Of a stretch of 43,601 bases of DNA, positions 1 to 43,601 are shown piece after piece. Both the position numbers and the translations under genes were made by a program. Source of the stretch: a virus. Taxonomy: Duplodnaviria > Heunggongvirae > Uroviricota > Caudoviricetes. The number at the start of each line of letters is the position of its first letter. Position 1 is the stretch's first letter. The stretch lies in IMG/VR virus record IMGVR_UViG_3300045988_013455, positions 1 to 43,601 of that record; one strand, 5' to 3'. The notes beneath the pieces are model-generated. The model did no database searches, was not told where the DNA came from, and saw nothing but the letters and a program-made list of their open reading frames with translations.

Positions 1-55
1 AGTCAGTAAGGTATTTGGTTTTATCCTTAAGCCAATTGCTAAGCTGTTTGGGCTG
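1..55. repeat. Terminal direct repeat, identical to 43547..43601 (circular-assembly overlap / genome junction)
   Basis: Exact 55-nt identity between the window start and end; the reading frame is continuous across the junction. Confidence 0.9.
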
Positions 56-2326
56 AACATGTCAGCTAACGCCAACTATACGGCGACTAACAACCAGACA
101 ACATCACCAAATAACAGCCTCACGGACCGCTCAAACAAACCACGCCCTTACGAGCGCTCTTATGACATCTGCGGGACTGTGCAGACAATCCCTAATGACC
201 TTATGCAGACGTATAAGGCATTCAACTACACTGGTGCTTTGCTGGAGTATTCGTATTATGACGCGGGGCGCGGGCATCTGCATATTGAGGCTGACGGCGT
301 CACGGAAGGTGACACCCCGATAAGCGACATCACAGGTTCCTCTGTTGCCGTGTATGCACCATATACGTCTCCAAACAACACCACTTCACCTCAACTACAA
401 ATCGGCGACGTAATTGACCAGAAACTTTACGTAACATACTCCAACGACGACGTTGACGGTATTGTACTGAAAGCCCCCAACGACATCGGGGCTAACCCAA
501 GCGCAGACGGGAAAGTTCGCTATGACTCGTCAACTAAAATAGGCTACATATATGATAGCTCAGGAGATTCCGCCTTCACCGAGTTTCTTAACGTCGGGGA
601 CATCGCGGTCTTAACTGAATTTTGGGTTAAGGACGTTGCCGTTTTAGATGGGGAGTTTGAAGTGCTTTACGTTGATGATTTTGAGGTAAGAATAGCTACA
701 GGTGGTACTAACCAATGGCCTAACCTCGGAAGCACCACCTACAACCTGACAGAGCAATCAATCACGTTTATTGGGCCTAAAGACACTTATGAACCATCGC
801 TTTCAGACTGGTACTACATGGTGCGGGGAGAAGTTGACCGTGTGCTTGTTAACGTTGCAGGGCAAAACGGCCTCTACAAATACGACGGCGGATACAACCG
901 CACCAGCGTGACGGTGGAACTCCAGTACCAGATGATTGACTCTCAACGCAACCCTTTGAGCAACATTTACACGGTACGGGCCACAATTACTGGTAATAGT
1001 ACGGATTACGTCGGTACGTCTATCTACGGGCAGTTGCCTACCGCGTCTCGTTTCCGCGCCCGCATGCGCCGTATAACGAATTTCGATAAAGACTACGACG
1101 GCACAGTAAGCGACGAGGTAACCTTCATCAACCTGTACGGGCAATCACTCGACACCACCCCGCACTACGGTAACCGAACTACTGTACATTGTGCCCGTAA
1201 ACAGACGCCGCGGGCCGCAAGTATAGACAACCCGGAACTGCGCATGATTGCGACCGAGATGTGCTATAAATATTTAGGCAACGGCGTATTTGATACAGTA
1301 ATGACGCCTAATACGCAGGCGGTGCAGTCGCTAATCCGATTGGCTCGCGACCCTGCAGTGGGTAATCTGGTGTTGACAACGGCAAATATGGATAAGTTAC
1401 TCTCCGTGCAGGAAGAAATTGAGGCATATTTTGGCAGTGAATTAGCTGGGCAGTTCTGTTACACGTTCGACGACTACGACACAACCATGCAAGACATCGT
1501 CCAGACCATAGCGGAAGCCGTATTCTGTACTGCGTACCGCAAAGGTGCGGATATTATGCTGCGATTCGACCGTCCGGTTGCGGGGCCTGAAATGGTGTTC
1601 ACCCACCGCAGTAAGACGACCGGTACCGAGAAATGGACGCGCACGTTCAACGATTCGACAACCTACGATAGTCTGTCGTTCTCATACATCGACCCGGATA
1701 CTAACGTACAGGAAACGATTTATATCCCGGAAGAACTGGGTGCAAATACGGAGGAATACGAATCAAAGGGCGTGCGTAACTATCAGCAAGCGTACTGGCT
1801 GGCGTGGCGCCGCTATCAGCGCAACGCGTTAAGTAAAGTTGTCGTAGAGTTCGAAGCTACGGAAGAAGGGGTGCTCGCTACCCCCGGCGGCGTAATCAGC
1901 GTGGTTAAAGGCTCTCGCATCGCGCCTCAGGATGGCTATGTTGTTGCCGTTAACGGGCTTACATTAACCCTGTCGCAGCCTGTTACGTTTACCCCAGGCG
2001 ACGACCACTCCATCATCCTTAAGAAGCGCGACGGCTCTGTGCAGAGTATCTCTGTCATCAAAGGAAGCCACGACCGTGAGGTGATTATGCTATCTGCACC
2101 GGAGGAGGCAATCTACACGGGGAATAGCGCACTAAAAACTGAGTTTTCATTCGGCAACGAAGCAAGGCATAATGCTCAGAAGATAGTTGTTTCTTCAATC
2201 GACCCCGGCGACGACCGCACGGTCAAGATTACCGGCTACAACTATGACGACGGATTCTATAAATACGACGGCGTCGCGCTATACGGCAGCGGTTTCTCCG
2301 ACGGATTCAGCAATGGTTTTAATTAA
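1..2326 (+). CDS. Tail tip / central fibre protein, lambda gpJ-like (3' part; the ORF starts at about 43380-43386 and continues in frame across the junction, about 828 aa in total)
   Basis: Frame is open from position 2 upstream of the first ATG at 59. Central region (CYKYLGNG, FCYTFDD, IMLRFDRP, YDSLSFSYIDPD) aligns by eye with conserved blocks of lambda J. Confidence 0.7.
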   Translation, partial: VSKVFGFILKPIAKLFGLNMSANANYTATNNQTTSPNNSLTDRSNKPRPYERSYDICGTVQTIPNDLMQTYKAFNYTGALLEYSYYDAGRGHLHIEADGVTEGDTPISDITGSSVAVYAPYTSPNNTTSPQLQIGDVIDQKLYVTYSNDDVDGIVLKAPNDIGANPSADGKVRYDSSTKIGYIYDSSGDSAFTEFLNVGDIAVLTEFWVKDVAVLDGEFEVLYVDDFEVRIATGGTNQWPNLGSTTYNLTEQSITFIGPKDTYEPSLSDWYYMVRGEVDRVLVNVAGQNGLYKYDGGYNRTSVTVELQYQMIDSQRNPLSNIYTVRATITGNSTDYVGTSIYGQLPTASRFRARMRRITNFDKDYDGTVSDEVTFINLYGQSLDTTPHYGNRTTVHCARKQTPRAASIDNPELRMIATEMCYKYLGNGVFDTVMTPNTQAVQSLIRLARDPAVGNLVLTTANMDKLLSVQEEIEAYFGSELAGQFCYTFDDYDTTMQDIVQTIAEAVFCTAYRKGADIMLRFDRPVAGPEMVFTHRSKTTGTEKWTRTFNDSTTYDSLSFSYIDPDTNVQETIYIPEELGANTEEYESKGVRNYQQAYWLAWRRYQRNALSKVVVEFEATEEGVLATPGGVISVVKGSRIAPQDGYVVAVNGLTLTLSQPVTFTPGDDHSIILKKRDGSVQSISVIKGSHDREVIMLSAPEEAIYTGNSALKTEFSFGNEARHNAQKIVVSSIDPGDDRTVKITGYNYDDGFYKYDGVALYGSGFSDGFSNGFN

Positions 2327-2338
2327 AGAGGACTCTAT

Positions 2339-4219
2339 ATGTCAAGCGGATGCGGTGACGTTTTAAGCCTGGCGGATTTACAGACCGCCAAGAAACACCA
2401 GATTTTTGAAGCCGAGGTTATCACGGGTAAATCCGGTGGTGTTGCTGGTGGAGCGGATATTGATTACGCAACAAATCAGGTTACTGGGCAGACACAGAAG
2501 ACGCTCCCCGCCGTGTTGCGTGATGCTGGTTTTCGGCCTGCATCTTTTGATTTTACTACGGGCGGCACATTGGGAGTTAATGACCGGGATTTGTCGGTCC
2601 TGTGGCCAACTGCTGGCGGGGGCGACGGTAATTATTATGCCTGGAAAGGTGTTTTACCTAAAACCATACCGTCGTCGTCTACCCCATTATCGACTGGAGG
2701 AATCTCCGACTCTGCGTGGAAACCTGTTACTGATAACACATTGAGAGAAGACCTTGCGTCCGCATCCGGCGCCACCATTGTTGGATTTCAGCAGGCTCCC
2801 TTCATAAACCGCACTGTCGGAGATTTTTTAACCGATTTTCCCACTAATAAATATTTTGGGGCAAAATGCGATGGTATTACAGACGATACTGCCGCGAACC
2901 AAACGGCATTAGATTGGTCCTCAAGCGAAAAAAGAGATGTTTTTTTTGTGGGCAATAGTTGTGTATCCAGTCGGCTGGTACACAAATCTGGTACAAAAGT
3001 TCGGCATCTTGGCACAATAGTGCCAAAAAATTTTACAGACCAGATGGTTATTGAAGTTAAAGATGATGCCTGGCGCACGCCATACAACGACGGTATTACG
3101 GCTATAGAAACTGGTAATAGAATTATTATAGACGGACTGCATATAGAACCCTCCGCCGCTGTGTCGGCACAAGGAATATATGGGACAGACGGAGTTGGTG
3201 TTGTTATAAATAACGCACGAATCTTTAACATGTCCAATGGCGGCGTAGAAATAGAAAAAGGTTATGAGTGGAAATTCAATAATTTATCAGTCGTAGCCCC
3301 AGAGGATCAACTTTCAACGGCTGCCGTTTCTGGAGTTAAGCACAGAACTTTTGACAGTATGTACTTAAATACTACTGTCGTTGGCTACCAAACAGGCATG
3401 GAAGTAACTAATGACGCTAATGATATCGTTAACACGCACGTATGGGGGCTTACTGGTACTAGAACCACACGGACTATGGCCTTTGGGTTAAAACTGTCAG
3501 GGAGTTCTAATAATATTTATGGTTTTTATGCAGATTCTCCGCATAAAATAGACGCATTACAACCCGCATCTGCCACTAACGGCGGCGTTGGCTATTTAAT
3601 TACAGGGTTTAATAATAATCTTACCGGCCCAAGAATTCTGTTTCATCCTGACGATGGCACGCTATACGGAAAGGCGTTTCTTATTTCTGGAACAGAAAAT
3701 AGCATAATTCAGCCGATTACTACTTCTTTCAGTGGTTTTGAAGTAGGTGGTGATTTTGTGTTTAGCGGTTCTGCGACGCCAACTAACAATATCGTATCCG
3801 GCGGTAATATGCAGGGGGTATACACCGCACCCCAAAACGCCGGTTTCGTACCGACCTTAAATATCCCATGCACATACACATCGCAGATATATCGTCATGA
3901 GTTAACTCTGAGGAATGTAGAAGGACGAATGACCTTAGTAGCTAATATAACTAGCAATGTTGGCTCTACCGCTCTGGCCGTACAAATGCCGTCATATCTA
4001 TCCGGGTTTAAGGGTACGGGGTTTGGGGCTTCAGTTATCGGGATGATTCAGCCATCAGTGAGGAGCGATACCAACCTGCTAGCTGTAGAACCGTATATTA
4101 ATGATGGTAAGGTTTATTTCAGATTAATATTCCGTTCTGGCCCGTCACGAGACGTGTTATTTAATGATGTTATTACCGGTTTAATATCTATTGATATAAG
4201 TTTTAGTGCCCAGTTATAA
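2339..4219 (+). CDS. Tailspike / tail fibre with right-handed beta-helix (pectate-lyase-like) domain; possible polysaccharide depolymerase
   Basis: 626-aa ORF with motif FGAKCDGITDDTAANQTALDW typical of pectate-lyase-fold tailspikes; sits after the J-like gene; strong RBS AAAGAGGA. Confidence 0.65.
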   Translation: MSSGCGDVLSLADLQTAKKHQIFEAEVITGKSGGVAGGADIDYATNQVTGQTQKTLPAVLRDAGFRPASFDFTTGGTLGVNDRDLSVLWPTAGGGDGNYYAWKGVLPKTIPSSSTPLSTGGISDSAWKPVTDNTLREDLASASGATIVGFQQAPFINRTVGDFLTDFPTNKYFGAKCDGITDDTAANQTALDWSSSEKRDVFFVGNSCVSSRLVHKSGTKVRHLGTIVPKNFTDQMVIEVKDDAWRTPYNDGITAIETGNRIIIDGLHIEPSAAVSAQGIYGTDGVGVVINNARIFNMSNGGVEIEKGYEWKFNNLSVVAPEDQLSTAAVSGVKHRTFDSMYLNTTVVGYQTGMEVTNDANDIVNTHVWGLTGTRTTRTMAFGLKLSGSSNNIYGFYADSPHKIDALQPASATNGGVGYLITGFNNNLTGPRILFHPDDGTLYGKAFLISGTENSIIQPITTSFSGFEVGGDFVFSGSATPTNNIVSGGNMQGVYTAPQNAGFVPTLNIPCTYTSQIYRHELTLRNVEGRMTLVANITSNVGSTALAVQMPSYLSGFKGTGFGASVIGMIQPSVRSDTNLLAVEPYINDGKVYFRLIFRSGPSRDVLFNDVITGLISIDISFSAQL

Positions 4220-4223
4220 AACT

Positions 4224-4247
4224 AAGGCCCCAAACGGGGCCTTTTCT
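4224..4247. terminator. Bidirectional rho-independent terminator between convergent tailspike and replication operons
   Basis: GC hairpin AGGCCCC-aaac-GGGGCCT followed by TTTT; A-rich on the other side. Confidence 0.7.
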
Positions 4248-4451
4248 CTACTCTTCAGATAACTTCTCCAGTACAAACGCCAGTTGCGCGTTAGCGGCGT
4301 CTCTTTGTTGCCGCAGGCGTAGAACCTCCTCCTCAAGTTCCTTGATACGTTTTATTTCTCGCTTTAACTGCATGGCAAGAAGTTGCTCTCGGGCATTAAG
4401 AGCGTCTTTTATCAATTCGTCGCAAGCGTCGATATCGAACTCATTATTCAT
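4248..4451 (-). CDS. Hypothetical coiled-coil protein (67 aa)
   Basis: Last gene of the leftward operon; start overlaps the helicase stop (ATGA). Confidence 0.4.
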   Translation of the reverse strand: MNNEFDIDACDELIKDALNAREQLLAMQLKREIKRIKELEEEVLRLRQQRDAANAQLAFVLEKLSEE

Positions 4452-5872
4452 TTCTTACCTCGTCTCTTCATGTAATTAAGCAACTCTTCCTGTACAGATT
4501 TCTTCTCGTCAGTGCGCGCGGCAACAACCTCGTCCAGCGTGTCTTTAGCAACGATGTGATACAGGAACACCGGGCGCTCGTGGCCTGCTTGCTTCTGGCG
4601 CACCGGGCCTATACGCTCAACGACCTGCAAATAGTGCTCAAGGTTCCAGCCTTGCGAGATGAACGCCAGATGATGCCCGCCGTCCTGTAAATTCAAACCA
4701 TGACCGGCTGACGCAGGGTGGACGCATAAGATTTCGATTTCACCGCGGTTCCACGCTTCCATCTGCTTATTACCCTTCGCACCTTTAGAAAATGCCTGAG
4801 CCTGCGGGAATCGCTTAAGGATGCGCTCAAGTTCGTGCTTGAACTGATAGGCCACAAGCAACGGCGCACCCTGTAACTCCTCAACGATGGACTCAAGCGC
4901 ATCCAGTTTAGTGTCGTGCACTTTCTCCCAGTCTTTGGTTGCTTCTCCGTCTGGTCCTGATACATATACGGCGCCAGATGCAATCTGTAGACACTTCGAC
5001 GTCTTCGCCGCCGCGTTAGCCGCTTCAACTTCTCCGCTCTCCAGTTCCGCGAATAACTTCTCCTCCATATCGATGTACGCCTGGCGCGCTTTCTTCGGCA
5101 GGTCGATTTCAACAGGGACAATAATCGGCGCTTCACATCCGAACCACTCGGCGGCGTCAATCGTGAGACTAATGTCTTTCATCTTCTGGTGGATTTCATT
5201 ATCCGCACCCGGGCGCGCATGATACTCCCGCGCCATAGCCGACTTACCTTTCTGTACCGAGTTAAACCAGCGGTCGGTGAATGCCGTGTACGAAGAACCG
5301 AGGCGCTCGCCCGCGTCGATAAACCAGTTCTGCCCCCACAAGTCCTTGAGACCGTTTGGCGACGGTGTACCCGTCAGATTAATGAAACGCTTAACTTTAC
5401 CGAATGCCACCTTACTGAGCGCCTTAGCCCGCTTGCTCCCGCCAGAACGGCTGCGGAAGGATTTAAGCTTCGTGCTCTCGTCGGCAACAATAACCGTGAA
5501 AGGCCAGTCGTCTTTGCCGTAGTAGTCAATCAGCCACTCGATAACTTCGTAGTTGGTGCACACCACGTTAGCGTCAGACTCCAGCGCCGCGATGCGGCGC
5601 TTCTCTGAACCAGTAGCATCGACGACACTCAGACAAGGGAAGCTCCACTTAGTTTGTTCTGCAGGCCATGTGCCGGACGCAACACGTAACGGGGCAAGTA
5701 TTAACACGCGGTCGTCATCATTAAGTTGGCCGTTTCGGAACAGTCGGTTTAACACCCACATTGTCGACGAGGTCTTGCCGCCGCCCATACCGCACCAGAT
5801 ATTGCAACGTGGGTGCTGTAGCATAAACGACGTCATTATTTTCTGATATTCCCTGCGCCTAAACTTACTCAT
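4448..5872 (-). CDS. SF2 DNA helicase, SNF2-like
   Basis: Motifs GMGGGKT (Walker A), VIVADES (DExx-type), LTGTPSPNGLKDLWGQ (SNF2 motif III) and a C-terminal helicase domain. Confidence 0.8.
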   Translation of the reverse strand: MSKFRRREYQKIMTSFMLQHPRCNIWCGMGGGKTSSTMWVLNRLFRNGQLNDDDRVLILAPLRVASGTWPAEQTKWSFPCLSVVDATGSEKRRIAALESDANVVCTNYEVIEWLIDYYGKDDWPFTVIVADESTKLKSFRSRSGGSKRAKALSKVAFGKVKRFINLTGTPSPNGLKDLWGQNWFIDAGERLGSSYTAFTDRWFNSVQKGKSAMAREYHARPGADNEIHQKMKDISLTIDAAEWFGCEAPIIVPVEIDLPKKARQAYIDMEEKLFAELESGEVEAANAAAKTSKCLQIASGAVYVSGPDGEATKDWEKVHDTKLDALESIVEELQGAPLLVAYQFKHELERILKRFPQAQAFSKGAKGNKQMEAWNRGEIEILCVHPASAGHGLNLQDGGHHLAFISQGWNLEHYLQVVERIGPVRQKQAGHERPVFLYHIVAKDTLDEVVAARTDEKKSVQEELLNYMKRRGKK

Positions 5873-6366
5873 GCCTTGAACTCCCAGAAGTATATTTCCG
5901 CGGCTCTTTGGTATACGCGCGACGCTTCTTCTATAGTGTCAAAATAGCCAAGGTGGATGTATTTGTTATTGACGCCTATTCTGGCGCGCCACCTGCCAGA
6001 GGGTATTTGGTAAACCCCTATCGCGCCGCTAGTGTTATGTGATGAGCAGTCTCGGTTCTGAATCTGCTGGCTCCTGGTTGCTGGCCTTATATTATTTATG
6101 GCGTTATTAGCCCTGTTACGGTCTTTATGGTCAAGCTCACCATTATGATATTCTCCGTAGACGAAAGCCCATGCCAGATGGTGGGCTTTTATTCTTACAC
6201 CAGATACGGTGATAACTATGTATCCTTTGTCGTTTGGACCCCCGGCTACCTCCCCCGCATTCCTACCTTTTATGCTTACTTTCCGTGTAAATACGCCTGT
6301 TTCGGGGTCATAGTTAAGAAGACGTTTCGCCTCCTCAATATCAGGCCTTCTAGTTAATTTGTTCAT
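5869..6366 (-). CDS. HNH homing endonuclease with C-terminal AP2 DNA-binding domain
   Basis: HHLAWAFVYGEY...ELDHKDRNRANNAINNIRPA (HNH) plus GVYQIPSGRWRARI...LGYFDTIEEASRVYQRAA (AP2-like). Confidence 0.7.
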   Translation of the reverse strand: MNKLTRRPDIEEAKRLLNYDPETGVFTRKVSIKGRNAGEVAGGPNDKGYIVITVSGVRIKAHHLAWAFVYGEYHNGELDHKDRNRANNAINNIRPATRSQQIQNRDCSSHNTSGAIGVYQIPSGRWRARIGVNNKYIHLGYFDTIEEASRVYQRAAEIYFWEFKA

Positions 6367-6554
6367 TTCAACACCAGCACCAATTCTTTGCGCCCGAACG
6401 CCGTAACGTTACCAGTTACATCTTCGATAACCAGTTTACCGTTTGACTCGACGAACACCGTATCAACGGCAACAGGACGACGGGTCTTAACGTTGAAAAT
6501 CATGTCGCCAGGTACGATGTCACGTGCTGGTTTGCGGTCATATTCGTGTTTCAT
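6363..6554 (-). CDS. Hypothetical protein (63 aa)
   Basis: ORF in operon context with overlapping stop/start. Confidence 0.4.
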   Translation of the reverse strand: MKHEYDRKPARDIVPGDMIFNVKTRRPVAVDTVFVESNGKLVIEDVTGNVTAFGRKELVLVLK

Positions 6555-6565
6555 TTCTCAATTCC

Positions 6566-6868
6566 TTATATTGTTGGTGTATGACTACTATAATAGTCCG
6601 CTATTAGGTCGTCAACCTGTTTAAACGAACCAACGACAAAAACATTAGCACCACGTTTTCGGAATCTTTCATGTTCGCGTAGCTGGTGCGGGTCTGGCTT
6701 CGTGTTTTCGTCTTTCTTAACCTCGACGAACCATATTATGCCGTGGGGGAGAACCACTAACAGGTCCATTGCCGCGCGTCTGTTTTCATAAGACAGTTTA
6801 CGAACGAGGCCACCAATGGCCTCGAATCGGTCTTTTGCGTATTTCTGTATTTTGCCTTCCGGGGTCAT
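6566..6868 (-). CDS. VRR-NUC domain nuclease (PD-(D/E)XK fold)
   Basis: MDLLVVLPHGIIWFVEVKK ... HQLREHERFRKRGANVFVV resembles the VRR-NUC D...E-x-K core. Confidence 0.55.
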   Translation of the reverse strand: MTPEGKIQKYAKDRFEAIGGLVRKLSYENRRAAMDLLVVLPHGIIWFVEVKKDENTKPDPHQLREHERFRKRGANVFVVGSFKQVDDLIADYYSSHTPTI

Positions 6869-7011
6869 GACCGCAGCATCCAGGTAAGGAACGCCCCGCC
6901 TAGAAGGGCAACACCGACAAAATTAAAGAACAGACCATAACAGAACATCGCAGCTATTCCCGCGCCGAATAACAGTGCGAGCATGGTTACTATCGTCCAA
7001 AATACAAACAT
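6865..7011 (-). CDS. Small hydrophobic membrane protein (about 48 aa; not in ORF track, coordinates approximate)
   Basis: My own translation: MFVFWTIVTMLALLFGAGIAAMFCYGLFFNFVGVALLGGAFLTWMLRS; ATGA overlap with VRR-NUC start. Confidence 0.3.
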   Translation of the reverse strand: MFVFWTIVTMLALLFGAGIAAMFCYGLFFNFVGVALLGGAFLTWMLRS

Positions 7012-7099
7012 TGTCACAATACGCACCCCTCCCGTTTCGTATGCTCAATTCCACAGCGAGGACAGATTCGGCGGTCTTCTTCATAAAACCAGTAAATTT

Positions 7100-7231
7100 T
7101 CATTCCAGCACCCACAGATAAATTGCTACTAACATGCCAAATACCGCGGCCATCATGCCGTATTGACCCTCGTGACAGTAGACACCGGCGGCAAATCCCG
7201 CCAGTACCGCGATAATCAGTTTACTTAGCAT
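7100..7231 (-). CDS. Small hydrophobic membrane protein (about 43 aa; not in ORF track, coordinates approximate)
   Basis: My own translation: MLSKLIIAVLAGFAAGVYCHEGQYGMMAAVFGMLVAIYLWVLE; start overlaps the polymerase 3' end. Confidence 0.3.
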   Translation of the reverse strand: MLSKLIIAVLAGFAAGVYCHEGQYGMMAAVFGMLVAIYLWVLE

Positions 7232-9434
7232 AACGCTTCATCTCCGCACCTTCCGCTACAAGAGGGAACCCCTCCGCCCATTCCGGCAATTCGCACATCA
7301 ACCGCTCAAGCTCTGCTACATTGTATTCCGGTAAATCTGGTGTCTCGCAGATAATCTCATCGTGAACATGAAGTACAATCGGGTAGCCGTTTGCTTCGAC
7401 GTTCAGCAGCGCGTTGGCCAGCAAATCACGGCACAACGCCTGAGTGCAGTTTTCCACCAGTTTACCAGAGTAGGTGTACTGGAGGCCCCACTGACGGGTT
7501 AACTGGTTTTCGCCCTGGTACTTGATGCGCACGTTAGTAGACACCTTTCCGTCTTCGTCGGTCTCTTTCGACACGCTCAATCCGACGCCTGGGTAAGACA
7601 TAACTCGACCAGACGGCAACGTCATCCGCAACCACCAACCGGCGACTTTGTTGCCGTTGTTATCTGTCTCTACGTTACGCGAAAACTTAACGCCTCGCGG
7701 CCCTGCGGTGAACTCTTTGCCTGGGTTGCGGATAGCTGCCATAGCCGCGTCTTCAATATCTCGCCAGAAAGCTACTGTTTCAGGGTGAGACTCCCGCCAC
7801 ATGCGCTTGATTGCATCACAGGTACGCCACACTTTTTTATCAAGAATATATGATGGTCGGTCATCCTTTTCACCCGGCCGCGGGGGTCGCTTGGCTTCCT
7901 GAATACGCGCCCACTCATATCCACGTGCGGTAGAAGCCCATATGTGGTCGGGGAATGTCCCGTCCATTGTTTTAGCCATATCAACAAGGTCGAGGCCGAG
8001 GTTCTTAGCAAACTGAACGAAAGCACCAACACCTCCTGCGTAGCCGAGGCCCAGTTCGCAGGCTTTACCAATCTGGCGTAAGTCTTTACGTTCCTTCTTA
8101 ATGTAATCCGGCTCCATGCCGAACATCTTACCTGCGGTTACGCAGTAAATATCCAGTCCAGCGCGGAACGTATCGAGCGCGGTTTCTTCACCAGCCAGCC
8201 ACGCAAGCCCCCGGCCTTCAACGTTCGAGTAATCGGCAACGACAAACTTATGCCCTGCTTCCGGTATGATGCAGCTACGAACCGTCGATGCCGTTAGCTT
8301 GGCTACATCGAAACGGCGGTGCGCGCGGCCCTTAAGTAACGCTGAAATACCTTTATCCAGTTCACCATCATGGTAGTACCCGCGCGCCAGGTTCTGTGGC
8401 TGGAACCCTTTACCCGCAAATCGCAATGTACGCTTGGCTCCACCGTACTGGATGCAACCGCGACGGCGGTCGTCCGACGAGCGTCCTAACAGCAGCGGGT
8501 TATATTTCGTTGACGCGGTAGACGCTGCCCCGAGTCGCATTTCGATAATCGTGCGTGCGTCGCCCGGTAAATCATCGTCTGCCAATAGGTCATTCAGCGT
8601 CGATTTCTGTGCGTTGTGGATACGGTGCGCAGGGGCCAGTTCACGCAGAATTGGAAGAAAGTCCTTTCCAGTAAGCGAGCCGCCGTATTTGCGCTGTGCT
8701 TCTTCCTGTAACTGTGCCTTGTGCTTCTCTACGGCTTCAATCGCGGCTTCCGCCAGCGCGACATCAACCTTAAACCCGCGGTCATTGATTAACTGGTCCA
8801 GCTCCAGTACACGGTCTTCGAACTCGGAGTTACCCCAACGCGGCAGCTTATGGAAGACTTCACGCATAGCAGTAATGTCGCTCACAGCGTACTTGATGAA
8901 CAGCGCCCACTCGTCAGGGTGAGTTTCTGCGGTGTAGCGGCGGATTTTGTAGTTCTTCGGCGTCGGTTTAGAGAAACGCTGAATCAGCGCCTTGCCGCGT
9001 TTATCTTTCGCGTTGTCAGCGGATACACCCAGCACTTCGCACAACGCATCGAGCGACCCTGGCAGCGCGTGACGGAACGCCCAAATCATCGTATCAATGG
9101 TGTTGTTTACCGGAATATCAAAGCCCCAGCAGTGCTTCATGATGAGGCGGTCGAACATTGAGCCATTGTGCCACACCATCTTAATGCGGCTGTTCGGCTT
9201 AACCAGACGACGCAGTGCGCGGTGTAAATCCCCCGGCATGTCGCTGCCGTCAGTGCAATCCCATACCTGTACAGGCTCGTCGTCAAAAGCATAGGTACAG
9301 ATAAGCACTTCGGTAGTTGGGTGTTCGGCGTAAGCGTAGGAACCGACTTTCTTTAAATCGATGCCGCTGTAGGTTTCAAAGTCTAGATAGAGTAATTCTG
9401 GCATGGTATTTTGACCCTTAATAAAAAGGCCCAA
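7221..9434 (-). CDS. DNA polymerase, family A, with N-terminal 3'-5' exonuclease domain
   Basis: LYLDFETYSG (Exo I), ADYSNVEGRGLAWLAGE (motif A-like), RQIGKACELGLGYAGG (motif B-like), VLHVHDEIICE (motif C). Confidence 0.9.
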   Translation of the reverse strand: MGLFIKGQNTMPELLYLDFETYSGIDLKKVGSYAYAEHPTTEVLICTYAFDDEPVQVWDCTDGSDMPGDLHRALRRLVKPNSRIKMVWHNGSMFDRLIMKHCWGFDIPVNNTIDTMIWAFRHALPGSLDALCEVLGVSADNAKDKRGKALIQRFSKPTPKNYKIRRYTAETHPDEWALFIKYAVSDITAMREVFHKLPRWGNSEFEDRVLELDQLINDRGFKVDVALAEAAIEAVEKHKAQLQEEAQRKYGGSLTGKDFLPILRELAPAHRIHNAQKSTLNDLLADDDLPGDARTIIEMRLGAASTASTKYNPLLLGRSSDDRRRGCIQYGGAKRTLRFAGKGFQPQNLARGYYHDGELDKGISALLKGRAHRRFDVAKLTASTVRSCIIPEAGHKFVVADYSNVEGRGLAWLAGEETALDTFRAGLDIYCVTAGKMFGMEPDYIKKERKDLRQIGKACELGLGYAGGVGAFVQFAKNLGLDLVDMAKTMDGTFPDHIWASTARGYEWARIQEAKRPPRPGEKDDRPSYILDKKVWRTCDAIKRMWRESHPETVAFWRDIEDAAMAAIRNPGKEFTAGPRGVKFSRNVETDNNGNKVAGWWLRMTLPSGRVMSYPGVGLSVSKETDEDGKVSTNVRIKYQGENQLTRQWGLQYTYSGKLVENCTQALCRDLLANALLNVEANGYPIVLHVHDEIICETPDLPEYNVAELERLMCELPEWAEGFPLVAEGAEMKRYAK

Positions 9435-9445
9435 TGAAGGGCCTT
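9421..9445 (-). terminator. Intra-operon rho-independent terminator/attenuator between SSB and DNA polymerase genes
   Basis: Minus strand reads AAGGCCC-ttcatt-GGGCCTT followed by TTTTTAT. Confidence 0.5.
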
Positions 9446-9464
9446 AGTTAAATTGATTCAGATA

Positions 9465-10091
9465 TTAACGGCGGCGACGTTCGCGGCGCGGTGCTTCGTC
9501 TTCTTCGTCATCTTCCAGGTCGTCGACGCTTGCGGCGACTTTAGAACCGCCGAATGCTTTACCTTCGCCGACGTATTTAATCGCCAGCAGGTTAACGCCG
9601 AGTACTTTGTATTTCTGGCTGAACCAGATTTCAACGCTTACGTTAGCGACACAGCCGCTGTAAACCTGTTCGCCTTCAATCTGTTCCCCGTCTACGTTGA
9701 AGTCCTGTTCTACCTGAGTCTCACCCTTTTTAGAGGTTACAATCAGTGGCTGTTTCTGTGCCTTCGCTTTGAAGTAGAAGCCTTCCGGGAAGTCTTCAAA
9801 CGGATTGTCGCGCTCGGCGATGTCTTTAATCGCGCATTTATCCATGTGCTTACCTTCACCGTAGTTGGACTTCATCCACTTCTCGGCAGCGGCTGCACCT
9901 AACGCCTCTTCAACTACAGCGTAAACAGTGTCGTAGAGCGCATCGATTTGAGCATGGTCAGACGGCAGGATAATAGTCGCGCTGTACTGACCTTTAGTGA
10001 TTGAGCCATCATCGTTTTCACGGTCTTTTTCGCGTTCGAATACGTTAACCCAGGCAGTGTTTACTTTACGCAGATTTAATTTCAGTCCCAT
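9465..10091 (-). CDS. Single-stranded DNA-binding protein, T7 gp2.5 / DUF2815-like
   Basis: N-terminal KLNLRKVNTAWVNVFE, internal YSGCVANVS, acidic tail DDLEDDEEDE; recalled family resemblance, not searched. Confidence 0.55.
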   Translation of the reverse strand: MGLKLNLRKVNTAWVNVFEREKDRENDDGSITKGQYSATIILPSDHAQIDALYDTVYAVVEEALGAAAAEKWMKSNYGEGKHMDKCAIKDIAERDNPFEDFPEGFYFKAKAQKQPLIVTSKKGETQVEQDFNVDGEQIEGEQVYSGCVANVSVEIWFSQKYKVLGVNLLAIKYVGEGKAFGGSKVAASVDDLEDDEEDEAPRRERRRR

Positions 10092-10143
10092 TTGATTTCT
10101 CGCTTTTCAGTTTACTCCGGGAACTGCCCGGCCAGTGATTAGA

Positions 10144-10172
10144 ACTATAATAGCTAACTATTCAGGTGTCAA
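10144..10172 (-). promoter_or_regulatory. Sigma70-like promoter (TTGACA-17-TATAGT) upstream of SSB gene
   Basis: Minus strand reads TTGACAcctgaatagttagctatTATAGT; shares the AACTATTC motif with other promoters. Confidence 0.5.
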
Positions 10173-10405
10173 CCCTTCCAGCCAGTTATTTTCTCAACTA
10201 TAGTCAGATATACGTTAGGCCACTTCAAATTACGCACCCACTCAACTTCTTTGGCGTACACCAAATCCTCTAGCTCTATTTTCCTGCACTTGAACGCGGT
10301 ATACGCGAAAAACGGAAGAAGCATTATGACAAGCGGCAATATTAGCGCGTGATAAGTTAAAAACGCCACAAAACCGCCAATTACTCTGAACATTTTACGA
10401 ATCAT
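10169..10405 (-). CDS. Small membrane protein (start set at RBS-supported ATG; track ORF extends to 10468)
   Basis: GAGGAGGA RBS then ATG (MIRKMFRVIGGFVAFLTYHALILPLVIMLLPFF); hydrophobic segment. Confidence 0.5.
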   Translation of the reverse strand: MIRKMFRVIGGFVAFLTYHALILPLVIMLLPFFAYTAFKCRKIELEDLVYAKEVEWVRNLKWPNVYLTIVEKITGWKG

Positions 10406-11697
10406 TCTAAATCCTCCTCTGTTACCTGATTCCACTCGGGTCGTTTGTCGCCCGCCGTTGCAACACATGGTGCGCCCGGCTTACGGGTAATAAAGTCTTT
10501 CAGTTCATCTTCCGACACAACTTTAACCGCTTCGGTCGGCGTCATGAGCACTACCTTTTGCAGCATAGTACCGTACTTCGCGAATACCGCATCGGCATCT
10601 TTCCACGAACGATTACCAGGACGACCTTCAACCAGCTTGTACCCCGGCACTTTCTTACCGGAATGCAACGCGGTGGCCATAGCCTTTTCAACCTTGTCGA
10701 TGTGCTGGCGCAACAACGGCAACTTCTCATATTCAGCTACGAGTTGCTCTGGTGTCAGTTCCAGTGCCAAGTCGTCCTCCAGTTCTTCCTCCAGTACAGA
10801 ATTAACCGTCTTTGTACGCGCTGCGCACTGTTCAGAGAACCGACACCACTGGCATCCATCTACCGATGGCTTGAAGTCCGACGCTTTCAGGTTCTTCTTA
10901 CCGCGGAAATACGCATCAAGCGCCAACAGTGCACGTTTCTGTGCGAACTTAGCGAACAGTTCCAGACCTTCAACCGAGATGTCCCACTCTGACGCACCCC
11001 CAGCGTACGGCTGGAAGATGACCAGACGAACCATGGTGATGTTATAACGTCTCTTGAGTCGGCGATAAACACCAAGAGCGTAAAGCATAAGCTGCTTGTT
11101 TTCTTTCGCTTCGACACGATGCCGTCCTGTTTTAAGGTCGCCGATGATGAGCATCGCGGAGTTACTTTCACCTGTAAAGCCTTCTATAACCGCCACTAAG
11201 TCGGCTGTCCCGAATGTCTCTAAATCATCCTCCTTACCTTCTTCACTCTCAGCAGGTACTTTGTATCCCGGATGCAATACCTCAGTAAGATTGACGCGCA
11301 TTTCTAACTTTGCATAAGTCGCTACATCGATAATCGCTTTGCAGTAGTCGGTGTACTTGCGCACCTGCTCAATCATGTCCGCCGTAATCAGTACAGCACC
11401 TTTCATTTGGCGTATTAGCGCCTTAATCTGGCCTTTGCCCTCATCCAGCACGTAAGCACCGACTTCGCGCTCTAACGGCAACGCAGTGCCGCGTATATAG
11501 GCGTTGAGATGGACCTCAGCTATAGTGTGGCATGCTGTTCCTGTAACGGCGGATTTACCCGACGTGTTAGGAATGTCTTTTTCACACGCCAGTGACGCAG
11601 CACATGACAGCCACTTTTTAGCGCCCGACGGTGACAATAATGCGTGCACATCGTTATTACCGCCGCGTTCCTTTAAAATCATACCCTGCTCTCCCAC
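10402..11697 (-). CDS. PD-(D/E)XK exonuclease, RecB/Cas4-like with Fe-S cysteine cluster
   Basis: GTADLVAV...IGDLKTG...QLMLYAL nuclease core; N-terminal Cys plus C-terminal CQWCRFSEQC (CxxCx5C). Confidence 0.7.
   Translation of the reverse strand: MGEQGMILKERGGNNDVHALLSPSGAKKWLSCAASLACEKDIPNTSGKSAVTGTACHTIAEVHLNAYIRGTALPLEREVGAYVLDEGKGQIKALIRQMKGAVLITADMIEQVRKYTDYCKAIIDVATYAKLEMRVNLTEVLHPGYKVPAESEEGKEDDLETFGTADLVAVIEGFTGESNSAMLIIGDLKTGRHRVEAKENKQLMLYALGVYRRLKRRYNITMVRLVIFQPYAGGASEWDISVEGLELFAKFAQKRALLALDAYFRGKKNLKASDFKPSVDGCQWCRFSEQCAARTKTVNSVLEEELEDDLALELTPEQLVAEYEKLPLLRQHIDKVEKAMATALHSGKKVPGYKLVEGRPGNRSWKDADAVFAKYGTMLQKVVLMTPTEAVKVVSEDELKDFITRKPGAPCVATAGDKRPEWNQVTEEDLE
10403..10423. repeat. 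21-nt junction module tcattctaaatcctcctctgt (copy 1), identical to 13454..13474
   Basis: On the minus strand encodes TEEDLE-stop of the upstream gene plus GAGGAGGA RBS and ATG of the downstream gene. Confidence 0.85.
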
Positions 11698-11951
11698 TGG
11701 TCAATTAAATGCCGAGTCTTATGTTCGCAGTGCATAGCCCACCCATACATCGACTCGAAGACATAAAAGTCAGGTTTGGCGAAAGTCGTGCGCTTAATCT
11801 GCGACACGTGGCGGCCTATATCTTTAGGCCGTGGCACTTTTCCTAAGTACGCCATCTCTTCCATCAGGTGCGCACCGGACGGCGCACGTAACAGCCATAG
11901 CGCCTCTGTGTTATCCCGCCTGTCTACGGCGCGGTAGAGTTGGTAAATCAT
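11679..11951 (-). CDS. Hypothetical protein (90 aa)
   Basis: ORF in operon; overlaps neighbours by a few nt. Confidence 0.4.
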   Translation of the reverse strand: MIYQLYRAVDRRDNTEALWLLRAPSGAHLMEEMAYLGKVPRPKDIGRHVSQIKRTTFAKPDFYVFESMYGWAMHCEHKTRHLIDQWESRV

Positions 11952-12235
11952 TGCGCCTTCTCCCGCATTTTCAGAAATACAATCATAGCAGCGCGTAGAG
12001 GGTTCTCGTGCGTACTTTTAGTGAACGATGCAGAGTGGTACGCACGATATGTAAACGTATGCCGGTTAACCGTAACGCATTCAATTGATATGTGATTATC
12101 AATTATTATGGACCATGCATCAGATGGGTTGTTGCAGTAGTCTTTGGCCTTAAACGAATTCAATCCTGAAATTTGCATAATCTCTGCGTGCACACGGCAG
12201 TTAATCTCAAAATCGCCCATTTCTTCATATTTCAT
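11948..12235 (-). CDS. Hypothetical protein (95 aa)
   Basis: ORF in operon; preceded by RBS-like GAGGG. Confidence 0.4.
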   Translation of the reverse strand: MKYEEMGDFEINCRVHAEIMQISGLNSFKAKDYCNNPSDAWSIIIDNHISIECVTVNRHTFTYRAYHSASFTKSTHENPLRAAMIVFLKMREKAQ

Positions 12236-12278
12236 AATTACGACCCTCAGTTAAAGCGGCCCGAAGGCCGCAGGATAT

Positions 12279-12788
12279 TTATTCTTCTTCAAAATACTTG
12301 TTCTTGATTGCCGTCAGTCGCTCCAGATATTCGACCAGGTCTTCGTCCTTAATCGCAGCAATCTTCATCTTCTCGCCAGTGAACTCTTCCAGCAGTTCAT
12401 CAGAATCATCACACGCGGCATCGCTAGGGCCTTCGTTAATCGCATCATCGATAGCCTGAATCTGGTCACGAAGAGACTGGTAATCGACCTCTTCTTCCGG
12501 CTCTGGCGTTGGTTCCTCTACTTTAGCTTTCCGCGGCTTGCGTTTTGGTTTCTCTTCTTCTGCCGGTTTAGTGTCAACAAGGTCTTCACCTTCGACTGGG
12601 ATTTCTTTTGTTTCTTCTTTTACAACAGTAGGCGTGATTGTTGCAGTTTCTGCGACACCACTGTCGACGTCTTTACCATATGGCGCCGTGATAGCCTTCG
12701 GCAGTTCAGTACGGCGTGCACTGTTCGCAGCAATCAGTTCATGTGCAACTACGAAACGTTCCAGTAATTTTAAGAATTGGTCTAACAT
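12279..12788 (-). CDS. Acidic hypothetical protein (169 aa)
   Basis: RBS GAGGAGAGA upstream of ATG; highly acidic Glu/Asp-rich sequence. Confidence 0.5.
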   Translation of the reverse strand: MLDQFLKLLERFVVAHELIAANSARRTELPKAITAPYGKDVDSGVAETATITPTVVKEETKEIPVEGEDLVDTKPAEEEKPKRKPRKAKVEEPTPEPEEEVDYQSLRDQIQAIDDAINEGPSDAACDDSDELLEEFTGEKMKIAAIKDEDLVEYLERLTAIKNKYFEEE

Positions 12789-12819
12789 TTGTTTCTCTCC
12801 TCTCGTTTGGTATGGGCTA

Positions 12820-12849
12820 ACTATAATAGCTAACTATTCATGTTGTCAA
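12820..12849 (-). promoter_or_regulatory. Sigma70-like promoter (TTGACA-18-TATAGT) for the 12788 gene
   Basis: Minus strand TTGACAacatgaatagttagctatTATAGT; leader contains AAACGAGAGGAG. Confidence 0.5.
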
Positions 12850-12913
12850 TGGGCTTTCCTAAAATAATTAATATGGTACTATTCACATATAAACTGACTA
12901 AGGAGTAACTGAC

Positions 12914-13129
12914 ATGCAACCATCTGAACTAGGCATCCGTGTAGAACAACGCCGCAAAGAACTCGGCCTCTCTCAGCGCCGTCTGGCGGTCCTGGCTGGC
13001 GTTTCCCAGGGCGCAATTAACCAGCTGGCACTTGGGGTAACTCAGGACGTCCGCCCGGCAACGCTGTTTAAACTGGCGGAAGTGCTGCAAGTAGACGCCA
13101 AGTGGCTGGCGTTCGGTGAAGGGGCTTAA
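12914..13129 (+). CDS. XRE-family (Cro/CI-type) helix-turn-helix transcriptional regulator
   Basis: RRKELGLSQRRLAVLAGVSQGAINQLALG is a typical HTH_3 signature; lone plus-strand gene with own terminator. Confidence 0.7.
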   Translation: MQPSELGIRVEQRRKELGLSQRRLAVLAGVSQGAINQLALGVTQDVRPATLFKLAEVLQVDAKWLAFGEGA

Positions 13130-13146
13130 CGCCCCTTTCTTTTTAT
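13119..13146 (+). terminator. Rho-independent terminator after XRE regulator gene
   Basis: GGGGC-ttaac-GCCCC followed by TTTCTTTTT. Confidence 0.7.
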
Positions 13147-13457
13147 CGCAAATTATCAAGTTCTTCCAAGTTCTTAATCATGCGCTGCACGTTCAGGTAT
13201 TGGAGTAAAGCCAAAGGATACACACTTACCGGGAAGCTGATTACAATCGCCAATCCAAAAACCAATGTATAGATAGCTTCGATAATCTCCCCCAGTGTCA
13301 TATCTAAAACGTCTTTAAACCTCCCAACACGCCCCGCCGCCCATCTACAAAAAGCCCACCAGTTGTTTGCTACACAAGAAACACATGTCAGGTAAGACGG
13401 GCGGTAGCCCGCGTACACCGCTTTACTTGGGTCATTGATGAAGTCGTAAATATTCAT
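13143..13457 (-). CDS. Hypothetical protein with C-terminal hydrophobic segment (104 aa)
   Basis: Same GAGGAGGA-N7-ATG junction module as at 10405; TLVFGLAIVISFPVSVYPLALL. Confidence 0.5.
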   Translation of the reverse strand: MNIYDFINDPSKAVYAGYRPSYLTCVSCVANNWWAFCRWAAGRVGRFKDVLDMTLGEIIEAIYTLVFGLAIVISFPVSVYPLALLQYLNVQRMIKNLEELDNLR

Positions 13458-13474
13458 TCTAAATCCTCCTCTGT
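13454..13474. repeat. 21-nt junction module (copy 2), identical to 10403..10423
   Basis: Exact 21/21 identity; encodes TEEDLE-stop of the primase-helicase and RBS+ATG of the next gene. Confidence 0.85.
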
Positions 13475-15724
13475 CACTGTCAGCATTTCATTCGGTTCGT
13501 ATAATGTCTTCGGAATCTTGTTGTCGTTTATACCCCACGGCAACCGGTATTGCTTAGGTATAGGTCTGTTGTTGTTATCCAGACCCGAGACGATAACCCT
13601 GGCCTCGTGCATCTCTTCCAGTTTCTTTCGAAGGTCGTTATTAGCGTTAATCGGTACGCCGTAACTATCTTCTTTCGCCGCTTTGACGATAGCGGACATG
13701 GAGAACCCTCGCTTGTCGTCGCCCTGCTCCTGCAATTTACCCAATGCGTAAATAACCGTAGCCTCTTTGGGATCCAGTTTCTCGAACTGGCCTACCTTTT
13801 CTTTAACGGCCGCTTTACCTTCTTTCGTCAACCCTTCTTCCCGCTCTTTCTCCTCGTCAGTCTTGAACGGCTCGAAGCCCCACGGCATCAGTACAAGCGC
13901 CTTGTGTGGTTCTGGCAGGTCCAGGTTTACGATTGTGCCGTATTCCTCTGTGTTACCCAGGAACTCAACCGCACGGTACTCTTTCGGCGGCGGGGCTTCA
14001 CGGAACTGTACAGATTCCAGCACCATACCAACCGTCTTCTGTTGAGGCCCGTGCTTAAATTTAGAGTGGTATACATTTATCTGACGGTCGGTTGCGCGTT
14101 CAATTGTCAGTTCCACATCGACGCCTGCGTACAGAGCGCCACTACCACGGGCTTTCTTTCCGCCCTTCGGCGTATGGTGAACGACGCCCACCGCGGCTTT
14201 GGTTGCGTCGCGTACTTCTTTCAGGATGGCGATAACTTTACCCATGCCAATTGCCGTCGATGAACTGTTCTCGTCGAACTTATCAATCGTCAGGGCCAGC
14301 GTCTGGTTAAGGGTGTCGAACGCAACCATGCCAATAGGCTCGTCGCCCGCAGTTTCGCGCATTAACTTAATCAGGCTTTTCAGTTTGCCGACTTCGCCCA
14401 TATCGATGACATGTACATAATCTTTACCCTCTGCACCGTATTTAGCCGCGAGCGCGTCAATACGTGTACGTGTGGCTGCGCCACCCTCACCGTCGATATA
14501 GAAATGGTGGCAACGCTGGGTGTCCGCCCCTGCAAACCGGTATCCGGCGGCGCTAAGGTACATCATCCCAAGCGTATAAAACGATTTGTACGTGCCAGAT
14601 TCACCGACGATATCCCAGATACAATCCGACGGCATGTACCCTTCTACGACGAAATCAGCCTTTACCGGTTCCGGTAACTCGTCCTCCTCTGAATCCTCGC
14701 CGTCTTCCAGGTCGTCGAGACTGCATGAGACAGATTCCCGCACGCCCCACCCGATAGCCTCAGCGACTTCACTGAACGGCAGCCCGGTTGCATTGCACGC
14801 GTACTTCCACACCTCTTTCGGCGACATGCCTTCGGTTGCCATAATGTCGGTGTCGTGAATCATGGTTACGTTAGGCGCTTCGTAGCCCTCACGCGGGAAG
14901 CACAGCAGGAAGTCGTCCGACCGTGGTGTCGGGTCGCTGTAGTTCTCTGCATGTTCCGGTGTAGCCGGCATTTTAAGCCCGCGGGGTGTCATGATACCGC
15001 CGTACTCAAACGCCAGTGCCTCGAACGCATCAGTAAACGCTGTGCGCAGTTCTTCCGGTATCTGGTAATCCGACGCGCTGCTCACCTCGTAATCCGGGAT
15101 GCCCTCCAGTAACTCGTCCGGGTCAATCAGGTCGTTGCGGCGAGACCAGATAACGGTAGAGCCAACCGGCGGCAGGTACATAGGCTGGGACAGGGTAAAA
15201 CCGCTGCGGTCCGCGCCCATGCCTTTGAAGAAATGCTCCAGCAATCCATGACGAACTCGGATGATGTCACCACCTTCAACCGGGCGACCCAGCGGCATAA
15301 CGACGCGAAAGCGCGGGGACTCGTCGGTATGTGATGCCGTGGTATAGAGGCACATGGCCTGACGGCTGCGCTTAACCCGGCGCACCGCTTCCTGATACTC
15401 TTCCGGTGTTGCACTGTCGAAATCCAGATACGCCAGCGACGATTTGCTTACAGACGCGTCACAACGATAGAAAAATCCTTTACGCGCTTGCTTAAAGTCA
15501 CCGGTTTCCGGGTCTTTTACGGTGCTGTGCGTTGAGTCGCACGCGGCGGTAATATAGCCGGGCGCTGTCTTAGGGTTAATTCCGTCGCGAACGGCATCGA
15601 GCGGCTGAATTAACTCTTTCAGGTCGTCCAGTGTTGCCGTGTGTGTGGTTCTGACGTTTATATCCTTTTTCTCCGCCCGCGCGTTGCGACGAGACCACGA
15701 GTAGGATAAAATTACATCGGACAT
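13454..15724 (-). CDS. Bifunctional primase-polymerase (PrimPol-like N-terminus) fused to RecA-fold helicase/ATPase
   Basis: N-terminal LAYLDFD, TTASHTD, RFRVVMPL; central GESGTYKS (Walker A), MVAFDTL (Walker B), VVHHTPKGG. Confidence 0.7.
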   Translation of the reverse strand: MSDVILSYSWSRRNARAEKKDINVRTTHTATLDDLKELIQPLDAVRDGINPKTAPGYITAACDSTHSTVKDPETGDFKQARKGFFYRCDASVSKSSLAYLDFDSATPEEYQEAVRRVKRSRQAMCLYTTASHTDESPRFRVVMPLGRPVEGGDIIRVRHGLLEHFFKGMGADRSGFTLSQPMYLPPVGSTVIWSRRNDLIDPDELLEGIPDYEVSSASDYQIPEELRTAFTDAFEALAFEYGGIMTPRGLKMPATPEHAENYSDPTPRSDDFLLCFPREGYEAPNVTMIHDTDIMATEGMSPKEVWKYACNATGLPFSEVAEAIGWGVRESVSCSLDDLEDGEDSEEDELPEPVKADFVVEGYMPSDCIWDIVGESGTYKSFYTLGMMYLSAAGYRFAGADTQRCHHFYIDGEGGAATRTRIDALAAKYGAEGKDYVHVIDMGEVGKLKSLIKLMRETAGDEPIGMVAFDTLNQTLALTIDKFDENSSSTAIGMGKVIAILKEVRDATKAAVGVVHHTPKGGKKARGSGALYAGVDVELTIERATDRQINVYHSKFKHGPQQKTVGMVLESVQFREAPPPKEYRAVEFLGNTEEYGTIVNLDLPEPHKALVLMPWGFEPFKTDEEKEREEGLTKEGKAAVKEKVGQFEKLDPKEATVIYALGKLQEQGDDKRGFSMSAIVKAAKEDSYGVPINANNDLRKKLEEMHEARVIVSGLDNNNRPIPKQYRLPWGINDNKIPKTLYEPNEMLTVTEEDLE

Positions 15725-15782
15725 GTTGTATTTCCTTCAGCAAGTAATTTGGCCTCGGCGTTCACCGCGTCGGGGCTTTCTT

Positions 15783-16016
15783 TTATTCCAGGTCTTCTAA
15801 AGTGGCTGTCATTCCGCGAACTTCAGCAATGGCACTATATTTCCCACCAACATTTTTCACGACATCAGATTTAACCAGCACCTTCAACGACCCCTCAATA
15901 ATGGCGGAACTATAGTACTTAAAATAACTACGGCGCAAGTCCATAACGCTGCACGACCCTTTTTTACGTGTCAACGAAACTACCGCCGTAAATACACGCG
16001 ACTGGAACTCGGTCAT
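15783..16016 (-). CDS. Hypothetical protein (77 aa), ends LEDLE
   Basis: ORF in early leftward operon; ATGA overlap with upstream small HTH gene. Confidence 0.45.
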   Translation of the reverse strand: MTEFQSRVFTAVVSLTRKKGSCSVMDLRRSYFKYYSSAIIEGSLKVLVKSDVVKNVGGKYSAIAEVRGMTATLEDLE

Positions 16017-16183
16017 TTCACGTTCTCCTTAATCCACGCTTCCACTTTCTCCGGGTCAAACGTACCTGGCTGCCGGCGCCCCATAATGCGGATGCAACAA
16101 TCCGGGAACTTCCCACTCTTTAACCAGTTATTCAGCGTGCGACGAGTAACCCCGATGCGCTCAGCTACCTCATTCTGTGTCAT
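16013..16183 (-). CDS. AlpA-like small HTH DNA-binding protein (about 56 aa; not in ORF track)
   Basis: My own translation: MTQNEVAERIGVTRRTLNNWLKSGKFPDCC...; first gene after leftward early promoter. Confidence 0.5.
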   Translation of the reverse strand: MTQNEVAERIGVTRRTLNNWLKSGKFPDCCIRIMGRRQPGTFDPEKVEAWIKENVK

Positions 16184-16215
16184 TCTCAAACCCTCATTAT
16201 CAGTTAACGAAACCG

Positions 16216-16244
16216 AGTATACATTGCGAATAATGGGAAATCAA
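16216..16244 (-). promoter_or_regulatory. Leftward early promoter (TTGATT-17-TATACT)
   Basis: Minus strand TTGATTtcccattattcgcaatgTATACT about 35 nt upstream of the AlpA-like start. Confidence 0.5.
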
Positions 16245-16623
16245 ACATAATTGCACCTATTGACATTATGAAAATCTTCGTTTAAGGTGCTTCTGTATCT
16301 TAGTTACTTTGATTCCTGTTCACCTTGTAAAACCGCTTAAAACGCAGCTGCGCGCAGCGCAAGCAAAGTGTTAAGCGAAAGTTTACTGAACATAAGAATT
16401 ATCGTAACTTCCTCCCTAAGTATCTCCGGTTGCCCTGGGCAAGCTCTATTCTCATCGGCGGCATATCTCTTAAGTATCTGATTTTCTTAATGTGCCGTAG
16501 ATTCGCAACCGTAAAAATGTAACGATTATTGGGCAGGCTTAGGGCCTGCCCTTTAGTTACCAAGTAATAAGAATAAAGGCACAGCCCTACCTGAAGAATC
16601 ACAACGGCAACGTAACTATTCTC

Positions 16624-16652
16624 TTGCACACCCCAACATAATAGGTTACTAT
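16624..16652 (+). promoter_or_regulatory. Rightward early promoter (TTGCAC-17-TACTAT) with conserved leader
   Basis: TTGCACaccccaacataataggtTACTATtcac then AAACGAGACAGAGGAG before the ATG at 16678. Confidence 0.55.
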
Positions 16653-16677
16653 TCACTTATCGAAACGAGACAGAGGA

Positions 16678-16884
16678 GTGATGGTTATGTTTAAGAAAGG
16701 TCAGTTGGCGAAAACGAAACGCACCGGACAATATGTATTAGTGTTGCAGGACGAGAACGAGTATGACGAGGATAATCTGGTTGACGTATGGGGCCTGGTA
16801 AGAAAGAAACCCGGGTTCGCCTACCGGGATAATTTAACACTAATAGGCAACAATTTTAAATTAAAAGGGGTGAGATATGAGTAA
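16678..16884 (+). CDS. Hypothetical early protein (68 aa)
   Basis: RBS GAGGAG upstream; first gene after the rightward early promoter. Confidence 0.45.
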   Translation: MMVMFKKGQLAKTKRTGQYVLVLQDENEYDEDNLVDVWGLVRKKPGFAYRDNLTLIGNNFKLKGVRYE

Positions 16885-17080
16885 GTGGATTAAGTGTAGT
16901 GAGATGCTGCCGGGCAATGGGTATGCTGATAAGGAGTTCCTGGTGTATGAAACGTTGAATAACGCCGTTCAGCACGATTATTACATAGTTCCTGATGACG
17001 GAAGAAAGCCTTTCTGGAATCACTACGATAAGTACGTAACGCACTGGATGCCCTTACCTGAGCCACCGGCGCCGGTGTAA
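16877..17080 (+). CDS. DUF551-like phage protein (67 aa)
   Basis: MSKWIKCSEMLP ... THWMPLPEPP, the recalled DUF551 signature; paralog of 17570..17755. Confidence 0.55.
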   Translation: MSKWIKCSEMLPGNGYADKEFLVYETLNNAVQHDYYIVPDDGRKPFWNHYDKYVTHWMPLPEPPAPV

Positions 17081-17161
17081 CAGGTGGTGTGGCGGGTCAA
17101 TGCTAAAAACGGCATCGAATCATGACGCTCGTGCCTACGACTCTGAGGGAGGTTGCCGTTA

Positions 17162-17419
17162 ATGAATAATACTGAACTGAAAACAGTAGCGGAATATAAC
17201 CGTAAAATACGGGTCATGCGTCGGGGTGCGGGGCTGGAGCAGTTCTATAACATGTGGCGCATTGCGACGCGCGACCCTGAGTTTCTTCAGACAGGTTATT
17301 ATTCCATTAAAGGCATTATCCCGATTCGTGCACGTAAGGATTATGGTTGGGTTCGTGAGACCCCTAATCTTTTGTGGTGCTGGTATTGTGGTGAATTCTG
17401 GGTAAGGGTTAAGGACTAA
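17162..17419 (+). CDS. Hypothetical early protein (85 aa from ATG; track ORF begins at TTG 17153)
   Basis: RBS GGGAGG about 8 nt upstream of ATG 17162. Confidence 0.4.
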   Translation: MNNTELKTVAEYNRKIRVMRRGAGLEQFYNMWRIATRDPEFLQTGYYSIKGIIPIRARKDYGWVRETPNLLWCWYCGEFWVRVKD

Positions 17420-17422
17420 GTT

Positions 17423-17566
17423 ATGAGAGAAGCATTTGAACGGTGGGCCGCCGTCGAGGGTCTGCCGGTTAACAAGGGTTCAAAGAAAGAGTACCTGAAC
17501 GTTAAGACGCGTCTCGCGTGGCGGGCGTGGAAAGCTGGTGCGCAGGCTGTGATGAATACGAGGTGA
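17423..17566 (+). CDS. Small hypothetical protein (about 47 aa; not in ORF track)
   Basis: My own translation: MREAFERWAAVEGLPVNKGSKKEYLNVKTRLAWRAWKAGAQAVMNTR. Confidence 0.3.
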   Translation: MREAFERWAAVEGLPVNKGSKKEYLNVKTRLAWRAWKAGAQAVMNTR

Positions 17567-17569
17567 GCT

Positions 17570-17755
17570 ATGGGTGAGTGGATTAAGTGTAGTGAGCGGA
17601 TGCCGGAGCCTTATGAATACGTTCTTGTAACTGATTGTTTTGTTGGCTGTGAGGTTATGCGTGTTAATTCAGATGGCTACTGGGGGCCTGCAAAGAGTTT
17701 ATATCACGGTGATATAACGCACTGGATGCCGTTACCTGAGCCCCCGGAAGTGTGA
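17570..17755 (+). CDS. DUF551-like phage protein (61 aa), second copy
   Basis: MGEWIKCSERMP ... ITHWMPLPEPPEV. Confidence 0.55.
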   Translation: MGEWIKCSERMPEPYEYVLVTDCFVGCEVMRVNSDGYWGPAKSLYHGDITHWMPLPEPPEV

Positions 17756-17788
17756 TGTTCAATAGTTTGGGATTTTACCGAGTGACTT

Positions 17789-17825
17789 ACGCTGCTACAC
17801 AGCAGCGTATCATTTTTCTCATTTT
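17789..17825 (+). terminator. Rho-independent terminator
   Basis: ACGCTGCT-acac-AGCAGCGT then ATCATTTTTCTCATTTTT. Confidence 0.65.
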
Positions 17826-17902
17826 TGTTCTATTTCACCAAACGCAACAATCGAAGAGACTATTGCAGGATATGCAACAATACAAACACCAATAAAATTT
17901 AC

Positions 17903-17931
17903 TTGCACGCTGGGATAGAGTAGACTACTAT
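17903..17931 (+). promoter_or_regulatory. Sigma70-like promoter (TTGCAC-17-TACTAT) with conserved leader
   Basis: TTGCACgctgggatagagtagacTACTATtcat then AAACGAGAGGGGAGA before the ATG. Confidence 0.55.
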
Positions 17932-17962
17932 TCATTTACACAAACGAGAGGGGAGACAGAAG

Positions 17963-18113
17963 ATGAATAATTTCATATCGCAGGCGATGTACGCCGAGGA
18001 AATGGCAAAAAGTATGTTAGAGCAAACATTACGTTTCGCTAAGCTGCAAGGGTTTAATGTAAAGGAAGGAGGCGATGAAATAGTGCTAACAGAGAAGTCG
18101 GAGAACCGCGATG
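17963..18113 (+). CDS. Small hypothetical protein (about 50 aa; not in ORF track, coordinates approximate)
   Basis: My own translation: MNNFISQAMYAEEMAKSMLEQTLRFAKLQGFNVKEGGDEIVLTEKSENRDE. Confidence 0.3.
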
Positions 18114-18503
18114 AGTGACAAAAACGAAGTATTCGAGTACCTGATTGACCAACTACGGCAGCAGGTAACTAGCAACCCATACAAGCAACAGTGCGAAGAC
18201 CTGGCGCATGAGGTGCGGTCACTTAAGAATCAGTTACGCGATGCGTCGGCGCAGATTAAGGAGTTGCAGAGTGAGTTACAGCATCAGATTGACCTGGCGG
18301 CGGGTGTGTATAGATGGTCTACCGCACATTTCGACGAGAAAGGTAAAGTCTTCAAGGTCGAGCGTGGGGTTAAGGCCGAGCAATCTGGTTGCCGTAAGGA
18401 AGACGTGAGGCTTCCTGTATGTCGGTGCGTTCCCGCCCACTGCGGTACCTACCACGGAAACACGATAGTCTGCGACAACTGCGGAGGGGTTATACCTGAA
18501 TGA
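18111..18503 (+). CDS. Hypothetical protein with N-terminal coiled coil and C-terminal Cys/His cluster (130 aa)
   Basis: LKNQLRDASAQIKELQSELQ coiled-coil-like; CRKEDVRLPVCRCVPAHCGTYHGNTIVCDNCGG. Confidence 0.45.
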   Translation: MSDKNEVFEYLIDQLRQQVTSNPYKQQCEDLAHEVRSLKNQLRDASAQIKELQSELQHQIDLAAGVYRWSTAHFDEKGKVFKVERGVKAEQSGCRKEDVRLPVCRCVPAHCGTYHGNTIVCDNCGGVIPE

Positions 18504-18703
18504 CCAGCATCTTATTTATATGGGTACTGTCCGCAGGCCAGATGCAACTCGCGGCAGCAGAAACGTTTTACTCGATGGAGGCGTGCCAGTCAGCAGCACG
18601 CGCCGCAGAGAACGCGCACTTTCTGTTCCAGGGCGACAAGCCCAACGATTCAGAGGTACGCGCTATCTGCTCACCTAAGCGACTTGGTAAACAGGAGAAG
18701 TGA
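18500..18703 (+). CDS. Hypothetical protein (67 aa) with hydrophobic N-terminus
   Basis: MTSILFIWVLSAGQMQLAAA..., possible signal-like segment. Confidence 0.4.
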   Translation: MTSILFIWVLSAGQMQLAAAETFYSMEACQSAARAAENAHFLFQGDKPNDSEVRAICSPKRLGKQEK

Positions 18704-19008
18704 TTATGGTACAGAGATACGATGTATGGTGCATAGAAGATATTTTTAAGAATAGCCACGACGGTAGCTACGTTAAGTACGAAGACTATGCGAAACTCGA
18801 AGCCGAGTTACAGAAATACAAAGACCAGTTCCCGGATTATGTAGAGTGCGCGAACTGTGGGTCGGTCACACATGTGGAAGGGGTTGAAGACGCTATGGGG
18901 CAACACGGTTGCCATAAAGAAGACGCCAAAGAATGTGAACACGTGTGGAATAGGTACATTGTACACCCTCACAGAAAGATATGTTTAGTATGCGGGGTGA
19001 AGGAATGA
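18700..19008 (+). CDS. Cys/His-rich putative zinc-binding protein (102 aa)
   Basis: GTG start; CANCGS...HGCHKEDAKECEH...CLVCG. Confidence 0.45.
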   Translation: MIMVQRYDVWCIEDIFKNSHDGSYVKYEDYAKLEAELQKYKDQFPDYVECANCGSVTHVEGVEDAMGQHGCHKEDAKECEHVWNRYIVHPHRKICLVCGVKE

Positions 19009-19298
19009 CACTTGCAACTGACATCCTGAAACGAAGTGGCCTTGTGCCGCTGGCACCGGGAGCTAAAACACGGATATACAGGCGTCGCCATAACGCGCTG
19101 TACCCCGAGATTCAGGCCAGACGCAAAGCTGTCCGCGCCTGTGGGTTCCAGAACGGGAAGGCCGTGAATCTCGGTGAGTTCAAGACAAAGGAACGCGCCG
19201 CTATCGCTAATCGGTTATTTAATTACTGGAAATCACTGGGATACGATGATATTCCGACGAAACCACAGAGACGACAATACATCTGGAGACATAAATGA
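18981..19298 (+). CDS. Stand-alone AP2-like DNA-binding domain protein (105 aa)
   Basis: IYRRRHN...KAVNLGEFKTKERAAIANRLFNYWKSLG matches the AP2 pattern of HNH-AP2 endonucleases, without an HNH domain. Confidence 0.4.
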   Translation: MFSMRGEGMTLATDILKRSGLVPLAPGAKTRIYRRRHNALYPEIQARRKAVRACGFQNGKAVNLGEFKTKERAAIANRLFNYWKSLGYDDIPTKPQRRQYIWRHK

Positions 19299-19735
19299 CG
19301 ACTATCGCGTTTGACGGAAAGACAATGGCCTGTGACACCCGTGTTGTGTGCGGGAGTAACTGTTACAACACAGACACAAAGATATACGAGAATGACCATT
19401 TCATAATTGGGGTAGCCGGGGACGCAGGAGTTGGGGTTATGCTAATCCGTGATAATGGCGTACTTAATCCAAAATCATACGACTTCGATTTCGAAGCCCT
19501 TGTGTTCGTGAAAGACACAGAAAAGGTGTATAAAGTCGCGTTCTATAAATCATGGGATTGTGCGCTTAGTTCGGTTATTCCTGTTGCCGATAGCTTCGCC
19601 GCCGTGGGGTCTGGCGCGCCATATGCCCTGGCGGCTATGGAATGTGAGTATTCGGCACATGGTGGCGTAGCCGTCGCTTCAAAGTTTGACCCTAACACCG
19701 GCGGTAAGATTATTACCAAACAACTATTAGGATAA
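19295..19735 (+). CDS. HslV-like Ntn-hydrolase (proteasome beta-subunit-like peptidase)
   Basis: MTTIAFDG... N-terminal Thr after Met; FIIGVAGDAGVGV; AAVGSGAPYALAAME aligns with HslV GSGGPYAQAAARAL. Confidence 0.65.
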   Translation: MTTIAFDGKTMACDTRVVCGSNCYNTDTKIYENDHFIIGVAGDAGVGVMLIRDNGVLNPKSYDFDFEALVFVKDTEKVYKVAFYKSWDCALSSVIPVADSFAAVGSGAPYALAAMECEYSAHGGVAVASKFDPNTGGKIITKQLLG

Positions 19736-19749
19736 TTCCTACCCGTGGT

Positions 19750-19789
19750 ATCCTCCAGTTACTGCATACTTAATACGCACCTGGAGGAT
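19750..19789 (+). promoter_or_regulatory. Stem-loop sequestering the holin RBS (possible translational control)
   Basis: ATCCTCCAG (19750-58) pairs perfectly with CTGGAGGAT (19781-89), which contains the GGAGGA Shine-Dalgarno of the TTG-start holin. Confidence 0.45.
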
Positions 19790-19794
19790 TCATC

Positions 19795-20103
19795 TTGGAT
19801 AAATTTACTGAAACAGTGACAGGCTGGCTCCTGGCCGCCGCACTCGCCGGAGGGGTTATCGGACTACGACAACATAAGTCCGCTATTTCTGGCCCCATCG
19901 ACGGCTTCTGCTTTATTGCAACCGGCTTCACTTGCGCCGTATTTGGCGCACCTCTCGCAGCTCAATGGTTCGGTATCACGGGCGACCGTGAAATCGCGGG
20001 CCTGGGCTTCATTATCGCTATTCTCTGGATGCCTATCTATTCCCGCCTTTCCGGTATCGTCGCCGGAGAATACATTGCACGTCGAGGAGGCCCGGATGAA
20101 TGA
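19795..20103 (+). CDS. Putative holin (three predicted transmembrane segments; TTG start)
   Basis: Hydrophobic stretches LLAAALAGGVIGL, FCFIATGFTCAVFGAPLAA, IAGLGFIIAILWMPIY; directly upstream of endolysin. Confidence 0.55.
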   Translation: MDKFTETVTGWLLAAALAGGVIGLRQHKSAISGPIDGFCFIATGFTCAVFGAPLAAQWFGITGDREIAGLGFIIAILWMPIYSRLSGIVAGEYIARRGGPDE

Positions 20104-20368
20104 GTTATTCTGGTTTGTCGTAATGCTGGCAATGGGCGCTTCGTCCCTGTTCAACGTGTATAATGAACGCGTGGACGACGGGCTGTTCGGGCGTGTTCTC
20201 TATATCCTGACTGCTATCGTCTGTGCCGCCGGATGTATTCACCTGTTACAGGGCAGCATGTCGCCTACGCTGCCTGAGACCTTAATCACATTAGTTGCAC
20301 TGCGCCAGATTCGCCAGGCGTGGCTGTCATACGGAGGGCATAAGCGTGTCTCGAAACATTTCAGATAA
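20096..20368 (+). CDS. Second small membrane protein of the lysis cassette (holin/antiholin-like; two TMDs)
   Basis: RBS GAGGAGG then ATG; LFWFVVMLAMGASSLF and VLYILTAIVCAAGCIHLL. Confidence 0.4.
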   Translation: MNELFWFVVMLAMGASSLFNVYNERVDDGLFGRVLYILTAIVCAAGCIHLLQGSMSPTLPETLITLVALRQIRQAWLSYGGHKRVSKHFR

Positions 20369-20834
20369 TGGATTGCATTTTACCGCTGCGTTCGAGGGGT
20401 TCCGTGGAACTGCGTATCGTGCTACACCGAACGAGAAGTACCTGACGATAGGCTACGGGCACTATGGGTCAGACGTAACACCGGGTAAGACCATCACGCC
20501 AGGGCAAGGCCTCCTGTTACTGAATCGCGATATGGCTAAAGCCGTAGCTGCGGTTGATGCGGCCGCCCACCATTCATTGACACAGGCACAGTTCGATGCG
20601 GTGTGCGACCTGGTGTATAACGCAGGTGCTGGCGTGATTGCGTCTACTACAGGCACGGGCAAGGCGCTGCGTTCCGGAGATATTGTGACACTGCGGGCTA
20701 AGCTGGCGCTGTTCATCAATCAGAACGGCAAACCGTTACTTGGTCTGCGCCGCCGTACCGCCGGGCGTCTTGCGCTGTTCGACGGTAAACCGTGGCAAGA
20801 GGCTGAAGCTATTGGGCGCGCGGTGAAAGGTTGA
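20346..20834 (+). CDS. Endolysin, GH24 lysozyme family
   Basis: AFEGFRGTAYRATPNEKYLTIGYGH, the Glu...Thr catalytic region pattern of T4/lambda-type lysozymes; GTG start after GGAGGG (track ORF from 20295). Confidence 0.8.
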   Translation: MSRNISDNGLHFTAAFEGFRGTAYRATPNEKYLTIGYGHYGSDVTPGKTITPGQGLLLLNRDMAKAVAAVDAAAHHSLTQAQFDAVCDLVYNAGAGVIASTTGTGKALRSGDIVTLRAKLALFINQNGKPLLGLRRRTAGRLALFDGKPWQEAEAIGRAVKG

Positions 20835-20900
20835 CACCTAAGACTAATCCGACGATACTTAAATCACCTCCTGTTCCATCCCTCTGCTCTCCAGTTTTAT

Positions 20901-20930
20901 CCCGGCCCTGACCCAGCCGGGATTTTTTTT
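20901..20930 (+). terminator. Rho-independent terminator after lysis cassette
   Basis: CCCGGC-cctgaccca-GCCGGG followed by ATTTTTTTT. Confidence 0.75.
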
Positions 20931-20953
20931 ATCTATTTTCTGCAATGACTAGT

Positions 20954-20982
20954 TGACTATTACCTTCGACCCTATTATATTT
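20954..20982 (+). promoter_or_regulatory. Sigma70-like promoter (TTGACT-17-TATATT)
   Basis: TTGACTattaccttcgaccctatTATATT upstream of the 21016 gene. Confidence 0.5.
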
Positions 20983-21015
20983 ACTCCATCGACAACGAAA
21001 ACGGAGTAGAGAGAA

Positions 21016-21213
21016 ATGAGCAACGTATCGACGATAGAAATAACCGAAGAACTCGAAGTTAAATGTATCGCATCCGTTATAGGGAATGGTTCGGTGGAAA
21101 AACTACAGATGAGGGTTGCTGCGGGCTACATACGCAGGGCTAATAGCGCGCAGACTGATGTTTTACGTAAACGTTACCTCGTGAAAGCGTTAGAAATACT
21201 GGAGAATAACTAA
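21016..21213 (+). CDS. Hypothetical protein (65 aa)
   Basis: RBS GGAGTAGAGAG upstream. Confidence 0.4.
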   Translation: MSNVSTIEITEELEVKCIASVIGNGSVEKLQMRVAAGYIRRANSAQTDVLRKRYLVKALEILENN

Positions 21214-21362
21214 TGAAAATCACAGATATCGAAGCATTCAAAGACGCACAACTGATGGCACGCATCGCCGTTAGTAATCTGAGCAACAGCATCCCCGCGG
21301 CCGCGTTCTGGTTCGCTGCGATGCAGACACTGAAAGCAGCTTATGCAGGAGAGAAGAAATGA
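21213..21362 (+). CDS. Small hypothetical protein (49 aa; not in ORF track)
   Basis: My own translation: MKITDIEAFKDAQLMARIAVSNLSNSIPAAAFWFAAMQTLKAAYAGEKK. Confidence 0.3.
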   Translation: MKITDIEAFKDAQLMARIAVSNLSNSIPAAAFWFAAMQTLKAAYAGEKK

Positions 21363-21562
21363 AAGTTAGTTATGAAATGCCGTCAGAAGGACAATTTGTA
21401 GCGGTGTGGTTTATTGGAGATGCGCCATATTCGGCAACTCTTAGATGGGAGTACGGGCTACTTAAAGCTTATAACTACTCCGATGACTCTTGGGACTATG
21501 AGTGTGACCACGGGTACAGTGCGCAAGTACTAGAATCATTAGAAGCAACATATTACAGGTGA
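21359..21562 (+). CDS. Hypothetical protein (67 aa)
   Basis: ATGA overlap with upstream ORF. Confidence 0.4.
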   Translation: MKVSYEMPSEGQFVAVWFIGDAPYSATLRWEYGLLKAYNYSDDSWDYECDHGYSAQVLESLEATYYR

Positions 21563-21568
21563 TAAGAA

Positions 21569-21724
21569 ATGAGCGAACAAGTTCAAATAAACCCGTCAAT
21601 ACGAGTAGGCCGTAAGGTCAGTCACACCCCGTTCCCGACACGCGAGGAACTGATGAAACGTAACAGTTTCCCCGGGCCGGACAAGAACAAGTATCTCAAT
21701 CGCATGTGGGGAGAGAAGAAATGA
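21569..21724 (+). CDS. Small hypothetical protein (51 aa; not in ORF track)
   Basis: My own translation: MSEQVQINPSIRVGRKVSHTPFPTREELMKRNSFPGPDKNKYLNRMWGEKK. Confidence 0.3.
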   Translation: MSEQVQINPSIRVGRKVSHTPFPTREELMKRNSFPGPDKNKYLNRMWGEKK

Positions 21725-21876
21725 TTTACGTGAGACCGGGAGAATGGCGGTGCTGGAATTGCAACCTTTGGGTATCTAACATCGAATTATTACATAACGA
21801 CGGTGATTGCCCCTATTGCGAAGTAGAAATAGATACGACAGATTTCCCGTATACGGAGGTTAAAGACAATGACTGA
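21721..21876 (+). CDS. Small zinc-ribbon protein (51 aa; not in ORF track)
   Basis: My own translation contains CWNC...CPYC (two CxxC pairs). Confidence 0.35.
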   Translation: MIYVRPGEWRCWNCNLWVSNIELLHNDGDCPYCEVEIDTTDFPYTEVKDND

Positions 21877-22066
21877 CCGTGAGTACGAAAAGATGATGGT
21901 TGAGGCCGTTAACGGTGGCGTAGACGTAAGCCACGTGATGTACGTCCTGAATACTAAAATCGCGGTAGCCGAGCAAATGGTAGAGTCGCTTTATGAGACT
22001 CGCCGTGAACTGATTAACCGCTTCAACCTGAACAAAGCTTCTGGTGATGGACATGAAAGTGCCTGA
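21869..22066 (+). CDS. Hypothetical protein (65 aa)
   Basis: RBS GGAGG upstream. Confidence 0.4.
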   Translation: MTDREYEKMMVEAVNGGVDVSHVMYVLNTKIAVAEQMVESLYETRRELINRFNLNKASGDGHESA

Positions 22067-22235
22067 ACCGGTAGTTATCGATGGCGTCCTGTGGAAACCC
22101 TACTCGGTTAACCACATCGACGCCGACGGGAAGAAGTTCAGCTTCTATATTTTTGCAATTAGCCGTGAGCACGCCGCCTGTGTGGTCGATGATATACGAG
22201 AGACGGCGTGGCTTGGTGATGAGATAGTGGGGTGA
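22044..22235 (+). CDS. Hypothetical protein (63 aa)
   Basis: ORF in operon context. Confidence 0.4.
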   Translation: MMDMKVPEPVVIDGVLWKPYSVNHIDADGKKFSFYIFAISREHAACVVDDIRETAWLGDEIVG

Positions 22236-22307
22236 GAGTATGGGACTCGAGGTGGATATCAGTCTCTTAATCGGGTTGTTGGTTGGCTTTCTGTGGGGTA
22301 AATATTA

Positions 22308-22478
22308 ATGTTCAGTGACATCAACGTAGCAATCGAAGAAGCAATCTGGCGTCGCTACAACGGAGAACAGCAACGGCACTTCTGCCTGGTGCAACGTGGA
22401 AACATGATTGCCGTAGTGCAGGACCGCGATAACAAATATCCAAATGCGATGTGGACAACGAGGAATTTCTTAGGATGA
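22308..22478 (+). CDS. Small hypothetical protein (56 aa; not in ORF track)
   Basis: My own translation: MFSDINVAIEEAIWRRYNGEQQRHFCLVQRGNMIAVVQDRDNKYPNAMWTTRNFLG. Confidence 0.3.
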   Translation: MFSDINVAIEEAIWRRYNGEQQRHFCLVQRGNMIAVVQDRDNKYPNAMWTTRNFLG

Positions 22479-22711
22479 TTACCAGCATTCCGAACCTGAT
22501 TAAAGAATACGGCACGATGGCGGAGACATGCCGGCAAACCGGCATCAACGAAATGACGATTGCCAAGTACAGCAAAGACGTGAACTGCGAGCGCCACGTA
22601 ATTTATAACAACCGTCTCATGACGCACGTTAAGACAAGCCCGGTGTTATTCACGCGCCGCGGTATCACTAAAACCGAGCAACGTATTGTACGAGGGGAGA
22701 GCAGGGAATGA
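22475..22711 (+). CDS. Hypothetical protein, possible HTH (78 aa from ATG; track ORF from 22451)
   Basis: YGTMAETCRQTGINEMTIAKYSKD is HTH-like. Confidence 0.35.
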   Translation: MITSIPNLIKEYGTMAETCRQTGINEMTIAKYSKDVNCERHVIYNNRLMTHVKTSPVLFTRRGITKTEQRIVRGESRE

Positions 22712-22814
22712 GACTACTAATCATCCCTAACGCCTGGGTCATCGCTGTAGCTAACGACAATTACGGCGGCGATGGTAAAAGAGCACCACGACATGGCCTA
22801 TATAACTGATACAA

Positions 22815-22836
22815 GCCCTCTACGGAGGGCTTTTCT
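22815..22836 (+). terminator. Rho-independent terminator
   Basis: GCCCTC-tacg-GAGGGC followed by TTTT. Confidence 0.65.
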
Positions 22837-22859
22837 GTACATCCCACCCAATCCCCTTA

Positions 22860-22913
22860 TATAATCCCTTTAGACGCGTAGGGCGCGTCTGATGCGCTCT
22901 GATGGTCAGACGC
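22860..22913 (+). promoter_or_regulatory. Consensus -10 (TATAAT) without a good -35, followed by nested inverted repeats upstream of terS
   Basis: TATAAT at 22860-65; hairpins AGACGCG/CGCGTCT and GCGTCTGA/TCAGACGC; tandem TCTGATG. Confidence 0.35.
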
Positions 22914-22930
22914 ATACGCAAGGGGATTCT

Positions 22931-23440
22931 ATGAAGCTGAAACTTAAGCAGCCATCGCCAGAGGTGGTGCAAGCTGCACATGAAGAAGCTGTTAGCGCAA
23001 ACCGTCGCCGTAAACGACCGCGCGGTAAGCAGAGCCTTTATCAATCATCCCGTAATTCCGCCGCGTTGTGGGACCCGGACTATTGCGACGAATTGATTCG
23101 TTTCTTCGACCGCACATCATGGGAGCTTGTGCCTACGTCCAAGGGCGAAGAACGCCCGCTGATTCAGGATAAACCCCCGTCACTGGCACGCTTCGCCTTA
23201 CACATCGGCGTCACTATCCCGATTATTAAGCTGTGGCTGCGCGAGATTCCCGCATTTGCAGAAGCATATGAAACAGCACAGGCACTGGAAGAGGCATACT
23301 TCACTGAGACGGGCGCGGCGGGCATCTCTGCTACGTTTGCTGCCGCGAAACTGGGGTTGAATAAAACTGTCGCCACCGAAGAAGCACGCGACGAGCCAAT
23401 CAGTGAAGTAACCATTAAGGTGGTGTCCGGTGAACGTTAA
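22931..23440 (+). CDS. Terminase small subunit
   Basis: Directly upstream of and overlapping terL; SLARFALHIGVTIPIIKLWLREIPAFAEAYETAQALEEAYF resembles Terminase_2 small subunits; RBS AAGGGGA. Confidence 0.65.
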   Translation: MKLKLKQPSPEVVQAAHEEAVSANRRRKRPRGKQSLYQSSRNSAALWDPDYCDELIRFFDRTSWELVPTSKGEERPLIQDKPPSLARFALHIGVTIPIIKLWLREIPAFAEAYETAQALEEAYFTETGAAGISATFAAAKLGLNKTVATEEARDEPISEVTIKVVSGER

Positions 23441-24701
23441 TATCACGGCAACGGAACCGCAAGGCGCGTTTCTCGGTATGCACTGTAAGTTCCCGGCATT
23501 CGTCGCCGGCTTCGGTACTGGCAAATCCGAGGTTATGTGCAACTCAGCACTACTAGACAGCATGGAAGGCGGTAGCGATTCTATCATCGCCATGTACGAG
23601 CCGACTTATGACCTTGTGCGCCTTATCCTTGCGCCACGTATGGAAGAGAAGTTGACTGACTGGGGTGTGAGGTACAAATACAATAAGTCCGACAACATAA
23701 TATATACGTCATCTGGGCAATTCGGCGATTTTGTCCTGCGTACACTAGATAATCCAGCACGAATCGTTGGCTACGAATCGTTTCGTGCAAAAATCGACGA
23801 GTTGGACACCCTTAACATGGAGCACGCCGAGCATGCGTGGAACAAGGTCATCGCCCGTAACCGCCAGTTGCCGCGGACGTATAAACCTATTACACCGAAA
23901 CCGGCTAATACCGTTTCCGTGTTCACTACGCCGGAAGGGTTCCGTTTTGTGCATGACCGCTGGGTTGTTAAAAAGAACCCTGGTTACGAGATGATTCAGG
24001 CGTCCACCCTGTCTAACCCGTTCCTGCCAGAAGATTATGTGCAGTCATTACGCGACACATACCCAGGTCAGTTGATTGACGCCTACATCAACGGCGAGTT
24101 CGTAAACCTCACGTCCGGAACGGTCTACTACGCCTACGACCGCAGGAAAAACAGCAGCCGCGAAACAATCAAACCCGGAGAGACTCTGTATATTGGGCAG
24201 GATTTTAACGTAGGCCACATGGCTAGCACAGTTTACGTGCAACGTGGTAAGGTCTGGCACGCTGTTGCCGAGTTGGTCGATATGTTCGATACGCCTGACG
24301 TAGTGCGGGCCATAACTGAGCGATGGAAAAGTAAAGGCCACTATATCGTTATGTACCCTGACGCCAGCGGCAAAAACCGTAAAAGCAACAACGCCAGTAC
24401 CTCCGACATCGCCCAGTTACAGCAGGCCGGGTTCGAAGTGCGTGCAAAATCGACAAACCCACCGGTTAAAGACCGCGTATCAGCAATGAACAAGGCGCTT
24501 GAATCTGGTATGGTCATGATTAACGAGCAGGCTTGCCCTGTTACTGCGCGATGCTTAGAGCAACAGGCTTACGACAAGAACGGCGAACCGGATAAATCAG
24601 GTGGCGTGGACCACCAGAATGATGGAACCACATACCCTATCGCGTATGAAATGCCGATTCGCAAACCAGTTATTAACGTCCCGGTGACTTTCGCACTTTA
24701 A
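23430..24701 (+). CDS. Terminase large subunit
   Basis: Walker A GFGTGKS near the N-terminus; size and position before portal. Confidence 0.85.
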   Translation: MNVNITATEPQGAFLGMHCKFPAFVAGFGTGKSEVMCNSALLDSMEGGSDSIIAMYEPTYDLVRLILAPRMEEKLTDWGVRYKYNKSDNIIYTSSGQFGDFVLRTLDNPARIVGYESFRAKIDELDTLNMEHAEHAWNKVIARNRQLPRTYKPITPKPANTVSVFTTPEGFRFVHDRWVVKKNPGYEMIQASTLSNPFLPEDYVQSLRDTYPGQLIDAYINGEFVNLTSGTVYYAYDRRKNSSRETIKPGETLYIGQDFNVGHMASTVYVQRGKVWHAVAELVDMFDTPDVVRAITERWKSKGHYIVMYPDASGKNRKSNNASTSDIAQLQQAGFEVRAKSTNPPVKDRVSAMNKALESGMVMINEQACPVTARCLEQQAYDKNGEPDKSGGVDHQNDGTTYPIAYEMPIRKPVINVPVTFAL

Positions 24702-24713
24702 GAGGATTATTCA

Positions 24714-26180
24714 ATGTTAACTATGAACGGTCAGAATCAGGGTGTTAAGACAAAACACCGGGAATGGCTGCATCACTTCGATAAATGGCAGAAGGTGCGC
24801 CACGCGCTGGAAGGTGACCTTATCCGCTATCTGCGCAACGTCGGGAAGAACGAGCCTGACCCTACCTACGCGGCACAGCGACAGGAAGAATATGAGAACG
24901 GCGCTATCTGCTACAACTTCACTAAACGTACCCTGGCTGGGATGGTGGGGTCGGTGATGCGCAAAGACCCAGAGCAGATTATCCCGCCTGAGATGGAATA
25001 TCTGCTACGTAATGCTGACGGTTCCGGTGTCGGGCTGTGGCAGCACGCGCAGGACACGCTGATGGAGATTGACTCGGTAGGTCGTGGCGGGTTGCTGGTG
25101 GATGCCCCGGAGACGGCTGCGGCAACCGCAGCCGAACAGAACGCGGGATTATTAAACCCGGTCATCGCATTCTATACCGCAGAGAACATCATCAACTGGC
25201 GACTGACTCGTGTCGGTTCAGTGAACCGCGTGATGATGGTTGTATTGCGTGAGGTATGGGAATACTCAGAACCGGGCGCAGAGTTCGAAACAAAGTTCGG
25301 TGAGCAATACCGCGTTCTCGATTTGATTGATGGTCGCTACCGCCAGCGCATTTACCGCTTCGATGCCGAAGGTGGTGCGCAGGGTGAAGTAAAAGAAATC
25401 TTCCCGGAACTTGGCAAACAGTTGCGTGGTAAAATCCCGTTCACTTTCATTGGGGCGAGCAACAACGACGCAACCATTGACGACGCGCCTTTGCTGCCGT
25501 TGGCTGAGCTTAATATCGGGCATTTCCGCAACAGCGCAGACAATGAGGAGTCCAGCTTCGTTGTAGGCCAGCCCACTCTGTTCATTGCTCCTGGCGAGAA
25601 CATGAGCATGGAACAGTGGGCAGAAGCCAACCCACACGGCGTGCGCATGGGGTCGCGTTCAGGTCACAACATTGGCTACGGCGGCAATGCGTTTCTGGTT
25701 CAGGCTGGGGAGAACAACCTCGCCAGACAGAACATGCTGGATAAAGAGAATCAGGCTATCCAGATTGGTGCGCAGCTTATCACCCCGACGCAGCAAATCA
25801 CCGCCGAATCGGCCCGCCTGCAACGTGGCGCGGATACGTCCGTTATGGCCACAATCGCACGTAACGTAAGCACGGCGTATACCGATGCGTTGCGCTGGGT
25901 AGCTGCGATGCTTGGGCTTAGTGAAGGCACAGAGATTGAGTTCAAACTGAACATGGAGTTCTTCCTGCAACCGATGACCGCTCAGGACCGCGCTCAGTGG
26001 ATGACAGACATTAACGCAGGTTTGCTACCCGCCACTGCTTACTATGCCGCGTTGCGTAAGGCTGGTGTAACCGACTGGACAGACGAGGATATTCAGAACG
26101 CTATTGAGGACGCGCCGCTGCCGTTAGGTGCAAATACTCAGGTAGCGGGGGAGATTCCGCCGTCGGCGCAGCAGGAGTAA
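24714..26180 (+). CDS. Portal protein
   Basis: 488-aa ORF immediately after terL with strong RBS; typical size and position. Confidence 0.75.
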   Translation: MLTMNGQNQGVKTKHREWLHHFDKWQKVRHALEGDLIRYLRNVGKNEPDPTYAAQRQEEYENGAICYNFTKRTLAGMVGSVMRKDPEQIIPPEMEYLLRNADGSGVGLWQHAQDTLMEIDSVGRGGLLVDAPETAAATAAEQNAGLLNPVIAFYTAENIINWRLTRVGSVNRVMMVVLREVWEYSEPGAEFETKFGEQYRVLDLIDGRYRQRIYRFDAEGGAQGEVKEIFPELGKQLRGKIPFTFIGASNNDATIDDAPLLPLAELNIGHFRNSADNEESSFVVGQPTLFIAPGENMSMEQWAEANPHGVRMGSRSGHNIGYGGNAFLVQAGENNLARQNMLDKENQAIQIGAQLITPTQQITAESARLQRGADTSVMATIARNVSTAYTDALRWVAAMLGLSEGTEIEFKLNMEFFLQPMTAQDRAQWMTDINAGLLPATAYYAALRKAGVTDWTDEDIQNAIEDAPLPLGANTQVAGEIPPSAQQE

Positions 26181-26210
26181 AGAAAAAGGCCCCTTACGGG
26201 GCCTTAACTT
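26181..26210. terminator. Bidirectional rho-independent terminator
   Basis: AAGGCCCC-ttac-GGGGCCTT flanked by A-run and T-rich sequence. Confidence 0.7.
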
Positions 26211-26502
26211 TCCAGACTTCTCGAAGCGCTACGAGTTTATGATTACCAATATCTCTTGATATTATTGAGTCAGTAAAACCATTGAACCACGATTTCATCC
26301 AGTCAGACGTTCTGAAATCAGCGTACAGAATATGTATCGTTTGCGGAGCGTCGACGTCGTAATGTTGGCACACATAAACGCATCCGCTGGCGAATATAAT
26401 AGCTTTAAACGTATCGTAATCTTCTGAATCCGGGAACTCGCTAGAATCCCCGACAAGATATCTGTACGCGTATTTTTTAGTAGTCTTCTTTCTTTTCCGC
26501 AT
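26194..26502 (-). CDS. Hypothetical protein (102 aa), antisense cassette A
   Basis: Third gene of a leftward cassette inside the late operon. Confidence 0.45.
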   Translation of the reverse strand: MRKRKKTTKKYAYRYLVGDSSEFPDSEDYDTFKAIIFASGCVYVCQHYDVDAPQTIHILYADFRTSDWMKSWFNGFTDSIISRDIGNHKLVALREVWKVKAP

Positions 26503-26511
26503 GGTGATTTC

Positions 26512-26742
26512 TCAGAAGTGTATTACTGGTTGTTTAAACTTCCAGTCACAATCTACCTGTTTAATCACACCTTTCGCAACAAGACTGTCTATAAATTCCG
26601 GACCTGAATTTGTCTTGTACCATGTGTATCTGTTCCCAACTTTTACGCCCGGAAGGCTGTGGTACACAACGCCATCAACCACCATAAAAGATACGCCGAT
26701 AGCCCCTTTTTCTGCATAGAGTTTTTTAGTCCCACCGCTCAT
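26512..26742 (-). CDS. Hypothetical protein (76 aa), antisense cassette A
   Basis: Second gene of the leftward cassette. Confidence 0.45.
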   Translation of the reverse strand: MSGGTKKLYAEKGAIGVSFMVVDGVVYHSLPGVKVGNRYTWYKTNSGPEFIDSLVAKGVIKQVDCDWKFKQPVIHF

Positions 26743-26779
26743 AGTACACCCAGATTAAATAATTATTAATATAAGGCCC

Positions 26780-26965
26780 TTAGGCCTTACGAATTGTATA
26801 TTCATACCCGAGGTAGCCGTTTTTCTCTTGCATAGCGGAGGCACGCAGCAGAGCAGCATTCTCACCTTTAACTACAGCGACCACATAATCCGTAGAGTCT
26901 GGGCCATTTTCCACAACTTCATACGCCTGTAAGTTCTTGGTGGTAAGTTCATATGTGTTAGTCAT
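26780..26965 (-). CDS. Hypothetical protein (61 aa), antisense cassette A
   Basis: First gene after promoter; conserved leader AAACGAGAGATAAGGAA before ATG. Confidence 0.45.
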   Translation of the reverse strand: MTNTYELTTKNLQAYEVVENGPDSTDYVVAVVKGENAALLRASAMQEKNGYLGYEYTIRKA

Positions 26966-26998
26966 TTCTAAATTCCTTATCTCTCGTTTCGATAAGTG

Positions 26999-27027
26999 AA
27001 TAGTACCCTATTATATTGGTGTCTGCA
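26999..27027 (-). promoter_or_regulatory. Sigma70-like promoter (TTGCAG-17-TACTAT) driving antisense cassette A
   Basis: Minus strand TTGCAGacaccaatataatagggTACTATtcac then conserved leader. Confidence 0.55.
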
Positions 27028-27072
27028 AATATTATTTTTATGCGTTACACTGTCAATACTACAGGAGGGCCT

Positions 27073-28116
27073 ATGAGCTTACTTACATCACTAATCAGCC
27101 ACCAGATATGGCTGCAACGCACCGCTTCCGGTGAAGTGAAAGACCTCGCGCCGTTCATTCAGGAGATGCGGGACGAAATCAAACGGCAGGTTCTGCTATT
27201 CGGCGACGACGGTCGTAGCACAGCGCGACTGAATAAACTGTTACGCGACCTCGAAGAAGCACTGGCGGGACTTACTGGTGACTGGCATACAAAGCTGACC
27301 GAAGACCTTAAGGAGCTGGCGGCGTATGAGGCTGAGTGGAATACAAAGACACTGACAGCTAACGTTAACGCGGAATTTGTTACGCCTACCGCTGAACAGG
27401 TGTGGGCCGCTGCGGAGTTTCAACCCTTATCATTGAATGACAAGCCGGTCGATTTCACCAAGCTGATGGATGACTGGGGTGAAACAGAAGTCGCGCGCCT
27501 TGTAACGGGCGTTAAGATGGGATTTGTGCAAGGCCAGACGACACGGCAGATTGTTAAGAATGTTGTTGGTGCTGGGGGCCTTGCGGACATCTCTGAGCGT
27601 AACGCTGCGACGGTAATCCGCACCGCGCTGTCCCACGTATCCAACGAAGCCCGTAACGAAACGTACCGTCAGAACGACGACATCATCAAGAAATACGAAT
27701 GGGTGTCAACGCTGGACAGCCGTACCAGTACGATTTGCAGAGCCAGGGACGGGATGACGTGGGAAATCGGTAAAGGTCCGATGCCCCCAGCCCATCCGAA
27801 TTGCAGAAGCACCACGGCCCCGGTAATCAGTTCGGAGTTCGACTTCCTCAATAAAGGCGCAAAACGCGCGGCTAAGGGCGCGGACGGAGGTACTCAGGTA
27901 AGCGCAGACACCACCTATTACGAGTTCCTTAAACAACAACCGGCGTGGTTTATTGATGAGGCTCTTGGACCTGTTCGCGGTAAGATTTTCCGTAACAGCG
28001 GTATATCGCCGGAAGAGTTTCGCGTAATATCTGTAGATGGTTTCGGGAATCCGCTCACGCTTAAGCAGATGGCGGAACTCGATAAACGTGTTGCTGATTA
28101 TCTGAAAGGGGAATAA
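27073..28116 (+). CDS. Head morphogenesis protein (Mu gpF / SPP1 gp7 family minor capsid protein)
   Basis: WVSTLDSRTSTICRARDG...PMPPAHPNCRSTTAPV matches the Phage_Mu_F signature; ATG at 27073 after AGGAGGG (track ORF from 27016). Confidence 0.75.
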   Translation: MSLLTSLISHQIWLQRTASGEVKDLAPFIQEMRDEIKRQVLLFGDDGRSTARLNKLLRDLEEALAGLTGDWHTKLTEDLKELAAYEAEWNTKTLTANVNAEFVTPTAEQVWAAAEFQPLSLNDKPVDFTKLMDDWGETEVARLVTGVKMGFVQGQTTRQIVKNVVGAGGLADISERNAATVIRTALSHVSNEARNETYRQNDDIIKKYEWVSTLDSRTSTICRARDGMTWEIGKGPMPPAHPNCRSTTAPVISSEFDFLNKGAKRAAKGADGGTQVSADTTYYEFLKQQPAWFIDEALGPVRGKIFRNSGISPEEFRVISVDGFGNPLTLKQMAELDKRVADYLKGE

Positions 28117-28577
28117 TGATGGGCTTTTTCAAAGTAACTGATGTACCGTCGCGTCGCGTAGTCCAGTACGCCCGTGTGTCTGGCTCTGGCGAGAACGTGG
28201 TATTTATTGAAAATGAAAGTGTACTCGGTACACCAGTAGACGATATGCCGTTTGCTGATAAAACCGGTATTGCACTACCGGCGGCGGGTATGCTTTATGA
28301 AATTCCGTATCTGGCTGATGCTGGCGACGTGTATTTCTCTGCGCAACCGAAAGACGCTGAACTGGCAGACGGCAGCGCGACCATCACTGTCGAGGTTAAG
28401 GCTGGCAAAGCACCATATGCGTTGACCTGGTACAAAGACGGTAAGGAAGTAGTAAACGCCCCGGAAGAGGCCTTGTCTCTGACGGTTAACGCAGTCGGTG
28501 AATACTTCGTTAAGGTTACTGATGCTGATGGGGTAGAGGCCGTGAGTAAAGCGGCGAAGGTAGTTAAGCCAGAATGA
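28116..28577 (+). CDS. Ig-like domain protein (possible virion decoration/accessory protein)
   Basis: C-terminal TITVEVKAGKAPYALTWYKDGKEV...GEYFVKVTDADG resembles an Ig-like (Big/I-set) domain. Confidence 0.45.
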   Translation: MMGFFKVTDVPSRRVVQYARVSGSGENVVFIENESVLGTPVDDMPFADKTGIALPAAGMLYEIPYLADAGDVYFSAQPKDAELADGSATITVEVKAGKAPYALTWYKDGKEVVNAPEEALSLTVNAVGEYFVKVTDADGVEAVSKAAKVVKPE

Positions 28578-28610
28578 TAAAAGGCCCCGTTATGGGGCCT
28601 TAGTTTTATT
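28578..28610. terminator. Bidirectional rho-independent terminator
   Basis: AGGCCCC-gttat-GGGGCCT followed by TAGTTTTATT; A-rich on the other side. Confidence 0.7.
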
Positions 28611-28818
28611 CATGTGTCGCTGCTCTAAAATTAAGTTCTTCACGAGGGATAAACCCCCTATCAGTTTTTACATAACAAGTTGTGTAACTATACATTACCT
28701 CTCTGCCCGTGATATCTCCGTAGTTCTCACACCCGTGTTCATCTAAGCTACGTACACCGGCAGCAATTACCAGTGAAAATGCCAATGTCATCAATACCGA
28801 GATAATTAATTCTTTCAT
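28606..28818 (-). CDS. Small secreted/periplasmic protein (70 aa), antisense cassette B
   Basis: N-terminal signal-like MKELIISVLMTLAFSLVIAAG, two Cys in the mature part; own promoter and terminator. Confidence 0.5.
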   Translation of the reverse strand: MKELIISVLMTLAFSLVIAAGVRSLDEHGCENYGDITGREVMYSYTTCYVKTDRGFIPREELNFRAATHE

Positions 28819-28853
28819 CTTTAAGTTCCTTATCTCTCGTTTCGATGCAATGA

Positions 28854-28882
28854 ATAGTACCCTATTATATTGGTGCCTGCAA
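28854..28882 (-). promoter_or_regulatory. Sigma70-like promoter (TTGCAG-17-TACTAT) driving antisense cassette B
   Basis: Minus strand TTGCAGgcaccaatataatagggTACTATtcat then AAACGAGAGATAAGGAA. Confidence 0.55.
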
Positions 28883-28933
28883 ACTATTTAGCTATGTATT
28901 CCAGTTATTCCCTCAATTGTAAATGTTGGAATA

Positions 28934-28949
28934 AACTATTCGAATAGTT
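28934..28949. repeat. Perfect 16-bp palindrome AACTATTCGAATAGTT overlapping the -35 of the rightward promoter
   Basis: Self-complementary; half-site ACTATTC recurs in most phage promoters of this genome. Confidence 0.7.
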
Positions 28950-28976
28950 GACTTTTCACTAAAAATGTGCTAAGCT
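28948..28976 (+). promoter_or_regulatory. Sigma70-like promoter (TTGACT-17-TAAGCT, TG-extended)
   Basis: TTGACTtttcactaaaaatgTGcTAAGCT; transcribes an ORF-poor 200-nt segment ending at a hairpin. Confidence 0.5.
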
Positions 28977-28982
28977 CCACCT

Positions 28983-29180
28983 GAGCTTGTGAAGTATGAA
29001 CAAGCGACCGCGGCGCGGGCAGGTAACGGAGCTGGACGTAAGTCCTGAGTGTAGTTACGCTGACGCGTTCGGAAGGGCCATACTCTATTGCTTGTGTAAA
29101 AAGTAACTGGTTTACTGAGATTATGCCGTTTCTATGTTTAAATGATAAGGACTAGCGCCCCGCTTTAAGGCGGGGCTTTA
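28983..29180 (+). ncRNA. Candidate small RNA / structured leader (promoter-to-terminator unit without substantial ORF)
   Basis: About 200 nt between promoter and GCCCCGC-tttaag-GCGGGGC hairpin; only a 36-codon ORF with poor RBS. Confidence 0.25.
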
Positions 29181-29200
29181 CTTATCGAGAAAGGAGAAAC

Positions 29201-29587
29201 ATGAATCTTAAAGCAACTGTCGTAGCAGGAGCATGTTTCACCATCCTGGTCTACGCACACGGCATCTATCAGTACCGCAGCGGCTGGAACGAAGGCCGGG
29301 TGAATCTCGTTTCACAGCAACAGCAGAAAGCACAGGCTGAGTTAGCGAAGAAAACACAACGGCAGCAGCAGGATGAATCGAAGGCCGCAGCAGCCGACAA
29401 CGAAGGCAAGACGAAATCAGAGGTGATTACCCGTGAAGTCGTTAAGTACATTAGAACGCCTGGCCGCAGCGTGTGCACTTTTGACCCTGAGCGCGTGCAG
29501 CTCAAGTCCCGCGCCGTCGCCAACGCCAATTCCATACCCGGATACGACGATGATGCAGCCGCCGTGCAAACTGGCCGCACCAAGTAG
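29201..29587 (+). CDS. Rz-like inner-membrane spanin (i-spanin)
   Basis: N-terminal TMD ATVVAGACFTILVYA, Gln/Lys-rich coiled-coil region; RBS AAGGAGAAA. Confidence 0.6.
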   Translation: MNLKATVVAGACFTILVYAHGIYQYRSGWNEGRVNLVSQQQQKAQAELAKKTQRQQQDESKAAAADNEGKTKSEVITREVVKYIRTPGRSVCTFDPERVQLKSRAVANANSIPGYDDDAAAVQTGRTK

Positions 29588-29696
29588 CGACGCGGACGAG
29601 GATTTAGCTATTGACGTTCAGAACGCCGAATGCGTGCGGCAACTGCGTCTGAAAGTGTTTATGTTGCAGGACTACGTGAGGAATATTCTGGAATAG
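29433..29696 (+). CDS. Rz1-like outer-membrane lipoprotein spanin (o-spanin), embedded in +1 frame of Rz
   Basis: Lipobox LTLSAC followed by Pro-rich SSSPAPSPTPIPYP; starts inside Rz and extends past it. Confidence 0.6.
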   Translation: MKSLSTLERLAAACALLTLSACSSSPAPSPTPIPYPDTTMMQPPCKLAAPSSDADEDLAIDVQNAECVRQLRLKVFMLQDYVRNILE

Positions 29697-29778
29697 TTGC
29701 CTTGCATGTTGGAATAATTTATTCTTGACATGTAAATCCGGGTGGCCCGGATTCCAACGTCCAGGGGACATACTGACT

Positions 29779-30480
29779 ATGAATCGTTTTTTACGTTATC
29801 CGTTCCAGGAAGAAGCTGGAGCAGAAGATAAAGCCGGTGGCGGTGACGTGCCGAAAATGTTCACAGCCGAAGAAGTTCAGGCGCTGATTGAGAAAGAAGT
29901 TGCCGGGCTTAAGGCCAATCAGGAAGCATTGCTGGCGGAGAAGAAAGAAGCCGCTCGCAAAGCAAAAGAGGCTGAAGAAGAACGGCAGCGCGCACACCAG
30001 GAGGCGTTAAAAGCCGCTGGTAAGATGGACGAGTTTGAAAAGACGATTCGTAGCCAGTATGACCCGGTGTTAGCCGAGAAAGATGGTCGCATCTCCAAAA
30101 TGGCAGAGCGCATCCTCGGCAGCGAACGTAAAGCGGTGTTAGGCTCTTTCGCAGGTGATTTCATCACCCCGGAAGCGGTAGACATTCTTGCACCGTTCGT
30201 TAAGACTGAGTTCGAAGGCGATGATGTGGTTACTAAGTTTGTTGGTGCAGACGGCAATGTAATCACGACTGACCCGGAACAGTTCCGCAAATACCTGCGT
30301 GAACACAAAGCTTTTTCGCATTTGATTAAAGCAAATGCAGCTTCCGGCGGCGGGGCTTCCGGTAGCAAAGGCGGCGGGGCCGCACCAGCGTTTAAAGACA
30401 TGAGTGAAGCAGAGCGTTTAGCCCTGTATAAATCGAACCCTGCCGAATTTGAACGGCAACTTAAAGCCCTGAGGAAATAA
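29779..30480 (+). CDS. Putative scaffolding protein
   Basis: Helical, charged EKEVAGLKANQEALLAEKKEAARKAKEAEEERQRAHQ; immediately upstream of major capsid gene (track ORF from 29725). Confidence 0.55.
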   Translation: MNRFLRYPFQEEAGAEDKAGGGDVPKMFTAEEVQALIEKEVAGLKANQEALLAEKKEAARKAKEAEEERQRAHQEALKAAGKMDEFEKTIRSQYDPVLAEKDGRISKMAERILGSERKAVLGSFAGDFITPEAVDILAPFVKTEFEGDDVVTKFVGADGNVITTDPEQFRKYLREHKAFSHLIKANAASGGGASGSKGGGAAPAFKDMSEAERLALYKSNPAEFERQLKALRK

Positions 30481-30482
30481 TA

Positions 30483-31532
30483 ATGGCAATTACCACTATC
30501 GGCGATATCGTAACTGGCAACATCCCGGTCCTGGCGTCTTATATGACCGAGGACCCGGTAGAAAAAACCGCATTCTTCCAGTCTGGTATTCTGACCCCGA
30601 CCCCATACGCTGCCGAGATTGCCCGCGGCCCGTCCAACGTCGCTAATATTCCTTTCTGGAAAGCGATTGACACTTCCATCGAGCCGAACTACTCGAACGA
30701 CGTATACCAGGACATCGCTACCCCGCGTAACGTGCAGACCGGTGAGATGATGGCGCGCGTTGCGTACCTGAACGAAGGTTTTGGCCAGGCGGACCTGACT
30801 GTCGAACTGACCAGCCAGAACCCGCTGCAATCAGTAGCGTCCCGTCTGGATAACTTCTGGCAGCGCCAGGCACAACGCCGTCTGATCGCTACCGCGCTCG
30901 GTCTGTACAACGACAACGTAGCCGCTACCGACGCATACCACGAGCAGAATGACATGGTAATCGACGTGTCTGCTACTCTTGGCTTCGATGCGGGCGCGTT
31001 CATCGACGCTACCCAGACTATGGGTGATGCGCTGATGGGCAACGGCGGTGAAGTGCTGGGCGCTATCGCGATGCACAGCTTCGTTTATGCACAGGCCCGT
31101 AAGCAGCAGCTTATTGATTTCATCAAAGACGCTGACAACGACACCTTGTTCGCTACCTACCAGGGCTACCGCGTGATTGTTGACGACAGCATGACCGTAG
31201 TCGGTACTGGCCCTAGCCGTAAGTTCATCTCCATCATCTTCGGCAACGGCGCTATCGGTTACGGCGAAGGTTCTCCGTCCAACCCGCTGGAATACGAGCG
31301 CGAAGCGTCCCGCGGCAATGGCGGCGGCGTTGAAACCCTGTGGACCCGTAAGACCTGGTTGCTGCACCCACTGGGTTACAGCTTCACCAGCGCGGTAATC
31401 ACCGGCAACGGCACCGAGACTATCGCCCGCTCTGCTTCATGGCAGGACCTGGCGAATGCCTCCAACTGGAACCGTGTGGTTGAACGTAAGCATGTGCCGA
31501 TTGCCTTCCTGGTAACTGGTGTCGGTGCTTAA
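30483..31532 (+). CDS. Major capsid protein
   Basis: 349-aa ORF after scaffold, followed by a strong terminator; position and size typical. Confidence 0.7.
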   Translation: MAITTIGDIVTGNIPVLASYMTEDPVEKTAFFQSGILTPTPYAAEIARGPSNVANIPFWKAIDTSIEPNYSNDVYQDIATPRNVQTGEMMARVAYLNEGFGQADLTVELTSQNPLQSVASRLDNFWQRQAQRRLIATALGLYNDNVAATDAYHEQNDMVIDVSATLGFDAGAFIDATQTMGDALMGNGGEVLGAIAMHSFVYAQARKQQLIDFIKDADNDTLFATYQGYRVIVDDSMTVVGTGPSRKFISIIFGNGAIGYGEGSPSNPLEYEREASRGNGGGVETLWTRKTWLLHPLGYSFTSAVITGNGTETIARSASWQDLANASNWNRVVERKHVPIAFLVTGVGA

Positions 31533-31547
31533 GGTTAAGATATAATC

Positions 31548-31578
31548 GAGAGGGACTTCGGTCCCTCTTTTCATTTAC
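31548..31578 (+). terminator. Rho-independent terminator after major capsid gene
   Basis: GAGAGGGAC-ttcg-GTCCCTCTT followed by TTCATTT. Confidence 0.7.
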
Positions 31579-31591
31579 TAAGAGGTAAATC

Positions 31592-31891
31592 ATGGCCAAG
31601 ACCGGAAAAGGCTTGCCGCGCAGCCTTCAGAATGTCGATTTCGGCGACTTTGATATCCCAGTGACGCCTGCTACTACCAGCGTAGTTGGTGGGGTTAAAA
31701 AGTCAGCTACTGTGGCCGCACCTGCGGCCATTACCGCCGCCGCCGGGGTGCAGTCTGCTGCGGATCCGACTAAAGCCGAGTTCGATGCGCTTGTAGCGGA
31801 GTACAACAAACTCCGAACCGATGTTACCGCGCTGCGCACTACCGTAGCAAATCTGTTGACCGCGCTTAAAAACGCAGGAACTGTAAGCTAA
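31592..31891 (+). CDS. Hypothetical structural protein (99 aa)
   Basis: RBS AAGAGG; Ala/Thr-rich. Confidence 0.4.
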   Translation: MAKTGKGLPRSLQNVDFGDFDIPVTPATTSVVGGVKKSATVAAPAAITAAAGVQSAADPTKAEFDALVAEYNKLRTDVTALRTTVANLLTALKNAGTVS

Positions 31892-31903
31892 AGGAGCTTA
31901 AAA

Positions 31904-32257
31904 ATGGTTGATGTAATCAAACGTCGCATTACTGGTGTTTCTGATGATTCTCCTGCCGATGGTCAGGTTGAAATCGATATGGAAAATATCTCGCCAGCAT
32001 CTTTTTCTACCGCGCTCGCGGCTACTACCGCTGTTACCGCACCAGCGGCATTGACTCTTACCGTCGTGGCAACCGGCGGCCTGGCTCCTTATTCCTATCA
32101 GTGGTTCAAGGATAACAACGCCATCGCGGGCGCTACTGCGGCTACGTACACCAAATCAACCACCGTCGCGTCTACCGACTCCGGTACGTATAAAGTGGTT
32201 GTTCAGGACGTATATGGTAATATTATCTCCAGTAGCTCCGCAGTAACTGTGTCTTAA
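31904..32257 (+). CDS. Ig-like domain protein (possible head decoration)
   Basis: LAPYSYQWFKDNNAIAGATAATYT...GTYKVVVQD resembles an I-set Ig-like domain; similar to the C-terminus of 28116..28577. Confidence 0.45.
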   Translation: MVDVIKRRITGVSDDSPADGQVEIDMENISPASFSTALAATTAVTAPAALTLTVVATGGLAPYSYQWFKDNNAIAGATAATYTKSTTVASTDSGTYKVVVQDVYGNIISSSSAVTVS

Positions 32258-32293
32258 TACAACGGCCCCTCGGGGCCGTAATAAGGAAAGGTC

Positions 32294-32473
32294 ATGGCAG
32301 ATAATTATGTAATCCGTGAAAAGTACACTCACGTTGATGTTGTTGATGGTCAGGTGATGCCCGTTCGCGGTGTCGTAGAAGCGGATGAACTGGTTGCAAC
32401 CCAACCGGACAACGAAGAAGCGCACAACAACGGCGGTGGTACTAAGCGTCGTCGCCGTAAGTCAGAGGAATAA
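32294..32473 (+). CDS. Small hypothetical protein (59 aa; not in ORF track)
   Basis: RBS AAGGAAAGG; my own translation MADNYVIREKYTHVDVVDGQVMPVRG...KRRRRKSEE. Confidence 0.3.
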   Translation: MADNYVIREKYTHVDVVDGQVMPVRGVVEADELVATQPDNEEAHNNGGGTKRRRRKSEE

Positions 32474-32476
32474 TTT

Positions 32477-32989
32477 ATGCCGCTAATCGTGGAAGATGGG
32501 TCGATAGTACCTGGTGCTGACAGTTACGTTAGTCTGGCTGACGCCCGCGCGTTAGCGGCTAATTATGGTCGGGAGTTACCGGAAGATGACACAGCGGCGG
32601 AAGTAGCCTTGCGCAACGGCGCTACTTATGTTGGGCTTGCAGAATCGCAGATGTGCGGACGCCGCGTATCCGCCGAACAATCTCTTGCATACCCGCGCAC
32701 GGGGGTAACGTTGAATGGCTTCCCTGTAGCTAACAATGCCATTCCGAAGCAGGTGGTTCTTGCGCAGGTAATCGCAGCCGCTACATATGGCGCGGGTACT
32801 GAGGTTCGTGCTAACTCTGATGGGCGCTCCGTACAGACTGAGCGTGTAGAGGGCGCAGTGACAGTGACCTACTTCAACAACGGCAACAGTGGGGCTACAA
32901 CCTCGATTACCGCCGCGGACGATGCCTTACGCCCGTTACTGTGTGGCGGTCTTAATAATGGTTTCTCGTTTAACGTGTACCGGGGGTAA
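32477..32989 (+). CDS. Putative head-tail connector/adaptor protein
   Basis: Position between head and tail genes; N-terminal PGADSYVSLADARAL resembles gp6-like connectors. Confidence 0.4.
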   Translation: MPLIVEDGSIVPGADSYVSLADARALAANYGRELPEDDTAAEVALRNGATYVGLAESQMCGRRVSAEQSLAYPRTGVTLNGFPVANNAIPKQVVLAQVIAAATYGAGTEVRANSDGRSVQTERVEGAVTVTYFNNGNSGATTSITAADDALRPLLCGGLNNGFSFNVYRG

Positions 32990-32991
32990 AA

Positions 32992-33606
32992 ATGGCGAAG
33001 ACTAAATCAGAGATGTTTACCCTTATTGGCGCGAACCTCCCAGATAACACCACCGGACTTATTACCCCCGCCGCATTGCGCGAGGTGATGACGCAGATGG
33101 CTGACTCGCCTATCTACGCCACTCCTGGTGTTAAAGAGGTTGAAGTCCTCCGTGCCGCGTCTACCGTAACACAAACGCCTTTCGCAGTAGATACGGCGTT
33201 GCAGTTAACTTTCGGCTCCGCTCAGGGTAGCGCGTCTGACCCTGTAATGATTAATGCCCAAGGGCTTGTTACGTTCAACACCGCGGGTAACTACGCCGTT
33301 CGCATCAAGTTACAGGCGGGGCGCACTGGCGCGAGCGGGACGTCTATTTTGTTATCACGCATTCTGGTAAACGGTGCTCAGTACGGTTCGCCCGCCGCCA
33401 CGAAACTGGTTAGCGCCTACGTAACGATTCCGATTGAGTCTCGCGTTGTTATTAACCCCAACGCAGGCCAGACGTTTGCCGTTCAGATTATGCGAGATAG
33501 CGCAGGAAGCAACTTTGGTGGCGTATACCCGCAAGCGGCTACTGTAACTGCATGGGGAACGGCACCATCCGCACTACTGGTTATTTCGAGACTGGAGGCT
33601 GCCTGA
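32992..33606 (+). CDS. Hypothetical structural protein (204 aa)
   Basis: ORF in head-tail joining region. Confidence 0.4.
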   Translation: MAKTKSEMFTLIGANLPDNTTGLITPAALREVMTQMADSPIYATPGVKEVEVLRAASTVTQTPFAVDTALQLTFGSAQGSASDPVMINAQGLVTFNTAGNYAVRIKLQAGRTGASGTSILLSRILVNGAQYGSPAATKLVSAYVTIPIESRVVINPNAGQTFAVQIMRDSAGSNFGGVYPQAATVTAWGTAPSALLVISRLEAA

Positions 33607-33965
33607 TGAGCACCGCTTTCAGTAAACGTATGCAAGGCGTGGGTACACGCCTGCTAACCAAATTCGGTAGCACGGTATCTCTGATTCGCGCTGGCTCGAA
33701 AGTGTGGGACGAAGTCCTCGGCGAGTACGTATGGTCCGCGGATGAAGTGTTGCCGTTGAAGGCTGTTCCGGTTCCGGTAAACGCGGGACTGGTAAACGGT
33801 ACGTCGATTCAGGCCGGTGACGTGATTGTTAAAGCCGATTGCAGTGTCGTTCCGAAGATGGAAGACAAGGTGCAATTCGACGGTGGGCAATGGTCTGTCG
33901 TAGCCATCGAGAAGAAGATGGTTAATAGTGATGTCGTAGCCTACTTTATTCAGGTGAGAAAATGA
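33606..33965 (+). CDS. Hypothetical head-tail joining protein (119 aa from ATG; track ORF from 33552)
   Basis: ATGA overlap with upstream stop. Confidence 0.4.
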   Translation: MSTAFSKRMQGVGTRLLTKFGSTVSLIRAGSKVWDEVLGEYVWSADEVLPLKAVPVPVNAGLVNGTSIQAGDVIVKADCSVVPKMEDKVQFDGGQWSVVAIEKKMVNSDVVAYFIQVRK

Positions 33966-34462
33966 GTTTCGCGCTCGATGTATCTAAGTTCGTGGAAAAG
34001 GCGAAGAAGAACCCTGAGAAGGTGATGCGTCAGGTGTCTATCAAGCTGTTTTCCGCTATTATAAAGGCGAGTCCGGTAGATACTGGTCGGTTTCGTATGA
34101 ACTGGATGGCATCTGGCGGTACTCCTGCTTCCGGTACAAGTCGAGGTACTGACCCTAGCGGGGCTAACGCAATAAGTGCCATGGTTTCTACCGTGTCTGG
34201 TTTACCTGACTGGAGCGAGTTCACCATGACAAATAATCTGCCGTATGCGGAAGTTATAGAGTTCGGGGGTTACGCTACCGGCTTCCATGGCCCTAAGCGC
34301 CCTTCTAACTTAGGCTCTAAATTTGTCGGCCCATTGAGGCCGAAAGCGCCAAGCAGAACAACAACAGACGGGTATTCCCTTCAGGCTCCGCAAGGTGTTG
34401 TCCGGGTTAACGTTCAGCGATTCAATAAACTGCTCGAAGAAGAAGCGAGGAAGTATAAATAA
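33962..34462 (+). CDS. HK97 gp10-like tail component
   Basis: KASPVDTGRFRMNWMA resembles the SP-DTG-R-W motif of the HK97 gp10 family. Confidence 0.5.
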   Translation: MSFALDVSKFVEKAKKNPEKVMRQVSIKLFSAIIKASPVDTGRFRMNWMASGGTPASGTSRGTDPSGANAISAMVSTVSGLPDWSEFTMTNNLPYAEVIEFGGYATGFHGPKRPSNLGSKFVGPLRPKAPSRTTTDGYSLQAPQGVVRVNVQRFNKLLEEEARKYK

Positions 34463-34875
34463 TGGGCTACTTTGAGGACTTAACAAAAGCGTTTGATGTG
34501 CCGCTGGTAGCCTTCGGAACAACCAACGGCATCAAGGTGGCGCTTGAAAACATCGACGCGCCGACGTCAACTGATACGCCGTATCTGGCAAGCTACATGT
34601 TGCTGGCCGACACCGAGCAGGCTGATTTGTTCTTCACGGAACAACGCTCAGGCATCTATCAGGTCGACATTAACTACGCATCGGTGAAAGGTAGCGCGCC
34701 GATCAATAAAATGGCAGACTTACTTAACACGGCGTTTAAAGCAGGTAAGTCATTTTCGCGTAACGACATTTGCGCCGAGGTTCAATCGGTTAGCCTGGGG
34801 CCGCTGATTGTAGAAAACGGATGGGCCAAACGACCATTGTCAATTAACTTTATTGCATTCACCAAGAGGCTGTGA
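34462..34875 (+). CDS. Putative tail terminator / tail completion protein
   Basis: 137-aa ORF immediately upstream of the major tail protein gene. Confidence 0.4.
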   Translation: MGYFEDLTKAFDVPLVAFGTTNGIKVALENIDAPTSTDTPYLASYMLLADTEQADLFFTEQRSGIYQVDINYASVKGSAPINKMADLLNTAFKAGKSFSRNDICAEVQSVSLGPLIVENGWAKRPLSINFIAFTKRL

Positions 34876-36044
34876 ATATGGCTACAACTCCTTTTAAGGG
34901 CGCGAATACCGCGCAATTCTATGTGGCGGAAGTGACCCCGGGCGTAACCCCAAGTAACCCTGTCTGGTCGCCGTTGCGTAACACGGGAGGCGTTCCTGCC
35001 ATTACCCGCGACACGCTGACCTCCAACGAACTGGATGGCAGTCGTGAAACTACGTCCATCCGCACCGGTAACAAACAGGTTAGCGGGGAGTACGCCATTG
35101 AGCTTAGCTCGAAAAGCCAGGATGACTGGTTAGCCGGGGCTTTAGGCTCTACGTGGCAGTCCGGGGTTTCTCTGCCAGGGTTATCGATTACCGTTGCCCC
35201 CGCAGGCAAGACGTTCACACGCGCTACCGGCAGTTTTATCACTGACGGAGTTGGGGTAGGCGACCTGATTGCGTTTACCGATTTAACAGGCGATAACGCA
35301 AAACCATTTATTGTTACTGCAGTAACGGCTACGGTTGTTACTGGTGCGGGCATCCAACACACCCTGACCACCGAGACAAAAACTAGTAAGGCTAAAACTG
35401 GCGACACGTTGGAAACCGGTAACGCGTGTAAGACGTTCTCTATCCTTACCTGGTACAAAGGCCAGTGCGGCGGTACTGACGCGTACACGTTAACCAAAGG
35501 CGTGGAAGTTTCTGGTTTTACCATCGAACAGGCTGTTAACGCGATGGTAACTGGCAGCTTCCCATTCATCGGTCGCAGTCAGGAGATTCTCACTACGCCG
35601 CCGACCGGTTCCAACTTCTCATCTGTTACTTTTGGTGATGAGCCGTTCTCATCGGTTGACGTTTCTGTGTTCGATGGCTCAACGCCGTTGCGTTGCGACA
35701 GCCTGACCATCACCAACGACAACAGCGCGTCCGCACAGTTCGAACTCGGCAACTCTAACGTTGCGTTTGTGGAACGTAGCCGCGCAGCTAACACCTTCTC
35801 CATCTCCGGCAAGCTGTATGATATGGCGATGATTCAGAAGTTTATCAACGAGCAGCAGGTAGAGATTAACTCTATTCTGGCGGGGGTAAACGGTGCTATG
35901 TCTTTCAGTTTGAAACGTGCGGAGCTTACGGCAGTTACCCCAGAGATTGGCGGACCTGAGTCAATCACTCAGTCCATTGAAGGGCAGTCCACGGGCAATC
36001 AATATCAATCTTCTATTGTAATACAGCGTATTAGCTACGCATAA
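34872..36044 (+). CDS. Major tail (tube) protein
   Basis: 390-aa Thr/Ser/Gly-rich ORF upstream of chaperone and tape measure genes; RBS AAGAGG. Confidence 0.55.
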   Translation: MNMATTPFKGANTAQFYVAEVTPGVTPSNPVWSPLRNTGGVPAITRDTLTSNELDGSRETTSIRTGNKQVSGEYAIELSSKSQDDWLAGALGSTWQSGVSLPGLSITVAPAGKTFTRATGSFITDGVGVGDLIAFTDLTGDNAKPFIVTAVTATVVTGAGIQHTLTTETKTSKAKTGDTLETGNACKTFSILTWYKGQCGGTDAYTLTKGVEVSGFTIEQAVNAMVTGSFPFIGRSQEILTTPPTGSNFSSVTFGDEPFSSVDVSVFDGSTPLRCDSLTITNDNSASAQFELGNSNVAFVERSRAANTFSISGKLYDMAMIQKFINEQQVEINSILAGVNGAMSFSLKRAELTAVTPEIGGPESITQSIEGQSTGNQYQSSIVIQRISYA

Positions 36045-36075
36045 AACTAAGGCCCCTTTCGGGGCCTTTTTCTTA
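36045..36075. terminator. Bidirectional rho-independent terminator
   Basis: AAGGCCCC-tttc-GGGGCCTT followed by TTTCTT; A-run on the other side. Confidence 0.7.
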
Positions 36076-36303
36076 CTCGTCAATGTTGCTCCGGTACTCC
36101 CGTAACTTCTCCAGACTTTCAATTGCTTCCGATAAGTCAGTTCCTGTGTCCTTGTGTCCCCGCAATCCCATGCATAATAGCTTCTTCAATGCGTGCTGTA
36201 GCGCTGGGTCGCGGATGTCGAAAGCGCGTAGCACATCATAAACGTCTACTGTCATGGTGCTGCCGTGAGTGTTTGTCATTGTGCGGTTGTATTTATTTGT
36301 CAC
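36073..36303 (-). CDS. Hypothetical protein (76 aa), antisense cassette C
   Basis: Last gene of the leftward cassette. Confidence 0.45.
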   Translation of the reverse strand: MTNKYNRTMTNTHGSTMTVDVYDVLRAFDIRDPALQHALKKLLCMGLRGHKDTGTDLSEAIESLEKLREYRSNIDE

Positions 36304-36493
36304 TGTTAACTCTCTTAAATCTGGCTATGCCTGACTCGTTAATGTTGCCTATTTCAAAGAAGCTGCGATATTTAGGCGAATACATTCTTACGTCGCCATT
36401 CTCCAGGGTGATCCCTTCATATATGGCCCCTACTTCGAATCCATTTTTCTCCGCGTACGGGCTCACATCGGTGCATTCATACATATCTTTCAT
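36293..36493 (-). CDS. Hypothetical protein (66 aa), antisense cassette C
   Basis: ATGA overlap with the upstream phosphoesterase gene. Confidence 0.45.
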   Translation of the reverse strand: MKDMYECTDVSPYAEKNGFEVGAIYEGITLENGDVRMYSPKYRSFFEIGNINESGIARFKRVNSDK

Positions 36494-37620
36494 CCAAGCA
36501 TCTCCGGTGAAATAGTTAAACGTGCTACCTCGCCATATTCGGCGCTATAAGTGATTACATTCGCACTACGGCCCGACATCCAACCCCCGCGGGAGGCGTA
36601 GGCGTCTTTAGCCGCTAAGGTGCGGTGTTGCTCAACAATCATGTTACGGCTTTCCACAATCTTCTGATGGTGCAGATGGCCTACGTGGGCGTAACTGTAA
36701 ACACTCTCGCCGAACGCTTTACGGAACTTGGCGATCATAACCGGTTCGATAGCGTCGAATCGTGCTTTATGCCCGTGTGTAAAGAACAACGTCGTTTTGC
36801 CGTGTTGCACCATCTTGTAAACATCCGGCGACGTATCGACGAACACACGCGGCTCATTGCCATACAGCGTACTGAACATCTCAGCCAACCAAATCATGCC
36901 ACTCTCGTCGTGGTTACCTTGCACAATAAGCAAGCGAACAGTTTTATGCTTAACCAGCGCCATATCGACAACACGGCGGACCATGCGAATCATGTAGCGG
37001 ACAAGTTTCTGGTAGCGGGTATCGGCGTCAAGAACGTGACCACTTGCGGGTGTAACCGCGTCCAGACTATCGAAGTGCGCAAGGTCGCCCAGCAGGTTAA
37101 TAACTCCTGTTCCCGCGTCCGGTGATTTCTGAAACGCTGCGTCGAACCAGCGAGAGAACAGGTCTTCTGCAATCTTCATATCCCAGTCGTCGCCGCTCTC
37201 GTCAGCCCATGCCAGCATACCGAGATGGAAATCAGATACAGTGTAAAGATTAAGTAGCTTGTCGTCGCGTTTGGCACGTGCCGCTTTAACAGGCGCAACC
37301 GGGGTAATCTCTGACTTCATGCCTTCGATTACGGCTTTCATCAATTCAACCTGACGTTCGGCGTCAGTATCGGTCTTAACCCATTGCAACTTAGTGTTGC
37401 CGAACTCATCGACAAGTGACGACGTTCCTTTAATCTTGTAGCCGTCCGGAACAAGGTGACTAACGTCACGCCCGTGGCCTACGCCTTTCTTAGCCAGCTT
37501 CGCTTTACGGATACGAATAACGCGGTCTGAGATGCCGTATTTACGGGCGATGTCGATATTCTTCATACCGGCGTTCAATTCTTCCTGCAACTGTTCGTCG
37601 GTTATTTTCTTCTGGGCCAT
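36490..37620 (-). CDS. HTH domain fused to calcineurin-like metallophosphoesterase (SbcD/Mre11-like motif set)
   Basis: N-terminal HTH-like NIDIARKYGISDRVIRIRK; motifs VSDFHLG, LLGDLAHFD, VQGNHDE, FTHGH, HVGHLHH in canonical order. Confidence 0.6.
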   Translation of the reverse strand: MAQKKITDEQLQEELNAGMKNIDIARKYGISDRVIRIRKAKLAKKGVGHGRDVSHLVPDGYKIKGTSSLVDEFGNTKLQWVKTDTDAERQVELMKAVIEGMKSEITPVAPVKAARAKRDDKLLNLYTVSDFHLGMLAWADESGDDWDMKIAEDLFSRWFDAAFQKSPDAGTGVINLLGDLAHFDSLDAVTPASGHVLDADTRYQKLVRYMIRMVRRVVDMALVKHKTVRLLIVQGNHDESGMIWLAEMFSTLYGNEPRVFVDTSPDVYKMVQHGKTTLFFTHGHKARFDAIEPVMIAKFRKAFGESVYSYAHVGHLHHQKIVESRNMIVEQHRTLAAKDAYASRGGWMSGRSANVITYSAEYGEVARLTISPEMLG

Positions 37621-37657
37621 GCTTATTCCTCGTGCTTAGGATTTGTCCTATACTAGC

Positions 37658-37864
37658 TCACTTCTCGTTAACATTCGAGTTGCACGCCCAGATTAAAATA
37701 AAGACCCACGGCAACAGAATCCAACCAAGAAACAGATTGGCCATGAATATCGCCAACTTCGCTTTATGGTCACGGAAATACGCAACCAGAAAAGGTGCGA
37801 AATAGGCGAGTAGTGCAAACAGAATTAAGGAAACTGGTAAACTGGACATTTTAAACTCCTTCAT
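37658..37864 (-). CDS. Small two-TMD membrane protein (68 aa), antisense cassette C
   Basis: SLPVSLILFALLAYFAPFLVAYF and IFMANLFLGWILLPWVFILIWA; first gene after promoter. Confidence 0.5.
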   Translation of the reverse strand: MKEFKMSSLPVSLILFALLAYFAPFLVAYFRDHKAKLAIFMANLFLGWILLPWVFILIWACNSNVNEK

Positions 37865-37879
37865 TGTTGGCGTGAGTGA

Positions 37880-37908
37880 ATAGTACCCTATTATATTGGG
37901 GCGCGCAA
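37880..37908 (-). promoter_or_regulatory. Sigma70-like promoter (TTGCGC-17-TACTAT) driving antisense cassette C
   Basis: Minus strand TTGCGCgccccaatataatagggTACTATtcac, same module as at 26999 and 28854. Confidence 0.5.
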
Positions 37909-38015
37909 GTAGTGTGCTAGAATAAGTTTGCGCCTAGTGTCGCACACGAAAAGCGGGTGGTTCCCGTCTGGCGCATTAACCTTAACCTGTAACCTCTTAA
38001 CCAAAGGATTAAAGA

Positions 38016-38432
38016 ATGAAACTTTCCGATTTTTATTTCGAAGAGAAAGCACTGGTGGGCAAGAAGATGCCGATTCTGCTGCCAAACGGCGAAGACTCCG
38101 GCGAGTGGCTTAACGTTGTAAGCCCTGATGCGGATGCCGCCGTTAAAGCCGGGCGTGCTTTCATTATCGCGTACCGCCGCGGGCTGGCGCGTTTCGAAGA
38201 ACTGGAAAAAGCCGCCAAAAAATCTGGTGACTATACCGAATATAACCTGGCTGTTAACGAACTGGCTGAAGACCTCAACCGGCAACTTGCAGCAGAAGTC
38301 GTAAACGGCTGGAGCTTTGATGAGCCTTTCTCTAAAGAAGCATTTAGCAAATTGCTGGATCAGTTCAAGGCATTGGGTACACAGGTAGCCGCGTTCCATA
38401 ACGCCGAGCGCAAAGCATTACAGGAAAAGTAG
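38016..38432 (+). CDS. Tail assembly chaperone (lambda gpG-like position)
   Basis: 138-aa acidic ORF directly upstream of the tape measure gene; RBS AAAGGA. Confidence 0.5.
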   Translation: MKLSDFYFEEKALVGKKMPILLPNGEDSGEWLNVVSPDADAAVKAGRAFIIAYRRGLARFEELEKAAKKSGDYTEYNLAVNELAEDLNRQLAAEVVNGWSFDEPFSKEAFSKLLDQFKALGTQVAAFHNAERKALQEK

Positions 38433-38797
38433 ACGCGCTGTACAGGTTCGCCACCTACGAGTTTGTGGATAAGCATAAAATCAGAGAGTTTGATTCTATA
38501 GCTGACGGTCACGAACAGGCGCTTATCGCGATGGGTGTAATCGATAAGAAAAAACGTGCAGCGCGACGGGGTGGGCCAGAATGCCCGCCCCTTTTTATAT
38601 CCACCTTTGAGACGTACTGTGATATTAAGTTTACGCGACACGTGCGCGAGGACGCTGTAGTATTGTTCGCAAGAGAATCCGTTACGTGGCAAGACCTGAA
38701 ATCCTATCTCGATGTTACGCAAAAACAGCTTAGCCTGTTCGAGATAGACATTATCATGGGCTTAGAAGCAATCTTTGAAGGTAGAAATCATGGCTGA
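38402..38797 (+). CDS. Possible -1 frameshift extension of the tail chaperone (gpGT-like)
   Basis: The -1 frame is open from 38402 and overlaps the chaperone 3' end at A-rich AGGAAAAG; ends near the tape measure start. Confidence 0.3.
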   Translation, partial: RRAQSITGKVDALYRFATYEFVDKHKIREFDSIADGHEQALIAMGVIDKKKRAARRGGPECPPLFISTFETYCDIKFTRHVREDAVVLFARESVTWQDLKSYLDVTQKQLSLFEIDIIMGLEAIFEGRNHG

Positions 38798-41063
38798 TAC
38801 CGCTAGTTTGATAGTACGAGTATCCTCGACCGGCGTCGATAAAACCACATCGCAACTGAATGGGCTTACCAAAGCCGCAGGGGCCGCCGCCGCTGCCGTT
38901 GTCAGTCTGGAAACTGCAAAACAGGTGTTCAGCGCGCTGGTGGACTCCCAGCGCAACTTCGATAAGCTGAACTCCGGCCTCATCACAATGACCGGGAGCG
39001 CCGAGAACGCTGCTAAGGCATTCAGCGTCCTGCAACAGTTCGCAAAAGAGACACCGTACGGGCTTAACCAGGCCGTAGAAGGGTTTACCAAGCTCGTGGC
39101 GCTCGGTCTTAACCCAAGCAAAGAGGCGCTGATTTCCTACGGCAACACCGCAGCGGCTATGGGTAAAGACCTTAATCAGATGATTGAGGCCGTAGCGGAC
39201 GCCAGTACCTTTGAGTTTGAGCGCTTAAAAGAGTTCGGCATCAAGTCGTCACAGCAGGCGGATACCGTTTCGTTCACTTTCCGCGGTGTTACCACCACGG
39301 TTAAGAAGAACTCAGAAGAGATTCAGAAATACCTGTTAAACATCGGCAACACCGATTTTGCCGGGGCGATGGAGACGCGCTCGAAGACCTTAGATGGCCA
39401 GTTATCAAGCCTGGCGGACTCCTTCGACGGTCTTGTTCTTGCCATAGCACAGTCTGGTTTTGGTGACGCGGTAGGCGAACAAGCGGCAACAGCGGAAGAT
39501 GCTATCACGGCGCTCACTGACGCCATCGCGTCCAATGAGATAGCCGCCACGCTCCAGGATTGGGTAACGCTGTTCAATGAATCGTTCAAGTTTATTTCTG
39601 ATGCCTTGAACGACCTGGCGTATGACACCGAGGACAAATCTGCGGATATGTCCGACTCGCTGGGGACTATACCGGACGCTATCCGAGAGTGGCTGCCTGA
39701 GATTCAAAGAATAGCGAAGGATATGTATGTAGAGTTCCAGGCTATTGACATGCAAGCGGCGCTTCTGGCGCAGTCTATTAAAGCCGCCTTCACCCCAGGC
39801 GAGACGGCGGCGGGTACATTTGCCGCAGGTCAGGCAGCTGTTCAGTTCTTCAAAGACACCGAAAGGGCAAAAAACAAGGCTGAGGCGGACGGGATAACCC
39901 AACGCTCGAAACAGCGTAAGAAAGAAATTGAGGAACAGCGCAAGCAGTATAATGAGCGCAAGCAGCAAGAAATTGACCTGGCCAGTCTTGTTAATGGAAA
40001 GGGGGGAACTGGTGGCACCGGAAACGCTGACGATAAAGCGACAAAAGCGGCTGCCAAGAAAGCAGAACAATTGCGGAATCAGGCGCAAGATTACCTCGAC
40101 ACTTTGGCCCGCCAGAACAACGATGAGTTAAAGGCTATCGACGCGCAGGAACAGCAGAAACTGGCTAAGGCAAAAGAGTTCTACAGCCAGGGCGCGCTGT
40201 CACTGAAAGAATACGAGCAAGCAAAAACGGCTATCGTCCTCGAGGCCGGGCAAAAACGGCAAGATGAACTGGATAAACGTCGGAAAGAAGCCCAGGAAAA
40301 GCAGCAGAAAGGCGACGACTTCATGGCCCAGATTATGGGCCAGAACGCTACTGAGCTTGAGCTTCTCGACATCCAGGAACAGCAGAAACTGGCGGTAGCC
40401 GATAAATACCGTGAACAGGGTCTGATTAACGAGGAACAGTATCAAGCAGCGCTTAACGCCATCAATGAGCAATACGCAACCAAGCGCGCAGACGCAACGG
40501 CAACCGCCTTTGGTAATATGGCCTCAAACATCGGGTCCGCGTTGGGCGAGGCTTCCGGTGCGTACAAGGCATTCGCTATCGTACAGGCCACCATAGCCAC
40601 GTACACCGCAGCTATTGAAGCGTACAAGTCAACGGCGGCTATACCTGTTGTTGGTCCGTTCCTGGCCCCAGTAGCCGCTGCCGCTGCCGTCGGGGCTGGT
40701 ATGGCCCAGATTTCCGCTATCAGGTCCGCGCGTGAGCAGGGCGGGCAGCTATCAGCAGGCCAGATGTCAACTATAGCGGAACGCGGTAAACCAGAAGTTA
40801 TCATGCCCGCTGGCGCGTCGCGTGTACGCACAGCACAGCAGATGAAAGAAATTATGGGGCAAAACGGGTCTTCTTCCGGCCCGTCTAATGTTACTATCGT
40901 AAACAACACGAGTTCTCAAATCGGCAACGTATCCACTGAGCAAGATGATGAAGGCCGTTTGCGAATCATCATCGAGGAGCAGGTGGCTGCCTCTTTGCAG
41001 AACAGCAACAGCAAGATTAGCAAGGCCCGCAAAGCCACAAGAAATGCGCCGGGGTTTAAATAA
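38775..41063 (+). CDS. Tail tape measure protein
   Basis: 762-aa largely helical protein with Ala/Gln/Lys-rich repeats (QEQQKLA twice); position before tail-tip genes. Confidence 0.85.
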   Translation: MKVEIMADTASLIVRVSSTGVDKTTSQLNGLTKAAGAAAAAVVSLETAKQVFSALVDSQRNFDKLNSGLITMTGSAENAAKAFSVLQQFAKETPYGLNQAVEGFTKLVALGLNPSKEALISYGNTAAAMGKDLNQMIEAVADASTFEFERLKEFGIKSSQQADTVSFTFRGVTTTVKKNSEEIQKYLLNIGNTDFAGAMETRSKTLDGQLSSLADSFDGLVLAIAQSGFGDAVGEQAATAEDAITALTDAIASNEIAATLQDWVTLFNESFKFISDALNDLAYDTEDKSADMSDSLGTIPDAIREWLPEIQRIAKDMYVEFQAIDMQAALLAQSIKAAFTPGETAAGTFAAGQAAVQFFKDTERAKNKAEADGITQRSKQRKKEIEEQRKQYNERKQQEIDLASLVNGKGGTGGTGNADDKATKAAAKKAEQLRNQAQDYLDTLARQNNDELKAIDAQEQQKLAKAKEFYSQGALSLKEYEQAKTAIVLEAGQKRQDELDKRRKEAQEKQQKGDDFMAQIMGQNATELELLDIQEQQKLAVADKYREQGLINEEQYQAALNAINEQYATKRADATATAFGNMASNIGSALGEASGAYKAFAIVQATIATYTAAIEAYKSTAAIPVVGPFLAPVAAAAAVGAGMAQISAIRSAREQGGQLSAGQMSTIAERGKPEVIMPAGASRVRTAQQMKEIMGQNGSSSGPSNVTIVNNTSSQIGNVSTEQDDEGRLRIIIEEQVAASLQNSNSKISKARKATRNAPGFK

Positions 41064-42442
41064 TGACCGAATTATATTTCCCACGTAGCCTTAAGCCGGT
41101 GGTGTCGAAAGGCTACTCGATGACCAGACGCAACAACGTCTGGAGTGTAGATTTAGCTGGCGGCGGTGTACGTCAGGGGCGCGACACGTATTACGACGTG
41201 TTCCCGATAAGCGTAACCCTGATTACATCCGCGCTGGGGCGGCAGGCGTTCCTGTCGTTCCTGGAGAAAGTCGATGGTGGTGCGTCAAGTTTCTGGATGG
41301 CGCACGACTTCGGCATGGGTATCGAGGATTACCAGGTAACCATTACGTCAACCATCGCGGAATCCACCGAAGACGGCATTAACTGGACGATTACTTTCAC
41401 GGCAACCGCCGAGAAATCGCCGTTCCAGGACCAAGAGAACCAGTGCCTGATTAACAATCTGCCAGATTTGTATGGTTGCTATGGCGACCACCTGGGTAGC
41501 TTCATGAAAATATATGCGAACTACGAGACGACGTTCCCGCGCATCTGGAGCAATGAAGGCCCTGCCGGATACCCGCCGATTAACATGCTGTCATCCACGC
41601 TTGATAGCCGCATTGTGTATGACGGGCCACAGGTTTACTACATCAACCGAAATGGCAATCTTGTGCAGTCCGCCACCAATGAATGGCCTCTTACGTTTAT
41701 TGACGGAACTGCAGTTGGGCGTGTGCCGCCGGAGGGGTTAACGGAAAACTTAGCCACATATTCGACCGCGCTGGTAAATCCCCCGTGGACTTTAGCCCGC
41801 GTAACGACTTCGCAGGATGAAGATTTATATAAAGTAACTCCAACGGCGGTGGCAGGGACCCACATTATAGAGAACGCACTATCAAGGAGGTTTATTGGTG
41901 GCGACGTATATACATTAAGTATAATCGGAACCCCAGATGGATATAATTTTGCGCGCCTAAGAATATCAGATGAGACCAGGATTTTGGGGGACTGTGTCGT
42001 AGACTTAACCAGTGGGGAAATAATCTCCGGGGTGGGGAATACGAAAGTTGTTAGTTTGGGTGGTAGTCGGTATAGATTCGATGAAACTATCACTATCCGC
42101 AGTGGCGGGTCGACATCGTTGCGCCTGTCGGTACGTGTATGGAGTGATTCTTCCACAGAATCTTTTACTGGCGATGGGGTTAGCGGTATTAAATTAGGAT
42201 ATGCGCAAATAGAAAAATCAGAATTTACCACTTCGCCAATAATCACCAATTCGTCTGCTGTAACCCGCCAAGCGGCATCCGCAAGAGTAGTAATGAACGG
42301 CGCAACAAGCATCGACATTACCTACTCTGACGGCTCCGTGGTGAACGTTCAGGCGGCTGGAGATTATGCTACCATCCCCCAAGCAGATTCTGCGTGGGGT
42401 AGTAAATACATCACTCGTATCGACTTTAATGTGGGCGGTTAA
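41063..42442 (+). CDS. Distal tail protein (gpM-like N-terminal region with long C-terminal extension)
   Basis: First gene after tape measure (ATGA overlap); 459 aa, much longer than lambda gpM; AT-rich patch about 41860-42300. Confidence 0.45.
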   Translation: MTELYFPRSLKPVVSKGYSMTRRNNVWSVDLAGGGVRQGRDTYYDVFPISVTLITSALGRQAFLSFLEKVDGGASSFWMAHDFGMGIEDYQVTITSTIAESTEDGINWTITFTATAEKSPFQDQENQCLINNLPDLYGCYGDHLGSFMKIYANYETTFPRIWSNEGPAGYPPINMLSSTLDSRIVYDGPQVYYINRNGNLVQSATNEWPLTFIDGTAVGRVPPEGLTENLATYSTALVNPPWTLARVTTSQDEDLYKVTPTAVAGTHIIENALSRRFIGGDVYTLSIIGTPDGYNFARLRISDETRILGDCVVDLTSGEIISGVGNTKVVSLGGSRYRFDETITIRSGGSTSLRLSVRVWSDSSTESFTGDGVSGIKLGYAQIEKSEFTTSPIITNSSAVTRQAASARVVMNGATSIDITYSDGSVVNVQAAGDYATIPQADSAWGSKYITRIDFNVGG

Positions 42443-42445
42443 TTT

Positions 42446-42961
42446 ATGAGTCAGGAATCAGTAGAAGCAGCCTATCGCCGTAAGCTGGCCTCAAATCCCG
42501 ACGGCGAGATGGACTACATCACGTTGCAAATCAGCCACCCGTTGCTGTCAAAGACGTACTATCTTGTTCGCGGGCTGCAGGAACTTACAGCAACACTGGA
42601 GACGGGCGAAACAATCACGTTCGAACCCACCCCGATGGAAGCGTCGGGGGCGGCTAACAACAGCGATATGGACCAGACGACGACGTTTACTCTACCGGAT
42701 ATTCTCAATCAACTTGATGATGAGATGGATAAAATCCCGATGAGTAATACCGAGTTGCCGAAATTCGTTTTCCGCCGTTACGTCAGTACCGACCTGTCCT
42801 ATCCTGCGGACGGCCCAGTCGTGTACGAGTTGCAGGCCATCAACCAGGAGAAGGGCGAGTTCTCCGCGGATGTCGGTACACCTATGCTGAACCAACGAAG
42901 CACTGGTATACTGATGACACCTAAAGAGATACCGTTATTACGCGGCCTGTTGACCACATGA
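42446..42961 (+). CDS. Minor tail protein (gpL-like position)
   Basis: 171-aa ORF in conserved M-L-K-I/J order. Confidence 0.4.
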   Translation: MSQESVEAAYRRKLASNPDGEMDYITLQISHPLLSKTYYLVRGLQELTATLETGETITFEPTPMEASGAANNSDMDQTTTFTLPDILNQLDDEMDKIPMSNTELPKFVFRRYVSTDLSYPADGPVVYELQAINQEKGEFSADVGTPMLNQRSTGILMTPKEIPLLRGLLTT

Positions 42962-43323
42962 ACATTAACGACTACACGGGAATACCTTACGACTTTCGCA
43001 AACGTAATTGCTGGCATCACGTGCGCATTGTCCGCGCGGATGCCGGGTTAGAAACCCCTGCGTTCGACGTTACAAGCCCAACGGCAATTAACGAAGCGTT
43101 TGACGAAGGCCACCGTGACACGAAGGGGCTTACAAAAATTGATAAGCCTGAAAACTTCTGCGCGGTGCTTATGGGGTATCGCCGCGGGGGCCGTATCGTG
43201 TGGCACGCAGGAGTTTACTTCGACGGGATGGTTAGCCATTGCGAGCTTGCTTCTCGTCAGGTACGGCTTGACAGGCTGGCGGACCTCAGAGACACGTACA
43301 CGGAGATTGAATTTTGGCGATAA
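42958..43323 (+). CDS. Tail assembly protein K-like, NlpC/P60-type Cys-His peptidase fold
   Basis: NCWHHV (Cys) and HAGVYFDG (His) spaced as in NlpC/P60; position before the I/J gene. Confidence 0.55.
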   Translation: MNINDYTGIPYDFRKRNCWHHVRIVRADAGLETPAFDVTSPTAINEAFDEGHRDTKGLTKIDKPENFCAVLMGYRRGGRIVWHAGVYFDGMVSHCELASRQVRLDRLADLRDTYTEIEFWR

Positions 43324-43385
43324 TCCTGCACTACACGCGAAACGCTGATGGCGCTTTCGACCGTACAAAACACGTCGGGATGCCG

Positions 43386-43601
43386 ATGGAGTTTGTCGTT
43401 AACCGTATCCCGGACGGCGTTCCGGTACGCGTCTATCTTGGCGAGATTGGTGATGATACAGACGTAACGGACGACTTCGATGCGCTTAAAGACGAAGACG
43501 CCGTGTACCATATTATCGAGGGTGCGGGTAGCGGGGCGCTCGGTGTAGTCAGTAAGGTATTTGGTTTTATCCTTAAGCCAATTGCTAAGCTGTTTGGGCT
43601 G
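43386..43601 (+). CDS. 5' part of the gpI/gpJ-like tail-tip gene (continues in frame at position 1; start ATG 43380 or 43386)
   Basis: DAVYHIIEGAGSGALGVVSKVFGFIL resembles the C-terminal segment of lambda gpI; no stop before the window end. Confidence 0.6.
   Translation, partial: MEFVVNRIPDGVPVRVYLGEIGDDTDVTDDFDALKDEDAVYHIIEGAGSGALGVVSKVFGFILKPIAKLFGL
43547..43601. repeat. Terminal direct repeat, identical to 1..55
   Basis: Exact 55-nt identity with the window start. Confidence 0.9.

What the first reader, a model, noticed from the sequence alone, without database searches (positions are those of the whole stretch)
2339..4219. Tailspike with low-GC beta-helix module: likely horizontally exchanged depolymerase
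From about 2800 onward the tailspike gene is visibly more AT-rich than the rest of the genome, while the first 150 codons look like the flanking tail genes. This pattern fits a conserved N-terminal anchor fused to a swapped catalytic/receptor-binding domain, which determines host capsule or O-antigen specificity.
Basis: partly seen in the sequence, partly recalled or inferred. Interest (0 to 1): 0.4.

Follow-up and report, generated by a model that had tools for sequence, protein, structure and literature searches.

The report
Kagunavirus tailspike with swapped AT-rich receptor module
This is an ordinary modular phage tailspike gene: a genus-specific N-terminal anchor joined to an AT-rich, beta-helix sugar-cutting module that is traded between unrelated E. 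coli phages.

Summary
ORF 2339-4219 (+, 626 aa) has GC 0.51 up to about 2790 and 0.42 after it. The maximum-likelihood change point is at 2823. The 3' part is the lowest-GC 1.4-kb stretch of the whole window, with GC3 0.36 against 0.546 +/- 0.06 for 46 other ORFs.

The window is a Kagunavirus (Guernseyvirinae siphovirus) genome. DNA homology with other Kagunaviruses (~90%) stops inside the gene at 2589-2701 and resumes exactly at the stop codon (4217).

Residues ~135-626 have 62-68% identical homologues fused to five other anchors:
- P22-like Head_binding prophages
- a TipJ-siphovirus prophage
- T7-like podoviruses
- Ackermannviridae phage AV101 TSP3, experimentally O153-specific
- phage Lewi

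In every host lineage the module is AT-rich (GC 0.37-0.39).

Two metagenomic Kagunavirus contigs share 2528-4231 at 99.8% identity while their flanks are only 63-90% identical. This is direct evidence of a recent cassette transfer.

The AlphaFold2 model of the module (pLDDT 90) is a right-handed beta-helix plus a C-terminal beta-sandwich. It matches the Det7, CBA120, HK620 and Sf6 tailspikes. The Pfam pectate-lyase hit is sub-threshold.

Verdict: a new member of a known kind, most likely an O-antigen depolymerase. Its exact serogroup is unknown.

The parts
2339..4219 (+). Tailspike gene, 626 aa, directly downstream of the J-like central tail protein gene (59-2326)
   Evidence: ORF list. PHROG tail spike families. 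Same position as annotated tailspikes in Kagunaviruses M01, 590B, XY2 and TPH05A.
2339..2527 (+). Genus-specific N-terminal anchor (aa 1-63). Predicted disordered as a monomer, and presumably attaches the spike to the tail tip.
   Evidence: ~90% nt identity to other Kagunaviruses. 22 mismatches within 2407-2527 against L010/L011. pLDDT below 50 for aa 1-54.
2528..4231 (+). Recently exchanged cassette: only 4 mismatches in 1704 nt against two metagenomic Kagunavirus contigs whose flanks are 63-90% identical
   Evidence: the mismatches are at 2672, 3351, 3931 and 4104.
2534..2755 (+). Tail_spike_N (PF18668) beta-sandwich domain (aa 66-131) plus neck helix (aa 132-139). It has normal GC (~0.53) and is the junction zone where homology to different partners starts or stops (nt 2528, 2589, 2685-2701, ~2735-2760).
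   Evidence: Pfam E=4e-11 for aa 98-132. PDB sequence hits to CBA120 TSP1/TSP3 and others cover aa 58-190 only. Model pLDDT 84-90. The coding DNA is 72% conserved per column across 5 lineages.
2816..3808 (+). Right-handed parallel beta-helix (aa 160-490), the AT-rich receptor-binding and putative glycanase body. D339 and D399 are invariant among 31 homologues.
   Evidence: AF2 model pLDDT 90, pTM 0.86. Foldseek hits to the Det7 tailspike (TM 0.55-0.58, E 6e-12), CBA120 TSP2, HK620 and Sf6. Weak PF12708 hit over aa 172-365. Invariant columns.
3869..4213 (+). C-terminal beta-sandwich domain (aa 511-625), part of the swapped module
   Evidence: Secondary structure and pLDDT. It is co-inherited with the helix in all homologues, whose alignments run to the last residue.
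4224..4243 (.). GC-rich hairpin AAGGCCCC-AAAC-GGGGCCTT between the convergent tailspike and small reverse-strand ORF. It looks like a bidirectional terminator and is the conserved 3' flank of the cassette.
   Evidence: Terminator scan. Homology to other Kagunaviruses resumes at 4217. L010/L011 differ only in the loop, 4232-4235.

Best explanation
The gene encodes the single enzymatic tailspike of a Kagunavirus siphovirus and is a three-part mosaic.

- Residues 1 to ~65 are the genus-specific anchor that fixes the trimer to the tail tip.
- Residues ~66-139 are a Tail_spike_N domain plus neck helix. This element is shared by many lytic-phage tailspikes. Its conserved coding sequence serves as the upstream crossover zone.
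- Residues ~160-626 are a right-handed beta-helix with a C-terminal beta-sandwich. This part binds and most likely cleaves a host surface polysaccharide, most probably an E. coli O-antigen, and so sets host range.

The third part belongs to a family of receptor-binding modules that circulates by recombination among Kagunaviruses, T7-like podoviruses, P22-like and lambdoid prophages, and Ackermannviridae. The family is AT-rich wherever it is found, which is why the gene's 3' three-quarters stand out in this 50.5% GC genome. The downstream crossover lies in the conserved stop-codon/terminator region.

Shown: the GC and GC3 shift, the homology break points, the multiple anchor contexts, the near-identical cassette in divergent backbones, and the predicted fold.

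Inferred: trimer formation, enzymatic activity, O-antigen as the substrate, and motif-guided homologous recombination.
For: Composition.

Genus assignment and synteny.

Break points: the 5' break is at 2589 or 2685-2701 and the 3' resumption is at 4217. At protein level the junction is at aa 133-141 for P22-type partners, and N-module homologues end at aa 149-229.

The module sits on other anchors:
- PF09008 Head_binding in P22-like prophages, next to an O-antigen acyltransferase or gtrABC
- a TipJ-siphovirus prophage next to gtrABC
- T7-like contigs with gp15/gp16, holin and terminase
- AV101 TSP3 and Lewi

AV101 TSP3 gives translucent zones on, and blocks infection of, O153 E. coli (PMC10791037).

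The module is AT-rich in all contexts: GC 0.37-0.39 and GC3 0.27-0.30, against flanks of 0.44-0.50.

Recent transfer: 2528-4231 is 99.8% identical to L010/L011 while the flanks are 63-90% identical.

Fold.

Published precedent: anchor/RBD modularity, horizontal transfer and conserved flanking DNA motifs have been described in Kagunavirus and five other lytic genera (PMC10408124). Kagunaviruses depend on O-antigen or K1 capsule (PMC11990801).
Against: No enzymatic or binding test exists for this protein. The nearest characterised relative (AV101 TSP3) is only 64-65% identical in the module.

The Pfam beta-helix family hit is below the curated threshold. There is no sequence-level match to any solved catalytic domain. 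Foldseek TM-scores are moderate (0.5-0.58) at 10-14% identity.

No donor with more than 70% identity outside Kagunavirus-type contigs was found, so neither the direction nor the source of the original acquisition is known.

I could not compare the window with the published 44-nt motif itself, because the figures are not held.
Confidence: 0.85

Rival explanations
1. The low GC is a by-product of the amino-acid composition of beta-helix proteins (rich in N, I, S, T, G, K) and says nothing about horizontal origin.
For: GC1 of the module is lower (0.477) than in typical genes of the window (~0.56). C-terminal parts of other Kagunavirus tailspikes with unrelated modules also sag to 0.42-0.50.
Against: Most of the drop is at synonymous third positions (GC3 0.36 against 0.546), while GC2 is normal at 0.44. 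Horizontal exchange is shown independently of composition by the homology break points and the 99.8% identical cassette.
Confidence: 0.05
2. The module is a capsule (K-antigen) or other exopolysaccharide depolymerase rather than an O-antigen-specific enzyme.
For: The type Kagunaviruses K1G and K1H carry capsule-specific endosialidase tailspikes in this slot. Fold matches include capsule depolymerases: Klebsiella K2-2 TSP, phiAB6 and the phi92 colanidase. In the AV101 study TSP3 also gave a small zone on an O8 strain, which the authors attributed to another surface polysaccharide.
Against: The only assayed family member acts on O153 hosts and inhibits infection there. Prophage copies sit next to O-antigen-modifying gtrABC or acyltransferase genes, the usual seroconversion partners of O-antigen-specific spikes. 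There is no similarity to endosialidase domains.
Confidence: 0.15
3. The C-terminal module is a non-catalytic adhesin: it binds the glycan without cleaving it.
For: No catalytic residues could be assigned by homology to a solved enzyme. The Pfam catalytic-family hit is sub-threshold.
Against: AV101 TSP3 produces translucent zones on lawns, which indicates degradation. Two acidic residues in the helix (D339, D399) are invariant across homologues down to 21-24% identity. Every top structural match is an enzymatically active tailspike.
Confidence: 0.08

Closest known systems
Agtrevirus AV101 TSP3 (WJJ54145.1), O153-specific tailspike (PMC10791037)
   Same: It has the same receptor-binding module family, alignable from aa ~135 to the last residue, with 64-65% identity over the module (aa 160-626) and 63.4% by tblastn of aa 141-626. 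It also has a Tail_spike_N domain just upstream of the module, and its module is also AT-rich (GC 0.38).
   Different: It has a different N-terminal anchor (Ackermannviridae branched TSP complex) and belongs to a different sub-clade. AV101 TSP3 clusters at 81-97% with T7-like, P22-like and TipJ-prophage copies. The window's module is 62-68% from all of these and groups only with P0001 and P0002. The same serogroup specificity therefore cannot be assumed.
Other Kagunavirus tailspikes (K1G/K1H endosialidase; Bas70-76 O16-specific; 590B, XY2, NTEC3)
   Same: They occupy the same genomic slot after the J-like tail protein. They share the N-terminal anchor (~80-90% nt identity over the first 230-350 nt) and the downstream terminator and small ORF.
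   Different: Their C-terminal modules are entirely unrelated. No DNA homology exists beyond nt 2589-2701, and the proteins have different Pfam content.
Solved beta-helix tailspikes: Det7 gp208 (6f7k), CBA120 TSP1-4 (4oj5, 5w6p, 6nw9, 5w6h), HK620 (2vji), Sf6 (2vbk), P22-type
   Same: The overall architecture matches: N-terminal particle-binding domain, neck, right-handed parallel beta-helix, C-terminal beta domain. Foldseek gives probability 1.0 and E down to 6e-12. The N-terminal domain is also homologous at sequence level to CBA120 TSP1/TSP3.
   Different: The helix shares only 10-14% sequence identity with TM 0.35-0.58. No catalytic residues could be transferred, and no solved structure exists for this module family.

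Membership tests
Modular phage tailspike (N-terminal anchor + exchangeable C-terminal receptor-binding domain) | The N-terminal anchor is conserved within the phage genus while the C-terminus varies | tested here: met
   aa 1-149..229 are shared at 60-83% identity with proteins of 597-826 aa on ~40-45 kb contigs, with different C-terminal Pfam content. DNA homology to Kagunaviruses ends at 2589-2701.
Modular phage tailspike (N-terminal anchor + exchangeable C-terminal receptor-binding domain) | The same C-terminal module is found on unrelated anchors or in unrelated phage lineages | tested here: met
   It occurs with PF09008 in P22-like prophages, PF03906 in T7-like phages, a TipJ-siphovirus prophage, Ackermannviridae AV101 and Lewi.
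Modular phage tailspike (N-terminal anchor + exchangeable C-terminal receptor-binding domain) | Right-handed parallel beta-helix body | tested here: met
   The AF2 model of aa 160-626 has pLDDT 90.1 and pTM 0.86. All top Foldseek PDB hits are beta-helix tailspikes.
Modular phage tailspike (N-terminal anchor + exchangeable C-terminal receptor-binding domain) | Homotrimeric assembly | not tested
   Only monomer predictions were run. Trimer formation is inferred from the family.
Modular phage tailspike (N-terminal anchor + exchangeable C-terminal receptor-binding domain) | Polysaccharide-degrading activity (halo or translucent zone, oligosaccharide release) | not testable with these tools
   Activity is known only for the 64-65% identical AV101 TSP3 (PMC10791037).
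Pfam Pect-lyase_RHGA_epim / Pectate_lyase_3 (PF12708) | Score at or above the Pfam gathering threshold | tested here: not met
   19.2 bits against a cut-off of 27, E = 0.0012, over aa 172-365. The resemblance is at fold level only.
Pfam Tail_spike_N (PF18668, CBA120 TSP1/gp66 N-terminal domain) | Score at or above the Pfam gathering threshold | tested here: met
   43.2 bits against a cut-off of 25, E = 4.3e-11, over aa 98-132. This is supported by PDB sequence hits to 4oj5, 6nw9, 5w6f and 9d84.
O153-specific RBD subtype (AV101 TSP3 clade) | Clusters with the experimentally typed member at the identity level seen within the clade (81-97%) | tested here: not met
   The window's module is 62-68% identical to all clade members and forms a separate group with P0001 and P0002.

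The most novel reading that the evidence does not exclude
The window's module, together with P0001 and P0002, is a distinct and so far Kagunavirus-restricted sub-lineage of the AV101-TSP3-like family. It may recognise an E. coli O-antigen other than O153, for which no phage depolymerase has yet been described. Its intermediate GC3 (0.355 against 0.27-0.30 in all other carriers, and 0.55 in the backbone) would then record partial amelioration after an old acquisition from an AT-rich shared module pool.
Probability: 0.4. Interest if true: 0.3.

Novelty: new member of a known kind. Interest (0 to 1): 0.25.

Why it matters
The tailspike module decides which E. coli serogroup this phage can infect. 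Knowing its boundaries (crossover zones at ~2528-2760 and at the stop codon/terminator) gives a ready-made recipe for retargeting Kagunavirus chassis phages. It also adds one more receptor-binding subtype to the catalogues used to predict host range. The locus is a clean worked example in which three independent signals agree: the composition shift, the homology break points and a near-identical cassette in divergent backbones. It does not change current understanding of tailspike evolution, which already includes this mechanism for this genus (PMC10408124).

Tried and rejected
- The PDB sequence search found matches only for aa 58-190 and nothing for the catalytic module.
- A PHROG scan of the module alone found nothing beyond its first ~100 residues. 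PHROGs v4 therefore does not hold this family.
- Pfam pectate-lyase-type membership is sub-threshold and was not claimed.
- The antisense ORF 2788-3237 (149 aa) and the overlapping +2 ORF 2406-2744 (112 aa) have no family hits and are treated as spurious.
- I tried to infer the serogroup from the prophage hosts. The strain 2017C-4173W12 turned up in one unrelated paper, and the AV101 supplementary tables are not held. Locating and typing the O-antigen clusters of the 13 E. coli genomes with homologues was judged too indirect without reference wzx/wzy sequences, so I abandoned it.
- I did not assign catalytic residues by structural superposition, because Foldseek output gives no residue alignment. 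D339 and D399 are offered only as conserved candidates.
- I considered a diversity-generating or hypermutation explanation for the odd composition. I made no dedicated search of the window for a reverse transcriptase or template repeat, so this is not excluded by a test. It is unnecessary, because the module is 99.8% conserved between contigs.

Full report
**1. The observation**

ORF 2339-4219 (+) is real: ATG start, 626 aa. Its GC content is 0.513 for 2339-2788 and 0.424 for 2789-4219. The window as a whole is 0.505 and the upstream tail gene is 0.507. A single change-point likelihood scan inside the gene places the shift at nt 2823.

Across the whole 43.6-kb window, the lowest-GC 1400-nt stretch starts at 2821 (0.420). 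Only 0.02% of such windows are lower than 2801-4200.

The shift lies mainly at synonymous sites. GC3 of the 3' part is 0.364 (0.355 for aa 160-626), against a mean of 0.546 (sd 0.061, minimum 0.42) for 46 other ORFs. GC2 is normal at 0.44.

**2. What the window is**

Megablast shows a Kagunavirus (Guernseyvirinae), a small siphovirus of E. coli. It is about 88-90% identical to phages M01, CR01, K1G, K1H and about 100 others over the tail and replication genes.

The gene sits directly after the J-like central tail protein (59-2326; phrog_469). This is the slot where Kagunaviruses carry their single tailspike (PMC11990801). Downstream, on the opposite strand, lie a small ORF, an SNF2-type helicase, an HNH endonuclease and DNA polymerase A.

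**3. Mosaic structure**

DNA homology to other Kagunaviruses enters the gene at ~90% identity. It stops at nt 2589 (M01, TPH05A) or at 2685-2701 (590B, XY2). It resumes at 4217, the first base of the stop codon.

At protein level, PHROG tailspike families match only aa 1-138/167.

Among 120 homologues from a 5.8-billion-protein collection, one set shares only aa 1-149..229 (58-83% identity). These sit on ~40-45-kb contigs and carry other C-termini: Beta_helix, Pect-lyase, endosialidase N-terminal or SGNH/GDSL esterase.

A second set shares only the C-terminal part, starting at aa 133-141, 95-100 or 72, at 49-68% identity.

**4. The C-terminal module travels**

The second set puts the module on several different anchors:
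- The P22 Head_binding domain (PF09008), in P22-like prophages of E. coli and Proteus. These are flanked by needle, ejection-protein and Arc genes, followed by an O-antigen acyltransferase or gtrABC.
- A Tail_spike_N protein behind a TipJ host-specificity protein in a siphovirus prophage, again followed by gtrABC.
- A T7 tail-fibre N-terminus (PF03906), on 39-kb T7-like contigs with gp15/gp16, holin and terminase.
- The 156-kb Ackermannviridae phage AV101.
- The 48-kb phage Lewi.

The AV101 copy is TSP3 (WJJ54145.1). As purified protein it makes translucent zones on O153 E. coli and reduces AV101 plating on an O153 host by about 5 logs (PMC10791037).

A pairwise matrix shows that the AV101, T7-like, P22-like, TipJ-prophage and Lewi copies form a tight clade at 81-97% identity despite their unrelated backbones. 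The window's module groups only with P0001 (99%) and P0002 (88%). It is 62-68% from that clade and 50-57% from two further clades.

**5. Direct evidence of a recent swap**

P0001 lies on two metagenomic Kagunavirus contigs (L010, L011). Against these, window 2528-4231 has 4 mismatches in 1704 nt (99.8% identity).

The flanks are much more divergent. The 121 nt before it has 22 mismatches. The J-like gene is 63-83% identical, the helicase is 88% identical, and the small downstream ORF is replaced by a different 170-aa gene.

So a cassette running from within the anchor to 12 nt past the stop codon has moved between divergent Kagunavirus backbones very recently.

This cassette starts about 300 nt upstream of the GC shift. 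It includes the GC-normal Tail_spike_N domain.

The data therefore imply two nested junctions:
- An older junction at aa ~135-160 (nt ~2740-2820), where an AT-rich helix was joined to a Kagunavirus-type Tail_spike_N domain. That domain is 65-67% identical to those of 590B and XY2, against 51-54% to those of the other carriers.
- A younger junction at ~2528, used for intra-genus exchange.

**6. Why it is AT-rich**

In every lineage the module is AT-rich: GC 0.368-0.391 and GC3 0.27-0.30, which is 6-12 points below the flanking DNA. The composition belongs to the module family, not to any present host genome.

The window's copy is the least AT-rich (0.423; GC3 0.355) and sits in the most GC-rich backbone. 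This is compatible with partial amelioration, but I did not test that formally. Other Kagunavirus tailspike modules also sag in GC, though less (0.42-0.50).

**7. Fold**

The full-length AlphaFold2 model (pLDDT 81.5) has these regions:
- a disordered aa 1-54
- a confident beta-sandwich at aa 66-131 (Pfam Tail_spike_N, E = 4e-11)
- a short neck helix at aa 132-139
- a low-confidence linker at aa 145-159
- a long beta-rich body
- a C-terminal beta-sandwich at aa 511-625

The module modelled alone (aa 160-626) reaches pLDDT 90.1 and pTM 0.86. Foldseek against the PDB returns only tailspike or depolymerase beta-helices:
- Det7 gp208: E = 6e-12, TM 0.55-0.58
- CBA120 TSP2: TM 0.50
- also the Klebsiella K2-2 TSP, HK620, Sf6 and the phi92 colanidase, at 10-14% identity

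Sequence searches of the PDB match only aa 58-190. The Pfam pectate-lyase-type hit (PF12708) is below threshold at 19.2 bits against 27. The beta-helix is therefore supported at fold level, but membership of that Pfam family is not.

D339 and D399 are invariant in 31 homologues, including ones only 21-24% identical. They are candidate catalytic residues by inference only.

**8. Crossover zones**

The DNA encoding the Tail_spike_N core (YYxWxGxLPKxVPxxSTPxxTGG...LRxDLAxxxGA) is conserved at 72% mean column identity across Kagunavirus, TipJ prophage, T7-like, Lewi and AV101 copies.

Pas et al. [quoted passage not shown] They also described a terminator-like motif downstream of the RBP gene, and proposed both as recombination hot spots.

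The window's region is in the right place to be the anchor-end motif, but I could not see their logos. On the 3' side the window has a strong hairpin at 4224-4243, inside the segment where homology resumes.

**9. Comparison with the known, and verdict**

This is the textbook architecture and evolutionary behaviour of enzymatic tailspikes, already described for this very genus.

What is specific here:
- The module sub-lineage has no close relative (over 70% identity) outside Kagunavirus-type contigs and no representative in PHROGs.
- Its serogroup target is unknown. O153 is the best lead but is not established.
- The locus gives an unusually clean demonstration of nested recombination junctions.

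I rate it a new member of a known kind, with interest about 0.25.

Noticed in passing
window 5869-6366 (-): An HNH_3 + AP2 homing-endonuclease ORF (165 aa) is 98.6% identical in DNA to Salmonella Jerseyvirus STP03 and 96-97% identical to a few Kagunaviruses. It is present in only 40 phage records, although the Kagunavirus and Jerseyvirus backbones are only 60-80% identical. In 590B, XY2 and the L010/L011 contigs this slot instead holds a ~227-aa gene, annotated as a C-specific methylase in 590B and XY2. It looks like an actively mobile homing endonuclease that crosses genera.
   Followed up: partly
window 4248-4451 (-): A small ORF of 67 aa (phrog_13851) lies convergent with the tailspike. Relatives carry a 45-aa version, and window 4354-4446 has no homology in M01, 590B, XY2 or TPH05A. 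L010/L011 carry an unrelated 170-aa gene here. This is a second variable slot immediately next to the tailspike cassette, and it is also low in GC (~0.44-0.46).
   Followed up: partly
window 1-58 and 43324-43601: The J-like tail protein ORF is 755 aa here (59-2326) but 825-855 aa in relatives, and the preceding minor-tail gene ends at 43323. The window is probably a complete, circularly permuted genome whose ends cut this gene.
   Followed up: no
window 36041-36081 vs L010 4878-4918 / L011 2094-2134: A 41-nt stretch just after the ORF ending at 36044 is 85% identical to the sequence immediately after the tailspike stop codon in the L010/L011 contigs. It may be a reused terminator-like element.
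   Followed up: no
window 1112-2300 vs L010: The C-terminal two-thirds of the J-like central tail protein is only 63-83% identical to the L010 phage, which carries the identical tailspike cassette. The same region is ~90% identical to M01, 590B and XY2, which carry different tailspikes. Central-fibre and tailspike specificities therefore assort independently.
   Followed up: no

What the first reader, a model, noticed from the sequence alone, without database searches (positions are those of the whole stretch)
10403..10423. Duplicated 21-nt translational-coupling module creating TEEDLE C-termini
The identical sequence tcattctaaatcctcctctgt occurs at 10403..10423 and 13454..13474. On the minus strand it encodes the last six codons (T-E-E-D-L-E-stop) of the Cas4-like nuclease and of the primase-helicase, and simultaneously the GAGGAGGA Shine-Dalgarno and ATG of the next gene. 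A third protein (15783..16016) also ends LEDLE via a different nucleotide sequence. This suggests either a recombination-spread junction module or selection for a shared acidic C-terminal tag.
Basis: seen in the sequence. Interest (0 to 1): 0.4.

Follow-up and report, generated by a model that had tools for sequence, protein, structure and literature searches.

The report
Shared acidic tail on phage replication proteins
The duplicated 21 bases are real: they encode a conserved acidic end-piece (…T-E-E-D-L-E) carried by several unrelated DNA-replication proteins of this coliphage, probably a common docking tag, and in this genome the same bases also act as the ribosome-binding site of small accessory genes inserted just downstream.

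Summary
The repeat is real. The first copy lies at 10402..10422, one base off the reported position; the second is at 13454..13474.

On the minus strand both copies read T-E-E-D-L-E-stop. They end the DUF2800/Cas4-like nuclease and the helicase-primase of a Kagunavirus-like phage. Each carries AGGAGG, a 7-nt spacer and an ATGA start for a small downstream gene.

The peptide is not a by-product of the ribosome site:
- Relatives keep TEEDLE or SEEDLE when the gene ends at a terminator or promoter, and then use non-SD codons (GAA GAA) and TAA/TAG stops.
- Across a wider clade with nuclease identity down to about 44%, 60/61 nuclease tails and 49/49 helicase-primase tails keep D-L within the last six residues.
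- A winged-helix protein, the SSB tail and the helicase-primase linker carry the same motif.
- Tails from the same genome resemble each other more than tails from different genomes (P=0.0004 and 0.0024), without shared codons outside Kagunavirus.

The 21-mer is not mobile. All 26 IMG/VR hits lie at these two gene ends, and no downstream gene is shared between the two sites.

Best reading: a shared acidic docking motif, analogous to the T7 gp4 and gp2.5 tails. Its partner is unknown, and its codons have been co-opted as SD/start for inserted genes.

The parts
10402..10422 (-). Repeat copy 1. Last six codons plus stop of the DUF2800 nuclease (T-E-E-D-L-E-TGA). It also holds the AGGAGG SD and the ATG (10405..10403) of the downstream 78-aa gene.
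13454..13474 (-). Repeat copy 2. Last six codons plus stop of the helicase-primase (T-E-E-D-L-E-TGA). It also holds the AGGAGG SD and the ATG (13457..13455) of the downstream 104-aa gene.
10402..11697 (-). DUF2800 / PD-(D/E)XK (Cas4-like, four conserved Cys) nuclease. The Pfam domain ends at residue 420 of 431, and the tail NQVTEEDLE lies beyond it.
13454..15724 (-). Replicative helicase-primase (AAA_25 RecA-like core at residues 352-522; phrog_3228) ending in VTEEDLE.
14705..14722 (-). Internal copy of the motif (S-L-D-D-L-E) just upstream of the AAA_25 helicase core (residues 352-522), read here as the primase-helicase linker. D338 and L339 are invariant among Kagunavirus and Jerseyvirus homologs.
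15783..16016 (-). 77-aa winged-helix protein (phrog_5169, unknown function). Residues 1-64 are folded (pLDDT above 90). Residues 65-77 form a low-confidence (pLDDT <50) tail ending T-L-E-D-L-E (15803..15786), encoded by different codons.
9465..10091 (-). gp2.5-like SSB (PF10991, Enc34 type). After the region aligned to the PF10991 domain (residues 5-198, which includes the motif) it carries S-V-D-D-L-E (9530..9513), then an acidic run, then a basic RRERRRR end.
10169..10405 (-). 78-aa hydrophobic accessory ORF whose ATG overlaps the nuclease stop. It is one of at least 7 alternative downstream genes at this junction in relatives.
13143..13457 (-). 104-aa accessory ORF (phrog_2638, unknown function) whose ATG overlaps the helicase-primase stop. 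It is one of at least 5 alternative downstream genes, and many relatives have a terminator hairpin here instead.
10144..10172 (-). Sigma-70-like promoter (TTGACA-17-TATAGT) ahead of the SSB gene. In relatives that lack the 78-aa gene it follows the nuclease TAA stop directly.

Best explanation
The 21 bases encode a short linear motif, roughly [S/T]-[D/E]-x-D-L-[D/E] at or near the C-terminus. Unrelated replication and recombination proteins of this phage clade share it: the DUF2800 nuclease, the helicase-primase, a small winged-helix protein, the tail of the gp2.5-like SSB, and the helicase-primase linker.

The most likely function (inferred) is a flexible acidic docking peptide. It would bring these proteins to one common phage-encoded partner, as the acidic C-terminal tails of T7 gp4 and gp2.5 bind basic patches on the T7 polymerase. 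The family-A polymerase is the favoured partner. The SSB DNA-binding cleft is the alternative.

The nucleotide identity within this genome has two layers (shown):
- The same peptide is required at both gene ends.
- Both gene ends are followed here by an inserted accessory gene that uses the tail codons as its Shine-Dalgarno sequence and an ATGA stop/start overlap. This fixes GAG GAG GA…GAA TGA.
For: Shown:
1. The peptide is kept without any coupled downstream gene. There are 30 distinct uncoupled helicase-primase contexts (TAG or TAA plus a terminator hairpin) with many synonymous variants. About 20 uncoupled nuclease contexts mostly read AGT GAA GAA GAT TTR GAA TAA (15 of 22; most of the rest are Jerseyvirus-type EDDLEA variants) and those SEEDLE forms are followed by a promoter.
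2. SD codons track coupling. Twelve of 13 coupled Kagunavirus helicase-primase ends, and nearly all coupled nuclease ends, read GAGGAGGATTTRGAATGA.
3. Conservation is deep. 60/61 unique nuclease tails and 49/49 helicase-primase tails have D-L within the last 6 residues, and position -2 is acidic in 96-98%. The helicase-primase residues just upstream are highly variable.
4. All 17 full-length 50%-identity representative nucleases with 33% identity or more (P0272-P0291) end in …DL(x0-3).
5. The same motif on other proteins:
- The winged-helix protein ends ATLEDLE in Kagunavirus and ATPEDLE in Jerseyvirus, on a low-confidence (pLDDT <50, probably flexible) tail.
- SSB alleles whose OB fold is only 46-63% identical keep …DLEDD…, and one allele has the motif doubled.
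- Exactly 5 six-frame matches to the motif exist in the window, all in these four genes, against a shuffle mean of 0.72.
6. Co-variation is seen. Cognate nuclease/SSB tails over 9 lineages give P=0.0004. Cognate nuclease/helicase-primase flanks over 13 lineages give P=0.0024. This occurs without codon sharing outside Kagunavirus.
7. In distant duf2800-gp2.5-polA modules the nuclease tail copies the SSB tail: Staphylococcus phage P240 AEDDFD, 611R5 DFDD[VI]S, Chi-like W-D-[DE]-E…EV, and MA12 …DDD[DE]L.
8. In the ten lineages inspected the polymerase never carries the tail.

From the literature: T7 gp4 acidic tails bind basic patches on gp5 (PMC12593628). gp2.5 and DUF2815 SSBs have acidic tails that interact with the polymerase and the helicase (PMC5686142).
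Against: - No binding partner was identified, and no interaction was tested. Complex prediction was not possible with these tools.
- The motif lacks the C-terminal aromatic residue that is critical in T7 gp2.5 and gp4 and in E. coli SSB.
- The co-variation tests use few lineages, which are not phylogenetically independent.
- The motif regular expression was derived after seeing the data.
- The nuclease structure model failed (pLDDT 38.9), so disorder of its tail rests only on where the Pfam domain ends.
- Within Kagunavirus, gene conversion between the two tail-coding segments cannot be excluded.
Confidence: 0.7

Rival explanations
1. RBS-driven coincidence. The amino acids T-E-E-D-L-E are only what you get when a strong SD (GAGGAGGA), an A/T-rich spacer and an ATGA overlap are written into the end of an upstream gene. 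On this view the peptide has no function of its own.
For: - In this window both copies do serve as SD plus start for downstream ORFs.
- They are 2 of only 4 ORF starts in the genome preceded by a perfect AGGAGG.
- Coupled junctions almost always use GAGGAGGA…GAATGA.
Against: - The peptide persists in dozens of contexts with no downstream gene, with non-SD codons (GAA GAA, AGT) and TAA/TAG stops.
- The winged-helix protein has the tail with different codons and a 58-nt gap before the next gene.
- D-L is present in 109 of 110 unique tails across a clade with nuclease identity down to about 44%.
Confidence: 0.04
2. Mobile or recombination-spread junction module. The 21-mer is a DNA-level linker copied between gene boundaries by recombination or gene conversion. 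It acts as a portable expression cassette or crossover point for swapping accessory genes.
For: - Both junctions are mosaic hot spots. At least 7 unrelated gene families follow the nuclease end and at least 5 follow the helicase-primase end, and every one starts exactly at the ATGA.
- Within Kagunavirus the two tails use almost the same codons.
Against: - All 26 exact matches among 2.9 million IMG/VR contigs lie at these two gene ends only.
- No homology was found between cargo genes at the two sites.
- No third copy exists in the window, even allowing 3 mismatches.
- Outside Kagunavirus, same-residue positions use different codons. Overall 38/78 are identical, and in Dhillonvirus 1 of 5.
- The motif also occurs internally and on the SSB, where no junction exists.
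Confidence: 0.1
3. Independent autoinhibitory acidic tails. Each tail folds back onto its own protein's DNA-binding surface as a DNA mimic, as the gp2.5 tail does on its own cleft. The tails would then be similar only because all are acidic, not because they share one partner.
For: - Acidic tails are common in this nuclease family. 119 of 145 representatives are net acidic in the last 12 residues, and D+E is 31% there against 15% overall.
- The literature on gp2.5 and Enc34 ORF6 describes tail-to-cleft contacts (PMC5686142).
Against: - Conservation goes beyond charge. D-L is present in 109 of 110 unique tails, and S/T is preferred at position -3.
- The identical motif sits on four different folds.
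- Cognate tails are more alike than non-cognate acidic tails.
Confidence: 0.12
4. RNA-level regulatory operator. The repeated 21 nt would be the binding site of a translational repressor, in the style of RegA, or a structured element that co-regulates the two downstream genes.
For: Two identical RBS regions in one genome.
Against: - Relatives vary at synonymous positions while keeping the peptide.
- The downstream genes are non-homologous and often absent.
- No fold or structure evidence was sought beyond this.
Confidence: 0.02

Closest known systems
Acidic C-terminal tails of bacteriophage T7 gp4 (helicase-primase) and gp2.5 (SSB) that dock on the gp5 polymerase
   Same: - Short acidic peptides at the extreme C-terminus of different replication proteins of one phage, shared between helicase-primase and SSB.
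- Both are replication modules built around a family-A polymerase with a gp2.5-type SSB.
- The tail lies outside the folded domain.
   Different: - The motif core is D-L followed by 0-3 residues (…TEEDLE), not a terminal aromatic Phe.
- It is also carried by a Cas4-like nuclease and a winged-helix protein.
- In this SSB it is followed by an acidic run and a basic RRERRRR end.
- The binding partner is untested.
Bacterial SSB C-terminal tip (SSB-Ct, DDDIPF) interaction hub
   Same: [quoted passage not shown]
   Different: In SSB-Ct one protein (SSB) carries the tag and many partners carry the pocket. Here many proteins carry the tag. The sequence also differs, with no I-P-F.
duf2800-gp2.5-polA phage replication/recombination module (PMC8093625; Enc34 ORF6 SSB, PMC5686142)
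   Same: The window encodes exactly this module: DUF2800 nuclease, PF10991 SSB and a family-A polymerase in a row.
   Different: The papers found describe the gene context and the acidic tail of the SSB. In the held library, a search for TEEDLE/VTEEDLE found no paper containing those strings, and two term searches for papers on phage nuclease and SSB tails returned none, judging from titles and abstract openings, about a nuclease or helicase-primase sharing the SSB-type tail.
Translationally coupled ATGA stop/start overlaps with the SD inside the upstream gene
   Same: The geometry is classic: AGGAGG, a 7-nt spacer, and an ATG overlapping the TGA. Four-base overlaps are common elsewhere in this genome.
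   Different: Here the SD codons are at the same time under selection as a conserved peptide motif. The same junction serves a changing set of accessory genes.

Membership tests
T7-type acidic C-terminal replisome docking tails | Located at the extreme C-terminus of replication proteins | tested here: met
   The nuclease, helicase-primase and winged-helix protein all end in [TL]EDLE followed by a stop.
T7-type acidic C-terminal replisome docking tails | Net acidic, flexible segment outside the folded domain | tested here: met
   The winged-helix protein tail (residues 65-77) has pLDDT below 50 next to a domain above 90. The DUF2800 profile ends at residue 420 of 431. The linker upstream of the helicase-primase motif is hypervariable. 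The nuclease model itself failed.
T7-type acidic C-terminal replisome docking tails | Same tail type shared by SSB and helicase-primase of one phage | tested here: met
   The SSB has SVDDLED and the helicase-primase has VTEEDLE and SLDDLED. Cognate similarity gives P=0.0004 and P=0.0024.
T7-type acidic C-terminal replisome docking tails | C-terminal aromatic residue (Phe) required for function (own knowledge of T7 gp2.5 and gp4) | tested here: not met
   The tails end in Glu, and the only hydrophobic residue is Leu at position -2.
T7-type acidic C-terminal replisome docking tails | Binds basic patches of the phage DNA polymerase | not testable with these tools
   No complex prediction or binding assay was available. 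The polymerase is favoured only by analogy and because it never carries the tail.
Bacterial SSB-Ct motif | Terminal D-D-D-I-P-F-type tip | tested here: not met
   The tail sequence is TEEDLE, and the SSB ends in RRERRRR.
Translational coupling junction | Downstream start overlaps the upstream stop, with an SD 5-10 nt upstream inside the upstream gene | tested here: met
   ATGA overlap, with AGGAGG followed by a 7-nt spacer, at both sites.
Translational coupling junction | Translation of the downstream gene depends on translation of the upstream gene | not testable with these tools
   This needs reporter fusions or ribosome profiling.
Mobile junction / boundary-sequence recombination module | Same DNA element at several different kinds of gene junction or in unrelated genomes | tested here: not met
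   All 26 exact IMG/VR matches are at nuclease (17) or helicase-primase (9) 3' ends of Kagunavirus-like contigs.
Mobile junction / boundary-sequence recombination module | Cargo genes exchanged between copies of the element | tested here: not met
   No BLASTP homology was found between downstream genes of the two sites.
Mobile junction / boundary-sequence recombination module | DNA-level identity exceeding what the protein constraint explains | tested here: inconclusive
   Within Kagunavirus 5 of 6 codons are identical, but the SD/ATGA constraint explains most of that. Outside Kagunavirus there is no codon sharing.

The most novel reading that the evidence does not exclude
The duf2800-gp2.5-polA replication modules may use a lineage-specific, co-evolving 'tail code'. 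Any protein that must work at the fork or at recombination intermediates would acquire the same short acidic C-terminal peptide as the cognate SSB and so be recruited to a single phage-encoded hub. Proteins seen with such a tail are the nuclease, helicase-primase, SNF2-like helicase, winged-helix DNA binder and, in some lineages, even the small terminase. In Kagunaviruses the codons for this tag double as a ready-made strong RBS, which turns the two gene ends into landing pads where new accessory genes are expressed on arrival.
Probability: 0.35. Interest if true: 0.6.

Novelty: new variant of a known kind. Interest (0 to 1): 0.42.

Why it matters
If the motif is a docking tag, three things follow.
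- It gives a simple sequence handle for mapping the replisome and recombination interaction network of a very large group of phages: Guernseyvirinae, Dhillonvirus, Chi-like phages and many prophage-type duf2800-gp2.5-polA modules. Their replication has not been studied biochemically.
- It suggests that the Cas4-like nuclease and a small winged-helix protein are physically tied to the replisome.
- It predicts which unannotated proteins belong to the machinery, namely those that carry the lineage's tail.

It is also a clean example of codons under double selection, for a peptide motif and for the SD/start of the next gene. It shows how core-gene ends become insertion points for accessory genes.

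Tried and rejected
- An AlphaFold2 model of the nuclease from a shallow alignment (all sequences at least 88% identical) failed (mean pLDDT 38.9). It says nothing about the tail.
- A Foldseek search with the winged-helix protein gave only generic winged-helix matches. The best was the T4 MotA activation domain at E=7e-3, and nothing reached E=1e-3. No specific function could be assigned.
- The search for homologous proteins returned almost only close relatives for all three proteins. Distant comparisons had to come from IMG/VR loci, GenBank phage records and the 50%-identity library.
- The literature searches for the motif, for Kagunavirus and Guernseyvirinae, for DUF2800 with DUF2815, and for nuclease and SSB tails found the T7 and Enc34 background. 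The TEEDLE/VTEEDLE search found no paper containing those strings, and none of the listed papers, judging from titles and abstract openings, concerns this motif or a nuclease sharing the SSB tail.
- I looked for downstream genes shared between the two junctions and found none.
- I looked for a third copy of the repeat in the window, allowing up to 3 mismatches, and for copies at other junctions in IMG/VR. There were none.
- I considered a beta-clamp-binding motif (QL[SD]LF), the host SSB-Ct and a C-terminal degron. I rejected them on sequence, and because phage lineages infecting the same hosts use different tails, which points to a phage-encoded partner. This last step is inference.
- The promoter and terminator scans gave counts near the shuffle expectation. 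I used only the two 11-of-12 promoters and the hairpins that are conserved in relatives.
Full report
**What the window is.** An 8-kb stretch around the finding matches 460 phage records. The best are Escherichia phages of the Kagunavirus type (Guernseyvirinae) at 88-91% nucleotide identity, followed by Salmonella Jersey-type phages.

The minus strand carries a replication and recombination block:
- an HTH_17 protein (16013..16189);
- a 77-aa protein (15783..16016, phrog_5169);
- the helicase-primase (13454..15724; AAA_25, phrog_3228);
- a 104-aa ORF (13143..13457);
- a new operon from a TTGACA-18-TATAGT promoter (12849..12820), containing an acidic 169-aa protein, a NinX-like protein and a 90-aa protein;
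- the DUF2800/PD-(D/E)XK nuclease (10402..11697);
- a 78-aa hydrophobic ORF (10169..10405);
- a TTGACA-17-TATAGT promoter (10172..10144);
- a gp2.5-like SSB (9465..10091, PF10991);
- a terminator, then a family-A DNA polymerase (7221..9434).

This is the duf2800-gp2.5-polA module named in PMC8093625.

**The observation.** The 21-mer occurs exactly twice, at 10402..10422 and 13454..13474. The first coordinate in the finding is one base off. None of 100 shuffles gave a match at up to 3 mismatches.

On the minus strand both copies read ACA GAG GAG GAT TTA GAA TGA. That is T-E-E-D-L-E-stop, with an ATG overlapping the TGA and AGGAGG 7 nt upstream of it. Both are preceded by a Val codon, so 23 of 24 nt and seven residues (VTEEDLE) are shared.

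The 77-aa protein ends TATLEDLE with other codons. A 58-nt spacer separates it from the next gene.

Only these three of 410 six-frame ORFs end in [DE]L[DE]. In an unbiased comparison of all 24,976 pairs of ORF C-termini, the helicase-primase/nuclease pair ranks second, behind a pair of true paralogs.

**Is the peptide a by-product of the ribosome site?** No. I collected about 120 related loci from IMG/VR and GenBank.

In phage Bas73 the helicase-primase ends GTG ACA GAG GAG GAT TTG GAA TAG and runs straight into a terminator hairpin. There is no downstream gene, yet the peptide is VTEEDLE.

Across unique contexts:
- 15 helicase-primase ends are coupled to a downstream ORF, and all 15 end in GAATGA.
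- 30 helicase-primase ends are uncoupled. They end in TAG or TAA, and they carry many synonymous variants (GAGGAA, GAAGAG, ACC/ACT/ACG, terminal GAG). Nearly all still encode TEEDLE, or TEGDLE in Jerseyvirus.
- Coupled nuclease ends read ACAGAGGAGGATTTRGAATGA.
- Most uncoupled nuclease ends read AGT GAA GAA GAT TTR GAA TAA (SEEDLE, no SD-like codons) and are followed directly by the SSB promoter.

So two layers of selection are visible. The peptide is always kept. The SD-like codon choice and the TGA stop appear when a gene sits downstream. In this window both ends are of the coupled type, which is why all 21 bases coincide.

**Is it a mobile junction module?** No. An exact scan of 2.9 million IMG/VR contigs for ACAGAGGAGGATTTRGAATGA found 26 sites. 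All are at the 3' end of the nuclease (17) or of the helicase-primase (9) in Kagunavirus-like contigs.

The two junctions are clearly hot spots for accessory genes. At least 7 unrelated families follow the nuclease and at least 5 follow the helicase-primase, and each starts at the ATGA. No family occurs at both sites.

Outside Kagunavirus, positions with the same residue in the two tails use the same codon no more often than chance. Overall 38 of 78 are identical. In Dhillonvirus the codons are GCC ACT GAC GAG GAC TTA against GCG ACC GAT GAC GAC CTG. Gene conversion is therefore not needed to explain the similarity. Within Kagunavirus alone it cannot be excluded.

**How far the motif goes.**
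- In Cornellvirus (Shemara), Dhillonvirus (TheodorHerzl) and several metagenomic lineages, nuclease identity falls to 44-56%. Both proteins still end in an acidic …[S/T/A]-[D/E]-x-D-L-(x0-3): Shemara ATDSDLED and SEEDDLEN, Dhillonvirus ATDEDLSNE and ATDDDLKD, L092 SDEDLS and SDEDLNS, L089 …DLSD and …DLSD.
- 60 of 61 unique nuclease tails and 49 of 49 helicase-primase tails have D-L within the last six residues. Position -2 is acidic in 96-98%. The ten residues upstream in the helicase-primase show 7-10 residue types per column, so this is a conserved island behind a variable linker.
- In the 50%-identity representative library, all 17 full-length nucleases with 33% identity or more (P0272-P0291) end this way.
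- The winged-helix protein keeps ATLEDLE in Kagunavirus and ATPEDLE in Jerseyvirus. Its AlphaFold model has a confident winged-helix domain (residues 1-64, pLDDT above 90) and a 13-residue tail with pLDDT below 50.
- The SSB carries the motif near the end of the region aligned to PF10991 (profile match runs to residue 198): SVDDLED here, ATDSDLDD in Shemara and ATDDDLDD in L123. SSB alleles whose OB fold is only 46-63% identical still keep …DLEDD…APRRERRRR, and one allele has it doubled as DDLEDDLEDD.
- The helicase-primase has a second copy (SLDDLED) just upstream of its AAA_25 helicase core, which I read as the primase-helicase linker. D338 and L339 are invariant in the Kagunavirus/Jerseyvirus alignment.
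- A post-hoc pattern, [STA]x[DEGS]DL[DE], matches five times in all six frames of the window. All five are in these four genes. The shuffle mean is 0.72.

**Co-variation and more distant modules.** In more remote duf2800-gp2.5-polA modules the D-L motif is replaced, but the nuclease tail again resembles the tail of its own SSB:
- 611R5: DFDDVS…ADLI and DFDDIS…EALI.
- Chi-like phage 37: …GAWDDEDDDEV and …DAWDEDEDWEDEV, plus the SNF2-like helicase …VWDDEE and the small terminase …DEVDDDEV.
- Pectobacterium MA12: …DNMDDDL, …TDDEDDL, …SDDDEL and, on the small terminase, …NDDEEL.
- Staphylococcus phage P240: …SAEDDFDKL and …SAAEDDFDEL….

Over nine lineages, cognate nuclease/SSB tail similarity exceeds permuted pairings (214 against 170.9 ± 13.3, P=0.0004). 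Within the D-L clade, the residues flanking D-L are more alike between the nuclease and helicase-primase of the same genome than between genomes (159 against 110 ± 17, P=0.0024, 13 lineages). These tests use few lineages that are not fully independent, so they are supportive rather than conclusive.

DUF2800 nucleases in general have acidic ends. 119 of 145 representatives are net acidic over the last 12 residues, and D+E is 31% there against 15% overall. In the ten lineages inspected, the polymerase never carries the tail.

**Mechanism.**

Shown:
- A conserved C-terminal acidic-hydrophobic motif is shared by unrelated replication and recombination proteins.
- It sits on a flexible tail in the one case that could be modelled.
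- Its codons have a dual use as SD and start in this genome.

Inferred: the motif is a docking peptide for one phage-encoded partner. The closest precedent is T7. [quoted passage not shown] The acidic tail of gp2.5, and of DUF2815 SSBs such as Enc34 ORF6, mediates contacts with the polymerase and the helicase, and with the SSB's own cleft (PMC5686142).

By analogy and by elimination the polymerase is the favoured partner. The SSB cleft is the alternative.

Phage lineages that infect the same hosts use different tails. This argues for a phage partner rather than a host partner, but it is inference.

**Comparison and novelty.** The principle of acidic tails as replisome handles is well known.

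What differs here:
- The motif itself has a D-L core with no terminal aromatic residue, so one defining T7 and SSB-Ct feature is not met.
- It is present on a Cas4-like nuclease and a winged-helix protein.
- In the SSB it is internal and followed by a basic end.
- More generally, the DUF2800 nuclease copies the tail of its cognate SSB.

In the held library, the search for TEEDLE/VTEEDLE found no paper containing those strings, and two term searches for papers on phage nuclease and SSB tails returned none, judging from titles and abstract openings, about such sharing. I rate it a new variant of a known kind and moderately interesting. The function remains untested.

**What led nowhere.**
- The nuclease structure model failed.
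- The structure search for the winged-helix protein was generic.
- The promoter and terminator scans were near background apart from the two strong promoters.

Noticed in passing
window 16877..17080 (+) and 17570..17755 (+): Two small paralogous ORFs (67 and 61 aa) both start M..WIKCSE and end HWMPLPEPPxxV. They were the top-scoring C-terminus pair in the whole window. In one related record the gene next to the nuclease is annotated as DUF551-domain.
   Followed up: no
window 12279..12788 (-): A very acidic 169-aa protein (phrog_3127, unknown function, no Pfam match) has its own conserved acidic-aromatic end: NKYFEEE here, GKYYEIEE in Shemara and ETYFELED in TheodorHerzl. It may be a second tail motif or a DNA mimic.
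   Followed up: partly
window 15751..15777: A G+C-rich hairpin with 11 pairs lies in the 58-nt gap between the winged-helix gene and the helicase-primase start. It scores as a terminator only on the + strand, opposite to the operon. It is conserved in Kagunavirus relatives and has a counterpart in Jerseyvirus. Its role is unknown.
   Followed up: no
window 9465..9530 (-) and SSB genes in L004, L013, L017: The gp2.5-like SSB ends in an unusual acidic-then-basic tail (…DDLEDDEEDEAPRRERRRR). The basic end is kept across the whole clade. One allele (L004) has the DDLE unit duplicated, and some Kagunaviruses carry an OB fold only 46-63% identical with the same tail.
   Followed up: partly
L045 10823..11272 (Salmonella phage 37) and L127 13308..13883 (Pectobacterium phage MA12): In these Casjensviridae the annotated small terminase ends with the same acidic tail type as the nuclease, SSB and helicase of that phage (…DEVDDDEV and …NDDEEL). 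This hints at a link between the replication/recombination hub and packaging.
   Followed up: no
window 12914..13129 (+) and hairpin 13118..13138: A Cro/CI-like HTH ORF (71 aa) lies on the opposite strand, convergent with the helicase-primase operon, and ends at a hairpin. In relatives that lack the 104-aa gene, the helicase-primase stop abuts this hairpin.
   Followed up: partly
Junctions after the nuclease and helicase-primase in L001-L088: Both core-gene ends are insertion hot spots. At least 12 unrelated small accessory gene families occur there, several of them hydrophobic or membrane-like, and each begins exactly at the ATGA overlap.
   Followed up: partly
L013, L024 polymerase genes: The polymerase match is split into two pieces about 880 nt apart in some relatives, and related records annotate HNH endonucleases in this region. 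This suggests an intervening homing-endonuclease or intron-like insertion in the polymerase gene of those phages, which this window lacks.
   Followed up: no

What the first reader, a model, noticed from the sequence alone, without database searches (positions are those of the whole stretch)
12820..13146. Lone XRE-family regulator transcribed against the replication operon in an apparently virulent genome
A 71-aa Cro/CI-type HTH gene is the only rightward gene inside the 12-kb leftward early operon, with its own terminator and promoter-region motif copies on both sides (12820..12849 and 12869..12880). No integrase or other lysogeny functions were found, so it more likely controls early/middle transcription than lysogeny.
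Basis: partly seen in the sequence, partly recalled or inferred. Interest (0 to 1): 0.4.

Follow-up and report, generated by a model that had tools for sequence, protein, structure and literature searches.

The report
Cro-like regulator gene in a virulent phage
This is a real, strongly conserved small DNA-binding gene resembling phage 434 Cro that sits back-to-back with a strong early promoter in a strictly lytic E. coli phage; it most likely turns phage promoters down rather than setting up dormancy, and it is already annotated, but never tested, in hundreds of related phage genomes.

Summary
Window 12914..13129 (+) encodes a 71-aa HTH_3/XRE protein whose closest solved relative is phage 434 Cro. 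It is the only credible rightward gene in the leftward block 4248..16189. It has its own intrinsic terminator, and no integrase or prophage copy was found.

Two corrections. Site 12820..12849 is a leftward sigma-70 promoter (TTGACA-18-TATAGT) for the divergent acidic gene 12279..12788. The 12-kb block is several transcription units, not one operon.

The window is a Kagunavirus. The gene is a core gene of Guernseyvirinae, under strong purifying selection (pN/pS 0.06), and always lies divergent from the same neighbour. In more distant relatives it heads the rightward helicase-primase operon, the position cro holds in lambdoid phages.

There are 7 exact copies against 0.05 expected, all inside promoters. 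Across relatives the arms are invariant and the centre varies.

Best reading: a Cro-type brake on phage promoters that lacks a CI partner. Which protein binds the palindrome is not shown. The only Kagunavirus RNA-seq study places the orthologue among middle genes, not early ones. This is an ordinary member of a known kind, with a useful regulatory lead.

The parts
12914..13129 (+). XRE / 434-Cro-like HTH gene, 71 aa, stop codon included
   Evidence: Translation. Pfam HTH_3 E=6.6e-13. 434 Cro is the best PDB sequence hit, E=3.6e-7, over the full length. AF2 model has pLDDT 84 and five helices; best Foldseek hit is 2cro, TM 0.73/0.78. pN/pS 0.058 among 34 distinct Kagunavirus alleles.
12900..12905 (+). 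Shine-Dalgarno AAGGAG, 8 nt upstream of the ATG
   Evidence: Sequence. Conserved in Kagunavirus, Jersey, St162 and phiEap-2 upstream regions.
12854..12882 (+). Putative own promoter P_R: weak -35 CTTTCC, 17-nt spacer, extended -10 TGG-TACTAT (12874..12882)
   Evidence: Sequence. It has the same TACTAT-TCA -10 and start region as five other phage promoters. Nearly invariant in 35 distinct Kagunavirus sequences. Below the threshold of the consensus scan, so inferred.
12870..12883 (.). Degenerate palindrome AATATGGTACTATT (one mismatch) overlapping the -10 of P_R; candidate autoregulatory operator
   Evidence: conserved as such in relatives.
12820..12849 (-). Leftward sigma-70 promoter P_L, TTGACA-18-TATAGT, for 12279..12788 and the genes downstream of it
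   Evidence: 11 of 12 consensus matches. An orthologous promoter is present in Jersey, St162, phiEap-2 and IMG/VR lineages.
12825..12838 (.). Exact 14-bp palindrome AATAGCTAACTATT in the spacer of P_L; candidate operator
   Evidence: 7 exact copies in the window against 0.05 expected. It is the top 5+5 palindrome in an unbiased enumeration. Arms are invariant and the centre variable in 35 relatives.
13118..13146 (+). Intrinsic terminator of the XRE transcript; the stop codon TAA lies in the loop
   Evidence: The opposite strand forms the hairpin but has no U-tract. Leftward read-through antisense to the XRE gene is therefore expected (inferred).
12279..12788 (-). Divergent partner gene p169: acidic, low-complexity protein, phrog_3127, function unknown
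   Evidence: Always divergent from the XRE gene in every lineage examined.
13143..15724 (-). Convergent unit: helicase-primase (13454..15724) plus a 104-aa ORF (13143..13457), ending 13 nt from the XRE stop codon
   Evidence: AAA_25 domain; phrog_2638; no - strand terminator between 13143 and 12789.
10144..10172 (-). Second leftward promoter of the same class (TTGACA-17-TATAGT) with palindrome AATAGCTAACTATT, upstream of the SSB (DUF2815) gene
   Evidence: Arms conserved and centre variable (CTAA, CCAA, CTCG, TTTG, CTTA, CTTG, TTAA) across relatives. Orthologous in four lineages.
6587..6615 (-). Third leftward promoter of the same class (TTGACG-17-TATAGT) with the palindrome
16624..16652 (+). 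Class-A promoter TTGCAC-17-TACTAT with palindrome AATAGGTTACTATT overlapping the -10
17903..17931 (+). Class-A promoter with a one-mismatch palindrome
27000..27028 (-). Class-A promoter with an exact palindrome
28854..28882 (-). Class-A promoter with an exact palindrome
37880..37908 (-). Class-A promoter with an exact palindrome
16013..16189 (-). Second small DNA-binding gene (HTH_17, excisionase-like, 58 aa), first gene of the helicase-primase unit; rival candidate for binding the palindrome
   Evidence: Pfam HTH_17. 88% identical in Jersey, absent from St162 and phiEap-2. Its orthologue is the early HTH gene in K1B4 RNA-seq.

Best explanation
The ORF is a functional, single-domain, 434-Cro-like helix-turn-helix protein and a core gene of the Guernseyvirinae (Kagunavirus, Jerseyvirus and relatives). 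It is transcribed rightward from its own weak promoter with an extended -10 (12854..12882) to its own terminator (13118..13146). It lies back-to-back with the strong leftward promoter P_L (12849..12820). Proposed mechanism (inferred): as the protein accumulates it binds, as a dimer, 14-bp AATAG-N4-CTATT palindromes that overlap core promoter elements. One exact copy lies in the P_L spacer. One weaker copy lies over its own -10. The same element lies in at least six other phage promoters. Binding would turn those promoters down, which is the 'turn-off' role of Cro, here without a CI partner and without lysogeny. Leftward read-through from the helicase-primase unit runs antisense across the gene and may limit its expression in turn. 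Shown: the gene, its fold family, its conservation, the promoter and terminator anatomy, the enrichment of the palindrome and its arms-conserved, centre-variable pattern, and the absence of lysogeny genes and prophage copies. Inferred: DNA binding, which sites are bound, the sign of regulation and its timing.
For: Fold and family: HTH_3 at 48.9 bits; 434 Cro is the best sequence hit and the best structural hit, with the same length of 71 aa. Selection: pN/pS 0.058. The 72 nt upstream of the ATG diverge 5-fold more slowly (0.042) than the gene's synonymous sites (0.22). Core gene: 579 phage records carry a homologue. About 117 are 90% or more identical (Kagunavirus) and about 356 are Salmonella phages, consistent with the gene being present in nearly all of the 440 related genomes. 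Layout: P_L scores 11 of 12 and its -35 lies 4 bp from the -35 of the XRE promoter. Palindrome: 7 exact copies against 0.05 expected, and 12 within one mismatch against 1.12. It is the top palindrome in both the window and phage Jersey in an unbiased count. Every copy lies in a promoter-like site. At P_L and at the SSB promoter the arms are invariant while the central 2-4 nt and the 3 nt next to the -35 vary across about 35 relatives. At 14 bp it is the same size as the 434 operator (own knowledge). Position: in St162, phiEap-2 and 10 IMG/VR lineages the XRE gene is the first gene of the rightward helicase-primase arm, divergent from the leftward recombination and replication arm, as cro is in lambdoid phages. 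Not lysogeny.
Against: There are no binding data. The palindrome core is the same in Kagunavirus and Jerseyvirus although their XRE recognition helices differ (SQGAINQ against SQSLITH, 51% identity). The HTH_17 protein is 88% identical between those two genera. It is missing from St162, which lacks the palindrome, and from phiEap-2, which has only a relaxed form. That correlation fits HTH_17 at least as well as XRE. In class-A promoters the right arm coincides with the -10 hexamer TACTAT, so part of the symmetry may belong to the promoter itself. The class-A copies are near-duplicate cassettes, so the 7 copies are not independent. The one Kagunavirus time-course (vB_Eco_K1B4) lists the XRE orthologue (gene _004) among middle genes, not among the four early genes. 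Whether that library was strand-specific is not stated. A repressor site in nearly every promoter, including those leading into late genes, is an odd design for a lytic phage.
Confidence: 0.55

Rival explanations
1. The XRE protein is only a local regulator. It autoregulates and sets the level of the divergent P_L unit through some other site in the conserved 12850..12895 stretch. The genome-wide AATAG-N4-CTATT palindrome is read by another factor: the early HTH_17 protein (16013..16189), a host protein, or RNA polymerase itself.
For: HTH_17 is 88% identical between Kagunavirus and Jerseyvirus, which share the palindrome. It is absent from St162 and phiEap-2, where the palindrome is absent or relaxed. 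The HTH_17 orthologue is one of four early genes in K1B4. The whole 12850..12895 region is nearly invariant, not just the palindrome. The right arm overlaps the -10 in class-A promoters.
Against: A 58-aa HTH_17 protein has no obvious dimerisation module for a symmetric site (own knowledge of Xis and MerR N-terminal domains). The P_L 14-mer keeps its register and most of its arms in lineages that lack HTH_17: AATAC-TAAA-CTATT in phiEap-2 and a perfect AATAC-GTCG-GTATT in L054. No copy of the palindrome lies at the promoter of the HTH_17 unit itself.
Confidence: 0.25
2. The gene is a leftover immunity or superinfection function. It would be a Cro/CI-type repressor kept from a temperate ancestor that now blocks secondary infection by related phages, or supports a carrier or pseudolysogenic state.
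For: Many depositors call it 'repressor'. The closest homologues outside the subfamily are repressors or Cro proteins of temperate phages (Stx-converting, Mannheimia, Klebsiella). Sites in many promoters would suit silencing of an incoming genome.
Against: At 71 aa it has no C-terminal oligomerisation or S24 domain. No integrase or partition genes were found. No prophage copies exist in 5,426 E. coli genomes or among the GTDB species representatives. Published isolates are described as lytic.
Confidence: 0.1
3. The gene is an XRE-type antitoxin or a regulator of host genes, for example a DicA or HipB mimic.
For: The HTH domain resembles DicA (NCBIfam 47 bits), HipB and CapH at low scores.
Against: All these scores are far below the family cut-offs (DicA 47 against 101). 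There is no co-transcribed partner, because the gene is monocistronic with its own terminator. Its invariant neighbour is divergent, not co-operonic.
Confidence: 0.05

Closest known systems
Phage 434 Cro (PDB 2cro, 3cro, 1zug)
   Same: Same length (71 aa) and the same five-helix HTH fold. It is the best sequence hit (E=3.6e-7, residues 6-68 against 4-64) and the best structural hit (TM 0.73/0.78, 40% identity). The Gln at position 2 of the recognition helix is conserved. The candidate operator is a 14-bp palindrome, the size of a 434 operator (own knowledge).
   Different: There is no divergent cI gene and no three-part O_R; only two copies lie 45 bp apart. The recognition helix differs (SQGAINQ against KQQSIQL). 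The candidate half-site is AATAG rather than ACAA. In this window the gene is monocistronic with its own terminator instead of leading the replication operon.
Lambda/434/P22 Cro 'turn-off' of early promoters P_L and P_R during lytic growth (own knowledge)
   Same: A small repressor made from one of two back-to-back early promoters. In distant relatives (St162, phiEap-2) it is the first gene of the rightward replication arm, opposite a leftward recombination arm.
   Different: There is no CI, CII or integrase and no bistable switch. Candidate sites are spread over at least eight promoters, not concentrated at one control region.
Conserved cro-like genes of virulent Streptococcus thermophilus phages (for example ORF31 of phage 2972; PMC13575424)
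   Same: A cro-like HTH gene kept in strictly lytic phages, placed directly downstream of a housekeeping-type promoter. [quoted passage not shown]
   Different: The phage lineage and host are unrelated. Those genes are early and co-directional with the early genes. Here the gene is antiparallel to its neighbours, and its orthologue is reported as a middle gene.
Restriction-modification controller (C) proteins such as C.AhdI and C.BclI
   Same: Similar size and fold (Foldseek hits 1y7y and 2b5a, TM about 0.7). These are autoregulatory timers that bind palindromes over their own promoter (own knowledge).
   Different: No R-M genes lie nearby. No C-box (GACT-N3-AGTC type) was seen by eye in the sequence read. 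Sequence similarity is lower than to 434 Cro.

Membership tests
XRE / Cro-CI helix-turn-helix (Pfam HTH_3, PF01381) | Match to the family HMM above the gathering score | tested here: met
   48.9 bits against a cut-off of 23, residues 11-65 on profile positions 2-55 of 55.
434 Cro-like single-domain regulators | Five-helix lambda-repressor-like fold with nothing beyond the HTH domain | tested here: met
   71 aa. The AF2 model has helices at 5-16, 21-28, 32-39, 48-57 and 62-66, pLDDT 84. Best PDB matches are 2cro, 1pra and 3cro.
Cro of a lambdoid CI/Cro switch | A divergently transcribed CI-type repressor gene across the operator region | tested here: not met
   The divergent gene is an acidic 169-aa protein with no HTH and no Pfam, NCBIfam or PDB match.
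Cro of a lambdoid CI/Cro switch | First gene of the rightward early operon, followed by replication genes | tested here: not met
   In the window the gene is monocistronic with its own terminator and the helicase-primase converges on it. The feature is met in St162, phiEap-2 and 10 IMG/VR lineages.
Cro of a lambdoid CI/Cro switch | Several related operators overlapping both divergent promoters | tested here: inconclusive
   One exact copy (12825..12838) and one one-mismatch copy (12870..12883) of AATAG-N4-CTATT overlap P_L and P_R. Binding is untested.
Cro of a lambdoid CI/Cro switch | Represses the early promoters in vivo | not testable with these tools
   Needs reporter assays or transcriptomics of a mutant.
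CI-type prophage maintenance repressor | C-terminal oligomerisation or S24 peptidase domain | tested here: not met
   71 aa, HTH only.
CI-type prophage maintenance repressor | Accompanied by an integrase or partition module and found as a prophage | tested here: not met
   No integrase domain. None annotated in relatives. No match in 5,426 E. coli genomes. Only a stray phage contig among 185,579 species genomes.
DicA (NCBIfam NF007257) | Score above the curated cut-off over the full 135-aa model | tested here: not met
   47 bits against a cut-off of 101, N-terminal half only. The 'DicA' label in GenBank MF153391 is therefore an over-annotation.
XRE-type antitoxin (HipB, HigA) | Co-transcribed toxin partner | tested here: not met
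   Monocistronic; the neighbours are on the other strand. Family scores are below cut-off.
R-M controller (C) protein | Adjacent restriction and methylase genes | tested here: not met
   The neighbours are p169, NinX, a nuclease and the helicase-primase.

The most novel reading that the evidence does not exclude
A single Cro-sized protein, with no CI partner, reads a 14-bp palindrome built into nearly every promoter of a virulent siphovirus: three strong leftward replication promoters, five class-A cassettes and its own promoter. It would then act as a genome-wide dosage-dependent brake or timer. Its own expression would be capped by antisense read-through from the helicase-primase unit. That would be a minimal one-protein temporal programme shared by Kagunavirus and Jerseyvirus.
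Probability: 0.25. Interest if true: 0.5.

Novelty: new member of a known kind. Interest (0 to 1): 0.27.

Why it matters
Kagunavirus and Jerseyvirus phages are widely proposed for therapy and food biocontrol. Genome reports either label this gene 'repressor', which raises a lysogeny flag, or state that no repressor is present. Showing that it is a CI-less, Cro-type core gene, with no integrase and no prophage copies, settles that safety question in favour of a lytic lifestyle. The candidate operator network gives a concrete and cheap way to work out how these small host-RNA-polymerase-dependent siphoviruses time their genes. It would also help in engineering their promoters. It does not open a new class of mechanism.

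Tried and rejected
1. I first read the K1B4 RNA-seq paper as showing the XRE gene to be early. The supplementary gene table shows that the early HTH gene _008 is the HTH_17 orthologue and that the XRE orthologue _004 is 'middle'. I withdrew that claim.

2. I looked for covariation between the XRE recognition helix and the promoter palindromes across Kagunavirus, Jersey, phiEap-2, St162 and IMG/VR lineages. The result is ambiguous. Kagunavirus and Jersey share the same core despite different helices. L054 has a different perfect palindrome. St162 has none.

3. Rfam (no hits) and a tRNA scan (none) gave nothing.

4. A rightward promoter using the perfect TATAAT at 12822..12827 was considered. 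No -35 or TGn accompanies it, so I left it as a minor possibility.

5. A bidirectional terminator at 13118..13138 was rejected, because the - strand has no U-tract.

6. An Ant (anti-repressor) partner as in Jersey gp22 is not present in the window.

7. Resemblances of the palindrome to host operators (TrpR, ArgR) were noticed from memory, but the key bases differ. I did not pursue them.

8. The antisense ORF 12929..13159 (-) and the other + ORFs inside the block overlap longer conserved genes, so I treated them as spurious.

9. The large protein-database searches were not used, because the family assignment was already clear.

Full report
**What the window is.** The 4-kb stretch around the finding is 87-91% identical to Escherichia phages of the genus Kagunavirus (Guernseyvirinae), such as ST20, fFiEco03 and fEg-Eco06. 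It matches 440 phage records, mostly Salmonella Jerseyvirus and E. coli Kagunavirus. The window is collinear with phage Jersey over its whole length.

**Checking the observation.**
- ORF 12914..13129 (+) encodes 71 aa, with an AAGGAG ribosome-binding site 8 nt upstream.
- It matches Pfam HTH_3 at 48.9 bits against a cut-off of 23.
- A clean intrinsic terminator follows: an 8-bp GC-rich stem at 13118..13138, then TTTCTTTTTAT, at -16.3 kcal/mol.
- From 4248 to 16189 every ORF with recognisable homologues is on the - strand. These are an SNF2 helicase, an HNH-AP2 endonuclease, DNA polymerase A, a DUF2815 SSB, a DUF2800 nuclease, NinX, the helicase-primase and a small HTH_17 protein.
- In the annotated relatives the XRE gene is likewise the only + gene in the block.
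- ACTATTC occurs at 12833 and 12878, and 12 times in the window against 4.75 expected.

Two details need correcting.
- 12849..12820 is a - strand sigma-70 promoter, TTGACA-18-TATAGT, with 11 of 12 consensus matches. It drives the divergent gene 12279..12788. It is not a motif copy flanking the XRE gene.
- The leftward block is not one operon. Further - strand promoters lie at 16244, 10172 and 6615, and - strand terminators at 9445 and 4243.

**Lifestyle.**
- None of the ORFs of 150 aa or more that I scanned carries an integrase or recombinase domain.
- None is annotated in Jersey, St162 or phiEap-2.
- The Jersey anti-repressor-like gp22 has no counterpart in the window.
- Megablast of 9400..16200 found nothing in 5,426 complete E. 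coli genomes.
- A pattern scan of one genome from each of 185,579 species returned only one close locus. That locus also carries the phage's HTH_17 and p77 genes, so it is a stray Jersey-like phage contig in a Bacteroidota assembly.
- Published isolates are described as lytic.

The statement 'apparently virulent' stands.

**What the protein is.**
- The best solved relative by sequence is phage 434 Cro, also 71 aa, at E=3.6e-7 and aligned end to end. The 434 and P22 repressor DNA-binding domains follow.
- A single-sequence AlphaFold model (pLDDT 84) has the five helices of that fold. Its best Foldseek hit is 2cro, TM 0.73/0.78 and 40% identity.
- NCBIfam's DicA model scores 47 bits against a cut-off of 101. 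The 'DicA' label in some GenBank records is therefore an over-annotation.
- There is no second domain.

**Conservation.**
- tblastn finds the protein in 579 phage records. About 117 are 90% or more identical (Kagunavirus). About 356 are Salmonella phages at roughly 51% identity (Jerseyvirus). Other Guernseyvirinae are at 35-49%.
- Among 34 distinct Kagunavirus alleles from IMG/VR, pN/pS is 0.058.
- The upstream intergenic region is even more constrained. Its pairwise divergence is 0.042, against 0.22 at the gene's synonymous sites.

This is a core gene under selection, not a decaying relic.

**Synteny.** In every lineage examined the XRE gene is divergent from the same neighbour, p169 (phrog_3127). 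This is a very acidic, low-complexity protein of unknown function that heads the leftward nuclease, SSB and polymerase arm. The right-hand side varies.
- In Kagunavirus and Jerseyvirus the helicase-primase unit, headed by the HTH_17 gene, is on the - strand and converges on the XRE gene.
- In St162, phiEap-2 and ten IMG/VR lineages a helicase-primase only 27-33% identical lies on the + strand directly downstream of the XRE gene. The rest of the genome then follows rightward.
- In those relatives the XRE gene is the first gene of the rightward arm at the genome's main divergent control region, which is the position cro holds in lambdoid phages.

The 'lone' state in the window is best explained by inversion or replacement of the helicase-primase module. 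That left the regulator stranded with its own terminator.

**The motif.**
- There are 7 exact copies against 0.05 expected, and 12 within one mismatch against 1.12.
- In an unbiased count of all 5+5 palindromes with 0-8 nt gaps, it ranks first in the window. It also ranks first in phage Jersey, where it extends to TAATAG-N4-CTATTA. Terminator stems take the next ranks.
- Every copy lies in a promoter-like site.

Two promoter classes carry it.
- Three leftward promoters (6615, 10172, 12849) read TTGAC(A/G)-N4/5-AATAGnnnnCTAT|TATAGT, with the palindrome in the spacer.
- Five class-A cassettes (16624+, 17903+, 27028-, 28882-, 37908-) read TTGCAn-N17-TACTAT. The palindrome overlaps the -10, and a conserved leader (tcgaaacgagag) follows.

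The XRE gene's own promoter is a class-A-type -10 (TGG-TACTAT, extended -10) with a poor -35 and a one-mismatch palindrome at 12870..12883.

Phylogenetic footprinting on 35 distinct Kagunavirus sequences adds to this. In P_L the arms are invariant. The central two to three bases, the three bases next to the -35, and 12815..12817 vary freely. The SSB promoter shows the same pattern, with centres CTAA, CCAA, CTCG, TTTG, CTTA, CTTG and TTAA. Conserved arms with a free centre inside a promoter spacer is the signature of a site for a symmetric DNA-binding dimer. A 14-bp site also matches the 434 operator in size (own knowledge).

**Mechanism proposed.** The XRE protein acts as a Cro-type negative regulator. 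It is made from a weak constitutive-type promoter and, as it accumulates, occupies the palindromes. It would occupy the exact sites in the strong replication promoters first and the degenerate site over its own -10 later, damping those promoters.

There is no - strand terminator between 13143 and 12789, and the hairpin at 13118..13138 lacks a U-tract on the - strand. Transcripts of the helicase-primase unit should therefore read antisense through the XRE gene into the P_L unit. That would add transcriptional interference or antisense control. All of this is inference.

**Evidence that cuts against it.**
- Kagunavirus and Jerseyvirus share the palindrome core, but their XRE recognition helices differ (SQGAINQ against SQSLITH).
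- The HTH_17 protein is 88% identical between the two genera. It is absent from St162, which has no palindrome enrichment, and from phiEap-2, which has only a relaxed AATA-N6-TATT. HTH_17 is therefore a serious rival binder.
- Against that rival, the P_L 14-mer keeps its register in lineages that lack HTH_17. It is even a different perfect palindrome in L054, AATAC-GTCG-GTATT.
- In class-A promoters the right arm is the -10 itself.
- The class-A copies are near-duplicate cassettes, so the copy count overstates independence.
- The only Kagunavirus transcriptome (vB_Eco_K1B4, PMC12645636) needs careful reading. Its gene table shows that the early 'helix-turn-helix' gene _008 is the HTH_17 orthologue. 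The XRE orthologue, _004 (216 nt, + strand, between the p169-like and helicase-primase genes), is listed with the middle genes. Whether the library was strand-specific is not stated. With antisense read-through expected, that assignment is weak either way.

**Comparison with known systems.** The protein is a member of the HTH_3/XRE family and of the 434-Cro-like single-domain fold group; both were tested and met.
- It is not a Cro of a CI/Cro switch in the strict sense, because there is no divergent CI and, in this window, no downstream replication operon.
- It is not a CI-type maintenance repressor, a DicA equivalog, an antitoxin or an R-M controller (see the membership table).
- Functionally the nearest analogy is the turn-off role of Cro during lytic growth.
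- The nearest ecological parallel is the cro-like gene kept by all virulent Streptococcus thermophilus phages, whose role is also unknown (PMC13575424).
- I found no functional study of the Guernseyvirinae gene. Genome papers either call it a repressor or state that no repressor exists.

**Verdict.** The finding is real and correctly typed. The gene is ordinary and already annotated in hundreds of public records. What this analysis adds:
- the Cro-position argument from distant relatives;
- the corrected promoter map;
- a statistically strong, evolutionarily constrained palindrome shared by most phage promoters, which is a testable operator candidate.

Interest is modest.

Noticed in passing
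window 16624-16680 (+), 17903-17960 (+), 26970-27028 (-), 28820-28882 (-), 37850-37908 (-): Five near-identical promoter-plus-leader cassettes: TTGCAn-N17-TACTAT-TCA, then tcgaaacgagag and a Shine-Dalgarno sequence. Each precedes a short gene block. The same cassette occurs in phage Jersey at 39893. They look like reused, possibly mobile, expression modules.
   Followed up: partly
window 28929-29200: A perfect 16-bp palindrome, AACTATTCGAATAGTT (28931-28946), with the half-sites in the opposite order to the promoter palindrome. It abuts a + strand TTGACT-17-TAAGCT promoter with TGn. About 220 nt of non-coding leader follow, ending in a terminator-like hairpin (29155-29180) just before the gene at 29201. 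No Rfam match. Possibly an attenuator or a small RNA.
   Followed up: partly
window 10092-10143 (- strand): The 5'UTR of the DUF2815 SSB gene contains a hairpin, CCGGGCAGUUCCCGG. It is conserved almost base for base in Kagunavirus, Jersey, St162 and phiEap-2, although the proteins are only about 50% identical. It is a candidate translational operator for SSB autoregulation.
   Followed up: no
window 12279-12788 (-): The first gene of the strongest promoter is a 169-aa, very acidic, Glu/Asp/Lys/Pro-rich protein (phrog_3127) with no Pfam, NCBIfam, PADLOC or PDB match. It is always paired divergently with the XRE gene. A DNA mimic or host-takeover role is conceivable.
   Followed up: partly
window 13143-16244 (-), compared with L004, L005, L054-L066: The helicase-primase module is convergent with the XRE gene and headed by an HTH_17 gene in Kagunavirus and Jerseyvirus. 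In St162-like and phiEap-2-like lineages it is co-directional with and downstream of the XRE gene, with only 27-33% protein identity. This looks like a module inversion or replacement at the control region.
   Followed up: yes
window 16013-16189 (-): A 58-aa HTH_17 (excisionase/MerR-like) protein that also matches the PADLOC model 'mad1' (E=7.5e-11). Its orthologue is the only annotated early gene in the K1B4 transcriptome.
   Followed up: partly
window 15751-15777 (+): A strong + strand terminator-like hairpin (11 pairs) lies inside the leftward block, between p77 and the helicase-primase gene. It could stop antisense transcripts, or serve as an mRNA-processing or stability element on the - strand.
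   Followed up: no
window 4224-4243, 9426-9445, ~26187-26206, ~36050-36069: The same terminator stem (AAGGCCC..GGGCCTT) is reused at four module boundaries.
   Followed up: no
L077 (NZ_JACVEL010000022.1, Taishania pollutisoli scaffold22): A 19-kb scaffold in a Bacteroidota genome assembly carries Jersey-like XRE, HTH_17 and p77 genes at the same identities as phage Jersey. It is most likely phage contamination of the assembly rather than a prophage.
   Followed up: partly
window 5869-6366 (-): An HNH plus AP2-domain homing endonuclease is inserted in the replication gene block. Relatives carry different HNH insertions at other positions.
   Followed up: no

What the first reader, a model, noticed from the sequence alone, without database searches (positions are those of the whole stretch)
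16624..16677. Reused promoter-leader module with shared ACTATTC(A) motif at many transcription units
Promoters at 16624, 17903 (plus) and 26999, 28854, 37880 (minus) share nearly identical spacer/-10 sequence ATAATAGG(G/T)TACTATTCA and an AAACGAGAG leader. Related copies AACTATAATAGCTAACTATTCA occur at 10144 and 12820, GGTACTATTCAC at 12869..12880, and the palindrome at 28934. The conserved sequence exceeds what sigma70 needs, suggesting a phage regulator binding site or a functional 5' leader. No phage RNA polymerase is encoded.
Basis: seen in the sequence. Interest (0 to 1): 0.5.

Follow-up and report, generated by a model that had tools for sequence, protein, structure and literature searches.

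The report
Palindromic operator shared by phage promoters
Nearly every promoter of this virulent Kagunavirus-type phage carries the same 14-bp palindrome (AATAG-N4-CTATT), most likely the docking site of a phage-encoded repressor, and the repeat was already listed in the literature as a "phage promoter" without its symmetry or mechanism being recognised.

Summary
The 18-mer ATAATAGGKTACTATTCA occurs 4 times exactly and 3 times with 2 mismatches (0 expected). The conserved unit is a 14-bp dyad, AATAG-N4-CTATT: 7 exact copies (0.03 expected) plus 4 one-mismatch copies, all on sigma70-type promoters.

The copies at 10144 and 12820, and an unlisted one at 6592, are promoters pointing the other way (TTGACR-N4/5-dyad-ATAGT). 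The dyad sits in three registers relative to the predicted start: -12.5, -18.5 and -33.5.

In 86 unique class-B promoters anchored only on -35/-10, the spacer arm AATAG carries 1.75-1.9 bits per position. The linker and central N4 carry 0.55-1.0 bits.

Jerseyviruses share the dyad (TAATAG-N4-CTATTA). A Cornellvirus has a degenerate variant (TAWTAS). The terS and HTH_17 promoters lack it.

Best reading: an operator for a phage HTH regulator that represses by occluding RNA polymerase. The binder is unresolved between the 71-aa 434-Cro-like XRE protein and a very conserved 58-aa MerR-like HTH_17 protein.

A Kagunavirus paper (PMC9825357) already lists the same consensus as PHIRE "phage promoters" and wrongly invokes a phage RNA polymerase. 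Moderate interest; a new member of a known kind.

The parts
16640..16653 (+). Exact dyad AATAGGTTACTATT in class-A promoter P16624. -35 TTGCAC at 16624-16629, 17-bp spacer, -10 TACTAT at 16647-16652. The opposite strand reads CTATTATGTTGGGG, a possible divergent -10.
17919..17932 (+). One-mismatch dyad AGTAGACTACTATT in class-A promoter P17903. -35 TTGCAC at 17903-17908, -10 TACTAT at 17926-17931. No divergent -10 on the other strand.
26999..27012 (-). Exact dyad in a class-A promoter. -35 TTGCAG at 27028..27023, -10 TACTAT at 27005..27000. It drives three small accessory genes (26965..26194). The plus strand has TCGATA-17-TATATT (26989-27017) facing the head-morphogenesis gene, whose ATG is at 27073.
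28853..28866 (-). Exact dyad in a class-A promoter. -35 TTGCAG at 28882..28877, -10 TACTAT at 28859..28854. It drives the 70-aa accessory gene 28818..28606.
37879..37892 (-). Exact dyad in a class-A promoter. -35 TTGCGC at 37908..37903, -10 TACTAT at 37885..37880. It drives the superinfection-immunity gene 37864..37658. The plus strand has CTATTATATTGGGG facing the tail assembly chaperone gene at 38016.
12825..12838 (-). Exact dyad AATAGTTAGCTATT (minus-strand reading) filling the spacer of class-B promoter TTGACA (12849..12844)-18-TATAGT (12825..12820). It drives the 12788..10169 operon and is divergent from the XRE gene.
10149..10162 (-). Exact dyad in the spacer of class-B promoter TTGACA (10172..10167)-17-TATAGT (10149..10144). 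It drives the SSB gene 10091..9465.
6592..6605 (-). Exact dyad AATAGCGGACTATT (minus-strand reading) in the spacer of class-B promoter TTGACG (6615..6610)-17-TATAGT (6592..6587). It is embedded in the 3' end of ORF 6566..6868 and drives 6554..4248, which includes the helicase.
12870..12883 (+). One-mismatch dyad AATATGGTACTATT over the -10 (TACTAT, 12877-12882) of the XRE gene's own promoter, which has a weak -35. It lies 45 bp centre-to-centre from the 12825 dyad.
20948..20961 (+). One-mismatch dyad ACTAGTTGACTATT overlapping the -35 of promoter TTGACT (20953-20958)-17-TATATT (20976-20981). This is class C, with the dyad centre near -33.5. Jerseyviruses have the mismatch in the other arm (TAATAGTTGACTAGTA).
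28934..28956 (+). Everted palindrome AACTATTCGAATAGTT (28934-28949) overlapping the one-mismatch dyad AATAGTTGACTTTT (28943-28956). The dyad lies over the -35 of TTGACT (28948-28953)-17-TAAGCT (28971-28976).
16664..16671 (+). Leader motif AACGAGAC, starting about +5/+6 of the predicted transcript. Other copies (AACGAGAG): 17943-17950(+), 26981-26988(-), 28834-28841(-) and 12800-12807(-).
12914..13129 (+). 71-aa XRE/HTH_3 protein. Its best solved relative is phage 434 Cro (71 aa, full-length alignment). Candidate dyad binder.
16013..16189 (-). 58-aa HTH_17 protein, probably starting at the ATG at 16183. It has a MerR-like winged-HTH/excisionase fold. Its own promoter, TTGATT-17-TATACT (16244..16216), has no dyad. 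Second candidate binder.
22836..22865 (+). Dyad-free promoter TGTACA-18-TATAAT upstream of the small terminase gene. It is dyad-free in Kagunavirus, Jerseyvirus and Cornellvirus alike.

Best explanation
The repeated sequence is a 14-bp dyad, AATAG-N4-CTATT (extended form TGAATAGT-NNN-CTATTATAKT), superimposed on host sigma70-type promoters of a virulent Kagunavirus-like siphophage.

It occurs in three promoter architectures:
- Class A: TTGCRN-N10-dyad. The right arm forms the -10 TACTAT and the dyad centre is near -12.5.
- Class B: TTGACR-N4/5-dyad-ATAGT. The dyad fills the spacer and its centre is near -18.5.
- Class C: the dyad overlaps the -35 TTGACT and its centre is near -33.5.

The most likely function is an operator. 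A dimer of a phage-encoded helix-turn-helix protein binds the two arms one helical turn apart and blocks RNA polymerase. This gives co-ordinated turn-down of the replication, early/accessory and lysis transcription units.

The dyad-free promoters in front of terS (packaging and structural genes) and HTH_17 would escape this control. The XRE gene's own promoter has a weakened dyad, which fits autoregulation.

The binder is inferred, not shown. My estimates are about 0.45 for the 434-Cro-like 71-aa XRE protein, about 0.3 for the 58-aa MerR-like HTH_17 protein, and the rest for another factor.

The AAACGAGAG leader is a separate element fixed at about +5/+6 of the transcripts. It is probably a 5'-UTR or translation-initiation module copied together with the promoter. 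Its function is unknown.

What is shown: the sequence pattern, its statistics, its conservation footprint and its distribution. What is inferred: the start sites, protein binding and the sign of regulation.
For: - Enrichment: 7 exact dyads against 0.03-0.04 expected. It is the top palindrome in every Kagunavirus examined.
- All exact copies and 4 of 5 one-mismatch copies lie on predicted promoters.
- The dyad occurs in both orientations relative to the strong promoter and in three registers, plus a fourth (-15.5) in Jerseyvirus. It is therefore separable from the -35/-10 contacts.
- Unbiased footprint: 86 unique class-B promoters were anchored only on -35/-10. The arms AATAG and CTATT carry 1.75-2.0 bits per position. 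The linker carries 0.6-1.0 and the central N4 0.55-0.83. Sigma70 makes no base-specific use of that part of the spacer (established knowledge).
- In class-B sites the unused direction would run antisense into the upstream operon, so a second promoter cannot explain the left arm.
- The dyad is conserved in Jerseyvirus as the symmetric TAATAG-N4-CTATTA, 7 copies against 0.1 expected. There is a reciprocal half-site shift to TATTAG-type in a Cornellvirus infecting the same host genus, 3 copies against 0.13 expected. This argues for a phage-encoded rather than a host binder.
- Geometry matches a 434-type operator: 14 bp with arm centres about 10 bp apart. The adjacent 71-aa HTH_3 protein aligns over its full length to 434 Cro.
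- Two dyads flank the XRE divergent region, and the one over XRE's own -10 is imperfect.
- The terS promoter is dyad-free in all genera.
Against: - There is no experimental binding, start-site or expression-timing data for this phage group. Literature searches found none.
- The Kagunavirus and Jerseyvirus XRE proteins are only 51% identical and differ in the recognition helix (QGAINQ vs QSLITH), yet the core half-site is the same. HTH_17 is 88-90% identical across those genera and absent where the dyad is absent or degenerate. The XRE assignment is therefore insecure.
- All 7 exact dyads carry a -10-like ATAKT/ATRTT extension on the same side, at a fixed register. This would also fit a promoter-recognition or activator role.
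- At class-A sites a repressor would also block the divergent promoters facing the structural operons. That is awkward for a simple early-shut-off model.
- A Klebsiella phage of the subfamily has an XRE homologue but no repeated dyad.
- Most comparison sequences are closely related Kagunaviruses, so the footprint is not built from independent samples.
Confidence: 0.6

Rival explanations
1. The dyad is a positive promoter-specificity element. A phage factor, for example the MerR-like HTH_17, binds the spacer dyad at a fixed -18.5 register and helps RNA polymerase use the abutting -10 (TATAGT or TATATT). At class-A sites it would substitute for the missing -35 of the promoters facing the structural operons, while shutting off the overlapping opposite-sense promoter. 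That would make it a direction or timing switch.
For: - All 7 exact dyads carry the ATAKT/ATRTT extension on the same side at the same register.
- The divergent promoters at 26999, 28853 and 37879 have good -10 boxes followed by GGKG but poor -35 boxes, and they face late operons.
- HTH_17 has a MerR-like fold and co-occurs exactly with the dyad.
- SoxR, a MerR-family protein, can activate one direction and repress the other at a bidirectional promoter (PMC12825309).
Against: - Spacers are 17-18 bp, already optimal, so the MerR-type untwisting rationale is absent.
- HTH_17 lacks the MerR coiled-coil dimerisation helix; it is only 56-58 aa.
- Class-C sites (-33.5), class-A sense promoters (-12.5) and the Jerseyvirus -15.5 site do not share the register.
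- Class-B promoters already match 10-11 of 12 consensus positions and should not need an activator.
Confidence: 0.15
2. No dedicated binding protein exists. The apparent dyad is a by-product of two back-to-back -10-like boxes in compact bidirectional promoters, spread through the genome by duplication of one promoter cassette.
For: - Each arm overlaps or abuts a -10-like hexamer: TACTAT on one strand, TATTAT/TATATT on the other.
- Class-A sites sit at divergent gene junctions.
- The 26999 and 28853 cassettes are near-identical over about 75 nt, so they are clearly duplicates.
- Bidirectional promoters arising from -10 symmetry are common in enterobacteria (PMC12825309, PMC10268837).
Against: - In class-B promoters both arms lie in the spacer. 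The reverse direction has no -35 and would only make antisense RNA, yet the left arm is as conserved as the -35 while its neighbouring bases vary.
- The predicted divergent start sites are about 31 bp apart and use separate hexamers. The known cases share one -10 with 10, 18 or 23 bp separations.
- Paralogous sites differ in linker, centre and flanks, so simple recent duplication does not explain conservation limited to the arms.
- P17903 keeps most of the dyad without any divergent -10.
Confidence: 0.15
3. The motif is the promoter of a phage-encoded RNA polymerase, as stated for the same consensus in the fBC-Eco01 paper.
For: PHIRE finds 7 copies with the consensus tgAATAGTa-ccTATTat-T in a Kagunavirus, and the authors call them phage-RNA-polymerase promoters (PMC9825357).
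Against: - No RNA polymerase gene is annotated in the relatives XY1 and Snoke, and none is evident among the window's ORFs.
- The asymmetric 20-mer is not in a constant orientation relative to the genes and leaders it precedes.
- Every copy coincides with a good sigma70 -35/-10 pair.
Confidence: 0.01
4. The dyad plus the conserved +5 leader is a loading site for a Q/AlpA-type processive antiterminator (HTH_17). This would let polymerase read through the many intrinsic terminators that punctuate the genome.
For: - Q-type factors bind within promoter spacers and need a conserved initially transcribed element (own knowledge of lambda Q and P. aeruginosa AlpA).
- The genome is divided by strong terminators.
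- The leader motif sits at a fixed +5/+6.
Against: - The registers are variable.
- The dyad is present on minus-strand accessory cassettes whose read-through would make antisense RNA to structural genes.
- The leader is absent from 37880, 10149 and 6592.
- HTH_17 gives no PF05930 (Phage_AlpA) hit and lacks an N-terminal extension.
Confidence: 0.04

Closest known systems
Phage 434 Cro/repressor with its 14-bp operators (ACAA-N6-TTGT)
   Same: - A 71-aa single-domain HTH_3 protein whose best solved relative is 434 Cro.
- A 14-bp dyad with conserved outer bases and a free centre.
- Operators that overlap promoter core elements.
- A pair of sites in the divergent region next to the regulator gene, one over its own promoter.
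   Different: - About 11 sites are dispersed over the whole genome, rather than 6 in one immunity region.
- The phage is virulent: no integrase or CI-length repressor is seen in the relatives' annotation.
- The half-site sequence is different.
- Binding by XRE is untested, and a second candidate binder exists.
Dispersed repressor-site regulons of temperate phages: mycobacteriophage L5/cluster A stoperators (PMC9283540, PMC6550527). From my own knowledge, also P1 C1 operators and phiC31 conserved inverted repeats.
   Same: - One short site is repeated many times across a phage genome, tying many transcription units to one regulator.
- Site variants track phage lineages, giving immunity-like specificity.
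   Different: - Stoperators are asymmetric 13-14-bp sites bound by a monomer. They are often inside transcribed regions and orientation-dependent.
- The sites here are symmetric and strictly promoter-embedded.
- The host phage is considered strictly lytic.
Symmetric bidirectional promoters of enterobacteria (PMC12825309, PMC10268837)
   Same: Class-A sites sit at divergent junctions and have -10-like boxes on both strands within one compact element. The two polymerase binding modes must be mutually exclusive.
   Different: - The known cases share one -10 hexamer, with start sites 10, 18 or 23 bp apart.
- Here there are two separate hexamers about 31 bp apart, flanking a conserved dyad.
- The dyad is also present in purely unidirectional promoters.
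PHIRE 'phage-specific promoters' reported for Kagunaviruses fBC-Eco01 and Golestan (PMC9825357, PMC7203180)
   Same: It is the same sequence. The published consensus tgAATAGTa-ccTATTat-T equals the extended core found here, with seven copies per genome.
   Different: - The papers treat it as a directional promoter for a phage RNA polymerase.
- They do not note its dyad symmetry, its two orientations, its registers, or the absence of such a polymerase.

Membership tests
Sigma70-type bacterial promoter | -35-like and -10-like hexamers separated by 16-18 bp, upstream of a gene on the same strand | tested here: met
   Class B matches 10-11 of 12 positions. Class A is TTGCRN-17-TACTAT, and class C is TTGACT-17-TATATT or TAAGCT. 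Each lies 25-110 nt upstream of a start codon preceded by a Shine-Dalgarno sequence.
Sigma70-type bacterial promoter | Mapped transcription start site | not testable with these tools
   No transcriptome or start-site data were found for Guernseyvirinae.
Cro/CI-type (HTH_3) operator | Dyad-symmetric site of 14-18 bp with arm centres about one helical turn apart and a variable centre | tested here: met
   AATAG-N4-CTATT. The arms carry 1.75-2.0 bits per position and the centre 0.55-0.83 bits.
Cro/CI-type (HTH_3) operator | Cognate HTH_3 protein encoded next to the operators, including one over its own promoter | tested here: met
   XRE at 12914-13129 hits PF01381 with E 6.6e-13 and 434 Cro with E 3.6e-7. 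Dyads at 12825 and 12870 flank the divergent region.
Cro/CI-type (HTH_3) operator | Operator sequence co-varies with the recognition helix of the regulator | tested here: inconclusive
   The Kagunavirus and Jerseyvirus helices differ, yet the core half-site is the same. The Cornellvirus helix resembles the Jerseyvirus one, yet its half-site is shifted or degenerate.
Cro/CI-type (HTH_3) operator | Demonstrated specific binding and repression | not testable with these tools
   This needs EMSA or footprinting and reporter assays.
Single-subunit phage RNA polymerase promoter | Phage encodes its own RNA polymerase, and the motif has a constant orientation relative to the transcribed genes | tested here: not met
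   No RNA polymerase gene is present. The extended core points towards the genes at class-B sites and away from the leader-bearing genes at class-A sites.
Symmetric bidirectional promoter (shared -10) | One pseudo-symmetric -10 used in both directions, with divergent start sites about 10, 18 or 23 bp apart | tested here: not met
   There are two separate hexamers, and the predicted start sites are about 31 bp apart (26993 and about 27024). Class-B sites have no reverse promoter.
MerR-type spacer operator | Dyad between -35 and -10 of a promoter with an over-long 19-20-bp spacer, bound by a MerR dimer with a coiled coil | tested here: not met
   Spacers are 17-18 bp. HTH_17 is 56-58 aa with three helices and no coiled coil.
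Q/AlpA antiterminator loading site | Binding element at a fixed position in the promoter plus a promoter-proximal pause element, with a factor of the Phage_AlpA or Q family | tested here: not met
   Registers are -12.5, -18.5 and -33.5. The leader is absent from several sites. There is no PF05930 hit.
Known RNA leader or riboswitch family (Rfam) | Match to a curated covariance model | tested here: not met
   No match at gathering thresholds in the whole window.

The most novel reading that the evidence does not exclude
The dyad is the recognition element of a phage-specific promoter switch. The unusually conserved 58-aa MerR-like HTH_17 protein would bind the spacer dyad at -18.5. It would silence the sense promoter (early and accessory genes) at each compact bidirectional site. 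It would also license the overlapping -35-less promoter that faces the structural operons. A virulent siphophage without its own RNA polymerase or sigma factor would thereby time late transcription by flipping promoter direction.
Probability: 0.12. Interest if true: 0.7.

Novelty: new member of a known kind. Interest (0 to 1): 0.38.

Why it matters
Kagunaviruses and Jerseyviruses are widely isolated as strictly lytic therapy and biocontrol phages, yet their transcription programme is unstudied.

If one palindromic operator sits on about 11 of about 13 promoters, a single small phage protein probably sets the timing of replication, accessory and lysis genes. That has several consequences:
- A resident phage's regulator could silence an incoming relative, giving cross-interference between co-infecting related phages.
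- Accessory (moron-like) cassettes are plugged into the phage circuit by carrying the same promoter, operator and leader module.
- It provides a compact, portable regulated promoter set for phage engineering.

It also corrects published annotations that ascribe the motif to a phage RNA polymerase these phages do not encode.

Tried and rejected
- Klebsiella phage VLCpiS11a (XRE 40% identical): no repeated dyad turned up in its XRE region or its strong promoters, so it could not be used for covariation. A first PHIRE-like all-against-all scan timed out.
- Homologues of XRE among 5.8 billion proteins: only Kagunavirus-type variants (78-97% identical) with an invariant recognition helix came back, so no out-of-clade operator test was possible.
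- HTH_17 homologues in the phage collection: all lie within Kagunavirus/Jerseyvirus-type phages, so no out-of-clade test was possible. Sequence search against solved structures found nothing significant. The fold search gave only weak MerR/Xis/RacA/BldC-like hits.
- Scan of 185,579 bacterial and archaeal genomes for the class-B promoter-plus-dyad pattern: one hit, a mis-binned fragment of the same phage group. No temperate relatives were found to learn from.
- Rfam on the whole window: nothing.
- A first motif tally that selected sites by the dyad itself was discarded as circular. It was replaced by anchoring on -35/-10 only.
- The main taxonomy paper on the subfamily (PMID 25663216) is not held.
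- Host-factor binding was considered and judged unlikely. Jerseyvirus and Cornellvirus infect the same host genus but carry different half-sites, and the dyad matches no E. coli regulator consensus I know of (own knowledge).

Full report
**What the window is.** The 43.6-kb window is essentially a whole genome of a Kagunavirus-like siphophage (Guernseyvirinae). It is about 90% identical to Escherichia phages SCS92, NTEC3 and XY1. No RNA polymerase gene is annotated in the close relatives XY1 and Snoke, and none is evident among the window's large ORFs.

**Checking the observation.**
- The 18-mer ATAATAGGKTACTATTCA is exact at 16638(+), 26997(-), 28851(-) and 37877(-). It has two mismatches at 10147, 12823 and 12868. 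None is expected by chance.
- ACTATTCA occurs 8 times against 1.4 expected.
- Read on their own strand, the four exact copies and the diverged one at 17903 are good sigma70-type promoters: TTGCRN, a 17-bp spacer, then TACTAT.

- At 10144 and 12820 the consensus scan finds near-perfect promoters on the minus strand, TTGACA-17/18-TATAGT. A third of this type is at 6615..6587.
- Aligning all sites by direction of transcription shows two architectures of opposite sense that share one core, TGAATAGT-NNN-CTATTATAKT.
- The heart of that core is an inverted repeat, AATAG-N4-CTATT. It has 7 exact copies against 0.03 expected, all on predicted promoters.
- Four of the five one-mismatch copies are also on promoters: the XRE gene's own promoter (12870), P17903 (17919), and two sites where the dyad overlaps a -35 TTGACT (20948 and 28943).
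- The dyad centre lies near -12.5 (class A), -18.5 (class B) or -33.5 (class C) from the predicted start.

**Is the dyad more than promoter sequence?**
- I collected the orthologous SSB, p169 and 6554 promoters from 43 related genomes and contigs.
- I anchored them only on their -35 and -10 hexamers, which gave 86 unique sequences.
- The left arm AATAG lies in the spacer, where sigma70 makes no base-specific contacts. It carries 1.75-1.91 bits per position, as much as the -35.
- The 4-nt linker carries 0.6-1.0 bits and the central N4 0.55-0.83 bits. The right arm carries 1.8-2.0 bits.
- At class-B sites the reverse direction has no -35 and would only make antisense RNA to the upstream operon. 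A second promoter therefore cannot explain the arm.
- Caveat: most of these sequences are close relatives, so they are not independent samples.

**Distribution.**
- In every Kagunavirus examined the dyad is the most over-represented non-terminator palindrome, with 6-7 exact copies.
- Jerseyviruses carry a fully symmetric TAATAG-N4-CTATTA at the orthologous promoters: 7 copies within one mismatch against 0.1 expected. One of these sits in yet another register, near -15.5.
- Cornellvirus PhiSTP1 and four related contigs have none of this type. They are instead enriched for TATTAG-type, degenerate TAWTAS-N4-STAWTA dyads at their promoters.
- A Klebsiella phage of the subfamily has no repeated dyad.
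- A scan of one genome per bacterial and archaeal species found the class-B pattern only in a mis-binned fragment of the same phage group.
- Two promoters in the window lack the dyad. One is upstream of terS; it is conserved and dyad-free in all three genera. The other is upstream of HTH_17.

**Who binds?** There are two candidates.
- XRE (12914-13129):
  - It is a 71-aa HTH_3 protein whose best solved relative is 434 Cro, also 71 aa, aligned end to end.
  - 434 Cro binds a 14-bp dyad, and the XRE gene is flanked by two of the dyads.
  - It is the only candidate also present in Cornellvirus.
  - Against it: the Kagunavirus and Jerseyvirus proteins are 51% identical with different recognition helices, although the core half-site is the same.
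- HTH_17 (16013-16189):
  - It is a 56-58-aa MerR-like winged HTH. Its weak fold neighbours are RacA, Pukovnik Xis, BldC and RdfS.
  - It is 86-100% identical within Kagunavirus and 88-90% identical in Jerseyvirus. Its neighbours are far more diverged (helicase-primase 60%, p77 66-68%).
  - It is absent from Cornellvirus and the Klebsiella phage. That is exactly the distribution of AATAG-N4-CTATT.
- I could not break the tie in silico.

**Mechanism.**
- A site that overlaps the -10, the spacer or the -35 in different promoters tolerates variable register. That is what steric repression allows and what activation or antiterminator loading generally does not.
- I therefore favour an operator for a phage repressor that turns down replication, accessory and lysis units while the dyad-free terS promoter continues. 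My confidence is about 0.6.
- Two facts keep a positive or switch role alive:
  - All seven exact dyads carry a -10-like ATAKT/ATRTT extension on the same side.
  - At class-A sites this forms a -35-less promoter facing the head, spanin/capsid or tail operons. These sites are compact divergent promoters with predicted start sites about 31 bp apart.
- This geometry differs from the shared -10, 10/18/23-bp arrangement of known bidirectional promoters.

**The leader.**
- AACGAGAS occurs 6 times, which is not significant as a count.
- Five of the six copies lie just downstream of dyad promoters of both classes. They start at about +5/+6 of the predicted transcript, regardless of where the dyad sits.
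- The motif recurs in Jerseyvirus and Cornellvirus leaders.
- It is therefore positioned by the start site, not by the dyad.
- It matches no Rfam family. It is probably a 5'-UTR or translation-initiation module. Its function is unknown.

**Prior knowledge.**
- The fBC-Eco01 paper lists seven PHIRE "phage promoters" with consensus tgAATAGTa-ccTATTat-T and ascribes them to a phage-encoded RNA polymerase (PMC9825357).
- The Golestan paper also lists seven PHIRE motifs (PMC7203180).
- The repeat itself is therefore already recorded. Its dyad nature, two orientations, registers, conservation footprint and likely operator role are not.
- The closest mechanistic analogues are 434-type Cro operators and the dispersed repressor-site regulons of temperate phages, such as cluster-A stoperators (PMC9283540, PMC6550527).

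**Verdict.** It is a new member of a known kind and of moderate interest.

Noticed in passing
window 28948-29176 (+): A TTGACT-17-TAAGCT promoter is followed by about 195 nt without a convincing ORF and then a strong terminator (29157-29176), just upstream of the spanin gene. The predicted fold is only mildly better than shuffles (z = -1.77) and there is no Rfam match. It could be a small RNA or a tiny ORF; phage Snoke annotates a 36-aa ORF at the equivalent place.
   Followed up: partly
window 28934-28949: A perfect 16-bp palindrome, AACTATTCGAATAGTT, is made of the same half-sites in everted order (CTATT-CG-AATAG). It abuts the -35 of the promoter above and is conserved in XY1 and Snoke. Its relation to the N4 dyad is unexplained.
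   Followed up: partly
window 26194-26965 (-) and 28606-28818 (-): These are moron-like accessory cassettes inserted between structural operons. Their genes have no homologue in any of 8 related genomes. Each cassette consists of a near-identical dyad promoter plus AAACGAGAG leader plus ribosome-binding site, and ends at a bidirectional terminator.
   Followed up: partly
window 4224-4243, 9426-9445, 26186-26205, 28581-28601, 36049-36068: A reused terminator module, AAGGCCCC-N4-GGGGCCTT, is followed by T-runs on both strands. It marks the convergent boundaries of transcription units.
   Followed up: no
window 16013-16189 (-): The 58-aa HTH_17 protein is far more conserved between Kagunavirus and Jerseyvirus (88-90% identity) than its neighbours (60-68%). 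It is missing from Cornellvirus and a Klebsiella phage, where the XRE gene instead sits directly upstream of the helicase-primase gene on the same strand.
   Followed up: yes
window 16190-16640: A 450-bp ORF-poor region lies between the HTH_17 operon and P16624. It has terminator-like hairpins on both strands (16531-16551 on plus, 16362-16348 on minus). A possible leftward transcript from the divergent side of the 16640 dyad would run into it.
   Followed up: no
window 22836-22865 (+): The promoter upstream of terS (perfect -10 TATAAT followed by CCC, directly after a terminator) is conserved and dyad-free in Kagunavirus, Jerseyvirus and Cornellvirus. It is a candidate late promoter that escapes the dyad regulator.
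   Followed up: partly
L049 (JAEWLW010000055.1, 4349 bp): A contig binned into a Bacillota metagenome-assembled genome is a fragment of a Guernseyvirinae phage, 72-87% identical to window 4737-8768. This is probably a binning artefact.
   Followed up: yes
Literature: PMC9825357: The published description of Kagunavirus fBC-Eco01 attributes the seven-copy motif to a phage-encoded RNA polymerase, although phages of this group encode none.
   Followed up: yes

What the first reader, a model, noticed from the sequence alone, without database searches (positions are those of the whole stretch)
19295..19735. Phage-encoded HslV-like (proteasome beta-subunit-like) peptidase
The 146-aa ORF begins MTTIAFDG, with the Thr that would become the N-terminal nucleophile after Met removal, and carries GDAG and GSGAPYALAAME blocks that align by eye with E. 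coli HslV. It lies at the end of the early block, not in the head module, so it is unlikely to be a prohead protease. No HslU-like ATPase is encoded, suggesting it may use host HslU or act alone.
Basis: partly seen in the sequence, partly recalled or inferred. Interest (0 to 1): 0.65.

Follow-up and report, generated by a model that had tools for sequence, protein, structure and literature searches.

The report
Known phage proteasome-like peptidase (PPH)
The ORF is a real, conserved and probably active threonine peptidase related to the proteasome and HslV, but it belongs to an already described phage family (PPH), is routinely annotated in related phages, is missing from some close relatives, and has no experimentally tested role.

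Summary

It is not an HslV orthologue. It scores 15 bits against HslV equivalog cutoffs of 137-158, and it lacks helix H2, which contributes to the HslU-tail pocket. [quoted passage not shown] An identical protein in Salmonella phage VT223 is already annotated "peptidase HslV family".

- The gene is an accessory cassette, cleanly absent from sister Kagunaviruses.
- It was recently exchanged with a Jerseyvirus.
- It is under purifying selection (dN/dS about 0.14).
- In other phages it often sits beside terminase/portal or inside the neck module.
- No unfoldase partner is encoded.

I found no experimental test of its function. Verdict: observation confirmed, interpretation largely right, novelty low.

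The parts
19295..19735 (+). Coding sequence of the 146-aa PPH-family (proteasome/HslV-like) N-terminal-nucleophile peptidase, stop codon included
19285..19289 (+). Shine-Dalgarno-like GGAGA, 5 nt upstream of the ATG
   Evidence: Read directly from the sequence
19295..19298 (+). ATGA start/stop overlap with the upstream ORF 18981..19298 (PHROG_9632, unknown function), suggesting translational coupling
19298..19300 (+). Codon for Thr2, the predicted N-terminal nucleophile once Met1 is removed (equivalent to Thr1 of HslV and proteasome beta)
   Evidence: Invariant in alignment A1. T or S in 136 of 136 independent representatives. Aligned to Thr1 of HslV and beta5
19334..19336 (+). Codon for Asp14 (equivalent to Asp17)
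   Evidence: Invariant; aligned to HslV D17
19379..19381 (+). Codon for Lys29 (equivalent to Lys33)
   Evidence: Invariant; aligned to HslV K33
19418..19420 (+). Codon for Gly42 (equivalent to the oxyanion-hole Gly47 of proteasome beta)
   Evidence: Conserved in 135 of 136 representatives; aligned to the AGG motif of beta5
19607..19615 (+). Codons for Gly105-Ser106-Gly107 (GSG motif; Ser106 equivalent to Ser129)
   Evidence: G105 and G107 invariant, S106 at least 90 % conserved; S in 125 of 136 representatives
19688..19699 (+). Codons for Asp132-Pro-Asn-Thr135 (Asp132 equivalent to Asp166, Thr135 to Ser169 of proteasome beta)
   Evidence: hhalign vs beta5; D in 111 of 136 and T/C/S in 135 of 136 representatives
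19297..19724 (+). Gene-sized segment that is present or absent among Kagunaviruses: 428 bp here are replaced by 7 nt in phages fFiEco03 and Ro145c2YLVW
   Evidence: blastn and junction sequences; tblastn finds no significant match to this protein in those loci (no hit, or E 0.8)
19253..19855 (+). Island 98.3 % identical to Jerseyvirus VT223 in a genome otherwise 75-94 % identical or unalignable to it, consistent with recent lateral exchange of the cassette
   Evidence: megablast of the window against VT223

Best explanation

Shown here: homology, fold, loss of helix H2, complete conservation of the catalytic apparatus, purifying selection, accessory (present/absent) status, and absence of any phage-encoded AAA+ partner.

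Inferred mechanism: host methionine aminopeptidase removes Met1, which Thr at position 2 permits. This exposes Thr2, whose hydroxyl attacks the scissile peptide bond and whose free alpha-amino group, together with Lys29 and Asp14, acts in proton transfer. The Gly42 amide forms the oxyanion hole. Ser106, Asp132 and Thr135 hold the active site in place, as in proteasome beta subunits.

The enzyme most likely self-assembles and works without an unfoldase, as proposed for BPH, on peptides, unfolded proteins or specific protein termini. In this phage it sits at the end of a translationally coupled string of small genes directly upstream of the holin-holin-endolysin cassette. It is a dispensable fitness or accessory function, not a core function of the phage. 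Its substrate is unknown.
For: - PPH diagnosis: about 140 aa, helix H2 absent, no propeptide, found in Caudovirales and prophages (paper). The model has only helices 46-52, 108-116 and 121-131. 232 of 240 homologs start MTT.
- Active-site conservation: T/S2, D14 and K29 in 136 of 136 representatives, G42 in 135 of 136; invariant columns in A1.
- Selection: median dN/dS 0.14 over 85 pairs.
- Accessory status: precise absence in two Kagunaviruses. The protein is detected in 30 Escherichia-named and 3 Kagunavirus-named phage records, against 102 and 11 that match the surrounding region.
- No partner: no unfoldase in the window, and no conserved neighbour outside the Guernseyvirinae across 63 loci.
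Against: - No biochemical evidence exists for any PPH; I found none in 9 literature searches (for example).
- Loss of H2 might prevent ring formation, and isolated proteasome-type subunits are inactive (paper text), so activity as modelled is not guaranteed.
- Independence from HslU is inferred only from the missing H2 and the pocket residues reported in PMC6429459.
- Expression timing is unknown.
Confidence: 0.72

Rival explanations
1. Host-HslU hijack. The phage peptidase docks onto host HslU hexamers, replacing or competing with host HslV, and so forms an ATP-dependent protease with altered specificity or diverts HslU away from HslV.
For: HslV is among its closest solved relatives. The hosts (E. 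coli, Salmonella) possess HslUV (general knowledge). No phage unfoldase is encoded. Like E. coli HslV, the protein starts MTT with no propeptide.
Against: Helix H2 is absent (paper), and H2 residues Ala79/Lys80 together with H1 Phe54/Phe57 line the HslU C-tail pocket (PMC6429459). The Phe54 and Phe57 equivalents here are Val48 and Ile51, and HslV Lys28 falls in an alignment gap. The protein scores only 15 bits against HslV equivalog cutoffs of 137-158. [quoted passage not shown]
Confidence: 0.12
2. Site-specific processing protease, or transpeptidase, for phage morphogenetic or lysis proteins or for a defined host target. This would be analogous to Prp/Rrp trimming of N-terminal extensions, or to connectase, and not to a bulk degradative protease.
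For: In 19 of 43 de-replicated loci the homolog lies within five genes of head, packaging or neck genes. Two layouts recur: directly upstream of TerS/TerL-portal-MuF, and between adaptor Ad1 and the tail terminator. Here it directly precedes the lysis cassette, in the same orientation as the terminase and structural genes downstream. A proteasome-like Ntn hydrolase linked to a mobile element (Rrp, SP_1145) was recently reported to cleave the bL27 N-terminal extension (bioRxiv 10.64898/2026.08.10.744006). Connectase shows that proteasome homologs lacking the H1/H2 pair can be specific monomeric enzymes. No prohead protease is annotated in the 37 kb retrieved from relative VT223.
Confidence: 0.25
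3. Catalytically irrelevant protein: a pseudo-enzyme or decoy that acts by binding (for example poisoning host HslV rings or sequestering a host factor), or a decaying passenger gene.
For: The gene is dispensable in relatives. No activity has ever been shown for the family.
Against: The nucleophile, Asp, Lys and oxyanion Gly are invariant across at least 136 clusters at 50 % identity. dN/dS is about 0.14. 232 of 240 homologs keep the exact Met-Thr-Thr start needed to expose Thr. A decoy would not need to keep the full catalytic set.
Confidence: 0.05

Closest known systems
[quoted passage not shown]
   Same: Size (146 aa against about 140). No propeptide. Helix H2 missing. Catalytic triad and Gly47 equivalent retained. 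Carried by tailed phages of Proteobacteria and by prophages. Nearest relatives are BPH and HslV.
   Different: Nothing essential; this is a member. The Guernseyvirinae clade has GSGAPYALAAM where most of the family has GSGRDFALAAM.
HslV (ClpQ), the peptidase of the bacterial HslUV ATP-dependent protease
   Same: Same fold and the same Thr1/Asp17/Lys33/GSG active site. MTT start with only Met removed. Full-length profile alignment.
   Different: About 30 residues shorter. H2 is absent and the H3-H4 linker is shortened. It fails the TIGR03692 and NF003964 cutoffs (15.5 vs 157.75 bits and 14.5 vs 137 bits). There is no adjacent hslU. The HslU-tail pocket residues are not conserved.
BPH (beta-proteobacteria proteasome homologue; PDB 5OVS/5OVT/5OVU)
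   Different: BPH is about 185-200 aa with both H1 and H2 and a long acidic pore loop, and it forms a tetradecameric double ring (PMC5777263 title; paper text). It is chromosomal, not phage-borne.
20S proteasome catalytic beta subunits (for example beta5)
   Different: No propeptide, no H2, no H5/S12, and no alpha-ring partner. About 60 residues shorter.
Rrp (SP_1145) of S. pneumoniae TIGR4, and connectase
   Same: These are proteasome-like Ntn hydrolases with specific, non-degradative roles. Rrp lies on a phage-like element near terS. Connectase lacks H1/H2 and is monomeric.

Membership tests
Proteasome-like Ntn hydrolase superfamily (Pfam PF00227) | Significant match to the family profile | tested here: met
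   PF00227 23.4 bits against a gathering score of 22.4, E 5.3e-5. The family profile hits HslV, BPH and beta5 in the PDB at 6e-9 to 1e-6.
Proteasome-like Ntn hydrolase superfamily (Pfam PF00227) | Alpha-beta-beta-alpha Ntn sandwich fold | tested here: met
Proteasome-like Ntn hydrolase superfamily (Pfam PF00227) | N-terminal Thr/Ser nucleophile plus Asp17, Lys33 and Gly47 equivalents | tested here: met
   T2, D14, K29 and G42 are invariant or nearly so and align to the canonical positions.
Proteasome-like Ntn hydrolase superfamily (Pfam PF00227) | Hydrolytic activity dependent on Thr1 | not testable with these tools
   Needs biochemistry.
PPH (Fuchs et al. 2021) | About 140 residues, with no propeptide and no C-terminal S12/H5 | tested here: met
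   146 aa, starts MTT, ends shortly after the last strand. Family median length is 148 aa.
PPH (Fuchs et al. 2021) | Lacks helix H2 while keeping H1, H3 and H4 | tested here: met
   The model's helices are 46-52, 108-116 and 121-131 only; residues 53-65 are coil.
PPH (Fuchs et al. 2021) | Occurs in tailed phages and in prophage regions of their hosts | tested here: met
   The window is a Kagunavirus-like phage. Homologs occur in 311 phage records, 383 viral-contig stretches and prophage contexts.
PPH (Fuchs et al. 2021) | Group I affinity (closest to BPH and HslV) | tested here: met
   Top PDB sequence-profile and structure hits are HslV and BPH.
PPH (Fuchs et al. 2021) | Clusters with the paper's reference sequence WP_042125023.1 | not testable with these tools
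   The reference sequence could not be retrieved. It was not among the accessions listed for 10 clusters, and the supplement holds no sequences.
HslV proper (TIGR03692 / NF003964 equivalogs) | Score above the curated equivalog cutoff | tested here: not met
   15.5 bits vs 157.75 and 14.5 bits vs 137.
HslV proper (TIGR03692 / NF003964 equivalogs) | Apical H1/H2 helix pair forming the HslU C-tail pocket (F54, F57, A79, K80, Q114 in E. coli and H. influenzae HslV) | tested here: not met
   H2 is absent in the model. The F54 and F57 equivalents are V48 and I51. Pocket residues are taken from PMC6429459.
HslV proper (TIGR03692 / NF003964 equivalogs) | Encoded with its HslU ATPase partner | tested here: not met
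   No HslU, ClpX or Lon-type AAA+ protein in the window, and none conserved next to homologs.
HslV proper (TIGR03692 / NF003964 equivalogs) | Dodecamer of two hexameric rings, activated by HslU | not testable with these tools
Prohead (capsid maturation) protease | Located between the portal and major capsid genes and required for head maturation | tested here: not met
   In this window the gene lies about 3 kb upstream of the terminase, next to the holins. It is absent from sister phages that have the same flanking and lysis genes. Homologs elsewhere do sit in neck or packaging modules, so a morphogenetic role in those phages is not excluded.

The most novel reading that the evidence does not exclude
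PPH could be an unfoldase-independent enzyme, co-expressed with late genes, that performs a specific proteolytic or transpeptidation step. Candidates are trimming or inactivating a defined phage morphogenesis or lysis protein, or a host factor such as a defence protein. On this reading its scattered distribution reflects a conditional benefit that depends on the host. This would give the first functional assignment for a viral proteasome homolog and a Gram-negative counterpart to the Prp/Rrp processing proteases. The recurrent placement next to terminase/portal and inside neck modules, the placement directly before the lysis cassette here, and the recent cassette exchange are compatible with this reading but do not demonstrate it.
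Probability: 0.2. Interest if true: 0.6.

Novelty: already known. Interest (0 to 1): 0.25.

Why it matters
Proteasome homologs in viruses are a real curiosity. [quoted passage not shown] This window does not add a new kind of element. It does offer a convenient natural experiment. Near-isogenic Kagunaviruses differ by a clean 428-bp presence/absence of the gene, and it sits in a tractable E. coli/Salmonella phage. The BASEL collection holds one phage annotated with the gene (GertrudWoker_Bas73) and one whose annotation under this region lists no such protein (NicoleGrasset_Bas72). That pairing makes the open question of what a mini-proteasome subunit does for a phage without an unfoldase directly testable. 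As a scan finding it is ordinary: correctly recognised, already annotated and already described.

Tried and rejected
- Partner search. I looked for a conserved AAA+ or other partner next to homologs in 83 viral loci and in three metagenomic or prophage contexts. None is conserved outside the closely related Guernseyvirinae.
- Domain fusions. Ten family members with C-terminal extensions (213-308 aa) had no Pfam domain in the extension.
- Self-assembly.
- Defence and anti-defence. There is no PADLOC match for this protein or its upstream neighbour.
- Literature. Nine searches found no experimental work on PPH or on phage HslV-like proteins. Phage genome papers only list the annotation. The JSS1_004 paper mentions host hslUV only.
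- Reference sequence. I could not retrieve the paper's PPH reference WP_042125023.1.
- Promoters and terminators. The consensus scan around the gene gave no more sites than shuffled sequence, so transcription timing could not be assigned.
- Single-sequence phmmer against the PDB was uninformative; the top hit was a spurious decarboxylase at E 0.006. The family profile was needed.
- Rejected readings. Prohead protease in this phage, because of its position and its absence from sister phages. HslV orthologue, because it fails the equivalog cutoffs and lacks H2. Chance ORF, because of the profile statistics and dN/dS.

Full report
**Observation.** The window has an ATG-initiated ORF at 19295..19735 on the + strand. 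A GGAGA Shine-Dalgarno lies 5 nt upstream. The ATG overlaps the TGA stop of the preceding ORF (ATGA). That ORF is the last of a string of five small unknown-function ORFs (17963-19298), most of which have overlapping or abutting start and stop codons. Downstream, after a 59-nt spacer, come a class II holin (19795-20103), a class I holin (20093-20368) and an endolysin (ending at 20834). Terminase (22892-24701), portal, MuF-like, scaffold and major capsid genes follow on the same strand. The replication genes (SNF2 helicase, family A polymerase, ssDNA-binding protein, PD-(D/E)XK nuclease, primase-helicase) lie on the opposite strand.

**What the phage is.** The structural region is about 91-92 % identical to E. 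coli Kagunaviruses (Guernseyvirinae) such as phiWAO78-1 and NTEC3. The region around the finding matches Kagunaviruses at 84-89 %.

**Homology.**
- The protein matches PHROG_1040 'peptidase HslV family' at E 2.5e-34. It matches Pfam PF00227 (Proteasome) at 23.4 bits, just above the gathering score of 22.4.
- Against NCBIfam it scores only 14.5-20 bits where the equivalog cutoffs for HslV and proteasome beta are 137-224 bits. It belongs to the superfamily but is not an orthologue of HslV.
- Single-sequence phmmer against the PDB is uninformative.
- I collected homologs with two searches and built a 75-sequence alignment at about 30 % mean identity (A1). Its profile hits HslV structures at E 6e-9, followed by BPH and catalytic beta5 subunits.
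- hhalign aligns the family end to end with E. coli HslV (95.7 %, E 9e-9) and with human beta5 (96.4 %, E 1.5e-9).

**Catalytic residues.** In these alignments:
- Thr2 pairs with Thr1.
- Asp14 pairs with Asp17.
- Lys29 pairs with Lys33.
- Gly42 pairs with the oxyanion-hole Gly47.
- Ser106, in the GSG motif, pairs with Ser129.
- Asp132 pairs with Asp166.
- Thr135 pairs with Ser169.

In A1, the residues M1, T2, I4, A5, D14, K29, G105, G107, A111 and A114 are invariant. 232 of 240 homologs begin MTT. In an independent set of 136 cluster representatives at 50 % identity, position 2 is T (120) or S (16), D14 and K29 are 136 of 136, and G42 is 135 of 136. The exhaustive profile search finds 901 representatives at E <= 1e-30 and 12,692 at E <= 1e-3. 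The family is therefore large; I did not inspect the weak tail, which may include HslV and other homologs.

[quoted passage not shown] PPH/RPC are the only homologs that lack helix H2 while retaining the catalytic triad and Gly47. Every one of those features was reproduced independently here. The one thing I could not do is compare directly with their reference sequence WP_042125023.1.

Public records already carry the annotation. The identical protein in Salmonella phage VT223 is 'peptidase HslV family'. Kagunavirus and Jerseyvirus records call it 'protease', 'ATP-dependent protease', 'HslV family peptidase' or 'hypothetical protein'. I found no experimental study of PPH or of any phage HslV-like protein.

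**HslU question.** No AAA+ unfoldase is encoded in the window or in the part of the annotated relative VT223 that was retrieved. None is a conserved neighbour of homologs elsewhere. In HslV, the HslU C-terminal tails insert into pockets between subunits that involve Phe54 and Phe57 (H1), Ala79 and Lys80 (H2) and Gln114 (PMC6429459). In this protein H2 is gone, the Phe54 and Phe57 equivalents are Val48 and Ile51, and HslV Lys28 falls in an alignment gap. [quoted passage not shown] I therefore consider use of host HslU unlikely (about 0.1), but this is inference.

**Accessory status and mobility (new here).**
- The window is only 75-94 % identical to Jerseyvirus VT223 in scattered patches, yet 19253-19855 (the gene plus 42 nt upstream and 120 nt downstream) is 98.3 % identical. 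This indicates recent exchange of the cassette between genera. Typical Jerseyvirus copies are only about 62 % identical in protein sequence.
- Kagunaviruses fFiEco03 and Ro145c2YLVW lack the gene precisely. Homology to the window stops at 19296 and resumes at 19725, and 428 bp are replaced by 7 nt. The last 11 nt of the ORF (TATTAGGATAA) are retained, which reads as a deletion scar.
- tblastn finds the protein in 30 Escherichia-named and 3 Kagunavirus-named phage records, while 102 and 11 such records match the surrounding region. Roughly a third of these phages carry it.
- Where present it is under purifying selection, with median dN/dS 0.14 and range 0.03-0.26 over 85 pairs.
- Taken together, it is a functional but dispensable gene.

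**Context across the family (new here).** I took the 80 viral loci returned by the search for related loci plus four other loci, called ORFs crudely, and clustered neighbours within five genes on either side. I labelled the recurrent clusters with PHROGs. After de-replication at 70 % PPH identity, 19 of 43 loci have head, packaging or neck genes within five genes. Two layouts recur:
- PPH, then a TerS-sized ORF, TerL, portal and MuF.
- Scaffold, MCP, one ORF, adaptor Ad1, PPH, two ORFs, then the tail terminator.

One prophage copy sits next to a PhageMetallopep gene just before the terminase. A Klebsiella myophage copy sits in a small island on the opposite strand among tail genes. The family thus tends to travel with late or morphogenesis genes. 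A recent preprint reports that Rrp, a proteasome-like Ntn hydrolase on a phage-like element, specifically trims the bL27 N-terminal extension. Connectase is a specific ligase. A specific processing role is therefore a credible rival, at about 0.25.

**Mechanism proposed.**
- Shown: family, fold, active-site conservation, selection, accessory status, and lack of an encoded partner.
- Inferred: Met1 is removed by host methionine aminopeptidase (Thr at P1' is permissive; established knowledge). Thr2 is the nucleophile, with its own alpha-amine and Lys29/Asp14 in proton transfer, and the Gly42 amide forms the oxyanion hole. The protein self-assembles and needs no unfoldase. It acts on peptides, unfolded chains or particular termini during infection.
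- Timing: it was not established here. The scan for promoters and terminators found no more than chance.

**Verdict.** The element is an already described and already annotated family member, so novelty is 'already known' and interest is low (0.25). Its value lies in the open functional question and in the natural presence/absence pairs that would make it testable.

Noticed in passing
window 19253-19855: This 603-bp island (the peptidase gene plus short flanks) is 98.3 % identical to Jerseyvirus VT223. The rest of the window is only 75-94 % identical to VT223 or does not align by megablast. This suggests recent inter-genus exchange of the gene cassette.
   Followed up: partly
window 19297-19724; loci L087 (1072-1078) and L088 (881-887): There is a clean gene-sized presence/absence polymorphism. 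Kagunaviruses fFiEco03 and Ro145c2YLVW have 7 nt where the window has 428 bp, and they keep the last 11 nt of the ORF as an apparent deletion scar.
   Followed up: yes
window 19745-19792: A stable RNA hairpin lies between the peptidase stop and the class II holin TTG start at 19795 (MFE -19.6 kcal/mol, z -2.87; 2 of 200 shuffles fold as well). Its 3' arm pairs the holin's GGAGGA Shine-Dalgarno. It has no U-tract, so it looks like a translational regulator of the holin and not a terminator. The 5' arm is conserved in phages that lack the peptidase.
   Followed up: partly
window 19795-20834: The lysis cassette has two overlapping holins (PHROG_2359 class II-like at 19795-20103; PHROG_2508 at 20093-20368) and an endolysin whose longest ORF (TTG at 20295) overlaps the second holin by about 70 nt. 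The holin start is TTG.
   Followed up: no
window 18111-18503 and 18700-19008: Two small ORFs upstream both match PHROG_6094 and have Cys-rich, zinc-ribbon-like C-termini (CxxC...CxxC). They look like paralogues. The second also has a weak Lar-like restriction-alleviation match, E 5.7e-4.
   Followed up: no
window 5869-6366 (-): An HNH_3 plus AP2-domain ORF (homing-endonuclease type) sits between the SNF2-like helicase and the family A DNA polymerase.
   Followed up: no
loci L058, L068, L051, L082, L059, L055, L079: In several unrelated viral contigs the PPH gene is embedded in the neck module, in the order scaffold, MCP, one ORF, adaptor Ad1, PPH, two ORFs, tail terminator. This is an unusual place for a non-structural enzyme.
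   Followed up: partly
locus L003, 8001-9063: In a lambdoid Pseudomonas prophage the PPH gene overlaps the start of a PhageMetallopep (PF18894) gene, directly upstream of the terminase. Two putative peptidases are adjacent.
   Followed up: no
proteins P0162, P0254, P0261, P0280, P0318, P0335, P0338, P0347, P0368: Some family members carry 60-160-residue C-terminal extensions with no Pfam match. They may correspond to the 'RPC' group of Fuchs et al. (related to PPH, with a C-terminal extension).
   Followed up: partly
PHROG_1040 profile against the window protein: The PHROG_1040 profile is 277 positions long, but this protein matches only positions 14-155. The PHROG therefore appears to merge short PPH proteins with longer proteasome-like phage proteins under the single label 'peptidase HslV family'.
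   Followed up: no
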